DNA of 64,000 nucleotides from Gammaproteobacteria bacterium (lineage in GTDB: Bacteria > Pseudomonadota > Gammaproteobacteria > Eutrophobiales > Eutrophobiaceae), in the NCBI GenBank assembly GCA_965202915.1, contig OZ241847.1, positions 2,194,242-2,258,241 of the forward strand, given 5' to 3'. Positions within the stretch are counted from its first letter, which is position 1. Every line of letters starts with the position of its first letter. The position numbers were made by a program, and so were the translations under genes. This document shows positions 1 to 64,000 of the stretch, one piece after another. The notes under the pieces are model-generated. The model worked only from the letters and a program-made list of their open reading frames with translations, was not told where the DNA came from and ran no database searches.

Positions 1-947
1 GCTGACGACAAGCCTTTTGCCAGGGTCATGGTATCGGGCTGAAAGCCAAACATGGTGGCACCAAAATCCTTGCCCGTTCGGCCAAACGCACAAATAACCT
101 CATCGTCAAGAAACAGGATATTATTATCCCGCAAAAGTCGTTGAACGCGTGGAAAGTAATCCCTGGGAGGCACTATTACGCCACCCGCGCCATTGATTGG
201 TTCAGCAATAAACGCAGCGATTGTCTCCGCTCCTTCGGTGTCGATTAATTCCTCAAGTTGATTGATCAGACGATCACAAAAAGCACTTTCCGACTCGCCA
301 TTTAAACCATTTCTATAGTAGTGAGGAGCATCTATGCGAAGTATGCCCAGAGCGTCGAATGGGAGATTAAAATGAGCATGATTTGCGGCCAGCCCGGTCA
401 GCGAAGCGGCGGCGACGGTCAATCCATGATAAGCATTATGTCGTGAAATAATTTTTCTTTTCTCAGGCGTACCCAGTATATGATTATAGTAACGCACAAT
501 TTTAACAAGTGAATCATTGGCATCGCTTCCTGAGTTGCCAAAAAATACCTTCGCCCCGCTGATATTCACCATTTCACTCAGTTTGTCAGCTAAATCAATG
601 CCCTCTTGATGTGTTTTCCCGCCAAATAAATGACTATAAGACAGGCGTTCCAGTTGCCCGGAGATGGCCTCTACCAGTTCCTCATTCCCATAGCCCAATG
701 AGGCGCACCATAATCCGGCCAGACCTTCTATGTACTTTTTCCCCTTATCGTCATATACATATATGCCCTTACCCTTAGAAAACTTTATTTGCTCCGGTGC
801 GCATAAATTAGTGCTTGGATATAAAACACTGCTCATTATATTGCTTTCCTCATATGAACAAAACCAATCGCGACGTTCAGACCAGCTTTCCGGTTTATTT
901 ATCTGTATTAAATTATAGTCATTTAATTCTTTATAAACCATCGACAT
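1..947 (-). CDS. Class-III PLP-dependent aminotransferase (omega-aminotransferase type); C-terminus lies outside the window
   Basis: The minus-strand frame is open from the window edge to an ATG at 947. It is absent from the ORF track because its stop is outside the window. My translation starts MSMVYKELNDYNLIQINKPESW. It contains GLWCASLGYGNEELVEAI, FFGNSGSDANDS, NAYHGLT, FIAEPINGAGGVIVPP, DEVICAFGRTG and TLAKGLSS. Confidence 0.8.
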   Translation of the reverse strand, partial: MSMVYKELNDYNLIQINKPESWSERRDWFCSYEESNIMSSVLYPSTNLCAPEQIKFSKGKGIYVYDDKGKKYIEGLAGLWCASLGYGNEELVEAISGQLERLSYSHLFGGKTHQEGIDLADKLSEMVNISGAKVFFGNSGSDANDSLVKIVRYYNHILGTPEKRKIISRHNAYHGLTVAAASLTGLAANHAHFNLPFDALGILRIDAPHYYRNGLNGESESAFCDRLINQLEELIDTEGAETIAAFIAEPINGAGGVIVPPRDYFPRVQRLLRDNNILFLDDEVICAFGRTGKDFGATMFGFQPDTMTLAKGLSS

Positions 948-1076
948 ATTTTCACTTAATCTGTGAATATATCTCACTGATGGCGTTCGCAATGTTTATC
1001 AGGTGGCTTGTTTAGCCTTAAAGCAGGCACAAACCCTTAGCCCACACAACCGCGCGACAGCCTTTATTCCGGGAGA

Positions 1077-1124
1077 AACATTGGCTGAACGCAACATTGG
1101 CTGAACGCAACATTGGCTCACGCC
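1077..1124. repeat. 16-bp direct tandem repeat, about 3 copies (aacattggctgaacgc x2, then the degenerate aacattggctcacgcc)
   Basis: Read directly from lines 1021-1081. It lies in the divergent intergenic region between the aminotransferase start (947) and the GT-C/TPR gene start (1260). Confidence 0.9.
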
Positions 1125-1259
1125 GGCATTTGCCACGCCACCCCCTATGCCTGGCGGCATACATACCGTTGACGCATCACCATGGGGTCATTAAAATATT
1201 CCCGTGTCGCACTACGGACTGGAATCTTCCCTCACACTTAATAATGAGAATCATCAAAA

Positions 1260-3146
1260 GTGAGTAGGCAATCAAATTTCAATGCCAGAAAACGCGGCAA
1301 CAGGAACCGACGCCGGCAAGCCAAATCGCAACCGGTTTCGCCAACAAGCTCAAAGCCATCAGCGACAATATCAGCAAGGGAAAGTATCCATATTACCCCG
1401 GCGCCGCACGGGCCGGAGTCACCCGTCTCCGCCGCGGCACCGGAAGCCGCCATCGCAACCGTATTCGCGCTGCCGGCACTATGCCTGTTAATCACCCTCA
1501 GTTACCTGCCCGCAACCTGGGCGGGGTTGGTGTGGGACGACGTCGTACTGACGATGGCCCAACCGTTGCAACATCTGTCCGGCCTATGGGATATCTGGTT
1601 CGCGCCCCGTTCCCTTTCCCAGTTTGAGGGACACTACTGGCCGCTTCTCTATACGTCTTTCTGGCTGGAGAATCGATTGTGGGGCGTCACCCCGGTCGGC
1701 TATCATATTGTCAACCTTGTACTACATGGCTTGGTCACAGTACTGCTATGGCGCCTGTTACTAAGGCTGGCCGTTCCCGGTGCCTGGTTTGCGGCGGCGG
1801 TGTTCGCGGTACATCCCCTGCACGTGGAGTCCGTGGCATGGATCATCGGACGCAAGGACGTGCTGGCCTCACTGTTTTATCTGGCCTGCGTGCTGAGTTA
1901 CCTGCATTTCATCGAGGCCCGGCGGCGCCGGTTTTATGCCGCGGCACTGGCACTGTTCATGGCGGGTCTGTTGTGCAAATCCATCCTGGTCACGCTGCCC
2001 GTATCGCTACTGATCTGGCACTGGTGGCAACAGGGGCGCGTGACGCCGGCCGACGTGCGCAGAGTGCTGCCGTTCCTGCTGCTGGGGCTGTGCGTCACGA
2101 TCGCCGACGTCTTGTTCTACAAGAGCAGGGATCCCACCGCCTTTGACTATTCAATCGTTGAACGGCTACTGATCGCGGCGCAGGCATTGTGGTTCTACCT
2201 GGGAAAACTGGTCTGGCCGACGCAACTGGCGGTCATTTACCCGCGCTGGGAGGTCGGCGTCGCCAACCCGCTGGCCTGGGGGTGTTTGATGGCCGCCTTC
2301 GCTGCGGTGGCGGCGCTGTGGTTCGGGCGCCACCGCATCGGTCGGGGGCCGCTGGCGGGTGCACTGTTCTTCGTGGTGACGCTGTCGCCGACGCTGGGCT
2401 TCGTGGACTATGGCTACATGCTGTACTCCTTTGTCGCCGACCGCTACCAATACTTGGCCGGGGCCGGTGTGATTGCAACACTGGCCGCAGCCGTAACCCT
2501 GGGCATGGGCAGACTGCCGGGCGCATACCGGCGCGGAGCGCAGGGCATGGCGGTGCTGCCGCTGGCCGCACTGGGCGTCATCACCTGGAACCAGGCGGGA
2601 ATCTACCGGGACAACTACACTTTTTACAGCCACGTCCTCTCTCTCAACCCGCAGGCCCGCTTCGCCCACCACAGTATCGGCCTGGAGTATCAAAAGCAGG
2701 GCCGCCACGAAGAGGCACTTGCCGCTTTTGAAACCGACTATCGTCTTGCCCCGGAGCAGCCGTCCCCACGGGTGCGCATGAGCAAGGCCCAGACCAGCAT
2801 CGGAACGTCGCTTGCGGCACTGGGCCGGATCCAGGAAGCGGAGGAGCACTTCCGGCGCGGGGTTGAGATCGCCCCGGACTTTCCGGGGGCCTACGATCAT
2901 CTGGGCGGGTTCCTGATCACGCACAAGCGTTACCGGGAGGCCCTCGAAGTTTTTCAAGCCGTCATCACCATAACGCCCGGCAATGCAAGGTTTCACGTCG
3001 GCCTGGGGGTCTCGCAGGCGGGCTTGGGACGGCTGGATGAGGCCTTGCAGAGCTACGAGCGGGCGCTGTTGATAGACCCCTTGCAGGAGCAGGCGCTAAG
3101 CAATCGCGCCAGCCTGTTGAAGTTCAGAGAGAGTGGCGGCGGATAG
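1260..3146 (+). CDS. Polytopic GT-C-fold glycosyltransferase-like protein (TMTC/PMT_2-like) with C-terminal TPR repeats; paralogue of 9789-11648
   Basis: 628-aa ORF with a GTG start. It has multiple hydrophobic segments and a first-loop LVWDD acidic motif. GHYWPLLYTSFWLE...GYHIVNLVLHG and AVHPLHVESVAWIIGRKD are also present. The C-terminal ~170 aa shows TPR-like periodicity (EALAAFE, EAEEHFRRGVEIAPDF, EALEVFQAVI, EALQSYERALLIDP). The region is GC-rich with third codon positions mostly G/C. Confidence 0.75.
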   Translation: MSRQSNFNARKRGNRNRRRQAKSQPVSPTSSKPSATISARESIHITPAPHGPESPVSAAAPEAAIATVFALPALCLLITLSYLPATWAGLVWDDVVLTMAQPLQHLSGLWDIWFAPRSLSQFEGHYWPLLYTSFWLENRLWGVTPVGYHIVNLVLHGLVTVLLWRLLLRLAVPGAWFAAAVFAVHPLHVESVAWIIGRKDVLASLFYLACVLSYLHFIEARRRRFYAAALALFMAGLLCKSILVTLPVSLLIWHWWQQGRVTPADVRRVLPFLLLGLCVTIADVLFYKSRDPTAFDYSIVERLLIAAQALWFYLGKLVWPTQLAVIYPRWEVGVANPLAWGCLMAAFAAVAALWFGRHRIGRGPLAGALFFVVTLSPTLGFVDYGYMLYSFVADRYQYLAGAGVIATLAAAVTLGMGRLPGAYRRGAQGMAVLPLAALGVITWNQAGIYRDNYTFYSHVLSLNPQARFAHHSIGLEYQKQGRHEEALAAFETDYRLAPEQPSPRVRMSKAQTSIGTSLAALGRIQEAEEHFRRGVEIAPDFPGAYDHLGGFLITHKRYREALEVFQAVITITPGNARFHVGLGVSQAGLGRLDEALQSYERALLIDPLQEQALSNRASLLKFRESGGG

Positions 3147-3391
3147 TGCTAAAGGGCTCAAGATAAATATATTCTGCGCGGCAAAGCGGGAACATCGGCC
3201 AATAACACCGAGGAAAGGCATCACACACCACAACCAGATCGTGGCCATTCACGCCGACCAAGAGCGAATGAACCGGCAGGTACTCACACCCCACCTCAAA
3301 AGACCAGTTGTCATTGAACGACATATTCAAGATTCCGATCTTACGATTCGGATGGTTTCGGTGATAATGGTGGGCAGGGGGGCAGGGTCAC

Positions 3392-3841
3392 TCATATTCT
3401 CTTTTGTGGCTTCTCCAGCATTTTTCCAAGCTGATTCAGTTTTCTGTTAAGAAGTTGCCCGTCTTTTAGCTGACATTCCCATATCCGCAATACTTTCCAT
3501 CCGTTGTTTTTAAGCGTCTTGTTTACCAGCCTGTCACGTTTCTTGTTGGCATATATTTTTTTAACCCAAAAATCTCTGTTGTTTTGGGGAACTTGGCCGT
3601 GCTTTGGGCAATCATGCCAGAAACATCCATCCATAAAGATCGCAAGCTTACTGTTTGGAAATACAATGTCTGGCTTGCCGAAAATCGGGTATCTGCGTCG
3701 CCATCCTATCACATGATTTCGCTTCAATATTTTAAGCAGTTTCCCTTCGGTTGATTTGTTTCCAGTAGAACGCACCTTACCCATAATCCATGAACGTTTT
3801 TCTTTTGAATAGACGTCAACCATTTTTCTTGACGTTGTCAA
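3392..3841 (-). CDS. vsr: Very-short-patch repair endonuclease Vsr
   Basis: 149-aa ORF containing GKPDIVFPNSKLAIFMDGCFWHDCPKHG, NRDFWVKKIYANKKRD and GWKVLRIWECQL. Its start overlaps the 3' end of the upstream ORF by 26 nt (3816-3841). Confidence 0.9.
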   Translation of the reverse strand: MTTSRKMVDVYSKEKRSWIMGKVRSTGNKSTEGKLLKILKRNHVIGWRRRYPIFGKPDIVFPNSKLAIFMDGCFWHDCPKHGQVPQNNRDFWVKKIYANKKRDRLVNKTLKNNGWKVLRIWECQLKDGQLLNRKLNQLGKMLEKPQKRI

Positions 3842-5477
3842 GCCTAAACAATAAAAATGAAATTAGACTTAGAATATCAAGGCAACTATTTTCTGGAAAT
3901 AATATATTTGATGTTGTCCTAGGTTCATGGTGCGTTGGATTTCTGAATGCTTGCACCAAACCAACTGAAAGAAATTGTTGACCCCTTTGCATGTTAAGTT
4001 CTGTGTCGTCGGAAAGGTCTGAAATTTGAAGTATTGGAAGCCTGGTTATTGTTGTTCTCCCTCTCTCGTTGTGTGATTCAAAACTAAAAGATTTATGCAT
4101 CAAATCAGTAGATGAATAATTAACACCAGCCTTATCTCTAATTTCCCTTTCATAAATCACCACTCCCTCTTTTGCAGCATCCAGATATCGGGCATTTTTA
4201 TAATCTTCGTACAGTCGATCCCTGATAAGCTGATGCAAATTTCTCCAATGATAATAAGGGTAAGAAGGTATAAGTTTTTTAAACTCGACAAACAGCCGAT
4301 TTGATTCAATAGTTTCTATTTCAGGAAAATCTTCAATCAGTTTTTCAGTAATAACCTCAATACTATTCTGAATTTCCTCCGGCATAGAATTTTTCCAGTC
4401 TTCCAGACCAATATCGCCAAGGCTGTTATCAACCTCGGCTATTTTCTTTTCTTTACGCTTTCTACGCCAATCCAATTGAACGAACTGGACACATTTCTCA
4501 AGATATGTATGAAGTTTGCTAGTTTGTAAATACCCCCAGTTTAGGTTTTGTCTGTTAGTGGAAATTACGTCCTCTGAAAAATCTTCTATAAAATCCACTT
4601 CCAACCATCCCGTCATATAAGAAAAGAAATGACTGGACGTGCTATCAGAAAATTGATAAGGAGATTGCACGAGTTTCCCCCGCGAAAACAAAGAAATACC
4701 CCTTGAATCAAATCTTGGTGCAATGGGCTTTTCAGGCGTAATGATCTTTCCCTGAATCTCAGACCGGTGCTCATAATCTGATTCTATGTTTGAAAAATCC
4801 TCGGGGAAATTCCAAGAAAATTCTTCACCAAATGCGGAGAAGTGCATATCATTGGACAACATTACCGGGTCTTCATCGTTACGCCTTACGGTAACGGAAA
4901 AATCTTCATCGAAAATAAAAAACCTTGCTATGCTGTTGGCAAGAAATTTTTCCGAAAAATCAGATTCTCTATTGATGTTTGTAAGTATTATTTGAGTTCC
5001 GGATTGACCATCTTCAACAATTTTGTCAATTACTTGCGGGATCATTAAATATTTCCCTCTCGTGGAGTTCATTAAATCATCCCAATCCATCGTAAAAATA
5101 TTTCTTTTTCCCTGTTGAACAGTGTTTACGGTAATTGTCCGAACAATCCCAAAGAATGAAAGCTTGCCCAAACCCTTTTTACCGATAACCTTCCTACCTC
5201 TCGGAGTCAACTCTTCTCCATCTTCTCTGCGGTTTCTCCCAATAACAAGAAATTTCTTGTCAATATCATTAAAAGACATTCCTGTTCCATTGTCCGTTAC
5301 AATAATTTCTTTTTCATTAATATCATTCAACTGCACTTCCACTTTTGTGGCATCTGCATCATATGCGTTGGCTAGCAGCTCACTTAAAACCGGAGGAAGA
5401 GTTGAGTACATACGAACTCCAAGGTGCTCTATAACTCTTGGGTCAAACTTCATCGTCAATTGATTAGATTCCAGCAT
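3816..5477 (-). CDS. GHKL (HATPase_c_3/MORC-like) ATPase with a C-terminal TIGR02391 (Hypoth_Ymh)-like domain
   Basis: 553-aa ORF with Bergerat-fold motifs: N-box SELLANAYDA, G1 VTDNGTGM, G2 GKKGLGKLSFFG. The C-terminal ~120 aa (YLDAAKEGVVIYEREIRDKAG...DLMHKSF...QRGQQFLSVGLVQAFRNPTHHEP...LSLISFLLFRLD) matches my recollection of the TIGR02391 pattern. It includes an R-x4-H motif (RNPTHH). Confidence 0.75.
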   Translation of the reverse strand: MLESNQLTMKFDPRVIEHLGVRMYSTLPPVLSELLANAYDADATKVEVQLNDINEKEIIVTDNGTGMSFNDIDKKFLVIGRNRREDGEELTPRGRKVIGKKGLGKLSFFGIVRTITVNTVQQGKRNIFTMDWDDLMNSTRGKYLMIPQVIDKIVEDGQSGTQIILTNINRESDFSEKFLANSIARFFIFDEDFSVTVRRNDEDPVMLSNDMHFSAFGEEFSWNFPEDFSNIESDYEHRSEIQGKIITPEKPIAPRFDSRGISLFSRGKLVQSPYQFSDSTSSHFFSYMTGWLEVDFIEDFSEDVISTNRQNLNWGYLQTSKLHTYLEKCVQFVQLDWRRKRKEKKIAEVDNSLGDIGLEDWKNSMPEEIQNSIEVITEKLIEDFPEIETIESNRLFVEFKKLIPSYPYYHWRNLHQLIRDRLYEDYKNARYLDAAKEGVVIYEREIRDKAGVNYSSTDLMHKSFSFESHNERGRTTITRLPILQISDLSDDTELNMQRGQQFLSVGLVQAFRNPTHHEPRTTSNILFPENSCLDILSLISFLLFRLDNVKKNG

Positions 5478-5489
5478 AATAAAACTATC

Positions 5490-6530
5490 TCAGCCCGAGT
5501 AAAAAGATTTCGCTATTCTGTAAGCAAGTTGCGGTGGCACTGCATTGCCTATTAGCTTGGCTGCGATCATTGAACTTTCACACGCAAAAACATAGTCTTC
5601 GCTGAACGTTTGTAGTGTTGCACCTTCTCTTAGGGACAATCCTCTGTTCTCCTCGGGATGGGCAAATCGACCATTTGAAATCCCGTTAAATCTCGTTGTA
5701 ATTGTTGAAGAGGGTTTATCCCACCTCAATCTCCCATAAACATCCCGAAAAGAATTATCTTTGCCTTTGTAGGTGTTCAATTGAAGCTCGGGGTCGTCTT
5801 TCCATGCGCTCCTTGTCCCGCCGTCTTTGGGTGTTAGCTTGAGCCGTCTCAAATTTTTTTCGGATAACGATGAAACTGTATCCATGAAATTATTTTCATC
5901 CTTATAACCGGATTGCAGAACGGGAAATCCATTATGGGTCCCTATAAATTCCTTCAATACGGATTCTTTCTCCGGTTGGGGAAGATCAATCGATTTTTTT
6001 ACCCTGGAAGCAATCAAGATAAATCTCTTTCTGCTTTGCGGAACTCCATAATACTTGGCATTGATAATATCCTCGACAATCTTATATTCTTTTTCAAGTT
6101 TCCGACAAAATTTGTCAAGCCCACTTTCCGCTTTGTTTCTTTTTATTCCCGGAACATTTTCTATAATTACATAACCCGGTTTGTAGTAACAGACAAAGCG
6201 CCAAAAATGATCAAGCAGTCCTCTGGTGTTCTCCGATGATCTTTTGTTCGTATTCAGGGTGGTCCAGTGCTGGCATGGGCTGCACCCTATAAAGATCAAA
6301 GAGTCGTCATTGCGTTTAATCCCACAATTTTTTTCCAGAAAAGTTCGTGGTGTGTCTTCTATATCTTTTAGAAAAAATTTTGTCCCCGGATGATTTGCCT
6401 CATATGTCTCTTTACAATCCTCATCCACATCTATCCCGGCAACAACCTTTACTCCGGCCATCTTTAACCCTTGGGACATGCCGCCGGCACCGCAAAAAAA
6501 ATCAACCGCTCTTAAGGATTTTTTTCTCAT
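5490..6530 (-). CDS. dcm: DNA (cytosine-5)-methyltransferase
   Basis: 346-aa ORF with the canonical m5C-MTase motifs. These are I DFFCGAGGMSQG, IV GCSPCQHW, VI IIENVPG, VIII QSRKRFILIA and X GNAVPPQLA. Its start overlaps the stop of the upstream ORF (ATGA, 6527-6530). Confidence 0.95.
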   Translation of the reverse strand: MRKKSLRAVDFFCGAGGMSQGLKMAGVKVVAGIDVDEDCKETYEANHPGTKFFLKDIEDTPRTFLEKNCGIKRNDDSLIFIGCSPCQHWTTLNTNKRSSENTRGLLDHFWRFVCYYKPGYVIIENVPGIKRNKAESGLDKFCRKLEKEYKIVEDIINAKYYGVPQSRKRFILIASRVKKSIDLPQPEKESVLKEFIGTHNGFPVLQSGYKDENNFMDTVSSLSEKNLRRLKLTPKDGGTRSAWKDDPELQLNTYKGKDNSFRDVYGRLRWDKPSSTITTRFNGISNGRFAHPEENRGLSLREGATLQTFSEDYVFACESSMIAAKLIGNAVPPQLAYRIAKSFYSG

Positions 6531-8872
6531 TCGCCACCGCCCAAACTGGCTATTAATGTTACTATATGTGCCGCAACCGCGGACGAGGCAGCACGCACGA
6601 CAGAATCTTCGTCATATTCCTCCCGGCCATCGGAATTATCTTCGGAGTCACTGACAAGTCTCTTATACATTGCTAATGTGAGAATGCCCACCCCCACCCT
6701 GAAGCGGTGCCTGATGATCTCTCTCTTACCCTCATCTGATTCTTTGGAAATTAAGTACAAGAGATATTTATTGGCTTTGTTCACATATATGGTTAGCGTT
6801 TCTCCTCTGGACACATGACCGCCCGACTCTTCATTGTAGTTATGTTCATCCCAATATTCTTGCTCCACCCACTCAATATTCGGAAATTCCCGAGCCGGTC
6901 TCTCTTGATTGTTTGTGTCTGTTTCATCCCCGGGCGGGTTTCTTTGAGTTTCTTCCGCACTGGCAATTTTGATCATTACGTCAAAAGTCAGAGGATCTGT
7001 TCTTTCCGGGTTTGAGTCATCAAAGCCAAACTGAACGGCAATTTCATCTCCTACTTTTGCCCCCGCGGGAGTTATGACTTTTATTCGGAATTTTCCATTA
7101 CGCAGAGAACCCGAATGTGGCAATATATCAGGTGATGGGTGAATAAACTCCCCTCGGTTGGCATCTCTTATCAAATAATCATTTTGAGCGTCTGTTCTAC
7201 ATTCAATTCGTCTGTAAGAATTTATGGGAACACTCTTAACATTGCCCTCCTCCAAGTGCGTGGGAGTTAAATATGTGGGGAACAATTTCCCTTCATATTG
7301 ATCCTCACCTCCGGATGTTGCAATCTGACTGTCAACAATACTTCCAACATCAAATAGTTCTTGAAGATCCGGATTATCTTTAACAAGATTGGAAAGAAAT
7401 TCTTTATCGGTCTGCTCTTCTATTTGCTCGCTAATACGACGGTTTTTTATTTCTCTTGCATATTCCCTAAGTTCTCCGCTCCCGGCCAAGGCATCTATAA
7501 TAATTTTCTTTAGTTCTCTCGTGAGCCCTATGTCCGCCATTCTTTCCCTGTCCGATTTAAACACGGCGGCTCGCGCCGTATTATCCATGGCATTACAATC
7601 TATTTGAACAATTAAATGGTTTCTCAAATCATCCAGTCGCGCCTTCCGCAACAGACTGGCTCTGTCCGCAGATTGGGACTGACCGTTGATCGTGTAGAAC
7701 ATTCTGTATGGCTGTTTGCGCAAATAATCCTTCATTTTCTTCAACCCAAAATAAGATATTCGGATAGTCCCCAAATCCGAATTTTCAGAATTTTCAATTA
7801 CGTTTTCCAAGTCAACTTCGCTTTCCTCACTTCTTTCATCATCGGATTTGAGCACTATATTCATACCGGAAAAAGTTCTCGGTGCAATACCCTCCGCTCT
7901 AAGACCGCTCCTTGTGGGTTGAGCATCAAAATCATAAAGACGAACAGGCAAGGCACAATTTATAAGGTTGGTCGTAAGCGCATCATATAGTCCTATATCA
8001 ACCGCACGGGCACGAGGCCCTATATCGTATTCATATAACTTCACAATGCTGCCACCATTGATGACGACACCGATATCCTCTCTGCCAAAAGCCTTGATTT
8101 CATCGGTTTCAAAACAGGCAATTTCTCCGTCGGGACAAAAATACTCAACCACTGGCAAATCCTCTCCTTCTCGAACTCCTCTTACCCTTATCAAAGTCCA
8201 TCCCCATAGACCATCCGAACCGTAAGTGGTTCTTTTGGACAGAATAAACTTATACATCCCCGCCCTGATATCTGCTCGGGTACAAAAAGGTATGGATCCG
8301 GTGCTACCCATATTAAATCGACCTTGGACAAACGGAATGCCTTCCTTATTCTTTTCTCCAAGAGATAAAAAAGTTTTTCCAAAATCTGTATGATTTTGCC
8401 CCTCACCAAAATCAACTATCGTATAGTTTGGACAAATATCATTTCTCCTTCCTGTTCTCTTAATACCAATCAAAACACTTTTTTCAGCCAGATCAGTCCT
8501 TTGATTCGGGCTTAACAAAGCCAACCTGCCTTCTTGAACTTTGGGGAAAAAGTGTTTGACAGCCTCGCTCATATCTTGGGGAGCTGATTCACCATAAAAA
8601 TCTATTTGCTCTTCCTTTGCCCTGCGCATAAGGATTGCGTCAATGGAATTAATGATTAACTCTGCCAACGCACCGACTGGTTGGCTCGTTTGGACGCTCA
8701 CCCTGTCCCAATTTTTATCCGCGCCGCCGTAAGGCTTCCAATTTTCATCAGCGCTAAATTCAGGCTGGCTTTCCATGAACCGATTAACGTCGTCGGCTGA
8801 CAAAGCACCGAGAAACTTATTCGCTATTAACTTTGAAAGTGGGCTGTTGAAAAATTTTCTCGAATCATTCAT
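6527..8872 (-). CDS. Large uncharacterised protein with a divergent N-terminal GHKL/Bergerat ATPase-like region
   Basis: 781-aa ORF and the first gene of the AT-rich operon. Candidate motifs are N-box LAELIINSIDA, G1 IVDFGEGQ and G2 QGRFNMGSTGS (about aa 68-200). I recognise no motifs in the remaining ~550 aa, which end in an acidic tail (SDSEDNSDGREEYDED). Confidence 0.6.
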   Translation of the reverse strand: MNDSRKFFNSPLSKLIANKFLGALSADDVNRFMESQPEFSADENWKPYGGADKNWDRVSVQTSQPVGALAELIINSIDAILMRRAKEEQIDFYGESAPQDMSEAVKHFFPKVQEGRLALLSPNQRTDLAEKSVLIGIKRTGRRNDICPNYTIVDFGEGQNHTDFGKTFLSLGEKNKEGIPFVQGRFNMGSTGSIPFCTRADIRAGMYKFILSKRTTYGSDGLWGWTLIRVRGVREGEDLPVVEYFCPDGEIACFETDEIKAFGREDIGVVINGGSIVKLYEYDIGPRARAVDIGLYDALTTNLINCALPVRLYDFDAQPTRSGLRAEGIAPRTFSGMNIVLKSDDERSEESEVDLENVIENSENSDLGTIRISYFGLKKMKDYLRKQPYRMFYTINGQSQSADRASLLRKARLDDLRNHLIVQIDCNAMDNTARAAVFKSDRERMADIGLTRELKKIIIDALAGSGELREYAREIKNRRISEQIEEQTDKEFLSNLVKDNPDLQELFDVGSIVDSQIATSGGEDQYEGKLFPTYLTPTHLEEGNVKSVPINSYRRIECRTDAQNDYLIRDANRGEFIHPSPDILPHSGSLRNGKFRIKVITPAGAKVGDEIAVQFGFDDSNPERTDPLTFDVMIKIASAEETQRNPPGDETDTNNQERPAREFPNIEWVEQEYWDEHNYNEESGGHVSRGETLTIYVNKANKYLLYLISKESDEGKREIIRHRFRVGVGILTLAMYKRLVSDSEDNSDGREEYDEDSVVRAASSAVAAHIVTLIASLGGGE

Positions 8873-8924
8873 TTATGAAAATTCACCTAGGTTTTGGTAT
8901 TTAATCAGTACATATCCATAACCG

Positions 8925-9300
8925 TTAAAAATCATTCCCGGAACCAAATGGCCACCCACTTGCGGAATAGGCCCGGATGTCATCATCGCCGGCATATTTG
9001 AACCAAAAAACCGCCGCCGGCACAACCGAACATTTGCCAAGCCGGCAGTTTTCCACCACCACCTTGAGCATGGCGTATTCGCCGTTGACTTGGCAGGCGA
9101 AAGCCAGCATATCGAATGCTACTTGATACGCCAAATGATGTCGAGTTTAATATATCCAGTTTGACCATTACGCATGTCGGTGATGTCGAGATCTTCACGC
9201 AGTGCTTTATCGCCATTGGTTAGGACCATTTTGTAACTGTATTTGTCGCCGCCCGCTAGAATCGCCGGACATACGGACTCCCCGAACCAAGAATGATAAC
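8925..9300 (-). pseudogene. hemB: Decayed C-terminal relic of porphobilinogen synthase (hemB-like)
   Basis: Minus-strand fragments lie in different frames, broken by stops. Compared with E. coli HemB from memory: ...ALREDLDIT..DMRNGQTGYIKLDIIWRIK resembles [29 protein letters not shown]. ...LAFACQVNGEYAMLKVVVEN...FWFKYAGDDDIRAYSA resembles [20 protein letters not shown]...GSIKRAGADLIFSYFA. Confidence 0.55.
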
Positions 9301-9788
9301 ATTAGCTCCCTCTACAATCCAGGTATTTCCCAACGCCTGTCCTTCCAGAACACCTATCGACCAAACCATCGGTTACTGACAGAACAACATCTACGGACGT
9401 GGCGACAGCGGTAATTGGGTTATCATGGAATCATCCGATTCACACCATCTCCAGAATATACGGGCGGCAGCATCGGACACTTCCTTGGGTATGTGTGCTA
9501 CCCGCACCTCCAATTAACACGGCCGAGTTGAGAATGTGAACCAAGTATTTCGTTGGTAATTACCCCACATCCTTCGACTTATCAGGTAATGAGACAAGAC
9601 TCGGCAAGGTTACGGGACTTCCCCGGTCACCGTCTGTGCACAATCTTATAATGCTTTTCTGCGAAAATTATGAGGATTGTGTAAAATCCTCTCTTGTATA
9701 GGATTAGGATACCCTCTTGCCACACTTCAGACTGAAATCTGCCTTCTCCTCAAGAAAGGAGTGGCGCAAGGTGAACAGATAATCGGAT

Positions 9789-11648
9789 ATGGCGGCCCGA
9801 AAAAACCGAAACAAGGCCCGGCGCAGGCAAATGAAGCTGCAAACCACCGCCAGGCGCCCCGGCACGGTGCGTAGCCGGACCGGCCCCGTACCCATCAAAT
9901 CGTCGCCGGGCGGGTTGCAATCGCTTTTTTCCGGGCTCAAGCGGAGCGTACTTCACGGGGACCCGATCCCACCCGCACTCGCGGCCACGGCGCTGTGGCT
10001 GCTGATACTCATCAGTTACCTGCCCGCGACCTGGGCCGGTTTCGTGTGGGACGACTTCGCGTTCACGGAGGCCGAACAGGTACTGCGCCCATCCGGTCTT
10101 TGGGATATCTGGTTCAAGCCGCACTCGCTGCAGAATGAAGGCCATTACTGGCCGCTCCTCTATACGACCTTCTGGCTGGAGCACAAGTTGTGGGGGCTGG
10201 ACCCGACCGGTTATCATATCGTCAACCTGCTGCTGCACGGGTTGACCACGCTGTTGTTGTGGCGCCTGCTGCTGCGGCTGGCCGTGCCGGGCGCCTGGTT
10301 CGCGGCGGCGGTGTTCGCCGTGCACCCCCTGCACGTGGAGTCGGTGGCATGGGTTATCGGACGCAAGGACGTGCTGGCGGGGCTGTTCTCCGTGGCCTGC
10401 GTGCTGAGCTATCTGCGTTTCGTGGAAGCTGGTCGCCGCGCACGCTATACGCACTACTTTCGGGCACTGGCGCTGTTCGTGGCGGGACTGTTGAGCAAAT
10501 CCATTGTCGTCACCCTGCCGGTGTCGCTGTTGATCTGGCACTGGTGGAAGCAGGGTCGCGTAGCCGTGACCGACGCACTGAGGACGCTGCCGTTCCTGCT
10601 GCTGGGGCTCGGCATCACGATCATCGACTGGTGGTACTACAAGGACCGGGAAGAGATTGTCCTGGAGGACTACTCGTTGATCGAGCAGACGCTGAACGCG
10701 GCGCACGCGCTGTGGTTCTACGTTGGCAAACTGGTCTGGCCGGCGGAACTGGCAGTCATCTACCCGCGCTGGGAAATCAACGTCAGCGAGCCACTGGCCT
10801 GGGCGTATCTGGTCACCGCCGTCGCGGTGGTGTGGCTGCTGTGGTTCTACCGCGACCGCATTGGCCGGGGGCCGCTGGCGGGGGTGCTGTTCTTCGTGGT
10901 GACGCTATCACCGACCCTGGGGTTCGTCGAGTACGGTTTCATGCAGTTCTCGCTGGTCGCCGACCGCTATCAGTACCTGGCCGGGATCGGAGTGACGGCG
11001 GGCCTCGTGGCCGCCGCGGCCCGCGTTGCAGGCCGGCTGTCGGGTACGCCGGCGAGGGGCGTACAGGCCGCGGCGGTGCTGCTGCTGGTCGTGCTGGGAA
11101 CCATCAGTTGGAACCAGGCGGGCATCTACCGCGACAACTTCACGTTCTACCAGCATATCATCGCTCTCAACCCGCAGGCCAGGAACGCCTGGTACAACCT
11201 TGGCAGAGAGTATTCCATGCAGGGCCGCACGCAGGATGCGCTGGCCGCGTATCTCACCGCCGGCGAGCAGCGCCCCGACCACGTCTGGGCGCATATCGGC
11301 GCCGGGCAGATGGCCGCGGAACTGGGAAGGCTCGCCGAGGCGGAGATGTACCTGCAACGCGCGCTTGCGGTTGACCCGAGTTTCCCGGAAGCCCTCAACA
11401 ATATGGGAGCGCTGCGGCTCAGACAAAAACGCTACAGCGAGGCGCTCGAACTCTTTGAGACCCTGATTGAGATGCAGCCCGAGTACGCCAAGGTTTATTC
11501 TGGCATAGGCGTGGCCCTGGCCGGACTCAGGCGGTTTGAAGAGGCGTTGCGGAGTTTTGACCGCGCGCTTGAACTGGACCCGTCACTGGAAGAGGCGCGG
11601 GTCAACCGCGAGCACGTATTGCGGAACTCCAAAAGCGAGAGCAGGTAA
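9789..11648 (+). CDS. Polytopic GT-C-fold glycosyltransferase-like protein (TMTC/PMT_2-like) with C-terminal TPR repeats; paralogue of 1260-3146
   Basis: 619-aa ORF that is colinear with the 628-aa protein. Shared blocks include ISYLPATWAGFVWDD, GHYWPLLYTTFWLE, LLWRLLLRLAVPGAWFAAAVFAVHPLHVESVAW, RIGRGPLAG.LFFVVTLSPTLGFV and WNQAGIYRDN. The TPR tail is more divergent. Its stop overlaps the next start (TAATG at 11646-11650). Confidence 0.8.
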   Translation: MAARKNRNKARRRQMKLQTTARRPGTVRSRTGPVPIKSSPGGLQSLFSGLKRSVLHGDPIPPALAATALWLLILISYLPATWAGFVWDDFAFTEAEQVLRPSGLWDIWFKPHSLQNEGHYWPLLYTTFWLEHKLWGLDPTGYHIVNLLLHGLTTLLLWRLLLRLAVPGAWFAAAVFAVHPLHVESVAWVIGRKDVLAGLFSVACVLSYLRFVEAGRRARYTHYFRALALFVAGLLSKSIVVTLPVSLLIWHWWKQGRVAVTDALRTLPFLLLGLGITIIDWWYYKDREEIVLEDYSLIEQTLNAAHALWFYVGKLVWPAELAVIYPRWEINVSEPLAWAYLVTAVAVVWLLWFYRDRIGRGPLAGVLFFVVTLSPTLGFVEYGFMQFSLVADRYQYLAGIGVTAGLVAAAARVAGRLSGTPARGVQAAAVLLLVVLGTISWNQAGIYRDNFTFYQHIIALNPQARNAWYNLGREYSMQGRTQDALAAYLTAGEQRPDHVWAHIGAGQMAAELGRLAEAEMYLQRALAVDPSFPEALNNMGALRLRQKRYSEALELFETLIEMQPEYAKVYSGIGVALAGLRRFEEALRSFDRALELDPSLEEARVNREHVLRNSKSESR

Positions 11649-13414
11649 TGGCGAAACGGAAAAACCCCCGCCCCGCCACTCGCCGGCGCCGACAACCTGG
11701 GGCAGCGGCGCCGACAACGGCAACGATGCCCTGGCGGTGGCGCGCGGGCGACGCCTTATTTGCCGCCGACCGCCCGCGGCTCGCCGGCGACGGCGAACAC
11801 TGGACGTATTTCTGGCCGCTGCTGGGCGCGGCCCTGCTGCTGCGCGCTGCCATCGCCCTGTGGGGTGACTTTGTGCTGCATCCGGACGAGATCATGCAAT
11901 ACCTGGAGCCGGCCCACTATGTGGCCTTCGGCAATGGCGTCCTCTACTGGGAATATCTCCACGGCGCACGCAGCTGGCTGATCCCGGGCGCGATCGCCGG
12001 CGTGCTGAAGGCGCTGGATGGCTTGGGGCTGGCGCAGCCGGCCATCTATATCGCCGTGGTGAAACTGTTGTTCTGCCTGCTGTCGCTGTCGGTGCCGTGG
12101 GCCATGTACCGCTTCACGCAAATCACGGTCAACGAGCGATCTGCTCGGCTGGCGCTGATCTTCGGCTGCTTCTGGTACGAACTGGCGGCGCTGGCGCACA
12201 AACCCTTCACCGAATTGTTCAGCACTTCCATTTTCATGGTCGTGCTCGCTCTGTCCGTGGGCAGGGAAGCGGAAAGACCCGCCAGGCTGTTTGCCATCGG
12301 CCTGCTGGCGGCACTCAGCGGTGCGGTGCGCCTGCAGTACGCACCCGTGGCGTTGCTGCTGTTGTTGCTGCGCTCGGTATCCCTGCGCAACGGCGTTGCC
12401 GGGCTGGTGTCGTTATGGGCGGGCGCCGGGCTGCTGACGCTGCTAGTGGGTATCTTCGAATGGCAGACCTGGGGGGCGCCGTTTCATTCCTACCTGAGCA
12501 ACTTCTTTATCAATCTCGCCATTGACCCCGCACGCGCCGGTGAATCAAGCCGATGGCTTCTGTTGGGGCAGTTGGCCGCGGCCAGCGGCGGCATGGCACT
12601 GATCGCCTTTGCCGCTGCGCTGCCCAGGGGGCGGCGGCATCTGCTCATCCTGGTGACGAGCGCGGTGATACTCGTCCTGCACCTGCTCCCGGAGCATCGC
12701 GAATACCGCTTCATCCACGTCCTGATCCCGTGCTGGTTGATGCTGCTGGCGGCCTGGATCGCGCGCTGGGGCGACGGATTGTCCGGCGAACGAGGCCGGA
12801 TATCCGCACTGGCGCGGCGCTGGGGCGCGGCGGCGGTGCTGGCCTTCGGCATCCCAGCCCTACTCAATGCGTTTCCCTGGCAGAGCCGGGTGTACCAGAG
12901 TTTCTCCGTGGAAAAACCGGTGTACTACTTGCGCAATCAGGACCCGATATTTGAGATCATGTCTTTCCTGGCCGCCCAGGACGACGTGCACGGAGCTCTC
13001 TACCATACCCGGGAATACAACGCATACTTCAGCACTGGCGGCTATTACTACCTGCACCACGACGTCCCTTTCTATACCGCGCAAGACACCTGGCAAACCA
13101 TCAGGGAACGGCACCCGGCGGTGCCTCAGGAATCGTTGGTTTCCCATATCGTGACCGAGGCCGACGGCCCCGCCATCCAGGGGTTCGAACGACTGCTCCG
13201 GCGTGGAAACCTGGCGCTGTGGCGGCGCCGGGACAACGACAGTGCAGTCCCCCGCTGGCGCGAGCACGTGATCAAGGTAAGCCATGCGGACCTAAACGAC
13301 CTGGTGAGCAGAACCATGCGGCGCCTGAACGCCTCTTCCATGCTCGACCTTTTCGTAGCCGATGACTTGTACTGGGTGGAGGCGCCACCGTTGTTTGAGT
13401 CGGCGGATGAATAA
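11648..13414 (+). CDS. GT-C mannosyltransferase-like membrane protein (GT22 / PIG-B-ALG9-like)
   Basis: 588-aa polytopic ORF. Its first-loop motif LHPDEIMQYLEPAHYVAFGNGVLYWEYLHGARSWLIPG matches the PDE..Q.LE.AH...FG.G.LTWE...G.RS pattern of Dol-P-Man-dependent GT22 enzymes. It is translationally coupled to the upstream gene. Confidence 0.65.
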   Translation: MAKRKNPRPATRRRRQPGAAAPTTATMPWRWRAGDALFAADRPRLAGDGEHWTYFWPLLGAALLLRAAIALWGDFVLHPDEIMQYLEPAHYVAFGNGVLYWEYLHGARSWLIPGAIAGVLKALDGLGLAQPAIYIAVVKLLFCLLSLSVPWAMYRFTQITVNERSARLALIFGCFWYELAALAHKPFTELFSTSIFMVVLALSVGREAERPARLFAIGLLAALSGAVRLQYAPVALLLLLLRSVSLRNGVAGLVSLWAGAGLLTLLVGIFEWQTWGAPFHSYLSNFFINLAIDPARAGESSRWLLLGQLAAASGGMALIAFAAALPRGRRHLLILVTSAVILVLHLLPEHREYRFIHVLIPCWLMLLAAWIARWGDGLSGERGRISALARRWGAAAVLAFGIPALLNAFPWQSRVYQSFSVEKPVYYLRNQDPIFEIMSFLAAQDDVHGALYHTREYNAYFSTGGYYYLHHDVPFYTAQDTWQTIRERHPAVPQESLVSHIVTEADGPAIQGFERLLRRGNLALWRRRDNDSAVPRWREHVIKVSHADLNDLVSRTMRRLNASSMLDLFVADDLYWVEAPPLFESADE

Positions 13415-13654
13415 AAGTTTGTGGTCACGATCTTACACGGGCAGCCCGATGCCGATACCGTTCGCAGGTGTGGCCCACCGGGCCAGGTGGTCGGCGATGC
13501 TTTCCGACCCCATGGAGCCCCGCGCGGCCCCGGAATAGTCTTCGCAACCGCTCATTGGTTTGCCGGCGACAATATGGCACACTCTCCGGCAGTTTGATTG
13601 TAATGTTGATCCTGTCTTTTGATTTGCTTTTTCATTGCTTTAGGAGGCCCGCCC

Positions 13655-14404
13655 ATGTCCAAAAACCTAAGCGACTTTTCAACCCTGAGCCTGGACTGCT
13701 ATGGCACACTCATTGACTGGGAGACTGGCATTTGGGACGCGCTACAGCCCCTGATCCGGCGATCCGGACGAGACGACGTCGTGCGCCGCCAAGGACTCGA
13801 GGCGTTCGCCCGATTTGAAAATGCCCGCGAAATGGAGACACCGGAGCTGCCCTACCCGGAGATTTTGCAACGAACCCACGCCGACGTGGCGGCCTACCTG
13901 GGAATGACCACCTCGGTGGAACTGGACCGCGAGTTTGCCTGCTCCATCGCCCACTGGCCGGCCTTTGCCGACACCGCCGACGCGCTGCGCCGCCTGCGGA
14001 AGCACTATAAACTGGTGATCCTGTCCAACGTCGACCGGGCCGGATTCGCCGCCTCGGCGACCAAGCTCGGCGTCGCCTTTGACGCCGCCTACACAGCGGA
14101 AGATATCCGCTCCTATAAACCCGCCGCCGCCAACTTCCACTACCTGATCGAACATCTCCAGGCCGATCTCGGCGTTAAGCGCGAAGCCATCCTGCACACC
14201 GCCCAGAGCCTGTTCCACGACCACGCACCGGCCAACGCCTTCGACCTCGCCAACGTCTGGATCGACCGCCAGGGGCTGTCGCATAGCGACAACTGGGGCG
14301 CCACCGCCAGGCTCGACAAGCGCCCCGACGTGGACTTCCTGTTCCCGACCCTGGCGGCGATGGCGGACGCAGTGGAAGGGGAGGTCGAGCCGCCCCAGGG
14401 TTGA
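13655..14404 (+). CDS. HAD-superfamily hydrolase, haloacid dehalogenase type II-like
   Basis: An internal ATG of the 261-aa ORF is preceded by AGGAGG. Motifs are LSLDCYGTLIDWE (DxYGT nucleophile motif), ILSNVD, SYKP and the C-terminal DH/D region. Confidence 0.75.
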   Translation: MSKNLSDFSTLSLDCYGTLIDWETGIWDALQPLIRRSGRDDVVRRQGLEAFARFENAREMETPELPYPEILQRTHADVAAYLGMTTSVELDREFACSIAHWPAFADTADALRRLRKHYKLVILSNVDRAGFAASATKLGVAFDAAYTAEDIRSYKPAAANFHYLIEHLQADLGVKREAILHTAQSLFHDHAPANAFDLANVWIDRQGLSHSDNWGATARLDKRPDVDFLFPTLAAMADAVEGEVEPPQG

Positions 14405-14712
14405 AAGCGGTCATGCACTGTACCAGTTAAGGATATAAATCCAGTGGTGGGTCTGGTACCTGGCGTCGTTCCTGATTCCGCACTGATGGCGGGGCGGGGA
14501 GCAAGTGCACAGCAGGGGCCAGGACTGAACACTTCGGCAGTGGGTGCTGCCTGGCGTCTTGCTGGTTGTACAAACGCGCCGGTGCCACGTTGCTGGCGGT
14601 GCTGCTTCCCACCAATTGCGCCGCCGGGACATTTTTAATGAACTATGTCCACAAAAAATTCACTTGTCCGAGCGAAAGCTTTGTAGTGCCCGCCCTGGTG
14701 CGCGAGATTCAC

Positions 14713-15643
14713 TTACCCGTTCGCCATTGTGGAGACGGTCGTGTATCTGCGCGCGAGTGCCGCACGAGAGACACGGTGTTCGTCGACCAGTGGCGGGATT
14801 CCCCGATGTTGCCGTATTACTTGAGCGGTCAACTCATTTTCTGCTGCGGCCTGGGACACTACACCAGACTGCCCGGTGACCTTGTATAGGGTGATATCCT
14901 CGCGCACTTGCTCCAACAGATAGAATTCCATCCGGGCATGGTTGAAAGCGAAGCGATCTCCTGACCGGTTGTTGAACACCAGCTTGGAGAGCGCAATGTT
15001 GACGACTACCAGCGCGGCCAAAATTGTCAGTATCCAGTGATTAGACAGCCCTAGCCTGCAAACCACGGCAAACCCCTTGAGATGGGTCGGATTTCGACCC
15101 TGTGCGTAAACCAGCGTCAGCAGCAGAATCAAAAGAAAAAGCAGCACGTGTAAGGAATACACCTTCTGGATAATGGACTGCGACCAGAATAGCTTGGAAA
15201 ACCCGTAGGCGAAGCCGGCCATGTAGCCGCCGAGGCGGCCGCCCGTCAGGTGGACCGCCACCAGATATAGCACCGCGCAGGCCGCCGCGCCCAAAAGGGC
15301 GCTCAATATGTTGCCGGCCAGCGGGCGCGAAAGCAACGGCAGGTGGGCGAACGGGAAGCACAACATGCTGTACAGCGGGTAACCCGGCGGGTGCACTGGT
15401 TGGCCGTAGTGGCAAATCAGGTTGAAGATCGCTGCGTCTTCGTAGGTGACGACACGGGGCATCGTGGCCAGATATACGATAAAAAGCCCGGTAAACACGG
15501 CCAGAGGGGGGGCAGCCCTGTCCTTCGATGTTATCGCGTAATGAAAACAAGCTAACCGTAGCGGCGTTGCGCACCCTGTCTTGGGACTGGGGGCGCACCT
15601 TACCCGAACGGGTACGGTTTTTTCTTTTACTCTTTCTGCGCAT
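14713..15643 (-). pseudogene. DUF2723/TMEM260-like GT-C membrane protein, reading frame broken at a C7 homopolymer (pseudogene, phase variant or sequencing error)
   Basis: The 261-aa ORF (14713-15498) carries YEDAAIFNLICHYGQPVHPPGYPLYSML, the DUF2723 first-loop signature. Its frame stays open upstream (..KDRAAPPLAVFTG..). A basic N-terminus MRRKSKRKNRTRSGKVRPQSQ...EGQGCPP lies in another frame, starting at 15643. Removing one C from the C7 run joins the two frames. Confidence 0.6.
15506..15512. repeat. Homopolymeric G7 (C7 on the coding strand) tract at the frameshift point of the DUF2723-like gene
   Basis: Read directly from line 15481 (ccagaggggg ggcagccc). Confidence 0.9.
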
Positions 15644-15656
15644 GGTGCCTACCCAA

Positions 15657-15956
15657 CTACAGTCCCTTTTTGGCAAATACTATCACGTCTGATGCTGTAC
15701 CCGCTCGAATCGGCTCGCCTGAACGGGAGGGCGGAATGATTGTAATGTCGACTATGATGTCGCGTGTTTCATCCGGGCGGTTTTGTTGAATCTCGTCTTT
15801 TATGATTTGTATGTCCAGCCGGATCAACGGTTTATTCAGGTCAAAGATTTTCGCCAATTGGTAGCAAACGTCGCCGTCAAAGAATAAATCTTTGCGGTCT
15901 GTCTCAACCTCATATTGGGGGTTATAATGGTCTTGAGTTCGTTTTGCTTGGCACAA
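15657..15956 (-). CDS. Hypothetical protein (99 aa, TTG start), ending 13 nt upstream of the DUF2723-like gene start
   Basis: Supported only by the ORF and its operon-like spacing. I recognise no motif in it. Confidence 0.3.
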   Translation of the reverse strand: MCQAKRTQDHYNPQYEVETDRKDLFFDGDVCYQLAKIFDLNKPLIRLDIQIIKDEIQQNRPDETRDIIVDITIIPPSRSGEPIRAGTASDVIVFAKKGL

Positions 15957-16039
15957 TCGTAATATTTACTCAGTAGTGGACCAATCCACCGCTGTTTTTT
16001 CTTTGATAATACTCTGCACTTTTTTGATTGGATATAGCG

Positions 16040-16215
16040 AGTTCAAGGATGTGTTTGACTCACTGCTAAAAGACAACCCTATCTTCCACATGTCCCGACA
16101 AGCGGCCCTATTCAACCAAAAACTGGCTGACACGTCCCCGCATCGGGGTTGGCTACCCAAATACAACGCCATCCGACCTCATAAAGGAGTTGGACTCAAA
16201 ACACCCGTATGGATT
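16040..16215 (+). mobile_element. Transposase C-terminal remnant (rve/DDE integrase-core tail, IS3/IS481-like)
   Basis: The 96-aa ORF contains ...GWLPKYNAIRPHKGVGLKTPVW. This matches the W..YN..RPH..LG.KTP tail typical of DDE transposases. No catalytic core or terminal inverted repeats were seen. Confidence 0.45.
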
Positions 16216-16329
16216 ACTATCGATAACAACAAAATTTATACAATATGTGGTGGACCCCATACATAGAGTAGTAGAAATATCGCTATGTGGGAGTATATAT
16301 GCAGATAAGGCATAGGGAGTTTCCTAATA

Positions 16330-17304
16330 ATGAAATTAGATGAATTAAATAAATACAGAAGGCTAATACTCATTATTAGTGTTATTGCCTTTTCTCTTTT
16401 GTTAATTGGTGTGTCTGAGGTCTTTCTAGCCAGATATATGGGCCTGGGTGAGCCTGTACTTTATGACTCATCTCCAATATACGGGTATAGGCCATTGCCT
16501 GGAAAAACATACTCTAGATTTTATGGAAAGGAGGTAAAGTTTAATAATCTGGGGCTAAGGTCTGAATCTGATTGGAACGAAGATATTGAAGATAAAATAC
16601 TTTTTCTTGGTGATTCCGTAACTTATGGAGGTTCTTATATTAGCAATACGGAATTGTTTTCTTATCTATCTGTAAAAAATCTGGGAAACAATTACGTTAG
16701 CGGGAATGCCGGGGTAAATGCATGGGGGGTTGAAAATATATATGGTCTTATTGTCGAGTCAGGGTTCATGCCCGCGGGAATTTACGTCACAGTTATTCCA
16801 GAATCTGATTTTTACAGAGGCTTGACTAGAATACACGGGCTCCCTTTCTATAATGAGGATCCAAAATATGCTTTTCAGGAGCTATTTGATTATTTTATTA
16901 TTAATAAAAATAATAATAAGCGATACAAAGGTTGGCAACACTATGCTGATAAAAACACAAAGGCTTTCGTTATAGAAAAAGCAGTGAAAAAACTAAAGAT
17001 GATCGATGTATTGTTAAAGGAAAAGGGGTATAAGCACTTAATCTTTATTTCTCCCAAAAAAAGGCAAGTGATAAAACATTTGGAGAAAGATCTTCTGAAA
17101 AAAGATCCATTGGTTAAAAAATTTCTAACGAAACATGGGCTGTTTCCTTTCTATATAAAAGATGAAATAAATAAGCTTGATTTATTGAGGGAGGAAATAG
17201 AGGGTATCTATCATGGCGACCATGACAACATACATCTTTCAGAAAAGGGCCATAGGCTCTGGGCAAGGATTATAACAAATAAGTTACAAGAGTTACTGCT
17301 TTAG
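16330..17304 (+). CDS. Membrane-anchored SGNH/GDSL-family hydrolase-like protein
   Basis: 324-aa ORF in a very AT-rich stretch, with an N-terminal TM segment (LILIISVIAFSLLLIGV). Block I is ILFLGDSVTYGG, with GNAGVNAWG following. Block V is HGDHDNIHLSEKGH. Confidence 0.7.
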   Translation: MKLDELNKYRRLILIISVIAFSLLLIGVSEVFLARYMGLGEPVLYDSSPIYGYRPLPGKTYSRFYGKEVKFNNLGLRSESDWNEDIEDKILFLGDSVTYGGSYISNTELFSYLSVKNLGNNYVSGNAGVNAWGVENIYGLIVESGFMPAGIYVTVIPESDFYRGLTRIHGLPFYNEDPKYAFQELFDYFIINKNNNKRYKGWQHYADKNTKAFVIEKAVKKLKMIDVLLKEKGYKHLIFISPKKRQVIKHLEKDLLKKDPLVKKFLTKHGLFPFYIKDEINKLDLLREEIEGIYHGDHDNIHLSEKGHRLWARIITNKLQELLL

Positions 17305-17593
17305 TTGGCGTTAAGCCCTGGGTTGGCAGCTAACGATTGCGGGTTTTATTCTGTCGCCATGGGGTCGCTTTGTTGGACAATATATTGCATTAATCTCAAC
17401 AAGTTAATCGCAACCAAAGAATCATTTGGCAACGTATTATCATAATAATTATCTTTCCATTCATAGGGTTATTGTACCGATTTACTTGGCCTGGCTGTAT
17501 AAGCTCAGAAACATATTGCGGGCAATATCCTCGGCGTATATCATGTCATCGTGTGTGACGTTCCGCTATCGCAAGACAACCAGGATAAACAAT

Positions 17594-17935
17594 ATGACTG
17601 ATACCGTATTTGGAAAAATCATAGCCGGGGAAATACCCGCGGACGTGGTCTATGAGGATGACTTGTGTCTGGGATTTCGTGACGTCAATCCTCAGGCACC
17701 GACCCATATACTGCTGATTCCGAAAAAATCTATCGCTAAATTATCCGAGGCAGGGCCGGAGGATCAGGCGTTGCTTGGCCACCTGATGTTGACCGCCGCT
17801 AAAATTGCCGGACAGGAAGGTGTTGGTGATCGCTTCCGGCTGGTGATGAATAATGGTGCTGATGCCGGTCAAACCGTATTCCATCTGCATATCCATATCC
17901 TTGCCGGTCGACAATTGGACTGGCCCCCCGGGTAG
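17594..17935 (+). CDS. hinT: HIT-family (HinT-like) nucleotide hydrolase
   Basis: An internal ATG of the 169-aa ORF gives MTDTVFGKIIAGEIPADVVYEDD...APTHILLIPKK...VFHLHIHILAG, which includes the HxHxH histidine triad. Confidence 0.85.
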   Translation: MTDTVFGKIIAGEIPADVVYEDDLCLGFRDVNPQAPTHILLIPKKSIAKLSEAGPEDQALLGHLMLTAAKIAGQEGVGDRFRLVMNNGADAGQTVFHLHIHILAGRQLDWPPG

Positions 17936-17968
17936 CCTGGCCCGTCCCGGCAATAAAGATGCGGCTTT

Positions 17969-18784
17969 TTAGTGCTTCTTTTGCCGGCATAAAAGCGAAA
18001 TAAAATAGGCTGAGCAAGCGATGAGCACCATGACGGATGCCGCCGGCAGATCAGGCTGATAGGAAACGGCCAATCCAAGCCAGGTGACCATTAATGCAAT
18101 CAGGCAGGCAACGATCATCATTTTTTTCAGTGATTTTGTGAATAGAGCCGCGGTCGCGGCCGGCATGCTTAACAAACAGATAACCAGTATTAATCCAACG
18201 ACTTGTATTAATAATACGACGGTCAGTGCAATCAATAAAAACAGCAAATAATAGATTGCCTCGACGTTAATGCCTCGAATGCGGGCAAATTCTTCATCAA
18301 AGACCGATAACAGTATTTGTTGGTAAAAGATCGATACCACGCTGATGATCACTATATCAAGAACCAGCATCAGAATAAGATCGGAATCAGTGATCAGCAG
18401 GATATTGCCAAATAGATAAGCGAATAAATCCACGTTATATCCCGGCGTCTTTGACAGGAAGATAATGCCGATTGCCATCCCGGCGGACCATATTGCGGCA
18501 ATTAAGACGTCTTCCTGCTGTTTCCATTTCAGATTAATCCAGCCAATAATCATTGCCGCGATAATCGCGGTGATGATTGCGCCGTGCATCGGCGACGCAC
18601 CAAAGAAATAGGCGATACCCATGCCTGCCAGAACCGAATGCGCTATCCCGGCACTGATGCTGCTGATCCTCTTGACAACGACGTAACTGCCAATGATGCC
18701 GCAACCGATGCTCGCCAGCAGACAGGCAATCACCGCATATTGCATGAATTGGTAATTGCTTAATAAATTAATGGCTTCATTCAT
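17969..18784 (-). CDS. znuB: Zinc/manganese ABC transporter permease
   Basis: 271-aa polytopic ORF in an operon with the ATPase and substrate-binding protein. It overlaps the znuC stop. Confidence 0.85.
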   Translation of the reverse strand: MNEAINLLSNYQFMQYAVIACLLASIGCGIIGSYVVVKRISSISAGIAHSVLAGMGIAYFFGASPMHGAIITAIIAAMIIGWINLKWKQQEDVLIAAIWSAGMAIGIIFLSKTPGYNVDLFAYLFGNILLITDSDLILMLVLDIVIISVVSIFYQQILLSVFDEEFARIRGINVEAIYYLLFLLIALTVVLLIQVVGLILVICLLSMPAATAALFTKSLKKMMIVACLIALMVTWLGLAVSYQPDLPAASVMVLIACSAYFISLLCRQKKH

Positions 18785-19497
18785 ACCGGATGCTGATGAT
18801 GAATGATATTGACCCGCACGTCGTAGAGTTCCTCAATCATCTTGCCGCTGATTGATTCGGTGTCGTGGCAAATCAGTGTTTTATTCAGACAAGCGACTCT
18901 GCTGACATAGGAGGAAATAAAGGCCACGTCATGCGACACAATAATGATGGTCATATATTCATTGTATTTTTCCAGAAAACTGAAAATATTTTCTTCCCCT
19001 TTGACGTCAATATTGGCCGTTGGCTCATCCAAAATAAGGATCTTCGGACGACAAACCAGCGCCCGCGCCACCAATACACGCTGGAGTTGGCCGCCCGATA
19101 ACGCGCCTATGGGTTTGGCGGCTATATGATCGATTTCCACCTCCCGCATGGTTTCCCTTACCAACGCACTGTGCTCAGACTGTATGCTATTGGCGGTTCC
19201 AAGCATGACCACTTCTTCAACAGTGATCGGAAAGTCTCTGGAAAACTTTGCATATTGGGGAACATAACCAATGTGATGCACGGCTTGTTCAGGCGGCTTG
19301 CCATAAATTGTGATCTTGCCGCGTTCAGGCTTTAGCAGTCCCAGCATTAATTTAAGGAGGGTCGTCTTGCCGCCGGCATTCGGGCCAATGATGCCAATAA
19401 ATTCCTCTTGATAAATGGAAAGATTAATATCCTTTAATACCCGCACCTCCGAATAGGAGAAATCAAGCGCCTGAATATCGATGACTATATCCGCCAT
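18781..19497 (-). CDS. znuC: Zinc ABC transporter ATP-binding protein
   Basis: Walker A GPNAGGKTT, ABC signature LSGGQLQR and Walker B ILILDEP. Confidence 0.9.
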   Translation of the reverse strand: MADIVIDIQALDFSYSEVRVLKDINLSIYQEEFIGIIGPNAGGKTTLLKLMLGLLKPERGKITIYGKPPEQAVHHIGYVPQYAKFSRDFPITVEEVVMLGTANSIQSEHSALVRETMREVEIDHIAAKPIGALSGGQLQRVLVARALVCRPKILILDEPTANIDVKGEENIFSFLEKYNEYMTIIIVSHDVAFISSYVSRVACLNKTLICHDTESISGKMIEELYDVRVNIIHHQHPV

Positions 19498-20372
19498 TAT
19501 CTTAATGATAATGCAATTGCATCACTCACGCGATCCAGATTGGCAAGATAATCCTCCGCCAACGGGTCTATAGTGATAATGTTGCCATTAATCTCTTTCG
19601 CAAGAACGCTGGCGGCATTTTGATTGAACTGGGGCTGTACAAATATGGTGCGCACCGCGTTTGTTTTGGCAAATTGGATCAGATCAACCAGTTTTGCGGC
19701 ATTAAGCTCGCGTCCATATTCCTCAAGTGATACCTGAACCAGGTCATAATCATGGGCAAAATATCCCCATGCAGGATGTGAAACGATAAATGCTTTGCGT
19801 TTTTTATCGGCCAGTTTGGATTTGATTTTTTCATCCATCAAAATGAGGGCGTCGGTTAAATGTTTGTGGTTGTCGGCAAATTCACTTTGCAATAAAGGTT
19901 TCAAGCGGAGGAGATGCGCGTATATTGCATCCGCTAAATGCGCCGCCTGTCTTGGACTGGTCCATATATGGGGATCAATATTATTACCGCTTTGATGGTG
20001 GTGGTGATCATTAATTTTGACGGCCGCGTCACAGCACCTGAGCAGTTGCATTTGCGGGTGGCGTTGCATAAAGACCTCGGCCCAAACCGATTCAAAAGGA
20101 ACACCAATAAAAAAAAACAGGTCCGTCGAGGCCAGTGCCGCCATTTGTTTTGGGGTCGGTTCATAGATCGCCGGATTATGCCCAGGTTTCACCATTACAG
20201 ACACGTCAACGTGGTCCCCGCCGATGCGTTCAACAAAATATTTTTGTGGTGGCACCGATACAAACACCCTGATCTTGTCATCCGCATGCAGGAATGATGC
20301 GTTGAGTAGCAGGACAAATAAAATACAGTGGCCGATAAGGTTGCCTCTGTCCATATCCATCATTGATTTCAT
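19497..20372 (-). CDS. znuA: Zinc ABC transporter periplasmic substrate-binding protein (His-rich loop)
   Basis: The family pattern is present (VFVSVPPQKYFVERIGG, NPAIYEPTP, DPHIWTSP). It has the Zn-type His-rich loop NDHHHHQSGNNIDPH. The start is placed at the internal M before the signal peptide (MKSMMDMDRGNLIGHCILFVLLL). The ORF extends to 20462. Confidence 0.8.
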   Translation of the reverse strand: MKSMMDMDRGNLIGHCILFVLLLNASFLHADDKIRVFVSVPPQKYFVERIGGDHVDVSVMVKPGHNPAIYEPTPKQMAALASTDLFFFIGVPFESVWAEVFMQRHPQMQLLRCCDAAVKINDHHHHQSGNNIDPHIWTSPRQAAHLADAIYAHLLRLKPLLQSEFADNHKHLTDALILMDEKIKSKLADKKRKAFIVSHPAWGYFAHDYDLVQVSLEEYGRELNAAKLVDLIQFAKTNAVRTIFVQPQFNQNAASVLAKEINGNIITIDPLAEDYLANLDRVSDAIALSLR

Positions 20373-20925
20373 AAAATCCGTAACGGCCAAATGGCCTGAT
20401 TGGTTTCCGGTAAAGACCCGTTTTGCGAGCTTGTCACTGAATATACGGCACCGATGGTTCATGCCCGGGCGGTCTTGCCGGCCATTTGATTGAACGCCAC
20501 AAGCTATGCAGCGTCTAATACCTCAAGCCTGGTCGTTCCGCAATAAATGTAACCCTCGATATAATGAACACCCTTTTGAGCCGCCACGCTTGTTTGCTGA
20601 ATTGATTGTAACAGGCATATAAACATTACGCCGATCTTTCACGGGTCGGAACGGGCTGATAGTATTATGGTTTTGCATGATCAAGTATCGATTACACTAT
20701 AACATATCACCTTATTTTATTGCACGTTCCGACTGGTTAATAGTGTGAATCCGGATAACAATCAAAGCGGCCGCGTCGCTTTATTGCACCTGCCATCGAA
20801 CGCTGGGATAAATATGCAGTCCGGAACACCTGGCACAACCGGGCGCCCTCGATTCAGCGATCACCGGGCGGGCGGTAATATTGGTTTAAGCGGGTGTTTC
20901 CAATATAATTGGCGAAAAAGTTGAT

Positions 20926-21186
20926 ATGGACGATGGAATAAAATACGACGAATATCTCGATGCCAAGGGTCTGAATTGCCCCTTGCCCATCTTAAAGACC
21001 AAGGTGCTGCTCAATAAAATGCAAGCCGGTCGAGTGCTTTACGTTGAAGCCACCGACCCACATTCAAAGGTTGATTTTGAAGCCTATTGCGCCAGAACAA
21101 ATCACGGTTTGTTGACCAGTGGTAAAACCGATGATGGGATTTTTTCCTTTTATATAAAACGCGCCGAAAATCCAAAAAAAATATGA
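20926..21186 (+). CDS. TusA/SirA-family sulfur-carrier-like protein
   Basis: 86-aa ORF with LDAKGLNCPLPILKTK, the conserved CPxP active-site motif. Confidence 0.8.
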   Translation: MDDGIKYDEYLDAKGLNCPLPILKTKVLLNKMQAGRVLYVEATDPHSKVDFEAYCARTNHGLLTSGKTDDGIFSFYIKRAENPKKI

Positions 21187-21318
21187 ACGTCCGTCGCCCA
21201 TATTAACCATGATGCCCTGCTTTATTATGCAAGCGCGGCATACATCCGCAACTCTAACGAGCATATCTCATCCGGTAATGATATGATATACAGGGCATGC
21301 CGCTCCGCGGAGGATAGA

Positions 21319-21981
21319 ATGACTGCAAAAAAGATTTTAGTTGTTGACGACGACGCCACCACTGCGATTGTTATGCAGTTGTACCTGCGAAATTTCGGTT
21401 TCCACGTACCTACTATTGCCAAGTCGGCCAGCGAGGCGATTTCCATGGCAAAAGCCGAAAGACCAGACCTGGTATTAATGGACATTCGCCTTGGAGGAGG
21501 TCTGGATGGCATTGACGCCGCCGAGGTGATCATTGAAAGGATTGGTATTCCGGTGGTTTACGTCACCGCCTATTCGGATGAAGCCACCCTGGAACGGGCA
21601 CAATTGTCCAACCCCGTCGGTTTTATTAATAAACCGTTGCGCGAAAAAGATCTGAAGACAACACTTCGATTTGCATTGACCGGCAATAACAAGCCGCAAC
21701 CAAAAACCGTCCGAAACTTTAATATGGTCTCAATGTTGCGAAATATTTATGATCTTACCCGTGCGGAAGCAAGAGTAGTGGCGACCTTGCTTAATAACCC
21801 CAATGTTGAAAATGCCGCAAACACCTTACACGTCAGTCTCTCCACCGTGCGCACGCATTTAAAGCATATATATCGAAAGACCGGCACCAAACGCCAAACG
21901 GCCCTGCTACACAAAATAGTGACCGGGCCAATCCCAACAATAATGGGTTCTCCCGAACTACCGATCCAAACTGAGGACTGA
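21319..21981 (+). CDS. Response regulator, REC domain + LuxR-type HTH
   Basis: MTAKKILVVDDD, PDLVLMDIRL and FINKP mark the REC domain. The C-terminal LTRAEARVVATLL...NAANTLHVSLSTVRTHLKHIYRKTG is a LuxR-type HTH. GGAGG lies upstream of the ATG at 21319. Confidence 0.85.
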   Translation: MTAKKILVVDDDATTAIVMQLYLRNFGFHVPTIAKSASEAISMAKAERPDLVLMDIRLGGGLDGIDAAEVIIERIGIPVVYVTAYSDEATLERAQLSNPVGFINKPLREKDLKTTLRFALTGNNKPQPKTVRNFNMVSMLRNIYDLTRAEARVVATLLNNPNVENAANTLHVSLSTVRTHLKHIYRKTGTKRQTALLHKIVTGPIPTIMGSPELPIQTED

Positions 21982-22075
21982 GATAAATTGCCCGCAAACA
22001 TTGACCCCAAAAGCAATCCCGAACAGACCATGTATTCAATCCCACGGCCTTTAGCCGCGGTTCGGTAAATAAAAT

Positions 22076-22152
22076 TGGTAGCGGGGGCAGGATTTGAACC
22101 TGCGACCTTCGGGTTATGAGCCCGACGAGCTGCCAGACTGCTCCACCCCGCA
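22076..22152 (-). tRNA. Initiator tRNA-Met (anticodon CAU)
   Basis: The reverse complement reads UGCGGGGUGGAGCAGUCUGGCAGCUCGUCGGGCUCAUAACCCGAAGGUCGCAGGUUCAAAUCCUGCCCCCGCUACCA. It is near-identical to E. coli tRNA-fMet as I remember it. It has three G-C pairs closing the anticodon stem and an unpaired 1:72 position. Confidence 0.95.
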
Positions 22153-22294
22153 CCGGACGGTCAAGTATAAAGGCCTGAGTTTATTTTTCAAGGGGGGCGT
22201 ATAAATCCGCAATATACGGATCAGTATGGGATAGACGGGGTTGTGGTTGCGATGTGCTCGGACAATAACCGTAGCCAGAGAGATATCGCCTCAA

Positions 22295-22801
22295 CTAACC
22301 GCCACTCAATAATGCAAAAACGCCAATGATCGCACCGATTCCAACACCAATTTGAACGTCCGCGGGTGCATTAACGACGGCCTTTGTGAACCAGTCATAT
22401 TCCTGTTCCGGTTGTTGCTCGGGAGCGTCGGTGGCCTGGGGCTCAGCAGATTCATCGTTTGCCGTTGTTTTGCCGTTTCCCGCTTCAGCACCATGATAAA
22501 TATAATAATCACTCTCGGTAACGCGGATACCACCCAGTTCAAATGACCATATCCCGTGTTTGTCCATCTCCAGGCCGAAAAGCGCCGGCTTGTTGAGATC
22601 AAAACCGGAATCAATGGGTGTTTGTATCAAGCTGCGGTCCAGTCTCAAGCCAAAACTGTATTGGTTCGCCGATTGACTTGCGCCGGCGAGCGGAATATTA
22701 AAATAGACGTAGGCCTGATGATCCAGAACAGGTTCGATGGCATAAAGGTTGAAAGAAACGGCTGAAATAACCGCGAATAGAAGACAGTGTGGTTTGCGCA
22801 T
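22295..22801 (-). CDS. Hypothetical exported protein with a C-terminal Gly-rich hydrophobic anchor
   Basis: The internal start gives the signal peptide MRKPHCLLFAVISAVSFNLYA. An acidic/Pro-Gln linker follows. The C-terminus is IGVGIGAIIGVFALLSGG. Confidence 0.5.
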   Translation of the reverse strand: MRKPHCLLFAVISAVSFNLYAIEPVLDHQAYVYFNIPLAGASQSANQYSFGLRLDRSLIQTPIDSGFDLNKPALFGLEMDKHGIWSFELGGIRVTESDYYIYHGAEAGNGKTTANDESAEPQATDAPEQQPEQEYDWFTKAVVNAPADVQIGVGIGAIIGVFALLSGG

Positions 22802-22918
22802 ATTATCCTCCCCGGCTATATGAGGGCATGATGAATGACCATGAAAAACCAATATCGATATTTACCCTGCCAGGGGCGTATTCAAGCGGTGCCGTGAAAT
22901 GCTGCAATCTCATCACCT

Positions 22919-23389
22919 TTAGAACGGGATATCATCATCCAAGTCGGCGGTCGGGCCGGGTTGTTGAGGTTTTGCCGGTGCCGGATTTTCACCCGCATTA
23001 GGCCGGGCATTTTGCTGTGGAGGCGTGCTATCAATACTGGCCGAGCCGCCACTGCGACTATCCAGCATTTGCATTTCCCTGGCGACGATTTCCGTCGTAT
23101 AGCGATCATTACCCTCCTTGTCCTGCCATTTACTTGTTTGTATTCGGCCCTCCACGTACACCTTGGAGCCCTTATGCAGGTATTCACCAACGATCTCGGC
23201 AAGGCGCCCGAAAAAAACCACTCTATGCCACTCCGTGCGTTCCTGCTGGTCGCCGGTTTCTTTGTCACGCCATGACTCACTGGTGGCAATACTTATGTTG
23301 GCAACCGCGGCCCCATTGGCCGTGTAGCGTATATCCGGATCATTCCCCAGATTACCGATTAAAATAGCTTTATTAATACCGCCGGCCAT
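22919..23389 (-). CDS. ssb: Single-stranded DNA-binding protein
   Basis: The internal ATG at 23389 gives [43 protein letters not shown]...[10 protein letters not shown]. The protein ends in the acidic tip DLDDDIPF. Confidence 0.95.
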
Positions 23390-23669
23390 ATTTTGATCCC
23401 CCTGTCTCCTTAATAGTGTCCTTGCTCCCGGCACAGGATACCCTTTTTGTTGGAAAGATGACAACAAATATTTGATGCCGGCACATTCTAAAAAACGGCG
23501 GGACGGCGAGTGTCTGGCAGGACGTCTTTCCAGTGCGGGCGTCTTGCCGGTCGATCTCTGCATTCCCTTTCAAGTTGACCCCGGAACGCCGGTCACGCAA
23601 CAGGTTGATTCTGCCCGCGTTGCGCAAATTATCCGGCAGAACCCTCAGACGGCGGATTTGCTGTTTTGC

Positions 23670-25091
23670 TCAGGCCTTTTGCTCAGACCGCGCATCCAGA
23701 ATGTATCCGGCTTGATGCAGTGAATCGCGATCCAGATTATCGATATCAACCTTCAAATAGGCCACGCCCTCTTCCGCGACCACGGTTGCATCCACCACCC
23801 CGGATACGGCCGATAACGTGCCGGCCAGTTTGCCGGCGTTTTCGGCGTCCAGCTTGCCTACGTTAAGCAGATAGCTCTTATGCCGAGCGAGCCGGGGCAG
23901 GGTCAATATCAGGATAAGCCAGGGCAGGGTTAATAACGCACAACCAAAATAAACCGCGGCAATACCAAATAGTGCATATAATCCACCGCCCGCTATTCCA
24001 CCCACAAAAATGCCGGCAAATTGGGCGGTGGAATGTGCACCGAGGGCGGTGCCCTTGGCGGCAATCGGCGCACTGCGCGACACCTGCGAAGGCAGGAAGG
24101 CTTCAAGGTAATTAAATGCAATAAACAGCATCGTGGTCAAGAAAAACACCGCGGCATGTGAGGAATAGTATAATGCATTGCCGAATTGTGAGATAAATAG
24201 TAACAGGGTTGAAGGAAGTAGATATTTGCCGGGGTTGCCCCGGCGTTCTCCATATACCAACACCGAGCCGGCAATCACCAGCGAAATGAGGACTACCGGC
24301 AAATAAAAATGCCAATGCATTGCCGCCTCCAGTCGGTGATGGTCGAGCAGGATAATCGGCAACACGGTAAAATTGGCCATAAGGATCGTATGGGCGATAA
24401 GGATGCTGAGATTAAGCCGCACCAAAACAGGGTTGCGGATCACCGATTTTAAATCGGCGTAAATGAATCCGGTGTCGCGATATCTGCGTATCCGCCGGGG
24501 ATCGGGCACCATAACAAACAGGACGGCTATCGCGGCAACGGCGAGCAGAGTGCACAATAGGAACAGGCCGGCGTGGCCCACCACCGCGTACATTATCGGC
24601 CCGGCAACAAAGGCGAATGAAAACGCGAGCCCTATGCCGCCGCCAATAATCGCCATGATCTTGGTACGCTGCTCATCTCGGGTTAAATCCGCGGCCAGCG
24701 CCAGCGTGGCCGCGGCTATCGCACCGGCCCCCTGCAACGCCCGACCGATAATGATCATATCGATGGTATCAGCCCCGGCGGCGATCAGACTGCCCACGGC
24801 GAAAATAACCAGTCCCAGGGTAATAACCGGTTTTCTTCCCCAGCGATCGGATAACAGGCCAAACGGGATTTGAAAGACCGCCTGCGTCAGACCGTAGATC
24901 CCCAGCGCAAGCCCGGTCTTAAAAGGCGTGTTGCCGGCAAGCTCGTTTGCCATCAGGGCAATGACCGGCAACAGCATAAACAGCCCCAGCATGCGAAGAA
25001 ACAGCACCAGGGAAACGGACGCTCCAACTTTTAACTCAAAAGCGGAAATTTTATTATCGGGGGTCACTGACGATTGAATTGCATCACGCAT
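23670..25091 (-). CDS. MFS transporter with a C-terminal Cys-less HMA-like extension
   Basis: About 12 TM segments, with the MFS loop motif [11 protein letters not shown]. It sits between ssb and uvrA, as I recall for Pseudomonas. The start is placed at the internal ATG 25091. The ORF-track N-terminal extension overlaps the uvrA start. Confidence 0.85.
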
Positions 25092-25140
25092 GTAAAAACA
25101 TTTATAGTAACAGGTTATTTTGTCACTGGCGAAAGAGTAA

Positions 25141-28020
25141 ATGGATAGTATTAGAATACGCGGGGCACGCACCCATAACCTGAATAATGTTGACCTGGAT
25201 ATTCCCAGGGACCGGCTCATCGTGATCACCGGGATCTCCGGATCAGGCAAATCATCGCTTGCATTTGATACCATCTATGCGGACGGGCAACGGCGTTACG
25301 TTGAATCGCTGTCGGCCTACGCGCGCCAGTTTCTATCGGTGATGGAAAAACCCGACGTCGATCATATAGAGGGTCTTTCACCGGCAATTTCCATCGAACA
25401 AAAATCAACCTCACATAACCCCCGTTCCACGGTCGGCACGATCACCGAAATCTATGATTATCTGCGCTTACTGTTTGCAAGAGTGGGTGAACCGCACTGC
25501 CCCACGCATCGGACGCCGCTGGCCGCGCAAACCGTCGGTCAGATGGTGGATCAAGTGATGACGCGTGAACAGGGGGAAAGATTAATGCTGCTTGCTCCGG
25601 TGGTACAGGATCGCAAGGGCGAACACGTGCAATTGATAGAACGACTCAGGATAGATGGTTTTTTGCGGGCGCGGGTGGACGGGCAAATCATTGAACTGGA
25701 CAACGTGCCCGCTCTCGATCTTTATAAAAAACACACAATAGAAGTGGTGGTCGATAGATTCAAGATTAAACCCACGCCGGAAATGCAACTCAGATTGAGC
25801 GAGTCCTTTGAAACCGCACTGAAATTATCCGAAGGTACGGCAAAGATCGTTGCAATGGATAATGAATGCGATGAACAACTGTTTTCTTCATTGTTTGCCT
25901 GTAATCAATGCGGTTATAGCCTGAACGAGCTTGAACCAAGATCATTTTCCTTCAATAATCCGGCCGGTGCCTGTGACGGCTGTGACGGCCTTGGGATAAT
26001 AGAGTTTGTCGACCCGGATCGAGTCGTGCGGGACCCTGATCTGAGCCTGCCCGGCGGCGCGATAAAGGGTTGGGACAGACGCAACGCCTATTATTACCAA
26101 ATGCTAAAGTCTCTCGCTCAGCATTATAAGTTTGAGCTTGACGCGCCGTTTAACCGTTTATCAAAAGAGATACAAAACGTGATTCTTTACGGCAGTGGAA
26201 CCGCCGAGATTGAATTCCAATATCTGCACGACGGCGGTACTCCCCTTGTTCAACGCCATACTTTTGAAGGCGTGTTGCCGAATATGCAACGACGCTTGCG
26301 GGAAACGGAATCAATTACGATGCGGGAAGAGCTGTCCAAATACCAGACCAGCACAAGCTGTTCAAAATGTGACGGCACCCGGCTGAACCAAGCCGCTCGC
26401 CACGTGTTTATAGAGACCATGGCCTTGCCGAATATCACCGCGATGACCATCGTCAAGGCGCAATCTTTTTTTGCGTCATTGCACTTGCAGGGAAGTCGCG
26501 GTGAAATTGCCGCCAAGATACTCAAGGAAGTGAACGACCGTTTGCGTTTCCTGGTCAACGTCGGGCTGGATTATTTGACGCTTAACCGCAGTGCCGAAAC
26601 ACTTTCCGGCGGAGAGGCGCAGCGAATACGCCTGGCCAGCCAGATCGGTGCCGGACTGGTCGGGGTAATGTACGTACTGGATGAACCTTCCATCGGATTG
26701 CATCAGCGTGATAACCGGCGACTGTTATCCACCCTGTTCGATTTACGTGATTTGGGAAATACCGTGATCGTCGTTGAACACGACGAGGAGGCGATCAATG
26801 CCGCGGATCACGTCATCGACATCGGTCCGGGCGCCGGTATTCATGGAGGCTGCATTGTCGCCGAGGGCAAACCTGAGGAGATCGCCGCCGATCCAAATTC
26901 GCTGACCGGACAATACTTGTCCGGCGTGAAAGAAATTGCAACACCCAGGCGACGCACGACCTATGACAAGACGCGCACCCTAAAACTGACGGGCGCAAGC
27001 GGTAATAATCTGAACTCGGTGAATTTGGCAATACCAATAGGGCTTATGACTTGTGTAACGGGTGTATCCGGATCGGGGAAATCGACACTGGTCAACGACA
27101 CGCTGTATAAAATCGCGTCACATAAATTGAATTGCGCCAATACTGAGCCGGCCCCATATCAATCCATCTGCGGTCTGGAACATTTTGACAAAGTCATCGA
27201 TATCAATCAGAGTCCAATAGGACGCACGCCGCGCTCTAATCCGGCCACCTACACCGGTGTATTTACACCGATACGGGAGTTGTACGCGGCCACTCAGGAG
27301 GCGCGTTCACGCGGCTATAAGCCGGGACGCTTCAGTTTTAATGTAAAAGGCGGTCGTTGCGAAGCCTGTCAGGGAGACGGTTTGATCAAGGTGGAAATGC
27401 ACTTCCTGCCGGACATATACGTCCCCTGCGACGTTTGCAAAGGCAGGCGCTATAACCGTGAAACTCTGGATATTCGCTACAAGGGCGTCAATATCCGCGA
27501 AACGCTTGAAATGACCATAGAAGAGGCCCGCGAGTTATTCGACGCGGTGCCGGTGATTGCCCGTAAGCTGCAAACCCTGATGGACGTTGGGCTTAGCTAT
27601 ATCCAGTTGGGTCAAAATGCGACGACTTTATCCGGTGGCGAGGCACAACGGATAAAATTATCCAAAGAACTGTCCAAGCGAGACACGGGTAAAACGCTTT
27701 ATATTCTGGATGAGCCGACAACCGGCCTGCATTTTCATGATATTCGACAACTTTTGGCCGTACTACGGCGCTTGCGGGACCACGGTAATACGATTGTGAT
27801 CATTGAGCATAACCTGGACGTGATCAAAACCGCCGATTGGATTGTCGATATGGGACCGGAAGGCGGTGACGGCGGTGGCAACATTATTGCCAAAGGCACG
27901 CCTGAGAAGATTGCACAGGCAAAAAAATCCTATACCGGGCAATTTCTCAAGAGATTATTTGCTCGCGCGACGCGGCAAAAACGCGCCGGTCGGCAAAAAA
28001 CTCTCGATAAAGTGGGTTGA
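25141..28020 (+). CDS. uvrA: Excinuclease ABC subunit A
   Basis: 959-aa ORF. It has two ABC modules ([14 protein letters not shown]; [14 protein letters not shown]; LSGGEAQR x2) and zinc-finger Cys clusters (CNQCGYS...CDGCDG; CEACQGDG...CDVCKG). Confidence 0.97.
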
Positions 28021-28082
28021 TACCTTTTCAAACTGAGCGCATTTCATTTATCATGAATACAACAACCCATTAAATATATGAT

Positions 28083-29018
28083 ATGAAAGCGCTTATTTGT
28101 GGCTCAGTTGCCTACGATAATATTATGGTCTTTCCGGACTATTTTAAAAACCATATTTTGCCCGATAAGGTACACATGCTTAATGTGTCATTCATGGTGC
28201 CGAGTCTGAGGCGCGAGTTCGGCGGCTGCGCGGGAAACATCGCCTATAATCTAAATCTGCTCATGGATGATATTGCCGTGCCCATGGGAACGGTGGGTAA
28301 AGATTTCCAACCTTATGCAAACTGGATGGATAAAAATAAGATAAATCGGCAATGCGTCAGAGTCATTGATACCGTTTTTACCGCGCAGGCCTACATTACC
28401 ACCGATTTGGATGATAATCAGATCACCGCTTTTCACTCCGGGGCGATGGAATTTGCGCATCACAACAAAATTGTGAACAAAGACGATATAGCCATCGGCG
28501 TGATTGCGCCCGATGGCCGTGAAGGCATGCTTCAGCACGCCGCACGGTTTCATGATCTGGGCATTCCTTTTATCTTCGACCCGGGACAGGGCATGCCTAT
28601 GTTTGGCGGAGAAGAATTAAAGGATTTTATCCATCAGGCGGATTGGATCACGGTCAATGATTATGAATGGCAGCTCATGCAAAAGTACACCGGATATAAC
28701 GCCGAGGAGGTTGCCGAACAGGTGCGGGCACTGGTTGTGACCCTGGGCGGTCAGGGATCGATAATTTACGCGGCGGGCAAAGAGTATAAAATACCGGCGG
28801 TACAAGTTGATCACTTACAGGATCCAACCGGTTGCGGCGATGCTTTTCGCGCCGGCCTGATGTACGGCTTATTAAAAGATATGGATTGGGAAACCATGGG
28901 GCGCGTTGCATCGTTAATGGGCGCCATCAAGATTGCATCACACGGCAATCAGAATCATTCATTCACGTTCGACGAGTTTCAAGCAAAATTCAAAGAAAGC
29001 TTTAACCGAACAATATAA
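28083..29018 (+). CDS. PfkB-family carbohydrate/nucleoside kinase
   Basis: 311-aa ORF with GGCAGNIAYNL near the N-terminus and the PfkB signature DPTGCGDAFRAG near the C-terminus. Confidence 0.85.
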   Translation: MKALICGSVAYDNIMVFPDYFKNHILPDKVHMLNVSFMVPSLRREFGGCAGNIAYNLNLLMDDIAVPMGTVGKDFQPYANWMDKNKINRQCVRVIDTVFTAQAYITTDLDDNQITAFHSGAMEFAHHNKIVNKDDIAIGVIAPDGREGMLQHAARFHDLGIPFIFDPGQGMPMFGGEELKDFIHQADWITVNDYEWQLMQKYTGYNAEEVAEQVRALVVTLGGQGSIIYAAGKEYKIPAVQVDHLQDPTGCGDAFRAGLMYGLLKDMDWETMGRVASLMGAIKIASHGNQNHSFTFDEFQAKFKESFNRTI

Positions 29019-29021
29019 AAA

Positions 29022-31367
29022 TCATCCACCGATTGCGTCGCGGCGGCCGGCGCGTTTGCCGATCAATAGCGACGCAATTGCCGGCAAAATCAAAATTGCA
29101 CCCGCCATGCTGACAAGTAACATGAAGCTAAGAAGAACGCCCATGTCGGCCTGGAATTTTAACGGAGAATACAACCAGGTTATCACCCCGGTGGCCAGCG
29201 TTACGCCGGTAAAGATGACACCGAAACCACTGGTTTGCAAAGCGATAAAATACGCCTGGCGTATGCTCGCGCCCCGCTTCAAGGAGTCGGATATTTGGCT
29301 GTATATGTAAATCCCGTAATCGACACCGATGCCTATGCCCAATGCAACCACCGGCAGGGTGTTCACCTTCAAACCGATTGCAAGATAACTCATCAGGGCA
29401 TAGCTAAGTAAAGACACAAGTACCAGGGGTAATACGATGCACAGCATCCCGCTGATGGATCGAAATTGTATTAAACAGAGCAATATGATTGCGGCAAAAA
29501 CATAAAGTAAAATTGGAAATTGTGCCGCCCTGACCTCCTGGTTAGTGGCCGCCATTACACCGACGTTGCCGGTCGCGAGTCTGAAATTGACCAAATCGGT
29601 TTGATTTTCGGTCTTAAATTGTTCCACGCCGTCTATTACCGCGTCAATCGTTTCGGCCTTGTGGTCCTGGGTGAATATATGCACCGGCATGGCACTGCAA
29701 TCAGTGTTCAACAATCCGGAAGAGGTCGGCACGTGGGAAACGGCACGGGTCAGGGACGACCGGTTCCTGGGCAATACTCGCCACTTCATATCGCCTTCAT
29801 TCCATCCGGCGTTTATTCTTTTGGCAATTAACGGCAGCCCGACCACGGATTGAACTCCGGGCGTGTTTTGCATGTGCCATGCAAACCGATCGATCAAATC
29901 CATGACGTGATAATCGATACAACCTTCACTCTTTGTTTCGGCGATTATCGAAATCACGTCGACACCGATTGAAAATCGTTTTGTGATCGCGTCGGTGTCG
30001 ACGTTATAGCGCGCCTCTTCATGCAATTCCGGAACGCCGCGATGCAAGTCGCCTATCTTCACATCCGTCCCCTTTACAAACCCGAAAATGCCCAGCAATA
30101 CCGAAACTGCAATAATCGATTGCGCGTAAGGATAAGCGGTCAGGCCGGACGTCTTCCACCATAAAGCTCGCAGAGCATCGGCCCGGCGTTGTAATTTTTC
30201 ACCATAAGACGCGTCAAACTTGATAAATGAAATCAGCACCGGCAGTAAAAATAGGTTGGTAAAAATGATCACGGCCACGCCTATGCTTGCGGTGATCGCC
30301 ATTTCCCGGATGATATCGATCTCGATGAACGAGATGCTTATAAAACCGATCGCGTCACTGATAAGCGCAATCGAGCCGGCAATGAATAATTTTCTAAAAC
30401 TTTTTTTGGCCGCGTTCAAACTATCGGCGCCCCGATAAATTTCAGCGCCCGCGGCGCCAATCATCTGCACGCCGTGGCTGACCCCGATGGCAAAGATTAA
30501 AAAGGGCAGAAGTATCGACATCGGGTCGATTCCAAATCCGAACAGGGACAGCACGCCCAGTTGCCAGATCACCGCAACCAGTGAACAGACCAATGGCACG
30601 ACCGCCATTTTGATCGATTGCGCATAATAAATGACCAGCAACGCGGTGATCAGAAACGCAATCGCAAAAAACGCAACCACCCGCTTGACGCCTTTGCTAA
30701 TTTCGTTAATTACCATCGCAAAGCCTGTGATATGGTAATCGATATTTGTTGCCGCATATTTTGTCCTGATATTTTCTTGCAATTGTTCGGCAACGCGGAC
30801 GTAATCAAGCCGTTCGCCGGTTCTTGGATCAATCTCCAGCAGTTGTGCGCTGATTAACGCCCCTGAAAAATCATTCGCCACCAGCCGACCCAACAGGCCC
30901 GCCTTGATGATGTTTTCCCGTACCCGCTTGAACCCTTCATCGGTCGCCGCAAAATTATCAGGAATAACGTTGCCGCCGGCAATGCCCTCCTCGACCACCT
31001 CGATAAAACGCACGTTAGGGGTAAAAAGTGATCTAATTTGGGCGCGATCGACACCGGCAATAAAAAATACTTCGTCGGTCACCTTATTCAAGGTATTAAA
31101 GAATTCGGGAGTAAATATATCCCCCTCTTTCGCCACCAGGGCAACCAGAATTCGGTTTGCCGCGCCAAACTCATTCTGATATTGGATGAAGGTTTGCATG
31201 TATTCATGTTTGAGCGGCAGTAATTTGTCAAAACCGGCGTCCATTTTAAGGTGGCTGGCCGACCAAAGCATGAATGCGCTTATGAGCAGGAATATGCCGA
31301 TCACCACCGCACGGTTGGCAAATAAAAACCATTCGAGGCAGGCAAGCGGGGCCGATTGCCGCATCAT
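29022..31367 (-). CDS. RND-superfamily (MMPL/HpnN-like) transporter
   Basis: 781-aa ORF with two blocks of ~6 TM helices separated by large soluble loops. It overlaps the upstream gene by 4 nt. Confidence 0.8.
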   Translation of the reverse strand: MMRQSAPLACLEWFLFANRAVVIGIFLLISAFMLWSASHLKMDAGFDKLLPLKHEYMQTFIQYQNEFGAANRILVALVAKEGDIFTPEFFNTLNKVTDEVFFIAGVDRAQIRSLFTPNVRFIEVVEEGIAGGNVIPDNFAATDEGFKRVRENIIKAGLLGRLVANDFSGALISAQLLEIDPRTGERLDYVRVAEQLQENIRTKYAATNIDYHITGFAMVINEISKGVKRVVAFFAIAFLITALLVIYYAQSIKMAVVPLVCSLVAVIWQLGVLSLFGFGIDPMSILLPFLIFAIGVSHGVQMIGAAGAEIYRGADSLNAAKKSFRKLFIAGSIALISDAIGFISISFIEIDIIREMAITASIGVAVIIFTNLFLLPVLISFIKFDASYGEKLQRRADALRALWWKTSGLTAYPYAQSIIAVSVLLGIFGFVKGTDVKIGDLHRGVPELHEEARYNVDTDAITKRFSIGVDVISIIAETKSEGCIDYHVMDLIDRFAWHMQNTPGVQSVVGLPLIAKRINAGWNEGDMKWRVLPRNRSSLTRAVSHVPTSSGLLNTDCSAMPVHIFTQDHKAETIDAVIDGVEQFKTENQTDLVNFRLATGNVGVMAATNQEVRAAQFPILLYVFAAIILLCLIQFRSISGMLCIVLPLVLVSLLSYALMSYLAIGLKVNTLPVVALGIGIGVDYGIYIYSQISDSLKRGASIRQAYFIALQTSGFGVIFTGVTLATGVITWLYSPLKFQADMGVLLSFMLLVSMAGAILILPAIASLLIGKRAGRRDAIGG

Positions 31368-32431
31368 CGATTGTTTTGGAAAACGTCACGCCGCGTCAAG
31401 CGTTTAATGCCAAATTCACCGACCAACACCAGCCCGTCATCAGCGACCGTACTGATTGCCGCAATCCCCTGTCGTTGCTCCAGGGAGCGGGACTGGAACG
31501 TTGCCCCATTATCGCGACTGAGCAGATACCGGCCTCCGGTCGCGGAGATAACGATGCCGTCGGCCAATCCAAGCCCTGCAGTTAACCTTTCCGTGGTATT
31601 AATATCGATTTTATTCCAGTTAACGCCGGCATCGGTCGATCTGTACAGATGGCCGCGCAGACCGAACACCAAAAGAGTATCGGCTCGTGCCGGCAAGACG
31701 CCAAAAAAAGAGCCGTCATAGGGGGACGAGATCGCCGACCAGGTCGCACCCTGGTCGAAAGATTGAAAAATATTGCCCGCTTCCGCGGCAATATATAACA
31801 CTCCTTCGTCAGACCCGGCAATATCATGCAAATGAAAATCAAAGAAGTCTTCAGCGGCGCCATCGGTGCCGAGCAGGTCGGCAAAGGCCAATTGCCGCCA
31901 ACTGGAACCGCCGTCTTGCGTCAGCAGATATAAACCATATGCACCGATCGCAATGCCATGATTTGCATCGAAAAACCAAAGATCGAGTAATGGGGCGTCC
32001 AATTCAATGTTAGAGTGGACTTTGGTCCAATTTTTGGCGCCGTCCTCGGTTTTCAGAATAATTGCATCATGACCGGCGGCCCAGCCGATGCTATCATCCA
32101 GCATAAAAACACTGGTCAGCGTTGCTCTGCTTGCAACCCTGGCCTGATGCCAATTTACACCGTCGGCCGAATAAAGAATATGGCCTCGTTCTCCGACCAC
32201 CACGACCAACGACTTGGAGGATGCCGCCGACAGCAATAAGGATTGTTTTGCCAGCGGCGCAATAGTGGCGTATTCATCGTTTGCCAGGACAATCCCGGCT
32301 CCGAGGAATAAAAATAATAAGGGCATTGAAGAAACAAAACCGGAGGGCTTCGGCGCGTGATGAAACATTGAACCGCCATCATTAAAAAACCTGTTCATTG
32401 CCGCCACCGGAGCTGATTTTCCAGTCGGCAA
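31364..32431 (-). CDS. BNR/Asp-box repeat beta-propeller protein (Ycf48-like)
   Basis: Six S/T-x-D-G-x-x-W-type repeats are present: SADGVNWHQ, TEDGAKNWTK, TQDGGSSWRQ, SFDQGATWSA, STDAGVNWNK and SRDNGATFQS. There is an N-terminal hydrophobic signal/anchor. The exact start is uncertain. Confidence 0.75.
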   Translation of the reverse strand: MPTGKSAPVAAMNRFFNDGGSMFHHAPKPSGFVSSMPLLFLFLGAGIVLANDEYATIAPLAKQSLLLSAASSKSLVVVVGERGHILYSADGVNWHQARVASRATLTSVFMLDDSIGWAAGHDAIILKTEDGAKNWTKVHSNIELDAPLLDLWFFDANHGIAIGAYGLYLLTQDGGSSWRQLAFADLLGTDGAAEDFFDFHLHDIAGSDEGVLYIAAEAGNIFQSFDQGATWSAISSPYDGSFFGVLPARADTLLVFGLRGHLYRSTDAGVNWNKIDINTTERLTAGLGLADGIVISATGGRYLLSRDNGATFQSRSLEQRQGIAAISTVADDGLVLVGEFGIKRLTRRDVFQNNR

Positions 32432-32439
32432 GCGGTCAT

Positions 32440-33792
32440 TTATCGGCGTCCCCGCCTGCGCAACGCGCCCGGCGTAAATTCCCAGTTGGAAAAATTCACA
32501 TTGAAGTTAAGCGGCATACTCTCATTATTCAGTCCTATGGCCAGATATCGGCCAACCTGCAGATCGGTATGCACTTCCAGCGTGGTCCATACACTTTGGA
32601 CGTCATAATAATTCATCGCAAAGCCCTCGGAGACCCGCCACAGCTGATCACGATTGTCATAATGATCGACTATCAGGATCTGCCATGAATCTTCATCGAC
32701 ATAAAATACTCTGCGTTTATAGATATGGCGCACACCCGGTTTCAACGTCGCCCGCACCACCCACACTCGGTGCAATTCATAGCGAGGATAACTCTGATTA
32801 ATATGCAACGGGGTCAAAATATCACCGTATTTAAGTGATGGGGAATGCAATTTGTAGCTGTTGTACGGCACGTAGATTTCCTTTTTACCCTCCAGGCTCC
32901 AGTCGTAACGTTCGGGACTGCCGTTGAACATGTCCAGTTGGTCATTGGTGCGCATACCATCCGATGCCGTACCCGGATTATCAAACGCCAGGTTGGGTGC
33001 GCGTCTCACCCGCCGTTGACCGGGATTATAAAACCATGCTTTGCGATTTTCCGCCTTTTGATTCATGGTTTCATGAACCAATAATATACCACCCGCCAAA
33101 CGAGCCGGGGCTTTCACTTCCTGTTTGAAATATAAAATAATGTTATTCAGTTTATCCGGCGTCATATCCTCATGGCTGTATAACATGGCAAAATGATCAT
33201 GGAACTGAACCAGGGTATAATCACCTCCCCTTGTTGGTGTCGCCTGGGCAATATTTCGTTCGACATACTCTCCGCGCCAACGCAATATATGATTCCAGAT
33301 CACTTCCAGCCCGTTCGCGGGGATTGGAAATGGAATGCCCAGCACCGCGTTTTGTACGCCGTTACCATCCGCGGTCAGCCTCGCCGACGCGGCGATCCGT
33401 TTAGTCGCGTCGTAGATGTGCCTGGGTGCCGAGGCGCTGCGCCGAGTCGGGTATATATTCATCTTATAAGTGTCAGGATAGGTGCCAAGCAATGCCTTAT
33501 GCCCCGCACTTAATTTATCCGCGTGGTCATCGGCGTTATTTGCGGTTATGGTAAATTTCACGGCATCGCCGGCATACGGGTCCGTATAATGTTGGCCGGG
33601 TATATAAGCGGACGGTGGCGTAGTAATACCGCCCTCCCAGGCGGGAATGGTGGCATTCGCATTGGCCGCTTTATCGCCACCCAAAGGCGTGAGGTCATTG
33701 TCCAAACGTGCAATTTGATCCGCGGAGATTTCTGCGGATGCAGGCAATGATATTAACGGCAGAATCAGGAGGAAACTGTTTATCAATCTCAT
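32440..33792 (-). CDS. DUF1329-family periplasmic protein (LolA-like fold family)
   Basis: It has a signal peptide (MRLINSFLLILPLISLPASA). The family-typical N-terminal block DLTPLGGDKAANANATIPAWEGG follows. Confidence 0.7.
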   Translation of the reverse strand: MRLINSFLLILPLISLPASAEISADQIARLDNDLTPLGGDKAANANATIPAWEGGITTPPSAYIPGQHYTDPYAGDAVKFTITANNADDHADKLSAGHKALLGTYPDTYKMNIYPTRRSASAPRHIYDATKRIAASARLTADGNGVQNAVLGIPFPIPANGLEVIWNHILRWRGEYVERNIAQATPTRGGDYTLVQFHDHFAMLYSHEDMTPDKLNNIILYFKQEVKAPARLAGGILLVHETMNQKAENRKAWFYNPGQRRVRRAPNLAFDNPGTASDGMRTNDQLDMFNGSPERYDWSLEGKKEIYVPYNSYKLHSPSLKYGDILTPLHINQSYPRYELHRVWVVRATLKPGVRHIYKRRVFYVDEDSWQILIVDHYDNRDQLWRVSEGFAMNYYDVQSVWTTLEVHTDLQVGRYLAIGLNNESMPLNFNVNFSNWEFTPGALRRRGRR

Positions 33793-33811
33793 AATTTATT
33801 CTCCGCCGGAG

Positions 33812-35518
33812 TTAGAAGGAATATTTAACGTTAAAGGCAAAGAAATCACGGTCATGTATCAAATTTTGCCGGCCTGCGCCAAAGAAATTGGTATAGCTCA
33901 TATCGACCTCCCATTGATTCTGATAGATCGCGCGCAAACCCAAATTAAAGGATTTTCTGCCTTCAATAAAATTACCGCCTGGTCCGGGGCTGATTCCATG
34001 TATATCATGTTGCCAGCCAAAACGCGGTTGCAAATTGACCGCATTAAAAAGCGCATTATTATAATCAAGCCTGCCAACCAATCGATATCCGTACGCGGTT
34101 GCATCAGGAAAATTGGTCAATGGCTCAGACGCCGGCTGACCGAGCAAAACCACGGACGCGGTGGCGGGCACAAATGTATGAGGGGCTTCCAACCGGAATG
34201 TACGTTTAGCCGGTAGATTGTGGACATGGGTGATTGCAAATTCACCTAATAAAAAAGCGGAACTTGCCTTTAACGTCGGCCCGAATATTTTCGAAACAGT
34301 GAACTGAAATTGGCTGCTGTCTCGCAATATAAAACCGTCGAGGCGATTGCCCGCCGAAAATGAGCCCGCCGGTGTGATTTGGTTCGGAACACCCAGACCG
34401 GCGGCCAGCAATTCCTCAAGGTCAATTTGAAACGGCGCATCACGCCTGTAAGAATATTCACCCTGTATCGCTATGCCCGACTGACCAAGTTCATTATTAA
34501 AGCTGAAACCGAGCAGTTGTATATCCTCAGGATAACTAATGAAATACCGGGCATCAGTCAACCCACCCCGGCTGTTGCCGGAAATTGCATTTACGATCGG
34601 TAATTTGCTGTGATAATTAATGTAATAGAAGCCAAATTCGGTGGCATTAAGAATCGGGGTAAAGACTCTGATCGCCATACCATATTCTCCACCGTTGGCC
34701 GGTTCCCGGTCCGGGCCCCTGGCAAGATGGGATGCATCCATAAAGCTCCGATCGGTCCCCCTGCCAAAACCGGCGGCCACCGCAAAAACACCGCCCTTGC
34801 CAACAAAATCATTGGTGCTGAAATACGAACCCGGCGGATCAATAACGGTCTGTTCCCAATCATATTGATAAAAGGCCTCGACCGAAATATTTTCCGTTAT
34901 GGCCACATCACCCCAGATCATGCCGACCGGAATCAATGCCTCACGCACCTCCGCACCGGGCGTTCTCAATCTCGAGACGTCAACCGGATTGATGGTATTG
35001 ATACCGTTCTGAATGAAGGTGCTTTCTCCCCAACTCAACACCTGTTCACCGACCTTGATCGTACCCGGCACCTTGCCTATGGAAAAATCCAGCCACGCAA
35101 ACAAATCCCGTAAGACCAGGTTCGATTCTACAAGGCGTTTGGCGTCATTGCTCAGCGGGGTGCGATCAGTCTTATCAATCGAATGGTCGCCAAAACCACT
35201 GCCGCGAAAAAAGATCCCGGCATGGTTTTTATAAACAAGATCGAGCTCGGTGGTGAATTGTCCGGTTGCGGCGACTAATCCGGGGTCATAGTTCAAATTA
35301 CCATCATCGCCGTTGATGGAAAAGGCCGAACCGCCGTTGGCAACGCCCACCAGTTGTTTCGACCTGGATTGTACTCGGTATAGATGGCCGTAGGTTAAGA
35401 TGGTATCCCAACTACCACTAAACTCGTTAAATCTAAATGCAACGGCATTAACGGAAGCCGAATACTGCAACAAGATCAATACGGCAAACAGTCGCTTAAC
35501 CGGGCACAAATCAATCAT
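33812..35518 (-). CDS. DUF1302-family outer-membrane beta-barrel protein
   Basis: The start is placed at the internal ATG 35518, before the signal peptide (MIDLCPVKRLFAVLILLQYSASVNA). It shows alternating beta-strand patterning and a terminal ...FNVKYSF (C-terminal Phe). The ORF-track extension to 35854 overlaps the rimP promoter region. Confidence 0.7.
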   Translation of the reverse strand: MIDLCPVKRLFAVLILLQYSASVNAVAFRFNEFSGSWDTILTYGHLYRVQSRSKQLVGVANGGSAFSINGDDGNLNYDPGLVAATGQFTTELDLVYKNHAGIFFRGSGFGDHSIDKTDRTPLSNDAKRLVESNLVLRDLFAWLDFSIGKVPGTIKVGEQVLSWGESTFIQNGINTINPVDVSRLRTPGAEVREALIPVGMIWGDVAITENISVEAFYQYDWEQTVIDPPGSYFSTNDFVGKGGVFAVAAGFGRGTDRSFMDASHLARGPDREPANGGEYGMAIRVFTPILNATEFGFYYINYHSKLPIVNAISGNSRGGLTDARYFISYPEDIQLLGFSFNNELGQSGIAIQGEYSYRRDAPFQIDLEELLAAGLGVPNQITPAGSFSAGNRLDGFILRDSSQFQFTVSKIFGPTLKASSAFLLGEFAITHVHNLPAKRTFRLEAPHTFVPATASVVLLGQPASEPLTNFPDATAYGYRLVGRLDYNNALFNAVNLQPRFGWQHDIHGISPGPGGNFIEGRKSFNLGLRAIYQNQWEVDMSYTNFFGAGRQNLIHDRDFFAFNVKYSF

Positions 35519-35867
35519 TCCCTGGCCATACACTGATATCCCTCCAAAAATAACGCGTTTGCATGCACAAAAACCGATGTGATTTTTATCCTCAACGCAA
35601 TCCAAGCATACCCGGAAGCGGCGGCTGATTGCAAGGATGACGCGACTTATTAGCGTGCAGGCACAATCGCGGTGGCACATGGATTGCCCCGTATGGTTGT
35701 AGGCGGAGCTGACAGAAGCCGGCGGGACTAAGCCGATCAGCTCAGCGCACCGATTGCCACCGACAAATTGCCCAAAATTGGTATGGCAATTATTTATTAA
35801 AGCAGTTATAATAGTCTGGCATGATGTATTTTGGGAGTGGGCCTTAGCGCCCACTTTTTGGTTTTAT

Positions 35868-36323
35868 ATGTACAGGCAAAATCAGGCACTCATTAATCTG
35901 TTGGAGCCGGTGGTGAACGCACTCGGCTATAGGCTGTTAGGTATAGAATACCTGCCCGGAAGCAGGGGCGTACTATTGCGGTTTTATATAGATAACGATG
36001 CGGGCATCACCCTTAATGATTGTGCCAGGGTCAGCCAGCAGGTAACCGGCGTATTGGACGTCGAGAACCCGGTCCGGGACATATATGAGCTCGAGGTATC
36101 ATCACCGGGCCTGGATCGACCTTTGTTTACACTGGAGCAGATTAAGCAGTATGCGGGTCACATGGTAAGTCTAAAATTGTATGAAAAACTGCAGGGTCGC
36201 ATGCGTTTTCGAGGCAAGGTGAAAACGGTGCATAACGGTGCCGTTGTTATTTTGGCGGAAGATACTGAATATTTAATACCGGCTGGTATGATTAAAAAAG
36301 CCAGACTGGTACCTCGGATATAG
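35868..36323 (+). CDS. rimP: Ribosome maturation factor RimP
   Basis: MYRQNQALINLLEPVVNALGYRLLGIEY...YELEVSSPGLDRPL. It lies immediately upstream of nusA. Confidence 0.9.
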   Translation: MYRQNQALINLLEPVVNALGYRLLGIEYLPGSRGVLLRFYIDNDAGITLNDCARVSQQVTGVLDVENPVRDIYELEVSSPGLDRPLFTLEQIKQYAGHMVSLKLYEKLQGRMRFRGKVKTVHNGAVVILAEDTEYLIPAGMIKKARLVPRI

Positions 36324-36346
36324 TGATAGAACGGATGTTGAACGGT

Positions 36347-37855
36347 ATGAATAAAGAAATATTAATGGTAGTCGACGTCGTCTCCAACGAAAAAGGCGTC
36401 GCCAAAGAGATCATCTTTAACGCGCTGGAGGCGGCACTTGCAAGCGCAACCAAGAAACGCAGTCGCGAGGACATCGAGGCACGAGTATCGATTGATCGTG
36501 AAACGGGCGATTATAAAACCTTTCGCCGCTGGCAAGTGCTGGATGATGATCCGGAATTATTTGAAACGCCCAGCAGGCAAATATCATTGAGTGACGCGCG
36601 TAAAAATAATCCTGATATTAATGTGGGTGATTTTATCGAAGAACCGATGAAATCGCTGGAATATGGACGAATTGCGGCACAGGCGGCAAAACAGGTTATC
36701 GTCCAAAAAGTTCGTGAAGCAGAGCGCGACCAGGTTATCAAAAATTATCAGGACCGCATTGGTGAAATGCTGGGGGGAACTTTCAAACGCATGGACCGTA
36801 ATGGTGTAATTATCGATCTGGGCAATAATGCCGAGGGCTTGATCCCTCATTATGAATTGATTCCGCGTGAATCATTCAGACTCGGCGATCGTGTACGCGC
36901 TTATTTAACGGAGGTGAGACCGGAAGTACGCGGCCCCCAGTTATTCTTAAGCCGCACATCTCCAAAGCTGTTGATTGAACTCTTTAAAATCGAGGTTCCG
37001 GAAATTAATGAAGGCCTTATCGATATTATTAATGGTGCTCGCGACCCGGGGGTGCGGGCAAAGATTGCGGTAAAGGCAAATGATCCCCGCATTGACGCTG
37101 TTGGTGCTTGTGTCGGTATGCGCGGCTCCAGGGTGCAGGCGGTATCAAACGCGCTGGCCGGTGAACGTGTTGATATTATTTTATGGGATACAAATCCGGC
37201 TCAATTCGTTATTAATGCAATGGCACCGGCTGAAGTCGTTTCAATTATGGTGGATGAGGATGCAAAGTCCATGGATATTGCCGTTGCCGAAGAGCATTTA
37301 TCGCAGGCGATTGGCCGTGGAGGACAAAACGTTAAATTAGCCAGTGAACTGACTGACTGGGCACTAAACATCATGTCCATTGAACAGGCGGAAGAAAAAA
37401 ATGAATCTGAGGCGGAATCGTTGCGGGCGATATTCATGGAACAGCTGGACGTGGATGAGGAAGTGGCGATTATTCTGGTGCAGGAGGGTTTTTCCAGCAT
37501 TGAAGAAGTGGCCTATGTTCCGGAAAACGAGATGCTGGACATTGACGAATTTGATAATGAACTGGTGCAGGAATTAAGGGCGCGCGCGCGTAACGCCATA
37601 TTGACGCATGCCATCGCAAACGAAGAAAAACTGGGTGACGCCAAACCGGACAATGATTTATTGACTATGGAGGGCATGGATGAACAGTTGGCTTACGAAC
37701 TGGCCGGTCGAGGCGTGGTGACCGTGGAAAATTTGGCCGAACAATCGGTTGATGAACTGTTGGATATTCAAGGATTGGATAAAGATCGTGCCGGAGAGTT
37801 GATAATGACCGCCAGACAGCCTTGGTTCGAAGCCGAAAAAATGAGTAAGGTGTGA
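36347..37855 (+). CDS. nusA: Transcription termination/antitermination factor NusA
   Basis: [18 protein letters not shown].. at the N-terminus. S1 and KH regions are present (PGVRAKIAV.., [26 protein letters not shown]). Acidic C-terminal repeats follow. Confidence 0.95.
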
Positions 37856-37862
37856 GCAAGAG

Positions 37863-40361
37863 ATGGCAAAGATAACAATAGCTGAATTTGCTAAAAATAT
37901 AGGAGTCCCGACTGATCGTCTGACGCAGCAATTGATGGAAGCGGGCATGGGTGAAAAATCCGCCAATGGCATGATCACCGATGAGGAAAAATCTGATCTG
38001 CTTAATTTTCTGCGCCGCAGACATAGTAAAAAAGACGGCTTTGAACCTGAGAAAATTATCCTGAAAAGAAAAACAATCAGTGAAATCAAAATGCCGCCCA
38101 CCACCCAGAGCAGAATAAAGTCGCGGACAAAAACAGTGAACGTTGAATTTAGAAAACGCCGCACCTACGTTAAACGGAGCGTGGTAGCCAAAGACATGCT
38201 GAAGCAGAGGGAAGATGAAGTTGCCGCGCAACAGGCCAAACAACAGGAGGCAGAAGAGCAGAAATTAAAAATTCAGGCCGAAAAAGTCGCTCAACAAGCC
38301 GAGGAAGCGACGCCCCAGGCCGACGCGCTAAACAATGAAAAGGCGACGCTGATCAGTGAACCCCCGATAACCGCCGAAGAAAATGAAGTGAACGCGGCGT
38401 CTATGGACGCCGTGCCGCAGGCCACACCGGCGGCTGACGAGCCGGAAACGCCAAAGAAACAAGCGGAGCAAAAGGATCATAATAGTCGTAAAGAATTGCA
38501 TATTGCGAGTGAAAAATCCGGCCGGCGCAGGAAAAGAACCATCCGTCCGAAATCGGTGGTTGCCCAGGCATCACGCAAGCATGGATTTGAAAAACCAACC
38601 GCACCGATCGTTCATGCAGTGGAAATTCCCGAAAGCATTACCGTGGCGGATCTGGCCCAACGCATGTCCATTAAGGCTTCCGAAGTGCTCAAGACCATGA
38701 TGGGGCTGGGCAGTATCGCCACTATCAATCAGACTATCGATCAGGACGTGGCCGCAATTGTGGTGGAAGAGATGGGGCACAAACCGCAAATGCTAAAGGA
38801 GAACGCGCTGGAGGAAAAAATCATTCAGTCATCAAAGCAAGCGGGGGCGCAAATCAGCCGCACGCCGATCGTAACCATTATGGGACACGTTGACCACGGT
38901 AAAACGTCTTTGCTGGATTATATTCGCCGTTCCAAGGTGGCCGCCGGGGAACCCGGTGGCATCACGCAACATATTGGCGCATATCGGGTCTCCACCGATA
39001 ACGGCGATATTACCTTCCTCGACACACCGGGGCATGAGGCATTTACTGCAATGCGCGCTCGCGGGGCAAAAGTGACTGACGTGGTCGTGGTGGTTATCGC
39101 GGCCGATGATGGGGTCATGCCGCAAACCGATGAGGCGATCAAACATGCCAGGGCGGGTTCGGTGCCCATCATAGTTGCGATCAATAAAATTGACAAAGAT
39201 GACGCGGATACCGAGCGCGTCAAGCGGGAATTATCCAAGCATGGGCTGATTTCCGAAGACCTGGGCGGCGATACCATGGTGATTCACGTGTCTGCAAAAA
39301 CCGGGCAGGGCATTGATGAACTGCTGGACGGTATTCTCCTGCAAACGGAAATACTTGAGCTTAAGGCCATCAAATCCGGGCCTGCATCAGGCACTGTGAT
39401 CGAATCGAGACTGGACAAGGGACGTGGTCCGGTGGCCTCGATCCTGGTGCAGAATGGCAAATTAAACAAGGGCGACGTTATATTAAGCGGGCATGAGTTT
39501 GGGCGGGTTCGATCCATGATTGATCATAGTGGCAGGGAAGTAAGCGAAGTCGGACCTTCAACGCCGGTGGAGGTGTTCGGCTTGTCCGGCACGCCCAGGG
39601 CCGGCGATGAAATGATCGTCGTGCCGGATGAAAAGAAAGCGCGTGAGATTGCATTATTCAGGCAGGGGAAATACCGCGAAACCAAAATGGTACGGCAACA
39701 GACTGCCAAGCTCGAAGACGTGCTGTCACAAATGGGCGATGGCCTGGCAACCGGGTTGAATTTGATAATCAAAACCGACGTGCAGGGTTCGGCTGAAGCA
39801 ATGGTGGATATGCTGACGCGCTTGAGCAATGATGAAGTCCAGGTCAATATCGTCAGCAGTGGAGTGGGCGGGATCACAGAATCGGATATCAATTTGGCGA
39901 TGACCTCCAAAGGGAGGGTGATCGGTTTTAACGTCCGTGCCGACGCCGCGGCAAAAAAGCTGGCTGATGCGGAAGGTATAGATCTGCGCTATTACAGCGT
40001 CATCTATGACGTGGTTGATGACGTGAAAGCAATAATCACCGGATTGCTTACGCCTGAAGTGCATGAACAGATCATCGGTATTGCAGAGGTGCGTGATGTA
40101 TTCCATTCTCCCAAATTTGGGAATATTGCCGGATGTATGGTTGCAAGCGGAGCCATAAAGCGCAATAGCCCAATTCGGGTGTTGCGCGACAATATCGTCA
40201 TCTACCAGGGCGAATTGGAATCATTGAGACGATTCAAAAATGACGTCAGCGAGGTTAAATCCGGGATGGAATGCGGGATAGGCGTTAAAAATTACACCGA
40301 CGTCAGAGTCGGGGATCAGATAGAAATATTTGAATGTGTCGAAGTGGAGCGTAATACATAG
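37863..40361 (+). CDS. infB: Translation initiation factor IF-2
   Basis: 832-aa ORF with GTPase motifs [17 protein letters not shown] and NKID. Confidence 0.97.
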
Positions 40362-40401
40362 ACCGCAGTCAGGTGACGCTGCTTTATCATAAGTCGATAT
40401 C

Positions 40402-40761
40402 ATGCCAAAAGAATTTGGACGCAATCGCCGTATTGCCGAGTTGATCAAGCACGAGCTGGCGGGGGCCTTGCAACAGCGGTTCCCGACCAGTCAATATGGC
40501 CTTATCACCCTGTCGGCGGTGGACGTCAGCCCTGACCTGGAAAATGCCAGGGTTTATGTAACCTGCCTCAGAGAGGATAGCGATATCCCGGTTTTTATCA
40601 AAGCACTGAATGCGCAGACGTATTTTTTTAGAACCCGGATCGCCAGGGTAATGCACTCCAGAAAAGTGCCGGTAATACAATTCCAATATGACGAATCGAT
40701 ACGGCGGAGTGAACGTCTGACTGCGCTGCTTGATTCACTGGCACCGCCAAAGACCGATTGA
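40402..40761 (+). CDS. rbfA: Ribosome-binding factor A
   Basis: 119-aa ORF starting MPKEFGRNRRIAELIKHELA, in the conserved position after infB. Confidence 0.9.
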   Translation: MPKEFGRNRRIAELIKHELAGALQQRFPTSQYGLITLSAVDVSPDLENARVYVTCLREDSDIPVFIKALNAQTYFFRTRIARVMHSRKVPVIQFQYDESIRRSERLTALLDSLAPPKTD

Positions 40762-40786
40762 TCAAAATAATCAGCCCGGAAAGACG

Positions 40787-41689
40787 GTGCAACGCGGTAG
40801 AAACCTGAACGGTATATTATTATTGGATAAGCCCGCCGGCAGGACCTCCAACCAGGTTTTACAAGTCATCAAGAGACTATTTGATGCAGACAAGGCCGGG
40901 CACACCGGCAACTTGGACAGACCGGCGACCGGATTATTAATCATCTGTTTTGGCCGTGCCACCAAGATATCCGGCTTCCTGTTAAATGCGGATAAATATT
41001 ATCGAGTCCAATGCCGGTTGGGTATTCAAACCACAACCGGAGACGCCGAGGGTGATATCGTCGAGCAGAGACCGGTGGACAATTATTCTGCGACCGATAT
41101 CCGGCCGATACTATCGGCATTTACCGGTGAGAGTAAGCAGGTGCCGCCGATGTATTCCGCGCTGAAACATAATGGCCGGAGATTGTATCGACTCGCCTAT
41201 CGAGGCATCAACGTGGCGCGTAAACCGCGCAAAATAAAAATTTCCAAGATCAAGCTGCTTGACTATGCATCCGAGCGACTGAGCCTGGAAGTGCACTGCT
41301 CAAAAGGGACCTATATTCGCGTCCTGGTGGAAGATATTGGCGATAAGTTGGGTTGTGGCGCGCACGTGCATGATCTCAGACGGCTTGGTATCGGACATTT
41401 TAGCGCTCAGCAAATGCTGTCATTGGACACGATTGAGGACTTGGCGCAACAAGGATATGCCGCTCTGGATAAGTTGCTTCTCCCGATAGATGCGGCCTTG
41501 ACAAATTTGGCCACCGTATATCTGGATGAAAAGACGGCGTACTATTTGCGCCGGGGGCGGGCCGTGCGGGTGTCGGATGCGCCGGCACAGGGGTGGCTGC
41601 GAATCTATGATGAGCGGGGAAACTTTTTTGCCATTGGAGAGGCAAGGGGGGACGGGCATATCGCTACAAAGCGTTTAATCATCCCCTGA
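40787..41689 (+). CDS. truB: tRNA pseudouridine-55 synthase
   Basis: NGILLLDKPAGRTSNQ and GHTGNLDRPATGLL (catalytic Asp motif) are present. The start is placed at an in-frame GTG at 40787. The ORF-track start at 40730 overlaps rbfA. Confidence 0.88.
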   Translation: MQRGRNLNGILLLDKPAGRTSNQVLQVIKRLFDADKAGHTGNLDRPATGLLIICFGRATKISGFLLNADKYYRVQCRLGIQTTTGDAEGDIVEQRPVDNYSATDIRPILSAFTGESKQVPPMYSALKHNGRRLYRLAYRGINVARKPRKIKISKIKLLDYASERLSLEVHCSKGTYIRVLVEDIGDKLGCGAHVHDLRRLGIGHFSAQQMLSLDTIEDLAQQGYAALDKLLLPIDAALTNLATVYLDEKTAYYLRRGRAVRVSDAPAQGWLRIYDERGNFFAIGEARGDGHIATKRLIIP

Positions 41690-41788
41690 TCGGTGGGCAC
41701 TGCCAAGCGATAAAAATAGCGGGAATAGAGTGTATCTTTATGGCTCCGAGACAAACCAGGCACCATTTCTTCCATGCGGGTTATCGAT

Positions 41789-42958
41789 TTACCAGGGACG
41801 GAGAACAAAATCAGCGACTTTCGAAGAATAATCTATCGGGGGAATGCGATGCCTTTTCCATTTGGGTTGGGCCAGCTCATCCAATGCCTCAAGGATTTCC
41901 GGTTCTGACGCATCTGCCGGCAGCGACAGACCCGCTTTGAAACGATGAATTTCCTTTATGGTGTCTGCTTCCGGCGGCCCAAGAAATAGAACCGGCGCCT
42001 CCGTTTGGAGAATTCCGTACAGCTTGCTGGGAATAATGATGCCCTCCCATCCCGGATTCATTGTGATTAAGTGCACGGTGGCGTTGAAAAAAAGATTAGT
42101 GAATTCTTCCAATGGCGGATAATCAAGGACACAAAAGTTTTTGAGGTCGTTAGTATCCTCGATCAGCTGCTTGCGACCAGACCCGCGGATGACAAACACG
42201 AATATCCAGTCATTGTGGTTTGCTTCAGACAACAAACGAGCCGCGCCCACTAGGGCTTTTGAGGAATGACCCCGGCCAAGATTGCCCGCGTAGAGGGCGA
42301 TCTTGGCGTCCTTCAGTCCGTGCCTCTCGACAAGGCTGTCATTGCTTGTCTTGTGGCGCCGGAGCGGACGGGCATCCCATGGAGGGATCACAACAATTGC
42401 CTGATCGCGATTATGTAAGGCAGGATAACGACTTAGGCGTTGCTTCTGTTTCTCGCCGAGCGAGATCACGCCCGCAATACTTTTCAGTCCCAGGTTGTTT
42501 ACGCGGCGCAGGCAACGATAGACAATACCGCTCTCGTTTAGGAACGAAGCAGCCGCCAATGCCTCCGGATAGAGATCCATCGCCCACAAAATCAGAGAGC
42601 GCTTCCTGCCATAGCAAAACAGGCGTGAGGGCCAGGCACTGAAGATCAAAAAAGGTGGGTCCGTCAATAGAACACAACGGTCCCAGTTAAGCAGTGGGAC
42701 CCGGATGAGGGCCTGGCACCAGAACAGAAACCAGTTGAGAGGACGCAAGCGGAAAGGCGGGGTAAAGGCAAAATGCATGACAAATGCGCCGGCTCTATCC
42801 GCTCGCGCGGGCATTGAAGGCACGTATGAATCGCGGCTGGAAAAAACCTCCACGGTGTGACCCTTGACGGCCAGGTGGAGAGCCACGTCATGGAGCATTC
42901 TGCCGGAGGGAGAAGCCTGCTCGTCTCCGAAAAATCGATTGACTAAGAGAATACGCAT
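41789..42958 (-). CDS. GT-B glycosyltransferase (family 4/1-like)
   Basis: MRILLVNRFFG.. at the N-terminus, with a C-terminal E-x7-E-like region (..GWEGIIIPSKLYGILQTEAPVLFLGPPE). It is a stand-alone gene, convergent with truB. Confidence 0.75.
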   Translation of the reverse strand: MRILLVNRFFGDEQASPSGRMLHDVALHLAVKGHTVEVFSSRDSYVPSMPARADRAGAFVMHFAFTPPFRLRPLNWFLFWCQALIRVPLLNWDRCVLLTDPPFLIFSAWPSRLFCYGRKRSLILWAMDLYPEALAAASFLNESGIVYRCLRRVNNLGLKSIAGVISLGEKQKQRLSRYPALHNRDQAIVVIPPWDARPLRRHKTSNDSLVERHGLKDAKIALYAGNLGRGHSSKALVGAARLLSEANHNDWIFVFVIRGSGRKQLIEDTNDLKNFCVLDYPPLEEFTNLFFNATVHLITMNPGWEGIIIPSKLYGILQTEAPVLFLGPPEADTIKEIHRFKAGLSLPADASEPEILEALDELAQPKWKRHRIPPIDYSSKVADFVLRPW

Positions 42959-43370
42959 GAAGGCAGGACTCAATTACAGTACAGGCAGTGTAGAAGCAGG
43001 TGCAAGCTGATAGACGGTCAATACGGTTACAAAAAATACCCTGATGCAGGACGACAAACCATGCCGGCATTTATTCTGTTGTCAATGAGTCTGGATTGCA
43101 GTCCGGGCATTATTGAGATTCCACATGAAATAGGTTGGCTATGATGTATGGGTATTATAAAACACCTGCATTGACAAATACAGCGGGGAAGCATGCACTT
43201 AGGTTGCAAAGGGGCCATTGATGGACAAGAGTTAAAGCATGGCTATTGCCGGCGTGGTGGTATCGCTTGAATAACGGTCACAGAGCCGGGCATGCATGGA
43301 ATCACAAAGCAAATTGGCACAACGGATAGCGGTCAATGCCAAAATTTCGTCTTTTTTACACTTAAATGCA

Positions 43371-43399
43371 TTGCATGAGGACGGCGACTCATCTACAAT
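43371..43399 (+). promoter_or_regulatory. Sigma70-type promoter candidate for the rpsF operon
   Basis: TTGCAT (43371-43376), a 17-nt spacer, then TACAAT (43394-43399). It lies ~67 nt upstream of the rpsF ATG. Confidence 0.45.
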
Positions 43400-43465
43400 T
43401 AACCCTTTAGCGTTTGTCTCACCGTCTTAAAATGAGGAAATTACTTAACCATGAGGATGCAATAG

Positions 43466-43963
43466 ATGCGGCACTATGAAATTGTGTTATTGGTCCATCC
43501 CGACCAGAGCGACCAGGTGCCCGCGATGGTAGATAAATACCAGGCCATGGTCACTACTAATGGTGGTGCCATTCATCGCATTGAAGACTGGGGACGGAGA
43601 TTGCTCGCCTATCCGATCAATAAAATGCATAAAGCGCATTATATTCTGCTCAATATCGAATGCGACGCGGATATCCTTAAACAGCTTACCGACGGGTTTT
43701 TCTTCAACGACGCGGTTATTCGTAATCTTGTTATTCGCCGTGACCGCGCCTTCAAGGAACCATCGCTGTTGGCAAAATCCGATGAAGAAGGTGATGACGG
43801 CGACGACGCGGAGGCACAGGAACCGGAAAGTGTTGAAGGAGAGGATTTAAAGCAGTCTGATGCACAGGAGCTGCCGGCGGATAACACCGCCGATCCGGTG
43901 GAAGAAACCTCCGGGGAACGCGACGAAACAGCCGAAGACGCGGCGGCAACCGATAAAGTATAG
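43466..43963 (+). CDS. rpsF: 30S ribosomal protein S6 with a long acidic C-terminal tail
   Basis: [18 protein letters not shown]... Confidence 0.95.
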
Positions 43964-43974
43964 AGGAACACTCG

Positions 43975-44199
43975 ATGGCATATTTTTTAAAACATAAGCG
44001 CTATTGCCGCTTTACAGTAGAGCGTGTTGAGGAAATTGATTACAAGGATATAAACATGCTAAGGAATTACATTACCGAAACGGGGAAAATTATCCCGAGT
44101 AGAATGTCCGGTACCAGTGCAAAATATCAGCGACAGTTGGCGACGGCAATTAAACGTGCAAGATTTCTGGCGCTTATGCCATACTGTGACGCACACTAG
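43975..44199 (+). CDS. rpsR: 30S ribosomal protein S18
   Basis: 74-aa ORF containing [57 protein letters not shown]. Confidence 0.95.
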
Positions 44200-44292
44200 C
44201 AAAATATATATTATTGTTGTCACCCCCGGGTTGCCAGAATAACCATGACAAGCCGGGTATCGTCCGATACCATTTGATTTTGAGAAGCGGCA

Positions 44293-45195
44293 ATGCACGC
44301 ATTGGGCAACCATATACTTCGCGGCCGGTCACAAGCGATTATAATTATTACCGCCTTCACCCTGTGCTCCGTGATATTATTTCCATTGGCTTATTTGCTA
44401 AGTGGCGCGCCGCTGGCCCTGGTCACTTTGGGGCAAGGCAGTCGGCAGGGCCTGCAGGTTATTATCGGGGTCGGACTGGTTCTGACTTTATTTAGCCTGG
44501 CCGTGCAATGGCCGGTGCATCTGGTACTGGCATATTCTATTTTTATCTGGATACCGGTGTGGTTATGCGCAACCATTTTGCGCTTGAGTCAACAACAGGG
44601 CATACTGGTAACCGCGGCCGGTTTAATGGGCATAGTGACATTGGCCACCTTATACGTCACATTGAGCGACACTGGCGGCTGGTGGCAAAATCTGCTTAAT
44701 AACGTAATTGAAAAGAATCTGCCCATTGAGCAACAAGCCGAATACAAAGACAGGCTATTGCCGATGGCGGAGTTTATCAGCGCTTTGCTGGTGGTCGGCT
44801 TTGTGGTAAATTTGGTCACAACGGTCATGTTGTCGCGCTGGTGGCAGGCTTTGCTGTACAATCCGGGTGGATTCGGTAAAGAATTTCGCGCACTCCGGTT
44901 GCCACCGGTAATACTGATGCTGACCGCGGTAAATATTATTGCCTGCCTGGTCGTAGCCGAGCCCTGGGGCCGGTTTGCCAGAGACACGTTGGCGGTAATA
45001 GTATTTATGTTTTTATTTCAGGGTCTGGCTTTGGCGCATAGAACCGTCGACGCCAGGCGCTTACCTGATTTTTGGCTGGTGATCACGTACGGCTTACTGC
45101 TGCTTGTACCGGGGTTGGCACTGTTTATGGCCTGCCTGGGGATGATCGACAGTTGGCATGCAAGCCGTAAGCCCATCAGGCCTAATCATGATTAA
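44293..45195 (+). CDS. Uncharacterised polytopic membrane protein embedded in the rpsF-rpsR-rplI operon
   Basis: 300-aa ORF with ~7 hydrophobic segments, located between rpsR and rplI. Confidence 0.7.
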   Translation: MHALGNHILRGRSQAIIIITAFTLCSVILFPLAYLLSGAPLALVTLGQGSRQGLQVIIGVGLVLTLFSLAVQWPVHLVLAYSIFIWIPVWLCATILRLSQQQGILVTAAGLMGIVTLATLYVTLSDTGGWWQNLLNNVIEKNLPIEQQAEYKDRLLPMAEFISALLVVGFVVNLVTTVMLSRWWQALLYNPGGFGKEFRALRLPPVILMLTAVNIIACLVVAEPWGRFARDTLAVIVFMFLFQGLALAHRTVDARRLPDFWLVITYGLLLLVPGLALFMACLGMIDSWHASRKPIRPNHD

Positions 45196-45237
45196 GACGG
45201 GGCACTGTCCCATTTGTTAATTAACGGTAGCGATGAG

Positions 45238-45690
45238 ATGGACATTATTTTATTGGAAAAAGTGCATAGTCTCGGTGACCTGGGAGATCAGGTCAAAGTC
45301 AGGCCCGGATACGGGCGCAATTATTTGATACCCAGCGGCAAGGCGGTGGCAGCCTCCGATGATAATCGCAAGATGGTCAAAGTCCGGCAGGCGGAGCTGG
45401 AAAAACAGCAAAAACAAACCCTGGAGCGAGCCGCTGCCAGGGCCGAAAAGATGCGGGACTTGACAGTCGATATCACCAGCAAAGCCGGTGCCTCGGGCAA
45501 ACTGTTTGGTTCCGTGGGAACCGCCGATATAGCCGCCGCGGCCACGGCCGCCGGAGTGGAACTCGCCAAGCACGAGGTCAGATTACCGCAGGGTTCACTA
45601 CGGGCAACGGGTGAATATGATATTGACGTGCAATTACACGCGGACGTGACAACGGCAATTAAAATCAATATTGTAGCGGAGGAATCTTAG
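45238..45690 (+). CDS. rplI: 50S ribosomal protein L9
   Basis: The internal ATG gives MDIILLEKVHSLGDLGDQVKVRPGYGRNYLIPSGKAV. Confidence 0.95.
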   Translation: MDIILLEKVHSLGDLGDQVKVRPGYGRNYLIPSGKAVAASDDNRKMVKVRQAELEKQQKQTLERAAARAEKMRDLTVDITSKAGASGKLFGSVGTADIAAAATAAGVELAKHEVRLPQGSLRATGEYDIDVQLHADVTTAIKINIVAEES

Positions 45691-45853
45691 CTATAGGTAT
45701 GATGCACTTTTAGCTCCAGGCCATCAAACATCCCATCTCGTATTAGATACGCGGATAGGTTGATGAATTTGTAAGCTGCTGCCGATGACCCCGGTTCCGT
45801 GGCTTGTTGCGAAAGCTCATCATTGCAGAGCAAACGAAAATCCGGAGGAAATA

Positions 45854-47281
45854 ATGCAGGAAATGGCTCAAACACCCGGTGCCGGTGACGCCGAAGTTGA
45901 TGCTTTGAAAATCCCGCCTCACTCCATTGAGGCCGAGCAGTCGGTGCTGGGTGGCGTGTTGTTGGATAAAAATGCCTGGGTTAAAGCCACCGAACACGTT
46001 CGGCAAGAGGATTTTTACCGGAAAGACCACAGACTTATCTTTCAGGCCATCGCCAGGCTGGATAACGAAGGTCAGCCGTTCGATATCGTCACAGTGGCGG
46101 AATGGCTGGAAAACCATCAACAGCTCGAAGACGCCGGCGGGATAAGTTATCTGGCCGCATTGGCGGAAAACACCCCCCACGTCAGCAACATTGCCGTCTA
46201 TGCCGATATAGTACGAAAGCGCTCGATCCTGCGTCAACTCATCACCGCAACCAGGAATATAGGCGACACCATTTTTAATCCGCAGGGTAGAAGCAGCGAC
46301 GAAATTCTGGATTTTGCCGAGCAGTTGGTGTTTGAAATCGCCGAACAGGAAGGGCGTAGCAAAAAAAATTACAAGAACATCAAAGACGTTGTGGCAACCG
46401 CGCTTAAACGCGTGGATGAACTGTTTCACAAGAACAGTCCCATTACCGGCGTGGCAACCGGTTTCGATGATCTGGATGCCAAAACGGCGGGCCTGCAACC
46501 CTCCGATCTGATCATCATTGCCGGACGTCCGTCCATGGGAAAAACCGCACTGGCAATTAATATCGCCGAGCATGCCGCGATCAAGGACAAAATGACCGTT
46601 GCTATCTTCAGCATGGAAATGTCGGGCGAACAACTTGCCATGCGGATGATGGCGTCGCTGGCGCGTATCGATCAACACAATATCCGCACCGGTAGGCTTG
46701 ATGAAGACGATTGGCCAAGATTAACCTCTTCACTGGCGGTATTGTCGGAAACCAGCATGTTTATCGATGATACCCCGGCGTTAACGCCCGCCGAATTAAG
46801 AGCACGTTGCCGACGTATTGCCAGAGAGCAGCACGGTCTTGATATGATTGTGGTTGATTACCTGCAACTCATGCAAGTGCCGGGTACGGCGGAGAATCGA
46901 GCCACGGAATTATCCGGGATATCCCGTTCCCTAAAGGCAATGGCAAAGGAATTGAATATTCCAGTGGTTGCATTATCACAATTAAATCGCAGTCTCGAAC
47001 AACGGCCCAACAGACGTCCGGTGATGTCCGACCTGCGTGAGAGTGGCGCGATTGAACAGGACGCCGACGTTATCCTGTTTATTTATCGCGACGAGGTTTA
47101 TGACAAGGACAGTCCCGACAAAGGCATGGCCGAAATCATTATAAGCAAACAAAGAAACGGCCCGATTGGCATGGTGAAATTGGCTTTCAGGGGACAATTT
47201 ACCCGCTTTGAAAATTATATTGAGGAACGGGACCTGGTCCTGGCGGGCGACTCATACCTTGTATCGAGATCGGATGAATGA
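45854..47281 (+). CDS. dnaB: Replicative DNA helicase
   Basis: PPHSIEAEQSVLGGVLLD is present, with Walker A AGRPSMGKTALAINIA. IVVDYLQLM and LSQLNRSLEQR are also present. Confidence 0.95.
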   Translation: MQEMAQTPGAGDAEVDALKIPPHSIEAEQSVLGGVLLDKNAWVKATEHVRQEDFYRKDHRLIFQAIARLDNEGQPFDIVTVAEWLENHQQLEDAGGISYLAALAENTPHVSNIAVYADIVRKRSILRQLITATRNIGDTIFNPQGRSSDEILDFAEQLVFEIAEQEGRSKKNYKNIKDVVATALKRVDELFHKNSPITGVATGFDDLDAKTAGLQPSDLIIIAGRPSMGKTALAINIAEHAAIKDKMTVAIFSMEMSGEQLAMRMMASLARIDQHNIRTGRLDEDDWPRLTSSLAVLSETSMFIDDTPALTPAELRARCRRIAREQHGLDMIVVDYLQLMQVPGTAENRATELSGISRSLKAMAKELNIPVVALSQLNRSLEQRPNRRPVMSDLRESGAIEQDADVILFIYRDEVYDKDSPDKGMAEIIISKQRNGPIGMVKLAFRGQFTRFENYIEERDLVLAGDSYLVSRSDE

Positions 47282-48351
47282 CGCGACCATCCCGGGTCAT
47301 TATTGATCGCGCCGCACTTCAGCATAATTTTTCTGTTGTAAAATCCATCGCCCCCGCCGCCCGGATCATGGCCATCATCAAGGCCGATGCCTATGGTCAC
47401 GGCCTGATCCGGGTCGCAAAGCTGTTGCGCGACGCCGATGCCTTTGGGGTGGCCTGCCTGGAAGAGGCAAGCCAATTGCGCGACGCCAATATTGACCGGA
47501 CCATAGTCTTGCTTGAGGGCCCGTATGATGCCGGGGATATCCCTCCGGTGCGTGATCTCAAACTGGATATCGTCATCCATAACCAACACCAGATCGAGAT
47601 GTTAAAAGGCGCATCCTGCTACGATCTGCAAACCTGGATCAAGGTCGACACCGGCATGCATCGTCTGGGATTCCAGGCCGATGCGGTTGCCAACGTGTGC
47701 CAACAATTGGAAGCCTTGCGCTTGTCCCGCCCACCAAGACTCATGACTCACCTGGCGGTCGCGGACCAGCCGAAGAATCAATTTAATCGATTACAATTGG
47801 CGCGCTTTAGTGAGCTCAACGCAGGCGTCGCGCTGGAAAAAAGTGTTGCCAATTCCGCCGCGATTCTGGCCGAATCTGAAACTCATATGCATTGGGTCCG
47901 CCCCGGCTTGATGCTCTATGGCGTCTCGCCCTTTCCCGAAAAACAGGCAAATGATCATGATTTAAAACCGGTTATGACCCTGGAGTCGGAATTGATCTCG
48001 GTCCGGTGGTTAAAAAAAAATGAACCGGTCGGCTATGGCGCCGATTGGCGTTGCCCGGAAGATATGCCGATAGGCACAGTGGCTACCGGATATTGCGATG
48101 GCTTTTCCAGGCACGCGCGCCCCGGCACCCCGATATTGGTGCACGGCAAACGCTGCGCACTCATTGGCAGGGTGTCGATGGATATGCTCACCGTAGATCT
48201 GCGCAATTGTGCCACCGCCGGTATCGGCGCGCCGGTTACGCTATGGGGAAACGGATTGCCGGTGGAGGAAATTGCCAGGGCGGCCGATACCATCCCCTAT
48301 GAATTATTATGCGGCGTCCATAAGCGGCTTGAATTTGTAGAACGTGGCTAA
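47278..48351 (+). CDS. alr: Alanine racemase
   Basis: IIKADAYGHG provides the PLP-binding Lys. The C-terminus is ..PYELLCGV. Its ATG overlaps the dnaB stop (ATGA). Confidence 0.9.
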   Translation: MTRPSRVIIDRAALQHNFSVVKSIAPAARIMAIIKADAYGHGLIRVAKLLRDADAFGVACLEEASQLRDANIDRTIVLLEGPYDAGDIPPVRDLKLDIVIHNQHQIEMLKGASCYDLQTWIKVDTGMHRLGFQADAVANVCQQLEALRLSRPPRLMTHLAVADQPKNQFNRLQLARFSELNAGVALEKSVANSAAILAESETHMHWVRPGLMLYGVSPFPEKQANDHDLKPVMTLESELISVRWLKKNEPVGYGADWRCPEDMPIGTVATGYCDGFSRHARPGTPILVHGKRCALIGRVSMDMLTVDLRNCATAGIGAPVTLWGNGLPVEEIARAADTIPYELLCGVHKRLEFVERG

Positions 48352-49726
48352 AACAAAAATACAATTTCAATGCAGTGAATGCAGTGCAATAGCCCCAAAA
48401 TGGTCCGGACAATGCGCGGAATGCCGATCATGGAACAGTATGATTGAGGTGACAATGGCGGCGCCGTCCCTACATACCGCACGGTTACCACAGGACTCAG
48501 GCGAGTCGGTAAAAGTCTGCGCGCTCAGTGCGGTACGCTTTAATGATGAGCCGCGTCAGCATACCGGCATCGCCGAACTCGACGTCGTCATTGGCGGTGG
48601 CATAGTCAAGGGATCGGTGACATTGATAGGAGGCGATCCGGGGATCGGCAAATCCACCCTGTTATTACAGGCCTTGTCGGGACTCAGGCAAGTCGGCAAT
48701 ATAAGCAGCTTGTACGTAACCGGCGAAGAATCGGCGCAACAGGTGGGTTTGAGGGCACAAAGACTGGGGTTGCCGCTTGACGGTCTGAAATTACTTACCG
48801 ACAACCGGCTTGAAAGAATATTAACCATCATCGCCGGCGAACAACCGCAGGTTATCGTCATTGATTCCATCCAGACAATGTACAGTGAACTGGTGCAGTC
48901 GGCGCCCGGGTCCGTTGCCCAGGTGCGTGAATGCGCGGCACAATTGGTGCGGTTTGCCAAATACAGCGGTACCGCGGTATTTCTTGTCGGACACGTGACC
49001 AAAGAAGGGGCGCTGGCCGGCCCGCGTGTACTGGAACACATGGTTGATACCGTTTTGTATTTTGAGGGTGAGCACGATAGTCGCTACCGGATAGTGCGGT
49101 CGGTCAAGAACCGATTCGGCGCGGTCAATGAACTGGGGATCTTTGCGATGACCGATAAGGGATTCAAAGAGGTGAATAACCCGTCGGCAATATTCCTGTC
49201 ACGCCATGATGAACAAATACCGGGGTCGGTGGTGATGGTGATGCGTGAAGGCACCCGGCCCATACTGGTCGAGGTGCAGGCGCTGGTTGACGCCGGGCAC
49301 CCCGGCAATCCCCGCCGAGTCATACTGGGCATGGAACAAAACCGCCTGGCGATGCTGTTGGCGGTATTGCATCGTCACGCCGGTATCGTCACCACCGACC
49401 AGGATATATACGTCAACGTGGTCGGTGGCGTGCGCATCAGCGAGACTGGTGCCGACCTGGCCATTTTGCTGGCGATCATGTCCAGTTTACGCAACCAATG
49501 CCTGCCTTTGGATTTGGTCGTGTTTGGAGAAGTGGGTTTGTCCGGTGAAATTCGTCCGGTTCAGAATGGTCCGGAAAGATTGAATGAGGCGGTCAAACAT
49601 GGTTTCAAGAATGCCATTATTCCAGGGGCCAATAAACCCAGACAAAATATCGCCGGCTTAAATGTTATTGCAACCGACAATTTACAGTCGGCACTACAGG
49701 CACTCAAACGGCTCTGCCGGTTGTGA
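48344..49726 (+). CDS. radA: DNA repair protein RadA/Sms
   Basis: Zinc ribbon CSECSAIAPKWSGQCAECRSWN, Walker A GGDPGIGKSTLLLQ, the KNRFG motif and a Lon-like C-terminus. Confidence 0.95.
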   Translation: MAKTKIQFQCSECSAIAPKWSGQCAECRSWNSMIEVTMAAPSLHTARLPQDSGESVKVCALSAVRFNDEPRQHTGIAELDVVIGGGIVKGSVTLIGGDPGIGKSTLLLQALSGLRQVGNISSLYVTGEESAQQVGLRAQRLGLPLDGLKLLTDNRLERILTIIAGEQPQVIVIDSIQTMYSELVQSAPGSVAQVRECAAQLVRFAKYSGTAVFLVGHVTKEGALAGPRVLEHMVDTVLYFEGEHDSRYRIVRSVKNRFGAVNELGIFAMTDKGFKEVNNPSAIFLSRHDEQIPGSVVMVMREGTRPILVEVQALVDAGHPGNPRRVILGMEQNRLAMLLAVLHRHAGIVTTDQDIYVNVVGGVRISETGADLAILLAIMSSLRNQCLPLDLVVFGEVGLSGEIRPVQNGPERLNEAVKHGFKNAIIPGANKPRQNIAGLNVIATDNLQSALQALKRLCRL

Positions 49727-49820
49727 ACCGATTTGCATGGCCTGAAAATATTGTCTCACTGATGCATTGGATTAGCGTATCGCTTATAAAAAAAGGATTC
49801 CAGGGGCGGCCCGGAAAAAA

Positions 49821-51143
49821 CTAAACCGGCGTGGAGTGGCGTACGTCTTCAGTAATTCTGGCTTTCTTAACCGCGTTATCAACAACCTGAATGATTTCTA
49901 TGGTGTAATTATTTATGCGTAAGCTGGTATTCGCAACCGGAATATGTTCAAGCTGTTCCAGGACCAGACCATTCAATGTTTTCGCCCTTTCGGTCGGGAA
50001 ATTCCATTGTAATTGCCGATTTATTTCTCTCAGCGCGATCGACCCATCCACCATATAAACGCCATTTCCCTGTTCATGTATGTCTTGGTTAAACATCTGC
50101 ATATTGGTTGTGAACTCACCGACAATCTCTTCAAGAATATCTTCCATGGTTACAATACCCTTAATGACGCCATATTCATCCACCACCAGGCCATAGCGAA
50201 GTTTTTGACGCTGAAAATTAAATAACTGTGTATGCAGTGGCGTACCCTCAGGCACAAAATAAGGCTCGGACAAGACGTCTCTGAGTGCCTCGGGGGTGAA
50301 ACCATCTTTATCGGATAAGACCCGCAGGACGCGACGAACGTGCAGTACCCCGATAACATTATCAATATCCCTGTCATAAACCGGCAGGCGGGTATGCTGA
50401 CTACGGTCCAGTTGCTTGATGACGTTGCCGGCCGCTTGGTTGATATCGATCGCCACCATTTCGTTGCGCTTAATCATGATATCATCAACGGTGACGTTCT
50501 CCAGCTCAAGGATATTCATCAGCATTTTTTTATGGCGCGGCGGGATCAGGTGACCGGCCTCCCTGACGACGGTATGCAACTCATCACGAGACAGCGCCAC
50601 TCCGGTTTGGCCCTCCGGATCTATCTTGAACAGCATAAGTATGCCATTTGATATTTTATTGACGACAAATACCGCCGGGTAACACAGCTTCATCAACACC
50701 GACAAGACGTGCGAGGCCGGAAACGCAACGGCTTCGGGATACAACGCGGCCGTGGTCTTGGGCAACACCTCGGCAAAGATAAGGAACACAACAACCAGGA
50801 TAAAAGGCGCCAGCGCCACGCCGACGTCTCCCAATAGACGCATACCGATTAAGGTGGCAATAGTCGCGGCAATGAGATTGACGAGATTATTACCAAGCAG
50901 AATCAATCCAAATAATCGATCCGGGCGCTGTAATAATCGGTTGGCTTTAATTGCAGACTTATGATTATTCTTAACGAGATGACGCAGGCGATAACGATTG
51001 AGCGCCATCATACCTGTCTCAGAACTTGAAAAAAAAGCCGACAGGACAATCATGATCCCGAGCACAGCAAATAATACGGACAGGGGAATATCGTTCAAGT
51101 AATTTATGGTACCGGTTGTGGACTGGATATCATTTTGAGACAA
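49821..51143 (-). CDS. CNNM/CorC-HlyC family transporter (DUF21 + CBS pair + CorC_HlyC)
   Basis: 440-aa ORF with four N-terminal TM segments. It has the CBS-pair region (VDDIMIKRNEM.., LPVYDRDIDNVIGVLH) and a CorC C-terminal domain. Confidence 0.85.
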   Translation of the reverse strand: MSQNDIQSTTGTINYLNDIPLSVLFAVLGIMIVLSAFFSSSETGMMALNRYRLRHLVKNNHKSAIKANRLLQRPDRLFGLILLGNNLVNLIAATIATLIGMRLLGDVGVALAPFILVVVFLIFAEVLPKTTAALYPEAVAFPASHVLSVLMKLCYPAVFVVNKISNGILMLFKIDPEGQTGVALSRDELHTVVREAGHLIPPRHKKMLMNILELENVTVDDIMIKRNEMVAIDINQAAGNVIKQLDRSQHTRLPVYDRDIDNVIGVLHVRRVLRVLSDKDGFTPEALRDVLSEPYFVPEGTPLHTQLFNFQRQKLRYGLVVDEYGVIKGIVTMEDILEEIVGEFTTNMQMFNQDIHEQGNGVYMVDGSIALREINRQLQWNFPTERAKTLNGLVLEQLEHIPVANTSLRINNYTIEIIQVVDNAVKKARITEDVRHSTPV

Positions 51144-51183
51144 AACCGGGGCATGTCAAGTCCAAATATTGCCCGGCGGACGA

Positions 51184-51993
51184 CTATACCCGCTTGAGAA
51201 TCAATTCCAGCACCATTTTGGAACCAAAATAGGCCAATAGCAGTAATGAAAAACCGCCTAATGCCCATTTCACGACGGTAATTCCCCGCCATCCCAAACG
51301 CCAACGCCCCCACAACAGAATGCCATAGACAAACCAGGCAAAAATCGAAAACACGGTTTTATGGGCAAGATGTTGAGCAAAGATATTATGGATAAACATC
51401 AGGCCGGAGGCGAGACTCAGGCTGAGTAAAAAGAACCCGATCATTATCAATTGAATCAACAGACTTTCCGTAGTCTGCATCGGTGGCAATATATTAAACA
51501 ATCCGGTGAAATGTTTATTCCGCAGGGTATATTCCTGGATATAAAGCATAAACGCCTGCAACGTGGCGATGGCAAGCAGGCTATAGGCAACAAGCGACAG
51601 CAAAATATGAAACTGTAGCCCAAATGACAGCAAACTATCCGGGGCTCCGGGATCATGCAGAGAGTATTGCAGGACCAGCACGATCACCGCCAACGGATAA
51701 ATAATTATCAACAGGCTTTCCACCGGTTTAACAACTGCGGTGAACGTGGCTATGGTGACGATAAGCCATGCCACCAGGGATAATGCATTATAGAAACCCA
51801 GGTCAACAACACCAGCAACAAGTAGGGTTTGATAGAGTGAAACCGCATGCAGAATCAACGCGCCCGCACCAACACCGAGATATAAAAACCGCGACCCAAA
51901 CCGGCTGCCAGGCCCCCCGGAAAAACGCATAAGGAGCATAACACTTGCCAGCAGATAGCCGACCATCGTCAATCCGAGGATAATAATATTCAT
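51184..51993 (-). CDS. YpjD/CcsA-like cytochrome c assembly family membrane protein
   Basis: 269-aa polytopic ORF with the Trp-rich C-terminal region WFVYGILLWGRWRLGWRG. Confidence 0.75.
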   Translation of the reverse strand: MNIIILGLTMVGYLLASVMLLMRFSGGPGSRFGSRFLYLGVGAGALILHAVSLYQTLLVAGVVDLGFYNALSLVAWLIVTIATFTAVVKPVESLLIIIYPLAVIVLVLQYSLHDPGAPDSLLSFGLQFHILLSLVAYSLLAIATLQAFMLYIQEYTLRNKHFTGLFNILPPMQTTESLLIQLIMIGFFLLSLSLASGLMFIHNIFAQHLAHKTVFSIFAWFVYGILLWGRWRLGWRGITVVKWALGGFSLLLLAYFGSKMVLELILKRV

Positions 51994-52303
51994 TGCATGG
52001 TGATCATATTCTCAGCATGATTGCATATTAACAGAGATTCAAAAAATTCCTGTGCACGGGGCGGCGTCAAACAATGGTCGATCAAAAGATGCGGAAACAT
52101 TATTTCCAAAAAAGTAATATCACCGAGGCACAGGCCAATTTTTCCGGCTATTTATTGCCGGGAATTGAATTATAATTTTTCTTATTTTTTTAAATAGATA
52201 TAGCTTTTATTAAATAAATTGTATTAAGATCATATCATAAGCTATACTTATCTATACTTAACTTAGAGAAATTAACCTGAACAGACAGTCGTAATAAACA
52301 ATC

Positions 52304-54553
52304 ATGTCCGATGATACTGAAAAAAGTGCACTTGATTACCACCGCTTACCTCGTCCCGGCAAGATAGAGATTTCTCCAACCAAACCGCTGGCCAATCAAC
52401 GGGACCTGGCACTCGCCTACAGTCCCGGCGTTGCCGAACCCTGCAAGGCCATCGCATCGGATGAAAACATGGCCGCCGAGCTTACCTCCCGTTCCAACCT
52501 GGTTGCGGTGATCACCAATGGCACCGCGGTGCTTGGCTTAGGCAATATCGGCCCGCTTGCCTCCAAGCCGGTGATGGAAGGCAAAGGTGTATTATTCAAG
52601 AAATTTGCCGGTATCGACGTATTTGATATCGAAATCGAGGAACAGGACCCCGCCAAACTGGTTGATATCATCGCCAGTCTGGAACCCACCTTCGGCGGGA
52701 TCAATCTCGAAGATATTAAATCCCCGGAATGTTTTCTGGTCGAAGGCCAGTTACGGCAACGTCTCGGCATACCAGTATTCCATGACGATCAGCATGGTAC
52801 GGCAATCATCGTTGCCGCGGCGGTATTAAATGCCCTGCGCCTGGTGGAAAAGAATATCGCAGATATAAAAATAGTGGTGACCGGCGCCGGCGCCTCCGGC
52901 ATCGCCTGCCTGAAGCTACTGGTCAAAATGGGTGCAAAAAAGGCAAATATCATCGTCGTCGATAGAACCGGTGTGATTTCCAAAAATCGCGGGGGCTTGA
53001 CGCCTCACAAGAGGATGTTTGCAAGCGATACCGATGCCAGGACTTTATCCGACGCGATACAGGGCGCGGATATGTTTTTGGGTTTATCCGGGCCGGGGGT
53101 GGTCAAGCCTGAAATGGTGCGCAGCATGGCGAAACGACCGTTGATCTTTGCCCTGTCGAATCCACTGCCGGAGATACTGCCGGAGGAAGTCAAAGCGGTG
53201 CGGTCAGACGCGATCATTGCCACCGGGCGCTCCGATTACCCAAACCAGGTCAACAATGTATTGTGTTTTCCATTTATTTTCCGGGGCGCACTGGATGTAT
53301 GTGCGACCACAATCAACGATGAGATGAAACTTGCCTGCGTCAAGGCATTGGCGGAATTGGCTCATGAAGAGGCACCGGATACAGTGGTCGCCGCATATGG
53401 AGGGGACGAAATTAAATTTGGGCCGGATTACCTGATCCCCAAACCATTTGACCCCAGGCTGATCATGAAACTTGCGCCGGCGGTGGCAGAAGCGGCGATG
53501 CAAAGCGGCGTCGCCAGGCGGCCGATTAAAGATCTGCGGAAATACATGGAGAAGCTGTCACAATATGTATTCAGATCCATCATCCTGATGCGACCGGTAT
53601 TTGAAAAGGCCAAGCAGGCTCCCAAACGGCTGGTATATGCGGAAGGCGAACAACCCAAGGTATTGAGGGCGGTGCAATCGGTCATTGATGAAGGCATTGC
53701 AAAACCCATCTTGATAGGCGATGAAGCCCTGATTGACTCCCATATCAAAAGAATGGGGTTAAGAATTCGACCCGGTATAGACGTTCAAATCGTCAACCCT
53801 GAGCAACATGAGCCTGCAAAAAACAACCCGGATAGCCCGGATAGCATCACAAGCAATACCCGCCTTGCGGCAACCATGATTCACAACGGTGAGGCCGATG
53901 GCCTGATCTGTGGCACCACCGGCAACTACCATCAACACCTGAATCAAGTGATAGCGGAACTGGGGGTAATGAACGGCATACAGCAACCCACTGCAATGAA
54001 TATCCTGATCCTCAAAATGGGGGTATTTTTTATCTGTGATTCTGCAGTGACGGTTGAACCCAATGCCGAACAGATCGCCGGCAACACCCTACTGGCCACC
54101 GAAAGCGTCAGGCGATTCGGCATTACGCCCAGGGCGGCCCTGTTGTCGTTTTCAAATAACGGTGATATTTACCCTGACGATACCGCAAAAATGGCAACGG
54201 CACTACAATTGATCCGGCAACGACAACCCGACCTCAGGATCGAAGGGCCGATGCGGGCTGATGCGGCATTGGTAAGTGGGATAAGAAAACGGGTCTTACC
54301 TTATTCCAAACTCGTAGAAAACGCCAATCTATTGATCATGCCCAATCTGCATGCCGCCAAAATTGCATACGATATGATAAAAGTGTTGAGTGACGGGATA
54401 TCCATAGGCCCGATATTATTGGGATTAAACCATCCGGTTCACATCATGACGCCCTCATCCACCGTTCGGCGTTTGGTCAACGCCAGCGCGCTTGCAGTGG
54501 TTGATACGGGATTGGCGGTTGCGGCTCAACGACGGGTAAAAAAAGCCAGCTGA
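52304..54553 (+). CDS. maeB: NADP-dependent malic enzyme with a C-terminal phosphotransacetylase-like domain
   Basis: 749-aa ORF. It contains [29 protein letters not shown] and GAGASGIA (Rossmann fold). A PTA-like C-terminal half is present. Confidence 0.95.
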
Positions 54554-54746
54554 CTGTAGCGGGAGCACGGTTCCACCGTCATCTTCCCGTCATCGGTCAC
54601 GTCTTGCATTCCAATTGGCTGATATCCGGGTATTCCTCGCCAGCTCGTGCCCGCCGGGAAACGTCGGGGCGGGTGCATATCGGCCATTAAAATCACCGTG
54701 ACACTAAATTACAGTTGAAAACCAGGGTATAAATTAAACCTTGCAA

Positions 54747-54773
54747 GTGAGAATAGTTTTCATTTATCATTAG
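54747..54773. promoter_or_regulatory. Fur-box-like sequence upstream of the OMP/P19 pair
   Basis: The sequence is gtgagaatagttttcatttatcattag. Its reverse complement contains TAATGATAA, a perfect half of the GATAATGATAATCATTATC consensus, but the other half is weaker. It lies ~35 nt upstream of the GTG at 54807. Confidence 0.4.
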
Positions 54774-54806
54774 TTTCTCATTTAGATTAGATAAAGGGGG
54801 AACGGT

Positions 54807-55544
54807 GTGGAAGCAAATCAAAAACTCGTCATTACCTGGTTCAACAGAGGCCGACGGGTCTGCCTGAGCACATTGTTCATTATAGCCTTTTCAGGCGGTG
54901 TCGCAACCGCCGATGAGGCCGCACAACTGGAAACAGAGGCATCCCTGAGGTGGGATTCCAAATACGTCTCTCGCGGACGAGATCAATTGGATGACGGCGG
55001 CATTTTCTCCCCGGAAATTGGCCTGTCTTATGGTAACAGTTACGTCGGCGCCTGGTTTGCCGTTGGCGATTCGGTCAACTATCGTGAATTGAATCTCTCG
55101 GTCGGACACGTTTTCTCGGCCGGTCCGGTGGAATTGGACCTGGGCTATACCTGGCTCTGGTTCGAGGATGAAAGAACGGACGAGAATGAATTCACCGCCA
55201 TTGCCTCCTGGCAGGCTCAGGAATGGCTGGGTTTCGACGCCGATTACATCTATAACACCCTCGAGGATGGATGGGCAATTGATGCGGTGGTACGGGGCAA
55301 TTTTGCCGTTGGCAATTTTACAATCTCTCCATACGCCCTTGCCGGATTTGATTTCGGCTTCTCCAGCCCTGAGCACAACGGCATTGCTGAAATTCAGATT
55401 GGCGCCGAGACGAGTATCCCACTGGGGGATAAATCGGAATTGAGTATCTACGCCGCTCATTCCCTGGCTCAAAGAGATAAGAGTAGAGACGGTCTGGGTG
55501 ACCTGAGCTGGATCGGGGTCGGACTGCATTTCCATCTGCCGTAG
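54807..55544 (+). CDS. Putative outer-membrane beta-barrel protein (possibly Gcw_chp/TIGR02001-like)
   Basis: 245-aa ORF with a GTG start after a GGGGGA ribosome-binding site and a signal-like N-terminus (LSTLFIIAFSGGVATA). Aromatic/Gly beta-strands alternate (GAWFAVGD, LDLGYTWLWF, IGVGLHFHLP). The family assignment is tentative. Confidence 0.55.
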   Translation: MEANQKLVITWFNRGRRVCLSTLFIIAFSGGVATADEAAQLETEASLRWDSKYVSRGRDQLDDGGIFSPEIGLSYGNSYVGAWFAVGDSVNYRELNLSVGHVFSAGPVELDLGYTWLWFEDERTDENEFTAIASWQAQEWLGFDADYIYNTLEDGWAIDAVVRGNFAVGNFTISPYALAGFDFGFSSPEHNGIAEIQIGAETSIPLGDKSELSIYAAHSLAQRDKSRDGLGDLSWIGVGLHFHLP

Positions 55545-55583
55545 ATAACCGCTATTACTATCCAATATAGAGGAGGAAACACC

Positions 55584-56177
55584 ATGAATAATCATTATGC
55601 AATCAAGCTCCCAACTGTGCCGCAAGGCTTGCCGGGAAAATGCCTGGTACTGTGCTGGCCGTTACTGCTGGCGACGGACATATATGCCGCCGAACTGATC
55701 CTCGGCAAAGAGCGCATCCCACCCGGTATTGAGCTCATCTTTGAAGGTGCCGTCAAAGATGACGTGACGCCCGCCGGCCAACATTTGCCAATCGCTAAAA
55801 CCCACGTACACCTGGAGGCATTGGCGAACTGGGCTGAAGACGGGTCGGCACCGGCGGGCGCCCCCGGCGGAGGCTTCATACCTTACCTGAAGATCACTGC
55901 TGAAGTCACCAATGAAACAAGCGGGGCTTCAACACTGGTGGACCTGGTACCGCACATTAACCTGATTGACAACCTGCACTACGCACGCAACATGTCCCTG
56001 CCGGGCAAGATCACCGATAAATACGAGGTGACTTTCCACGTTGTCCCCCCCGGCAGATTCGACCTTGCCTATCACAAGGATTGGCGGGTGCAATACGAAA
56101 AAGGCTTATTCAAAGAAGCAAAATTCCGCATCCGGCACATCGACTTCGAGGAAATTGCGCTGGCGACCAGGGAGTAA
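55584..56177 (+). CDS. P19/FtrA/Tp34-family periplasmic iron(copper)-binding protein
   Basis: 197-aa ORF with AGGAGG 8 nt upstream and a signal peptide. THVHLEALANWAED...GGFIPYLKITAEVTNETSG...LVPHINLIDNLHYARN...KYEVTFHVVPP parallels the Campylobacter P19 pattern I recall (HLEADIHA..GF.PYL.I.YE..N..TG...P....DG.HY..N..YEL.F.I..P). Confidence 0.65.
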   Translation: MNNHYAIKLPTVPQGLPGKCLVLCWPLLLATDIYAAELILGKERIPPGIELIFEGAVKDDVTPAGQHLPIAKTHVHLEALANWAEDGSAPAGAPGGGFIPYLKITAEVTNETSGASTLVDLVPHINLIDNLHYARNMSLPGKITDKYEVTFHVVPPGRFDLAYHKDWRVQYEKGLFKEAKFRIRHIDFEEIALATRE

Positions 56178-56260
56178 GGCCTGCTGGTAAACACCGTCCG
56201 CCGCTGACCGGGGCAAACCGTGGCGATACAGTACACTCGCCGGTCGGCCGCGGGCATTGA

Positions 56261-56770
56261 TCAGTCCGGTTTAAACGAATGCCGATACAGGATGGCCGGT
56301 ACTGATGCAATCAAGATCGCCAGGAAGCAGATCATGCTCCATTCCGCAATACTCATACTCATGAAACGCCATTGCACCTCGGCACATTCGCCGGAACCGG
56401 TGAACACCATGCCAATGGCCTCCCGTAGCGGGAAGACTTCCAACATGTACTCCAGGCCCGGCCCACATTCAGGCACTTCATCCGGCGGCAAATGCTGTAG
56501 CCAGATCTGGCGCCCGGCAATCGCCGCGCCCGCCAACGCGATAACGCTGATCACCCCATGATAAATTTTGCCCACAAATTGGCGCGGACCGTGAATCACC
56601 GCAATCAGGGCGACCAGGGCGATCAATACATACGCTAACCGTTGCAGGATACAAAGCGGACAGGGTTCAAGTCCGACCCCGTATTCCAGATACAGTCCAA
56701 ACCCAAGCAATCCGATGCAGGCCAGGAGCAGCAGCAGAAAATACGCCCTTGATGTAACCATGCTGATCAT
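56261..56770 (-). CDS. dsbB: Disulfide bond formation protein B
   Basis: LEPCPLCILQRLAY provides the first CxxC pair. There are four TM segments and a second Cys pair (PECGPG...SGECAE). The start (56761-56782) is uncertain. Confidence 0.85.
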   Translation of the reverse strand: MISMVTSRAYFLLLLLACIGLLGFGLYLEYGVGLEPCPLCILQRLAYVLIALVALIAVIHGPRQFVGKIYHGVISVIALAGAAIAGRQIWLQHLPPDEVPECGPGLEYMLEVFPLREAIGMVFTGSGECAEVQWRFMSMSIAEWSMICFLAILIASVPAILYRHSFKPD

Positions 56771-56790
56771 CCTGACAAACATATCATATT

Positions 56791-57783
56791 TTATGAATTT
56801 AACCGGCTTTTGAAAAACGCCGGAATGCGTCTTTCCAACCAATAGGTCGATTGAAACGGGAATCTTCCGCCGACAAATCCAACGTGACCGCCCGTATCGG
56901 CAAGTTCAAGCGTCACCTGATCCGATAATTCAGCCAAACCGGGAATGGCCGCCGCGGTCAGGAAAGGATCATCGCGGGCATGAACGATCAAGGTCGGTAC
57001 CCGGATGTCTTTTATAAATTGCCGGCTGCTGCATTTTGCATAATAATCATCGGCGTTTTTAAACCCATGCAAACGTGCGGTAACGCAATCATCGAATAAC
57101 GCAAAGCTGCTCCATTTATGCATCCGGGTCATATCAAAAGGCGTCGGTCTGTGCAAAAATTTGTAACGCATCTTATTTGCAAGACGGTTTATCAGATAAC
57201 GCCGGTACAAGCGTGACGCCCCTCGATCGAGTCTTGCCGCACCCTTGGCCAATTCAAACGGAACCGATACCGCCACCGCAACCTTGATCATGCTCCGATT
57301 GCCCTCTTCCCCCAGATACTTTAACAAAACATTGCCCCCCAGAGAAAACCCTATTATGGCGACGTCCCGATTTGGAAAATGGCGCGCCAGATATTTGATA
57401 AAATACCGCAGATCACCCGTGTCACCGGCATGATAACTTCTTTGCAATCTGTTATGCCTGCCGCCGCATCCTCTGAAATGCATAAGCACACCCTGCCAGC
57501 CCTGCCGTTCAACCCTGTGCAACATACCCCTTATATAGCGCGAATTAACAGACCCCTCAAGACCATGTAACAACACTATAATCGGGCCGTCACAGTCGCG
57601 GGTCCAAACCAAATCAACAAAGTCGCCATCATCGGTATCCAGAGTTTGCCATCGTAATTCAAGCCTGTTCCGCCGGCGGAACAGGGCCGGCCATATAGTC
57701 TGGAGATGTTTATTCCTAAGCCACCAGGCCGGCTGAAATTGACTTTCGATGATCACGGTATGGTCACAAAAACCACTTCCCAA
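56791..57783 (-). CDS. Alpha/beta hydrolase, YheT-like
   Basis: 330-aa ORF containing VLLHGLEGS, the nucleophile elbow GFSLGGN and a late D/H (HARDDPF ... GGHVGF). Confidence 0.8.
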   Translation of the reverse strand: MGSGFCDHTVIIESQFQPAWWLRNKHLQTIWPALFRRRNRLELRWQTLDTDDGDFVDLVWTRDCDGPIIVLLHGLEGSVNSRYIRGMLHRVERQGWQGVLMHFRGCGGRHNRLQRSYHAGDTGDLRYFIKYLARHFPNRDVAIIGFSLGGNVLLKYLGEEGNRSMIKVAVAVSVPFELAKGAARLDRGASRLYRRYLINRLANKMRYKFLHRPTPFDMTRMHKWSSFALFDDCVTARLHGFKNADDYYAKCSSRQFIKDIRVPTLIVHARDDPFLTAAAIPGLAELSDQVTLELADTGGHVGFVGGRFPFQSTYWLERRIPAFFKSRLNS

Positions 57784-57843
57784 AATACCTCATCTTGCCG
57801 GCAACCCGGCAAAACTTTCTCCTGATAGCGCGGCGACGCTTGT

Positions 57844-58887
57844 TCAAGGATTCTCCCCCTGTTCGAGTGTGTGCCGCATATTGCCAAGCCCAGGCGATGG
57901 ATGGAGTATTACGGACCGGTCCGGTTTGTTTGACAGGCATATCCGGTCGGCATCCGGACGGTCCAGTTCCATCACCACCAGCATAATCGTTTTCTCACCG
58001 CTATCCCTGATGCAGGACAGTACCGTGCCTATTGACCGGTCATTGCCATCATAACAAAGGGTGTCACCCACGTTTGCGTCCGCAGCCACCGACGCCGGCA
58101 TAAGGCGGCGTTTTACCGTGCCGCGGTAATGCAGGCGAGCAATCACTTCCTGCCCCGGAAAGCAGCCTTTGTTCAGGTTGATTGCAGACAGTAAATCCAG
58201 GTTCAGCATTTGCGGCAGAAACTGTTCGCTGGTCCTGGTGCCGACCCGGGGCAGGCCCTGCTTAATATCCAGATATTGCCAGGATAGGTCGTCAGTAAAA
58301 GACACCAACACTTCCCGGTTCTCGATAACGGACCGCATATCAGCAAAATCAGACAAGATCATCACCCTCCCCGAATGCTCAGGCAGACCGATTATTACCC
58401 GATTTTCATGCACGATGACCCCGCCGGGCGGACAGTCAATTCCCCCCCCGGTGTGCAGCGCATTAACCGTCTCCATATCCGCCGCACCCGATAAAACATA
58501 ATCATTACCGGCCTCCTCTATTTTTACATTGGCGCGCAACTTAAACATGGCCAGACGCGGTGACACCACAGCGGTTAAATCCTCAGGCAGCAGCATAAAA
58601 AAGTCGCCGCTGATATTGGCAAGTATAAAAAAACTGATCACCTGACCCCTGGGATTGCACCAGGCATTGAGCTGACAGCCCGAAGCCGCAATCGCGGTAA
58701 CGTCATTACTGAATTGACCGTTTAGAAATGACAGGGCATCGGGCCCCGACACCTTAATGATCGCCAAATGAGACAGATCAAACAGCCAGCACCGGTCTGG
58801 CCCCTGAAGTTCGGATACATCGCCAAGGTCGGCAAACCGGGTGAACCGACTCGACCGTTGCAGAAGGGTACGCCATTCCCGGTTCAT
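57844..58887 (-). CDS. ygfZ: Folate-binding Fe-S cluster repair / tRNA-modification protein YgfZ
   Basis: 347-aa ORF with the GcvT-like fold pattern. It carries the family motif KGCFPGQEVIARLHYRG. Confidence 0.85.
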   Translation of the reverse strand: MNREWRTLLQRSSRFTRFADLGDVSELQGPDRCWLFDLSHLAIIKVSGPDALSFLNGQFSNDVTAIAASGCQLNAWCNPRGQVISFFILANISGDFFMLLPEDLTAVVSPRLAMFKLRANVKIEEAGNDYVLSGAADMETVNALHTGGGIDCPPGGVIVHENRVIIGLPEHSGRVMILSDFADMRSVIENREVLVSFTDDLSWQYLDIKQGLPRVGTRTSEQFLPQMLNLDLLSAINLNKGCFPGQEVIARLHYRGTVKRRLMPASVAADANVGDTLCYDGNDRSIGTVLSCIRDSGEKTIMLVVMELDRPDADRICLSNKPDRSVILHPSPGLGNMRHTLEQGENP

Positions 58888-58900
58888 AGATACCCAAAAA

Positions 58901-59152
58901 CTATTTAGTCTTTACTTGCCGTAACAGGGCAATGATGGCATTGAAATCATCCCGCCGCGGCCGGCCCTTATCCATGATCCAGGCGAGAATATCCAAATCG
59001 GCCTCATCCAGCATATCATCGAAACTCAGTTTTTGATTGTCCGACAGCCGGTCATAATGCCGTTCAATAAAGCCCTGCAACAACAAATCCATCTCCTTGA
59101 CGCCGCGCCGGCAACGCCACCGCAGACGGGAGCGACTGGCCTCCATAGACAC
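58901..59152 (-). CDS. sdhE: FAD assembly factor SdhE (SDHAF2 family)
   Basis: 83-aa ORF containing RLRWRCRRGVKEMDLLL, the RGxxE motif. It lies directly downstream of sdhB. Confidence 0.85.
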   Translation of the reverse strand: MSMEASRSRLRWRCRRGVKEMDLLLQGFIERHYDRLSDNQKLSFDDMLDEADLDILAWIMDKGRPRRDDFNAIIALLRQVKTK

Positions 59153-59154
59153 GA

Positions 59155-59943
59155 TTAAACCGTGCGGGTAAGCATCAATTTTTTAACCTCGGCAATGGCC
59201 TTCGCCGGGTTCAATCCTTTTGGACAGGTATTGGTACAATTCATAATCGTATGACAACGATACAGACGGAACGGGTCTTCCAGTTCATCCAGACGCTCAC
59301 CGGTATTTTCATCCCGACTATCGACAATCCAGCGATAGGCCTGAAGCAGTATCGCCGGCCCAAGATAGCGGTCCCCATTCCACCAATAGCTCGGACAACT
59401 GGTGGAACAACATGCGCACAATATGCACTCATACAAACCATCCAGCCGGGCCCGCTCCGGTTTTGATTGCAGACGTTCAGCATCCGGCGGCGGCGGACTC
59501 TGGGTTTGCATCCAGGGTTTAATGGATGCGTATTGCGCATAAAAATGGGTCAGATCAGGCACCAGGTCCTTGATCACCGGCAGATGCGGTAACGGATAGA
59601 TTGCAATATCACCGGCAAAATTTTTGATCGCCCTGGTACAGGCCAGGGTATTAGTGCCACCAACGTTCATCGCACAGGAACCACAGATCCCCTCCCGGCA
59701 GGAGCGACGAAAAGTGAGTGTCGAATCCAACTCATTTTTAATGTAAATCAGAGCATCCAGCACCATCGGCCCGCATTGATCAAGATCGATCCGGTAACTA
59801 TCCATGACCGGATTGTGATCCTTGTCCGGGTCCCAGCGATAGACGCGCAAAGTCTTGTCGCGTGCCGCACCATTGGCGGCGTTCACGGTCTTGCCCGATT
59901 TGACCCTGGAATTTTTTGGTAACGTGAATTCAGCCATGATCAC
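59155..59943 (-). CDS. sdhB: Succinate dehydrogenase iron-sulfur subunit
   Basis: Cys clusters are [23 protein letters not shown] and [12 protein letters not shown]. Confidence 0.95.
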
Positions 59944-59964
59944 TCTCTCAAATAGTTATAATAA

Positions 59965-61752
59965 TCAATAGACCCGTTTCTTAGGAGGAATAACCTCAAC
60001 CTCGTCAGTCAACGTGAACAAATGCGTTGGCCGATAACCAAACGACACCTTGCCGTTGGCATCGATCCAGGTCAAAGTATGTTTCATCCAGTTTTCATCA
60101 TCCCGATCGGGATAATCCTCCCTGGCGTGCCCGCCCCGGCTTTCCTGTCTATTATCGGCGGCGTGTATGCTCACGATTGCACACTGCAACAGATTTCTTA
60201 GCTCCAGTGTCTCCACCAGATCGGTATTCCAGATCATGCTTCTGTCTTCCAATTTAACGTCGGCAAATGAATCCCAGATCCCGGCCATTACCTCAATACC
60301 CTCGCGCATAACCTCGCCGGTGCGAAATACCGCGGCGTGACCCTGCATATTGCGTTGCATATTGGTGCGGATCCGTGACGTAGGAACCGAGCCGTTGCTA
60401 TGACGAAGCTGATCCAGTTCCTCTATCGCCTGCGCACCCGCGTCCTGAAGGGACTTATGCGCCATCCCCGGCTTGATATTTTCCGCGCAATAATTTGCGG
60501 CCGCCCGCCCAAACACGATCAGATCCAGCAGCGAATTGGAACCCAGCCTGTTGGCGCCGTGCACCGACACACAGGCCGCTTCACCGATAGACATCAAGCC
60601 GGGCACCACCGCGTCCGGATCATCACCGTCCAGGGTCACCACCTGGCCGTGGTAATTGGTCGGGATCCCACCCATATTGTAATGCACGGTCGGGATCACC
60701 GGTATCGGTTCCCTGGAGACGTCAACCCCGGCAAAAATCCTGGCCGACTCGGCGATCCCAGGCAGACGCTCATTGATCACCTCCGTGCCCAGATGCTCCA
60801 GATGCAGATGCACGTGATCCTTATCCGCCCCCACGCCCCGGCCTTCACGGATCTCGACCGTCATTGAACGGCTGACCACGTCACGCGATGCAAGGTCTTT
60901 CGCGGACGGCGCATAACGCTCCATGAATCGTTCGCCGTCCGAATTGGTTAAATAGCCACCCTCACCCCTGACCCCCTCGGTGATTAAACAACCGGAACCA
61001 TAAATCCCGGTCGGGTGAAATTGAATAAATTCCATATCCTGCAACGGCAACCCGGCGCGCAACACCATCGCATTCCCGTCACCGGTGCAGGTATGCGCCG
61101 AAGTGCAGGAAAAATAAGCGCGGCCATAGCCGCCGGTGGCCAATACCACCTGGTGGGCGCGAAACCGATGCAAGGTGCCGTCGTCCAACTTCCAGGCCAT
61201 CACCCCGACGCAGGCGCCGTCATCATCCATAATCAGATCCAGCGCAAAGTATTCAACAAAAAAATCGGCGTCATACTTTAACGATTGCTGATACAGCGTA
61301 TGCAATATCGCATGGCCGGTACGGTCCGCCGCCGCACAGGTTCGCTGGGCGGTGCCTTCACCATAATTGGTCGTCATGCCGCCAAATGGACGCTGATAGA
61401 TCTTGCCGTCCTCGGTGCGCGAAAACGGCACCCCGTAATGCTCCAGTTCTATCACCGACGGAGCCGCCTCACGACACATATACTCGATGGCATCCTGATC
61501 GCCCAGCCAATCGGACCCCTTGACCGTGTCGTACATATGCCAGCGCCAATCATCCTCTCCCATGTTACCGAGCGCGGCGCTCATTCCGCCCTGAGCCGCG
61601 ACGGTGTGGCTGCGGGTCGGAAACACCTTGGTGATACAGGCGGTCGCCAGGCCCTTCACGGCCATGCCGAACGTCGCCCGTAACCCGGCGCCGCCGGCAC
61701 CGACCACGACCACGTCATACCGATGTTCAATAATCTGATAACCGTCGGCCAT
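59965..61752 (-). CDS. sdhA: Succinate dehydrogenase flavoprotein subunit
   Basis: [13 protein letters not shown] is the FAD-binding motif, and [10 protein letters not shown] holds the covalent FAD His. HPTG and HGANRLG are also present. Confidence 0.97.
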
Positions 61753-61758
61753 CGCGGT

Positions 61759-62142
61759 TCAAAACCCCAGAGACATTTTCAATACCGCCACCAGCGCCGC
61801 CAACCCGGCCAAACAGAACAAAAACTTAACCAGCATGATGCACGCAATCTTTTGCCATTCCGGTTGAATATAATCCTCTATTACCACCTGCATACCGAGT
61901 GCCGCGTGATAATAAAGTGCAATCAACATCAGCAACATAAGCACACAGCGCATTGGCGATAACTGCAACCAGCTATTTATGCCGGCATAATCCATCGTAG
62001 TCATACTCACCAGGGAATAAACAAACCACACGCTGAGCGGCACCAGCAAAACCGCGGTCAATCTTTGCGCCCACCAATGGCGCAAACCCTCTTTGGCGGA
62101 ACCCAGGCCGCGCGCCCTGGCTATCGGGGTTTGCAGACTCAT
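61759..62142 (-). CDS. sdhD: Succinate dehydrogenase membrane anchor subunit
   Basis: 127-aa ORF with three TM segments. It overlaps the sdhC stop by 4 nt and sits between sdhC and sdhA. Confidence 0.85.
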   Translation of the reverse strand: MSLQTPIARARGLGSAKEGLRHWWAQRLTAVLLVPLSVWFVYSLVSMTTMDYAGINSWLQLSPMRCVLMLLMLIALYYHAALGMQVVIEDYIQPEWQKIACIMLVKFLFCLAGLAALVAVLKMSLGF

Positions 62143-62522
62143 ACACTGCCACCCGCAAGCCAGGTCGCAACGCTAAGCAACAACGCAACCACGATGGCGG
62201 CGTAACCGCTTTTATAACTGGTCTCAAGCTCCAGGCCGAAACCCGCGTCCCAGAATAAATGCCTGATGCCGTTGCACAAGTGGTAATAGAAAGAAAGCAC
62301 AAACGCAAACAACAGACACTGACCGTACCAACTGCTGATATGAGTCTGCATCAGCGCGAAATATTGCGGCCCGGTGGCCGCCGCCGTTAACCAGCAGGCA
62401 AGCAACACCGCGCCCAGCGCCAAAAATACCCCGGTGCCGCGATGACTGATCGACAACAGCGAAGTCAACTGCGGTTTATATATCTGCAAATGCGGTGATA
62501 AGGGTCTATTTACCATCGCCAT
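62139..62522 (-). CDS. sdhC: Succinate dehydrogenase cytochrome b556 subunit
   Basis: The internal start gives MAMVNRPLSPHLQIYKPQLTSLLSISHRGTG. Confidence 0.85.
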   Translation of the reverse strand: MAMVNRPLSPHLQIYKPQLTSLLSISHRGTGVFLALGAVLLACWLTAAATGPQYFALMQTHISSWYGQCLLFAFVLSFYYHLCNGIRHLFWDAGFGLELETSYKSGYAAIVVALLLSVATWLAGGSV

Positions 62523-62593
62523 ACATGCTGCCTCCTCCTGATCACGTTTTATATCCGGTACATCAATCGCCCGGCGGGTGAATCCAAACCCGC

Positions 62594-62755
62594 CTAGAAA
62601 TCGATACAGCGCCCGCGCCGTTCCCAATCACCGTAGCGCGTCGGCTCCGGCCCCTGCGGACCTCCGATTTCACCGCCGGCGTTTTTTTTCACGTCCATAA
62701 CCGGCTCAGGTTGAATATCGTCCGGTTTTTTAGCATCATTGGTTTTTGCCTGCAT
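62594..62755 (-). CDS. DUF1674 (SDHAF4-like) small protein
   Basis: The internal ATG at 62755 gives a 53-aa product ending GGPQGPEPTRYGDWERRGRCIDF, the DUF1674 C-terminal signature. It lies ~70 nt upstream of sdhC on the same strand. Confidence 0.75.
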   Translation of the reverse strand: MQAKTNDAKKPDDIQPEPVMDVKKNAGGEIGGPQGPEPTRYGDWERRGRCIDF

Positions 62756-62872
62756 TCGTAAATTATATCCCAGGCCGCCAAAAAAAACAGCACTTTTGTA
62801 CGTCGGAATACCGGCGAAAGTCCGGCCGCAATTAAAAACCACCAGAATAACAAGGAGACAGCATAAACCGGG

Positions 62873-63352
62873 ATGAGCAGAGAGAACCCTTTCCTATTGC
62901 CGCTATCGATTCCGGTGGCGGTATCGCCCAGGCTGATCAGGCTGCTGTACGCGGTGGCACTGGGGGCCGGCCTGGCAATATGGATCAGTGCCGCCACAGT
63001 GATAATAAAATCCGCGGCGTCACTATTATTATTGCTTTATATCGCGCTCCTGCGGCGCCGGCTCCAATCCAACCGGGCGCACGATCCCAGACAAATAACG
63101 CTACTCCATGATAACAGTTGGCGGATCATTACCCATGCCGGCGAGACCCTGCCGGCAACACAGGGCCGGGCGATCTTTATTCATCGCGATCTGATCGTGC
63201 TGCCTCTGCACTACAATCGGCGCAAAAAGATCCTGCTGTTGACGCCTGACAGCCTCGACAATACACTCCTGCGGCGCTTGCGGGTGCGCCTGCAATACCT
63301 CAGCGACCAGCCACCGCTCAGCACCAAAAATGTTTTATCTTCCAGGCAATAA
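62873..63352 (+). CDS. YgfX/CptA-like inner-membrane protein
   Basis: 159-aa ORF with two TM segments followed by LLRRRLQSNRAHDPRQITLLHDNSWRI ... KILLLTPDSLDNTLLRRLRVRLQY. This is colinear with E. coli YgfX as I recall it (..VRSQRRINARQGEIRLLMDGRLRW...HLWLAADSMDEAEWRDLRRILLQ). Confidence 0.6.
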   Translation: MSRENPFLLPLSIPVAVSPRLIRLLYAVALGAGLAIWISAATVIIKSAASLLLLLYIALLRRRLQSNRAHDPRQITLLHDNSWRIITHAGETLPATQGRAIFIHRDLIVLPLHYNRRKKILLLTPDSLDNTLLRRLRVRLQYLSDQPPLSTKNVLSSRQ

Positions 63353-64000
63353 ACAACTTGCTCAGCGGACTCAGCGCATGCCGTTGCCGCAGGAATGAAT
63401 CGCAATGACGGATATCGACCCCGCACTGACGCGCCAGTAAACGGCACAGGATCAATGCATGCAACTGTTGCCGGCGGTCGGTCGCCGGCATCCGCTCATA
63501 GAGCCGCTGCAAATACCGCCGCAATTCCGTAAATAATGGAATAAAGACCGCCCGCAGCTCAGCCGCTTCCTGATTCAAACAGGCCGGAATAGAGGCCCGA
63601 CTTAAATAGCCGCCGGGGATAAAAATACGATCCTGCCGCAAATGAAAAGCGGTTTGCCCAAGCAGGCCGAACAACGCATTGACGGCCGCGGTTTTTGCCA
63701 AAACCTCCAGCGTATCGGGATCCGAACAGCCGCCTATCTCGGCACTCAGCCGCCAGATTGTACCGGGGCCGTTCATCAAAACCCGGATACAGGCATCCAA
63801 CGATTCAGGCTGCTCAATGCAGATCAAAGAATCGGCATGAGCGATGGGCCCGATCAGCCTGGCCCGGTCTATTGTGTGCACCGCAATGATCTCCGCCAAC
63901 GCACGGCTGATCGGATGCCCGGCCCTGTGCCGGTAAAGCCGGTCGATCTCCTCACTCCACCACAGTAACTTCAACCTGGCCACGCCCGGATCCTGGCAGG
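63318..64000 (-). CDS. Squalene/phytoene-synthase-family protein (N-terminus outside the window)
   Basis: The frame is open to the window edge. ARLKLLWWSEEIDRLYRHRAGHPISRALAEII and ..RQDRIFIPGGYL resemble the rL.WWr.ei...HPv..AL and gRiYlP blocks of the family. I did not see clear DxxxD motifs in the visible part. Confidence 0.6.
   Translation of the reverse strand, partial: CQDPGVARLKLLWWSEEIDRLYRHRAGHPISRALAEIIAVHTIDRARLIGPIAHADSLICIEQPESLDACIRVLMNGPGTIWRLSAEIGGCSDPDTLEVLAKTAAVNALFGLLGQTAFHLRQDRIFIPGGYLSRASIPACLNQEAAELRAVFIPLFTELRRYLQRLYERMPATDRRQQLHALILCRLLARQCGVDIRHCDSFLRQRHALSPLSKLFIAWKIKHFWC

Follow-up and report, generated by a model that had tools for sequence, protein, structure and literature searches.

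A horizontally acquired and partly decayed island of GT-C glycosyltransferase genes related to eukaryotic mannosyltransferases in a marine gammaproteobacterium

The window, the 64-kb stretch of DNA analysed here, contains an island of membrane glycosyltransferase genes of the GT-C type (Table 1). The host of the island is a marine gammaproteobacterium, placed by its NusA homologs no more closely than among uncultured marine Gammaproteobacteria. High-GC DNA spans positions of about 1200-3200 and 9600-15650. The GT-C genes have a mean GC content of 62%, compared with 50% for the rest of the window, and the excess of cluster GC over flank GC is 0.128, compared with a median of 0.015 across 70 loci. 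Three GT-C genes are intact, two encoding enzymes with a TPR domain (paralogs A and B) and one encoding a GT22 enzyme. ORF calls confirmed the positions given in a first-pass annotation of this DNA, including the second TPR/GT-C copy at 1260-3146, and the motifs it had quoted (VWDD, HPDEIMQYLEPAH..FGNGVLYWE and HPPGYPLY) are found in the translations. The window does not hold the three-family toolkit described there, because the TMEM260-like member is a pseudogene.

Table 1 Features of the GT-C island and of the insertion that interrupts it
Feature	Position	Strand	Basis or context
PMT_2-type GT-C with C-terminal TPR domain, paralog A, 628 aa	1260..3146	+	ORF and translation
Low-GC insertion, splits the tandem TPR/GT-C pair	3147..9788	-	GC profile; Pfam, NCBIfam, PADLOC
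Vsr	3392-3841		Within low-GC insertion
GHKL-ATPase type II restriction enzyme, BbrUII/HgiDII family	3816-5477		Within low-GC insertion
C5 DNA methyltransferase	5490-6530		Within low-GC insertion
781-aa protein, no family match	6527-8872		Within low-GC insertion
PMT_2-type GT-C with C-terminal TPR domain, paralog B, 619 aa	9789..11648	+	ORF
GT22 (ALG9/ALG12/PIG-B-like) GT-C glycosyltransferase, 588 aa	11648..13414	+	ORF, Pfam
HAD-superfamily hydrolase, type II haloacid-dehalogenase type	13619..14404	+	Pfam Hydrolase; NCBIfam
PMT/PMT_2-type GT-C without TPR, pseudogene fragment	14533..14886	+	tblastn
TMEM260-like (DUF2723) GT-C remnant; ORF itself 14713-15498	14713..15639	-	Sequence, Pfam, tblastn
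Short ORF, weak rve_3 match (end of IS-type integrase core)	15976..16266	+	Pfam

At the right edge of the island, in the region of the ORF at 15976-16266, GC content drops from about 63% to 39-45%. The rve_3 match of this ORF (E=0.005 over 20 residues) lies below the Pfam cut-off, and the ORF is possibly an IS remnant. Scans of the island edges for repeats and tRNAs revealed no clean direct repeats and no tRNA target, and a promoter/terminator scan performed no better than on shuffled sequence.

Over 550 residues, paralogs A and B share 62% identity. Paralog A, which shares 72% identity with gene a of L002 (L numbers denote related loci and strains), is the ortholog of the first member of a tandem pair found in relatives. 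In one public annotation, paralog B starts 14 codons further downstream. The TPR proteins have a GT-C fold, with a GT-C membrane domain at the N terminus and a TPR domain at the C terminus, and carry a strongly basic N-terminal tag that is also found on bacterial TMEM260-like proteins. Pfam TPR families match paralog A. The PMT_2 profile matches paralog A below its cut-off (E=7.6e-5, 23.4 bits versus 26.1 bits) and does not match paralog B; it matches 18 of 24 transmembrane domains of the family, the best at E=3e-12, in proteins 55-73% identical to paralog B. None of the 24 domains matched DUF1736 (PF08409) at E<=1, and PF08409 is absent from all of the 120 best homologs. When the full-length TPR enzyme was compared by sequence with the PDB, the matches were dominated by TPR repeats, and the transmembrane domain alone, or its 24-sequence profile, returned nothing meaningful.

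Eukaryotic TMTC1-4 are GT-C protein O-mannosyltransferases, which use Dol-P-Man as donor and have cadherins and protocadherins as clients. Like the TPR enzymes, they feature an N-terminal multi-helix GT-C domain and a C-terminal TPR domain, predicted in the bacterial proteins to lie on the same, non-cytoplasmic side. The motifs RxD and (E/D)RxxY are common to both, as are a DD pair located in the first external loop and two residues (Lys and Thr) of KE(T/Q)xxT. In contrast to TMTC1-4, the TPR enzymes come from bacteria, form tandem arrays of paralogs, are coupled in translation to GT22 and have the basic N-terminal tag. The likeness was assessed by eye, by comparing invariant columns with TMTC motifs M1-M7 (PMC7801869, Table 4). 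Motifs M1 (DD), M3 (RxD) and M7 ((E/D)RxxY) are present and invariant in the TPR enzyme family, in the same order as in TMTCs and with similar spacing. M2 is partial (H-Y-W-P), M4 keeps the Lys and Thr with Ser in place of the metal-binding Glu found in TMTCs, M5 keeps the Trp but lacks the Asp, and M6 is reduced to one Pro. The stretch FAVHP(I/L)H is identical to one in TMTC3. The description of these proteins as TMTC/PMT-like with TPR repeats holds only in part: the GT-C fold, the TPR domain and most motifs agree with it, but DUF1736 is never matched and the PMT_2 match is weak.

The stop codon of paralog B and the start codon of the GT22 gene overlap by one base (TAATG) in ...AGGTAATGGCG..., as noted earlier. 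The assignment of the GT22 protein to the ALG9-like family was likewise borne out, the Glyco_transf_22 profile (PF03901) matching residues 62-392 well above the curated Pfam threshold (E=8e-26, 91.6 bits versus a 23.8-bit cut-off). A conserved C-terminal alpha/beta domain of about 170 residues lies beyond this match. Twelve residues (H78, P79, D80, E81, E87, P88, H90, W101, E102, Y353, R354 and F355) are invariant in 27 GT22 homologs, and both the HPDE...Y.EP.H...G.G..WEY loop and the H(K/R)E.RF motif can be aligned with their counterparts in ALG9 and ALG12. Only 11-12% of residues are identical to those of ALG12 and ALG9, and alignment to PDB entries required a family profile, as a single-sequence search did not suffice. 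The nearest folds are those of solved GT22 enzymes. Eukaryotic GT22 enzymes (ALG9, ALG12, PIG-B and PIG-Z) use Dol-P-Man and act on lipid-linked glycans; to our knowledge, every GT22 enzyme characterised so far transfers mannose to an acceptor that is itself mannose. The Glyco_transf_22 profile links the window GT22 to this family, and the first-loop motif and the H(K/R)E.RF motif are common to it, ALG9 and ALG12, whereas the C-terminal domain and the operon-like bacterial context beside TPR GT-C enzymes are additional features of the window protein. The donor, dolichol-based in eukaryotes, would be undecaprenyl-based here.

The remaining GT-C sequences are decayed. The TMEM260-like profile (PF11028) matches the remnant on the minus strand well above the Pfam cut-off (E=2.7e-17, 63.6 bits versus 24.2 bits). 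About 240 of 747-792 residues are retained, corresponding to residues of about 59-225, which show 72% identity (tblastn), and about 427-497; about 200 internal residues, another 22 residues and the whole C-terminal third have been lost. A frameshift at a C7 run near 15510 separates the start codon at 15639, with which the N-terminal basic tag sits, from the rest of the remnant. The proposed third, DUF2723/TMEM260-like member of the cluster is therefore correct as a family call, but the gene is not intact, featuring a frameshift and two internal deletions.

Human TMEM260 is a protein O-mannosyltransferase for IPT domains. The window remnant matches only its residues 33-200 (9rql, E=7.6e-14), including the HPPGYPL loop, whereas full-length relatives from L002 and L006 match residues 15-464 (E=3e-20). 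Bacterial TMEM260-like proteins differ from the human protein in carrying the basic tag, and the window copy differs in its frameshift and deletions.

The second remnant, which overlaps the first, corresponds to residues of about 400-520 of a 585-591-residue PMT-type protein, and is 45-46% identical to the L002 and L006 proteins (E=3e-24, tblastn). A full-length relative matches both Pfam PMT and PMT_2. The remnant is inverted relative to the arrangement found in relatives. It represents a fourth GT-C type, absent from the first-pass annotation.

Two further elements of the island lie outside the glycosylation system. The TPR paralogs, which are side by side in L002, L006 and L008, are separated in the window by a 6.6-kb restriction-modification island with a GC content of 36-49%. 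The three large genes of this insertion are identical to those of strain L084, whereas flanking genes differ by 1.5-1.9%. The HAD gene (GC 60-66%) scores 119.8 bits against NCBIfam TIGR01428, below the 125.4-bit cut-off. Its position in the cluster is as reported earlier, but its membership is not conserved: none of the other loci searched yielded a HAD homolog. It was ruled out as a pathway member for this reason and is high-GC passenger DNA of the island.

Relatives of the GT-C genes often occur in larger clusters. Among 64 loci of at least 20 kb, surveyed with HMMs built ad hoc and with crude ORF calling, another GT-C family lies within 10 kb of GT22 in 46 and the exact trio is found in seven; co-occurrence of the GT-C families, on which the original proposal hinged, is thus conserved. 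A TPR enzyme is present within this distance in 38 loci, directly adjacent and on the same strand in 25 of them, along with PMT-type (22 loci), TMEM260-like (8) and PIG-V-like (5) proteins. A GT2/GtrA gene is found near GT22 in 31 of the 64 loci. Full clusters including GT2+GtrA_DPMS_TM occur in L002, L005, L006 and L044, and GT2-GtrA is also found in L007. In L044, a single cluster combines as many as nine glycosyltransferase genes belonging to four or five GT-C families. Fuller relatives carry an additional PIG-V-like GT-C and sometimes manC, which lies beside or inside the cluster in five loci only (L003, L007, L008, L060 and L069). As previously stated, the window has no polyprenyl-phosphate sugar synthase: tblastn of the 64 kb returned no match for a GT2-GtrA donor synthase. 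Any activity would therefore require a synthase from another part of the genome.

Cluster blocks 95-99.9% identical are found in relative genomes with unrelated flanks. Blocks common to L002, L006 and L008 are 95-98.5% identical, and L003 and L004 have in common exactly the TPR+GT22 pair (99.92% over 3776 bp) within unrelated flanks; IS66 fragments flank the copy of this pair in the recipient, the GC content of which is 50%. These near-identical modules, the GC contrast and the weak rve fragment in the window agree with the horizontal acquisition suggested at first, and horizontal transfer of the island is well supported by the sequence comparisons. The sharp GC steps at both edges, and families best known from eukaryotes, might instead denote an assembly chimera or DNA from a host or other eukaryote. 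Such an origin of the high-GC segment is extremely improbable, as the same junctions are present in independent assemblies: L085 (Logan assembly, different run) is identical to the window across 1-6674, left junction included, and L084 (ENA assembly) is 99.08% identical across 1648-14448, diverging after 14448. Moreover, the genes are bacterial in their starts, overlaps and neighbours, and hundreds of bacterial homologs reside on megabase bacterial contigs.

Comparison with L084 also bears on whether the island still functions. In the three intact genes, synonymous codon changes exceed non-synonymous ones about 2-fold relative to this 99%-identical strain (19 and 9, respectively, in paralog A), and dN/dS, a rough estimate from one strain, is 0.15-0.22. 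All family-invariant residues are kept. Judged from these patterns, purifying selection still acts on the two TPR enzymes and GT22, all three of them intact. The island could alternatively be a non-functional relic heading for deletion, having lost the synthase and two GT-C genes and been split by the restriction-modification island. The two pseudogene remnants, the interrupted tandem TPR pair, the absence of a GT2-GtrA gene from the 64 kb and the loss in L084 of the whole part lying right of the HAD gene fit such a history. Nevertheless, we consider it quite unlikely in view of the residues retained, the low dN/dS and the fact that the TPR+GT22 pair also moves alone, without the synthase, in L004 and L011, which suggests that the pair works with host-supplied donors.

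Profiles, folds and motif alignments support the earlier assignment of the proteins to GT-C families dependent on polyprenyl-phosphate sugars. On balance, we lean towards the view that the genes belong to a mobile cluster for periplasmic glycosylation with such a sugar, probably mannose, in which the TPR enzyme would initiate on proteins and GT22 would elongate, the window carrying a reduced copy. In the complete clusters of relatives, a cytoplasmic GT2 fused to a GtrA/DPMS membrane domain would load a hexose, probably mannose from GDP-mannose, onto undecaprenyl phosphate. The lipid-linked sugar would then reach the periplasmic face of the inner membrane, where several GT-C enzymes may use it. 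TPR-bearing PMT_2-type enzymes would start glycosylation of exported proteins, the periplasmic TPR domain possibly recognising and holding the client, and the translationally coupled GT22 would add a second sugar onto the first. TMEM260-like, PMT-type and PIG-V-like enzymes, where present, may serve other clients or other linkages. Of this putative pathway, the window would retain two TPR enzymes and GT22, with two dead fragments and the inserted restriction-modification island. Linkage to manC and GT2-GtrA in relatives is an indirect hint that GT22 may use mannose. Speaking against the proposed pathway, the TPR enzymes lack DUF1736, the M4 Glu and the M5 Asp, manC is limited to the five loci, the loci revealed no conserved candidate for a substrate gene and the 64 kb contain no donor synthase.

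Alternatively, the same enzymes may act on an envelope glycan or lipid (LPS core, O-antigen, lipid A, exopolysaccharide or glycolipid) as a multi-enzyme three-component system, with GT22 extending a lipid- or glycan-bound mannose and the TPR domain docking onto the envelope assembly machinery. Characterised bacterial GT2/GtrA/GT-C systems modify glycans (PMC11127046), eukaryotic GT22 and PIG-V act on lipid-linked glycans according to the PDB titles of the top matches, and no conserved candidate substrate gene was found near GT22 among the 64 loci. An autotransporter follows GT22 in only three of the 64 loci and was ruled out on this ground as a conserved substrate or general partner. We regard a glycan acceptor as possible but on the unlikely side, since for three families the nearest motif relatives (TMTC, TMEM260 and PMT) are without exception protein O-mannosyltransferases, the usual ligands of TPR domains are peptides or proteins, and no LPS or O-antigen genes were seen beside the clusters inspected. 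Weighing against protein mannosylation, in turn, the GT22 enzymes of eukaryotes have lipid-linked glycans as substrates and not sugars bound to protein.

The preferred reading, protein glycosylation by a mobile cluster, has partial counterparts in two known systems. The three-component systems known from bacteria act for the most part on glycans or lipid A and not on proteins, a point against a protein acceptor. The combination of a GT2 synthase, a GtrA-type flippase and a GT-C transferase is an established bacterial paradigm, the characterised examples of which modify glycans (PMC11127046). In these systems (Gtr, ArnC/ArnT), as in the relatives described here, a GT2 synthase and a GtrA-type domain occur beside a GT-C enzyme. 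In contrast, the clusters of relatives comprise TPR fusions and several GT-C families (four or five in L044) that are familiar otherwise from the eukaryotic ER, and the synthase and flippase parts are missing from the window. Bacterial precedent for modification of proteins is provided by actinobacteria, in which Ppm1 supplies polyprenyl-phosphate-mannose to PMT/GT39 GT-C enzymes acting on exported proteins. Ppm1 is the actinobacterial polyprenyl-phosphate-mannose synthase (PMC3485146). The clusters described here differ in occurring in Gram-negative lineages, in having a candidate initiator with TPR and no MIR domain, and in co-encoding GT22, TMEM260-like and PIG-V-like enzymes.

By title, nearly all relatives found, which span at least eight phyla, are sponge or coral MAGs. 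Among the "eukaryotic-like proteins" encoded in genomes of sponge and coral symbionts, TPR proteins predominate, and the two observations together suggest that some of these proteins may be glycosyltransferases. TMTC, TMEM260, GT22 and PIG-V have been studied as eukaryotic ER machinery, bacterial relatives receiving only passing mention in the literature found. A search, incomplete in coverage, of the literature on sponge symbionts found no earlier description of GT-C enzymes or mannosyltransferases in them, a weak sign of novelty. Compact bacterial clusters with a donor synthase, sometimes manC, and a mobile two-gene TPR+GT22 module offer a tractable experimental model, and the fuller clusters of unrelated, mostly sponge-associated bacteria are a place where function could be tested. 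The message of the window itself is more modest: an imported, partly eroded island with three constrained genes.

The hypothesis that these data suggest concerns surface glycosylation in sponge symbiosis. Speculatively, and with a rather low probability in our judgement, sponge and coral symbionts of at least eight phyla might exchange an "ER-like" mannosylation kit (TMTC-like, GT22, TMEM260-like, PIG-V-like and PMT-type enzymes plus a DPM-synthase-like GT2-GtrA, several with the common basic N-terminal tag) that would place eukaryote-type O-mannose glycans on surface or periplasmic proteins as a symbiosis factor. If so, the kit could be, for example, a means of escaping recognition and phagocytosis by host cells, and would explain some of the surplus of TPR "eukaryotic-like proteins" that has long been noted in sponge symbionts. 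It would also have a bearing on the origin of the animal TMTC and TMEM260 pathways.

The window carries two TPR-bearing GT-C membrane proteins (paralogs A and B, 62% identical; their family is referred to as TPR-GT-C), a GT22 membrane protein, a HAD hydrolase and a TMEM260-like ORF. The loop motifs quoted in the first-pass annotation, which was made from the sequence alone (VWDD, HPDEIMQYLEPAH..FGNGVLYWE and HPPGYPLY), were all found in the translations. Its second TPR-GT-C copy (paralog A) was confirmed, and so was the TAATG overlap, in which the stop codon of paralog B meets the GT22 start. The remaining genes are those of an ordinary bacterial chromosome (UvrA, NusA, IF-2, TruB, DnaB, Alr, RadA, SdhA, ZnuABC, DUF1302/DUF1329), and the best named relatives of NusA are uncultured marine Gammaproteobacteria (76-79% identity). 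Native low-GC DNA just 5' of paralog A features a perfect 16-bp tandem duplication (two copies of AACATTGGCTGAACGC) and a good sigma-70-like site (TTGACG, 17 nt, TAAAAT); a host promoter may drive the imported paralog A.

Coordinates of features in the window and in related loci from other genomes.
Feature	Locus	Position	Strand	Length	Basis or remark
Paralog A, TPR-bearing membrane protein	Window	1260-3146	+	628 aa	ORF listing, translation
Paralog B, TPR-bearing membrane protein	Window	9789-11648	+	619 aa	ORF listing, translation
GT22 membrane protein	Window	11648-13414	+	588 aa	ORF listing, translation
HAD hydrolase	Window	13619-14404	+		ORF listing, translation
TMEM260-like ORF	Window	14713-15498	-	261 aa	ORF listing, translation
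PMT-type remnant	Window	14533-14886
Low-GC type II restriction-modification island	Window	3147-9788			Between paralogs A and B
781-aa protein	Window	6527-8872	-	781 aa	4-bp overlap with methyltransferase gene; kept with island in L084
Tandem duplication and sigma-70-like site	Window	1077-1108 and 1169-1197			Upstream of paralog A
Divergence from L084	Window	14449 onward
Divergence from window	L084	12804 onward
TPR-GT-C + GT22 module	L003	8101-11876		3.8 kb	Two genes
TPR-GT-C + GT22 module	L004	8101-11876		3.8 kb	Two genes
TPR-GT-C + GT22 module	L011	8093-11897		3.8 kb	Two genes
Autotransporter	L002	11967-14759	-		Directly 3' of GT22
Autotransporter	L005	12055-14826	+		Directly 3' of GT22
GT22 tandem array	L061	1120-16190			Seven paralogs

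Profile comparisons make the GT22 family assignment firm. The protein scores 91.6 bits against Pfam Glyco_transf_22 (cut-off, 23.8 bits), and a 27-sequence GT22 profile searched against the whole PDB matched solely chicken ALG12 and human ALG9 (E about 3e-4), with which the HPDE...WEY loop and the H(K/R)E.RF motif align. Past the GT22 core, at the C-terminus, is a conserved alpha/beta domain of about 170 aa (residues about 400-588), the invariant residues of which include Y466-Y467, H470, P474 and H500. This domain is outside the Pfam GT22 model, and a clear structural match was not found. In the 2.99-Mb genome of L061 (Nitrospirales MAG OY843588), which features the tandem GT22 array and is the source of at least eight of the closest TPR-GT-C homologs, both families are greatly expanded.

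The TMTC/PMT-like assignment of the TPR-GT-C proteins is less clear-cut. Pfam PMT_2 matches 18 of the 24 family members, paralog A falling below the cut-off and paralog B lacking a match, and the DUF1736 profile matches none of the 24. Compared with the TMTC motif table (PMC7801869), invariant residues of the family reproduce DD, RxD and (E/D)RxxY, the Lys and Thr of KE(T/Q)xxT and part of SHKSYRP are kept, and the FAVHP(I/L)H stretch is identical; order and spacing agree. The Glu of motif M4 and the Asp of motif M5 are missing. The proteins thus appear TMTC-like in architecture and in most catalytic motifs, and TMTC membership is not proven.

The third proposed member was correctly placed in the TMEM260-like (DUF2723) family but is not intact. 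The ORF is above the Pfam threshold, and its match to human TMEM260 (PDB 9rql) is limited to residues 33-200. Judged against full-length relatives from two related loci (L002 and L006), it retains residues about 59-225 (72% identity), lacks about 200 residues thereafter, has a separate 22-residue gap and ends near residue 497 of 747-792. The start codon and basic N-terminus, at 15639, are in a different frame, beyond a C7 run near 15510. Even if that run proved to be a sequencing error, the internal deletions would leave the gene non-functional. On the opposite strand, overlapping this remnant, are residues about 400-520 of a PMT/PMT_2-type GT-C protein (in relatives, 585-591 aa long); in-frame stops lie close by. 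The TMEM260-like gene is dead, and a fourth, PMT-type GT-C family was once present. The three-family cluster was a real observation, overstated for the window: of the four families there, two are intact and two are dead. The reported absence of a polyprenyl-phosphate mannose synthase was borne out, as the window has no GT2-GtrA synthase; no PIG-V-like gene or autotransporter was found within it either.

Relatives carry fuller clusters. For instance, L002, a 2.13-Mb circular MAG, has two TPR-GT-C genes and GT22 on one strand, and an autotransporter, TMEM260-like (792 aa), PMT-type (585 aa) and GT2+GtrA_DPMS_TM genes on the other. In L005, TPR-GT-C genes form a tandem array of five, and GT22, an autotransporter, a PIG-V-like GT-C and GT2-GtrA are also present; L044 has nine glycosyltransferase genes, all on the same strand. 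HMMs built from relatives' proteins were run on ORFs from 64 genome loci, each 20 kb or longer; with ORFs called crudely and profiles made ad hoc, TPR-GT-C was counted within 10 kb of GT22 in 38 loci (25 directly adjacent, same strand), GT2/GtrA-related in 31, PMT-type in 22, TMEM260-like in 8 and PIG-V-like in 5. At least one further GT-C family accompanies GT22 in 46/64 loci and at least two in 22/64, the exact trio of the first-pass annotation (TPR-GT-C, GT22 and TMEM260-like) occurring in 7/64. The gene manC lies beside or within the cluster in five loci. The HAD gene, initially counted in the cluster, recurs in none of the other loci searched.

The GT-C genes of the window have a GC content of 62% versus 50% for the rest, an excess that ranks fourth-largest among 70 loci (median, 0.015); in relatives with genomes of about 60-65% GC, the cluster is at native composition. 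Direct evidence of horizontal transfer comes from L003 and L004, two contigs of one metagenome (65% GC throughout and 50% GC, respectively), which have in common exactly the TPR-GT-C + GT22 pair (3776 bp, 99.92% identity) and nothing else; in L004, IS66 fragments lie on either side. The same module is found in L011, a Pseudohongiella MAG (97.7% identity). Across these three loci the module is 97.7-99.9% identical, with unrelated flanks and very different GC. Similarly, cluster blocks common to L002, L006 and L008, titled as Nitrospirales, Ca. Porifericomitaceae and Ca. Poriferihabitaceae, are 95-98.5% identical within unrelated flanks. On horizontal transfer and enzyme class, the first-pass interpretation holds for the most part. 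Paralogs A and B arrived together, as each shares 72% identity with its counterpart in the L002 tandem pair.

A weak rve fragment lies at the right edge of the high-GC island. L084, a 99.08%-identical strain, diverges completely from the window directly after the HAD gene: it continues with nadB and rpoE-rseAB-degP, and the window with GT-C remnants, an IS fragment, a low-GC SGNH/GDSL-like gene, hinT and znuBCA. An assembly chimera was rejected because the island junctions recur in independent assemblies.

The TPR-GT-C pair was split later, after its arrival, by the restriction-modification island, which encodes Vsr, a GHKL-ATPase restriction enzyme (BbrUII/HgiDII family, HEPN-like C-terminus) and a C5 methyltransferase. 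In its three large genes the island shows no difference from L084, against 1.5-1.9% in flanking genes, which suggests very recent arrival or exchange. The 781-aa protein matched nothing in Pfam, NCBIfam or PADLOC; possibly it is an uncharacterised component of this system.

A strongly basic peptide with the pattern M-x-x-[RK]-K-x-[RK]-x-K-x-R-R-R-Q (for instance, MAARKNRNKARRRQ, MAKRKNPRPATRRRRQ and MRRKSKRKNRTR) opens the TPR-GT-C, GT22, TMEM260-like and PIG-V-like proteins, and a low-complexity linker comes after it. The peptide is present at the window N-termini at 1260, 9789, 11648 and 15639 (minus strand) and in relatives L002, L005, L006, L024, L044 and L068. Scored as six or more K/R among the first 16 residues following a start, the tag is present in 54-82% of the proteins in these four families and in 10% of other ORFs; it does not mark the PMT-type GT-C (8%) or GT2-GtrA (15%) proteins. 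This tag may simply be a marked positive-inside signal.

Synonymous/non-synonymous codon differences from L084 are 19/9 in paralog A, 15/7 in paralog B, 17/12 in GT22 and 15/5 in HAD. The rough dN/dS (0.1-0.22) and the retention of all family-invariant residues in the intact genes argue for their function, with a donor presumably supplied from another part of the genome. In L004 and L011, too, the minimal TPR-GT-C + GT22 module has spread without a synthase.

An established bacterial three-component scheme consists of a GT2 synthase, a GtrA-type flippase and a GT-C transferase (PMC11127046). In the mechanism proposed here, GT2-GtrA would make undecaprenyl-phosphate-hexose, the hexose being mannose if manC linkage and family precedent are a guide. 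The TPR enzyme would start glycosylation of exported proteins, with its periplasmic TPR domain holding the client; a second sugar would come from the translationally coupled GT22, and the remaining GT-C families would act on other clients. The L002 and L005 autotransporters are candidate substrates; an autotransporter lies beside GT22 in only 3/64 loci. The L002 passenger consists of Thr/Pro-rich Ig-like He_PIG/PKD repeats, which recall the Ig-like domains on which animal TMTC and TMEM260 act. The main rival to protein glycosylation, less likely but plausible, is that the acceptor is a glycan or lipid, and the function first proposed, a periplasmic glycosylation toolkit, is unproven. Systems of this kind are already known. 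The literature searched yielded no description of these ER-type GT-C families in combination, nor of the mobility and host range of such a set.

Among the best 80 genome hits, record titles indicate almost exclusively MAGs with sponge-derived names or from sponge/coral studies, with possible sampling bias. They include Gammaproteobacteria, Nitrospirota, Latescibacterota, Spirochaetota, Binatia, Thermodesulfobacteriota, Acidobacteriota, Gemmatimonadota, Dadabacteria and others. Several MAG name codes among relatives are, we assume, those of sponge studies. Contig names of the ctg..x_c form are consistent with metaMDBG, the assembler reported in Sanger sponge genome notes, one of which places sponge MAGs in Ca. 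Poriferihabitaceae. In sponge Latescibacterota, TPR proteins are the predominant class of 'eukaryotic-like proteins' (PMC12993501); some of these may be TPR-GT-C enzymes.

Follow-up and report, generated by a model that had tools for sequence, protein, structure and literature searches.

Does a run of seven C's near the 5' end of a glycosyltransferase gene act as a switch, is it a reading error, or does it mark a gene that is being lost? The question is raised by an ORF of 261 aa (14713-15498, minus strand, GTG start) in the window, by which we mean the whole stretch of 64,000 nucleotides of gammaproteobacterial DNA that was analyzed. An earlier note took this ORF for a DUF2723-like gene that a C7 run separates from its own N-terminus, and offered a homopolymer sequencing error, a recent pseudogenization, or slipped-strand phase variation of a surface-modifying enzyme as explanations. 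Our results indicate that 15643-14873 on the minus strand is very probably the eroded remnant of a DUF2723/TMEM260-like GT-C gene of about 730 to 750 aa with a fixed frameshift, and thus an ordinary decaying pseudogene and no switch.

The C7 tract and the break in the reading frame

Positions 15506-15512 are GGGGGGG on the plus strand and hence C7 on the minus strand. On that strand, the ATG at 15643 starts a frame reading MRRKSKRKNRTRSGKVRPQSQDRVRNAATVSLFSLRDNIEGQGCPPSG that stays open for about 200 codons, with a third-position GC of only 0.35-0.5, versus 0.75-0.95 in the frame of the 261-aa ORF. The latter frame is open upstream to about 15648 as ...KDRAAPPLAVFTGLFIVYLATM, as had been noticed earlier, and between 15498 and about 15648 it holds no ATG, GTG or TTG. 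No uninterrupted ORF runs from a start codon through TM1 and the domain, as leader and domain are in different frames. Deletion of one C had been expected to give a continuous product of about 309 aa; the product is indeed 309 aa long and reads ...EGQGCPPLAVFTGLF. The two features on which the argument starts are as follows.

15513..15643, minus strand: 5' end of the original gene, with the ATG and a Lys/Arg-rich leader MRRKSKRKNRTRSGKVRPQ...NIEGQG (orthologue alignment, ATG frame)
15506..15512, minus strand: C7 homopolymer (G7 on the plus strand), the +1 insertion site that breaks the reading frame

Where the extra base sits can be read directly from a DNA alignment with the orthologues. Between a conserved GGC and a conserved CTG codon these have 9 nt, CGCCACGCG (CGC CAC GCG, encoding R-H-A), whereas 10 nt, TGCCCCCCCT, are present in the window. 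This places the extra base within the interval that holds the C7 run, and removing one C exactly restores the orthologue spacing. In protein alignment A1, the ATG frame follows the orthologues through ...SLRDNIEG-QG (counterparts ...SLRALING-HG and ...AEFFSG-HG), and the ORF frame follows them from LAVFTGLFIVYLATMPRVV (LAVF) onward. A codon-usage likelihood scan, trained on the genes of the GC-rich island, gave 15514-15505 as the best position for a single +1 switch; the fit was 1.6 lnL units worse for a T4 run at 15547 and 5.2 lnL units worse for an A-run at 15567. Third-position GC on its own did not resolve the switch point.

The tract itself is no statistical anomaly. C7/G7 occurs 4 times in the window, versus 13.2 +/- 4.8 times expected from dinucleotide-preserving shuffles, so such runs are depleted in the window and not enriched. 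What goes beyond chance is that the sequences to either side of the tract are homologous to a single orthologous protein. It appears that the run formed when the interrupting A and G were substituted and one base was then gained.

The leader is MRRKSKRKNR in the window and MGRKNKRKNR in the orthologues. The orthologue N-termini are MGRKNKRKNRRQAG...LRALINGHG (P0069), MGRKNKKQGRARP (P0068), MGRRKRRQPPRPQ (P0070) and MGKKKKNRQGQR (P0071). Twelve of the first 25 residues of the remnant leader are K or R, against a median of 3 among the window's 48 long ORFs. The island's three intact GT-C genes (starts 1260, 9789 and 11648) have 9, 10 and 8, respectively. The leaders of the four GT-C genes were compared as a possible repeated cassette and share no DNA similarity, so the K/R richness is a property of the proteins and not of a repeated cassette. 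With the orthologue leaders as the decisive evidence, the upstream ATG and leader are this gene's own N-terminus. The claim that the C7 run separates the gene from that N-terminus is confirmed, since leader and domain match the same orthologues. Orthologues lacking the basic N-terminal segment had been named as evidence that would speak against it; all of them possess the segment, and the reading stands. The orthologue subfamily of about 740 aa also opens with a Lys/Arg-rich leader (MGRKNKRKNR...).

What remains of the gene

A first homologue search returned P0001 (the annotated product of the window, 249 aa, starting at ATG 15462), P0002 (187 aa, from a JGI contig) and distant relatives of 450-540 aa, which align at <=40% identity and to the N-terminal half of the query only. 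A family HMM of 493 positions, built from 50 distant relatives, matches the window only at positions 7-183 (E=1e-44); positions 184-493 are absent from the whole 64-kb window. A search of the plus strand at 14476-14886 against 1.8 billion representative proteins led indirectly to the orthologues. The contig of P0059 (L083) carries a DUF2723 partner gene that is 79% identical to the window fragment, and a search with this partner gene yielded full-length proteins of 717-753 aa (P0068-P0077). Among these, P0073 (689 aa) starts further in, and the others have the K/R leader; the orthologues used for comparison have 728-750 aa. The repaired protein had no match in the genome-contig collection, nor did metagenome contigs scanned with the ORF protein and with a DNA pattern allowing 5-10 tract bases give one, and no contigs were returned when P0001 and the upstream 99-aa ORF were looked up as exact proteins. 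We also considered the short DUF2723 database proteins P0009, P0027, P0039, P0047 and P0048 as natural short forms. This was rejected: their C-termini end abruptly, two are labelled partial, and all are apparently partial sequences.

Blastn against the orthologues, together with protein alignment A1 for the second and third blocks, divides the ORF into three homologous blocks and a tail.

15009..15504, minus strand: block 1, TMEM260-like (DUF2723, PF11028) N-terminal domain, about TM1 to TM5, in the +1 frame relative to the ATG
14932..15015, minus strand: block 2, LVVVNIALSKLVFNNRSGDRFAFNHAR, joined directly to block 1
14873..14931, minus strand: block 3, MEFYLLEQVREDITLYKVTG, where orthologue homology ends
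14713..14872, minus strand: spurious tail of the 261-aa ORF, antisense to a PMT_2-type remnant and without orthologue homology

The blocks are collinear with the orthologues. Block 1 is 77-79% identical to orthologue nt 106-601 (gene of contig L086, 2187 nt) and spans 15529-15016 against the L084 gene. Block 2 matches nt 1237-1320 of the L086 gene, nt 1287-1367 in L084 and nt 950-1020 in L083, and block 3 matches nt 1387-1445 of 2187 in L086 and nt 1438-1496 of 2253 in L084. Relative to the orthologues, 618-642 nt (206-214 codons) are deleted in frame between blocks 1 and 2, and another 66 nt are deleted in frame between blocks 2 and 3. Nothing matches past orthologue nt ~1445-1496 of 2187-2253, so that the 3' end has lost about 740 nt (~250 codons). 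About 35% of the gene is left and about 65% of the orthologue is absent; the retained blocks have 60-63% amino acid identity to the intact orthologues. Both internal deletions are multiples of three, which has a chance of about 1 in 9, and this could be a hint of some selection on the ORF. A simple 3' truncation at ~14995, with an ORF tail without family homology, was considered and rejected, as 15015-14873 is homologous and is displaced by the deletions. The description of the 261-aa ORF as a DUF2723-like gene thus holds for the domain and fails for the gene as a whole, given the two deletions and the 3' truncation.

The last stretch of the ORF (14959-14713) has a third-position GC of 0.43 in the 261-aa ORF frame, and from about 14875 downward the third-position periodicity is that of a plus-strand frame. 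A second remnant lies here.

14445..14886, plus strand: internal fragment of a PMT_2-type GT-C glycosyltransferase (phmmer, tblastn)

By phmmer and tblastn, this fragment matches P0059 at 52% identity (E=1e-25), and the PMT_2 proteins P0063, P0064 and P0066 (520-590 aa) are matched at residues ~360-500. Its frame changes from +3 to +1, in-frame stops interrupt it, and it lacks about 330 codons at the 5' end and about 70 at the 3' end. The neighboring GT22 and TPR GT-C proteins gave nothing significant in tblastn against 14300-15100. In L083 (62% GC) the same convergent pair, PMT_2-type and DUF2723, is found with stop codons 25 nt apart, and this is presumably the ancestral arrangement of the convergent genes. 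With the stops this close together, one deletion of about 1 kb can explain why both 3' ends are missing.

The retained domain is well conserved. PF11028 is found in the 261-aa ORF with E=2.7e-17 and a score of 63.6 bits, the cutoff being 24.2. One column in the first extracytoplasmic loop is 100% D in the family and is also D here, within YED. Human TMEM260 has 11 TM helices and a C-terminal TPR region, TM1-TM7 being the GT-C module, and its Asp52 is the catalytic acidic residue of the first loop (PMC10214176). Judged by this alignment, the equivalent of Asp52 is retained in the remnant. In total, 19 of the 22 strongly conserved family columns are kept in the N-terminal domain, the catalytic Asp included. 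This is why we consider the decay recent or incomplete. The Glu of the (A/Q)EVY motif, present in 88% of the 50 distant homologues and in 6/6 close orthologues, is Lys here (IIQKVY). A crude hydropathy count gives 4 strong TM segments, and the remnant has neither the complete GT-C membrane module nor the C-terminal domain (orthologous subfamily, ~730-750 aa; wider family, 450-540 aa).

We count at least four inactivating lesions in the gene. A C-rich stretch has gained one C, most simply C6 becoming C7 by replication slippage, so that TM1 and the catalytic loop are no longer in frame with the ATG and the basic cytoplasmic leader. The deletion of 618-642 nt removes the rest of the GT-C membrane core without changing the frame, and the 66-nt deletion adds a further in-frame loss. 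Finally, a deletion of about 1 kb may have taken the 3' ends of both the DUF2723 gene and the convergent PMT_2-type gene. We infer slippage, the loss of function and the order of these events from the sequence comparison. The option of a recent pseudogenization was right, and it understated the damage, which also includes two deletions and the loss of the 3' end.

A second lineage and the surrounding island

Contig L001 (JGI 3300000051, metagenome) is 99.7% identical to the window over 17176-14572 (2.6 kb) and has the same C7 tract and the same deletions. The frameshift is real and is fixed in the two lineages sampled, and it is one scar among several. With C7 in the window and C7 in L001, the test of tract-length variation is a weak one, as the collections searched contain the locus in only these two sequences (n=2). 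L001 carries further changes, which together with a 126-bp indel all fall within the remnants. An extra G at ~15603 stops its ATG frame after 14 codons, one A is lost at ~15567, and a TGG-to-TAA nonsense change is present at 15035-15034, inside the retained domain. The genes that flank the remnant in L001 match the window except for one indel 14 bases from the contig end, in a GDSL-like gene, and the 99-aa ORF (15657-15956) is identical. The indels of L001 could be sequencing errors of an older assembly. Two of the three lie within 40 nt of the 2.6-kb alignment, in the leader, which argues for real decay and is no proof of it. Two further features are of use in comparing the sequences.

14572..14583, no strand: 126-bp deletion relative to L001, which has an 11-bp direct repeat, CCGGCGCGTTT, on either side of the additional segment
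13619..14404, plus strand: intact HAD-family hydrolase gene (Pfam PF00702), the contrast case

Between the window and L001, the HAD gene differs by 13 synonymous and 6 non-synonymous changes without any indel, and it is under purifying selection. The pattern of differences is that of neutral decay beside constrained genes. The divergence between the two sequences rises from 0.3% (17176-14572) to 2.6% (14583-13516), exactly at the 126-bp indel (L001 2605-2718). This jump at ~14575 suggests a recombination breakpoint between closely related lineages.

Both convergent GT-C remnants are found between the HAD gene and the 99-aa ORF, where a GC-rich glycosylation island acquired by horizontal transfer has its right edge. 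The GC content is 60-66% between 9.5 and 15.7 kb, versus about 45-50% for the rest of the window. More broadly, GC-rich segments (57-66%) in this genome of about 45-50% GC are found at 1000-3150 and 9500-15700 of the window, and an AT-rich cassette (37-46% GC) occupies 3200-9500 between them. The genes of these segments are as follows.

1260-3146 and 9789-11648, GC-rich segments: paralogous TPR-containing PMT_2-like GT-C genes
11648-13414, GC-rich segment: GT22/Alg9-like gene
3392-3841, AT-rich cassette: Vsr endonuclease gene
3816-5477, AT-rich cassette: gene for a GHKL-ATPase plus Hypoth_Ymh protein
5490-6530, AT-rich cassette: C5 cytosine methyltransferase gene
6527-8872, AT-rich cassette: 781-aa ORF without a Pfam hit

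The cassette looks like a restriction-modification or defense module inserted in the glycosylation island.

The closest related species that we found is represented by L002 (OZ242192.1), in which ZnuB is 82% identical. L002 is syntenic with the window from 28435 down to a HIT-family gene at ~17594 (L002 11171), and beyond this point its genes are unrelated. Everything to the left of ~17500 is absent from L002 at that position, including the 99-aa ORF and the GDSL-like gene (16330-17304), which has a low GC content. Judged from this comparison, the region left of ~17500 appears to be a variable region. A promoter and terminator scan gave nothing informative.

The intact orthologues have a characteristic setting. 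The DUF2723-type gene follows a GT2-GtrA fusion gene in two contexts (L084 7059-12253; L086 8866-12187), and in L084 a 585-aa PMT_2 GT-C gene lies between the two. In L082, the gene for the more distant homologue P0003 is directly preceded by a GT2 gene, and about 1.5 kb beyond this lies a gene for a phage-type integrase. The L084 and L086 loci look like an uncharacterized periplasmic glycosylation operon, and a DUF2723 gene together with a GT2-GtrA fusion of the polyprenyl-phosphate-sugar synthase type in one operon is likely the working form of the system. Beside the remnant and among the island genes examined, we saw no GT2-GtrA donor-synthase gene.

Other explanations and comparison with known systems

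If C7 were an error of sequencing or assembly, the run would in truth be C6 and the frame would be unbroken here. Miscalled homopolymer lengths are the commonest indel errors of 454, Ion Torrent and Nanopore data, and the window comes from a single contig of 2.49 Mb. Against this, the same C7 is present in L001, which was assembled independently from another sample. The window itself also speaks against an error, as runs of A9 (twice), A8, C7 and C8 lie inside its intact long ORFs, and 88% of it is in ORFs of >=150 aa. Apart from the tract, the window has only two long G/C runs, and neither of them breaks an ORF.

58442-58449: C8 run in an intact GCV_T/YgfZ-like gene (57844-58887, minus strand), ORF unbroken
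56045-56051: C7 run in an intact Fe2+ transport protein gene (55584-56177), ORF unbroken

Such long runs inside intact ORFs indicate that the assembly of the window is not prone to homopolymer errors. An artefact would be expected to leave the break unreproduced and other homopolymers similarly broken, and we found neither. Even with C6, the two internal deletions and the 3' truncation, common to both assemblies, remain. We therefore regard a sequencing error as improbable.

Slipped-strand phase variation, in which C6 (ON) and C7 (OFF) would switch a surface-modifying glycosyltransferase, is somewhat less probable still. The tract is in the 5' coding region of a gene of a glycosyltransferase family, and one base fewer restores the frame. 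Poly-G/C tracts in glycosyltransferase genes are a classic design of contingency loci in Neisseria, Campylobacter and Helicobacter. The difficulty is that the 309-aa product of the repaired frame is not an intact gene product: the ON state would give no more than about 35% of the enzyme, lacking the C-terminal domain and most of the GT-C core. Moreover, the orthologues in L084, L085 and L086 read CGCCACGCG at the tract and have no run of >=7 in their genes, and the tract is thus no conserved device. A run of seven C's is at the low end for appreciable slippage, both independent sequences have C7, and G/C runs of >=7 are depleted in the window. In L001, more inactivating changes accumulate.

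The frame may also be broken elsewhere in the leader, at the A in 15566-15567, or not at all, with the start at GTG 15498 or ATG 15462 and an unrelated upstream ATG. In L001, where an A is missing at ~15567, an ORF with a GTG start continues into the domain frame across an unchanged C7, and the database protein P0001 does start at ATG 15462. The orthologues, however, align in the ATG frame through ...NAATVSLFSLRDNIEGQG, up to the tract, and the site at 15567 is 5.2 lnL units worse in the codon-usage scan. A start at 15498 or 15462 would leave TM1, a feature of every family member, incomplete or absent, and the match of the leader to the orthologue leaders goes against an unrelated ATG. We consider this explanation very improbable. 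Taking the L001 frame as the ancestral one requires fewer events; it was rejected on the basis of the orthologue alignment and the codon-usage likelihood.

We give a similarly small chance to a remnant that is still alive. In that case, given that the two internal deletions are in frame, a protein of about 300 aa with 4-5 helices and the basic leader would be made at C6 or via +1 slippage of tRNA-Pro on CCC-C, and it could serve as a switchable, non-catalytic modulator of the GT-C enzymes of the island, for example by sequestering a lipid-linked donor. Least probable of all is that the locus is expressed and useful as it stands, through recoding (a +1 shift on CCC-C, a sequence prone to such slippage when decoded by tRNA-Pro) or through a new role of the short 4-5-helix membrane product, to which the two in-frame deletions and the well-conserved domain would point: the orthologues are single-frame and have no run at this position, and we found neither a conserved two-frame organization nor, in the ATG frame, a stimulatory element following the run, an in-frame stop for example. 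In L001, a premature stop interrupts the retained domain and the leader has two additional indels, and the tail of the ORF is antisense junk.

A decaying pseudogene is thus the explanation that we prefer, and it has consequences for annotation. P0001 (249 aa) and the 261-aa ORF should be treated as a pseudogene fragment and neither as a DUF2723 glycosyltransferase nor as a candidate phase-variable locus. A homopolymer frameshift in the gene of a surface enzyme is insufficient to call phase variation, and the full length of the orthologues should be checked first. As a by-product, an uncharacterized DUF2723 subfamily of about 740 aa with a Lys/Arg-rich N-terminal leader has been defined.

In comparison with the TMEM260/DUF2723 family of GT-C protein O-mannosyltransferases (PMC10214176), the remnant has recognizable counterparts of TM1, the first-loop Asp, HPPGYPLY and WSQ...EVY. 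Unlike the intact bacterial orthologues of 728-750 aa, the window copy consists of only about TM1-TM5 and two short blocks, and its frame is broken. With phase-variable genes such as Neisseria lgtA/lgtC/lgtD and pgl, the Campylobacter LOS and capsule genes and Helicobacter futA/futB, it shares a G/C homopolymer near the 5' end that sets the frame. In those genes, the ON state gives a complete enzyme, and the tracts usually have >=8 bases and vary in length between and within strains, whereas here the ON state is a one-third fragment, both samples have C7 and the tract is absent from the orthologues. The closest likeness is to the decay of bacterial pseudogenes, as known from reductive genomes and from horizontally acquired islands under degradation, with a homopolymer +1 change, several deletions (one with an 11-bp repeat), a nonsense change in a sister lineage, a neighboring gene fragment and a location at an island edge. 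The remnant is an ordinary pseudogene of a kind that is already known, and it differs from others in nothing essential. It is comparatively young, as it still has 60-63% identity to intact orthologues and has kept the catalytic Asp.
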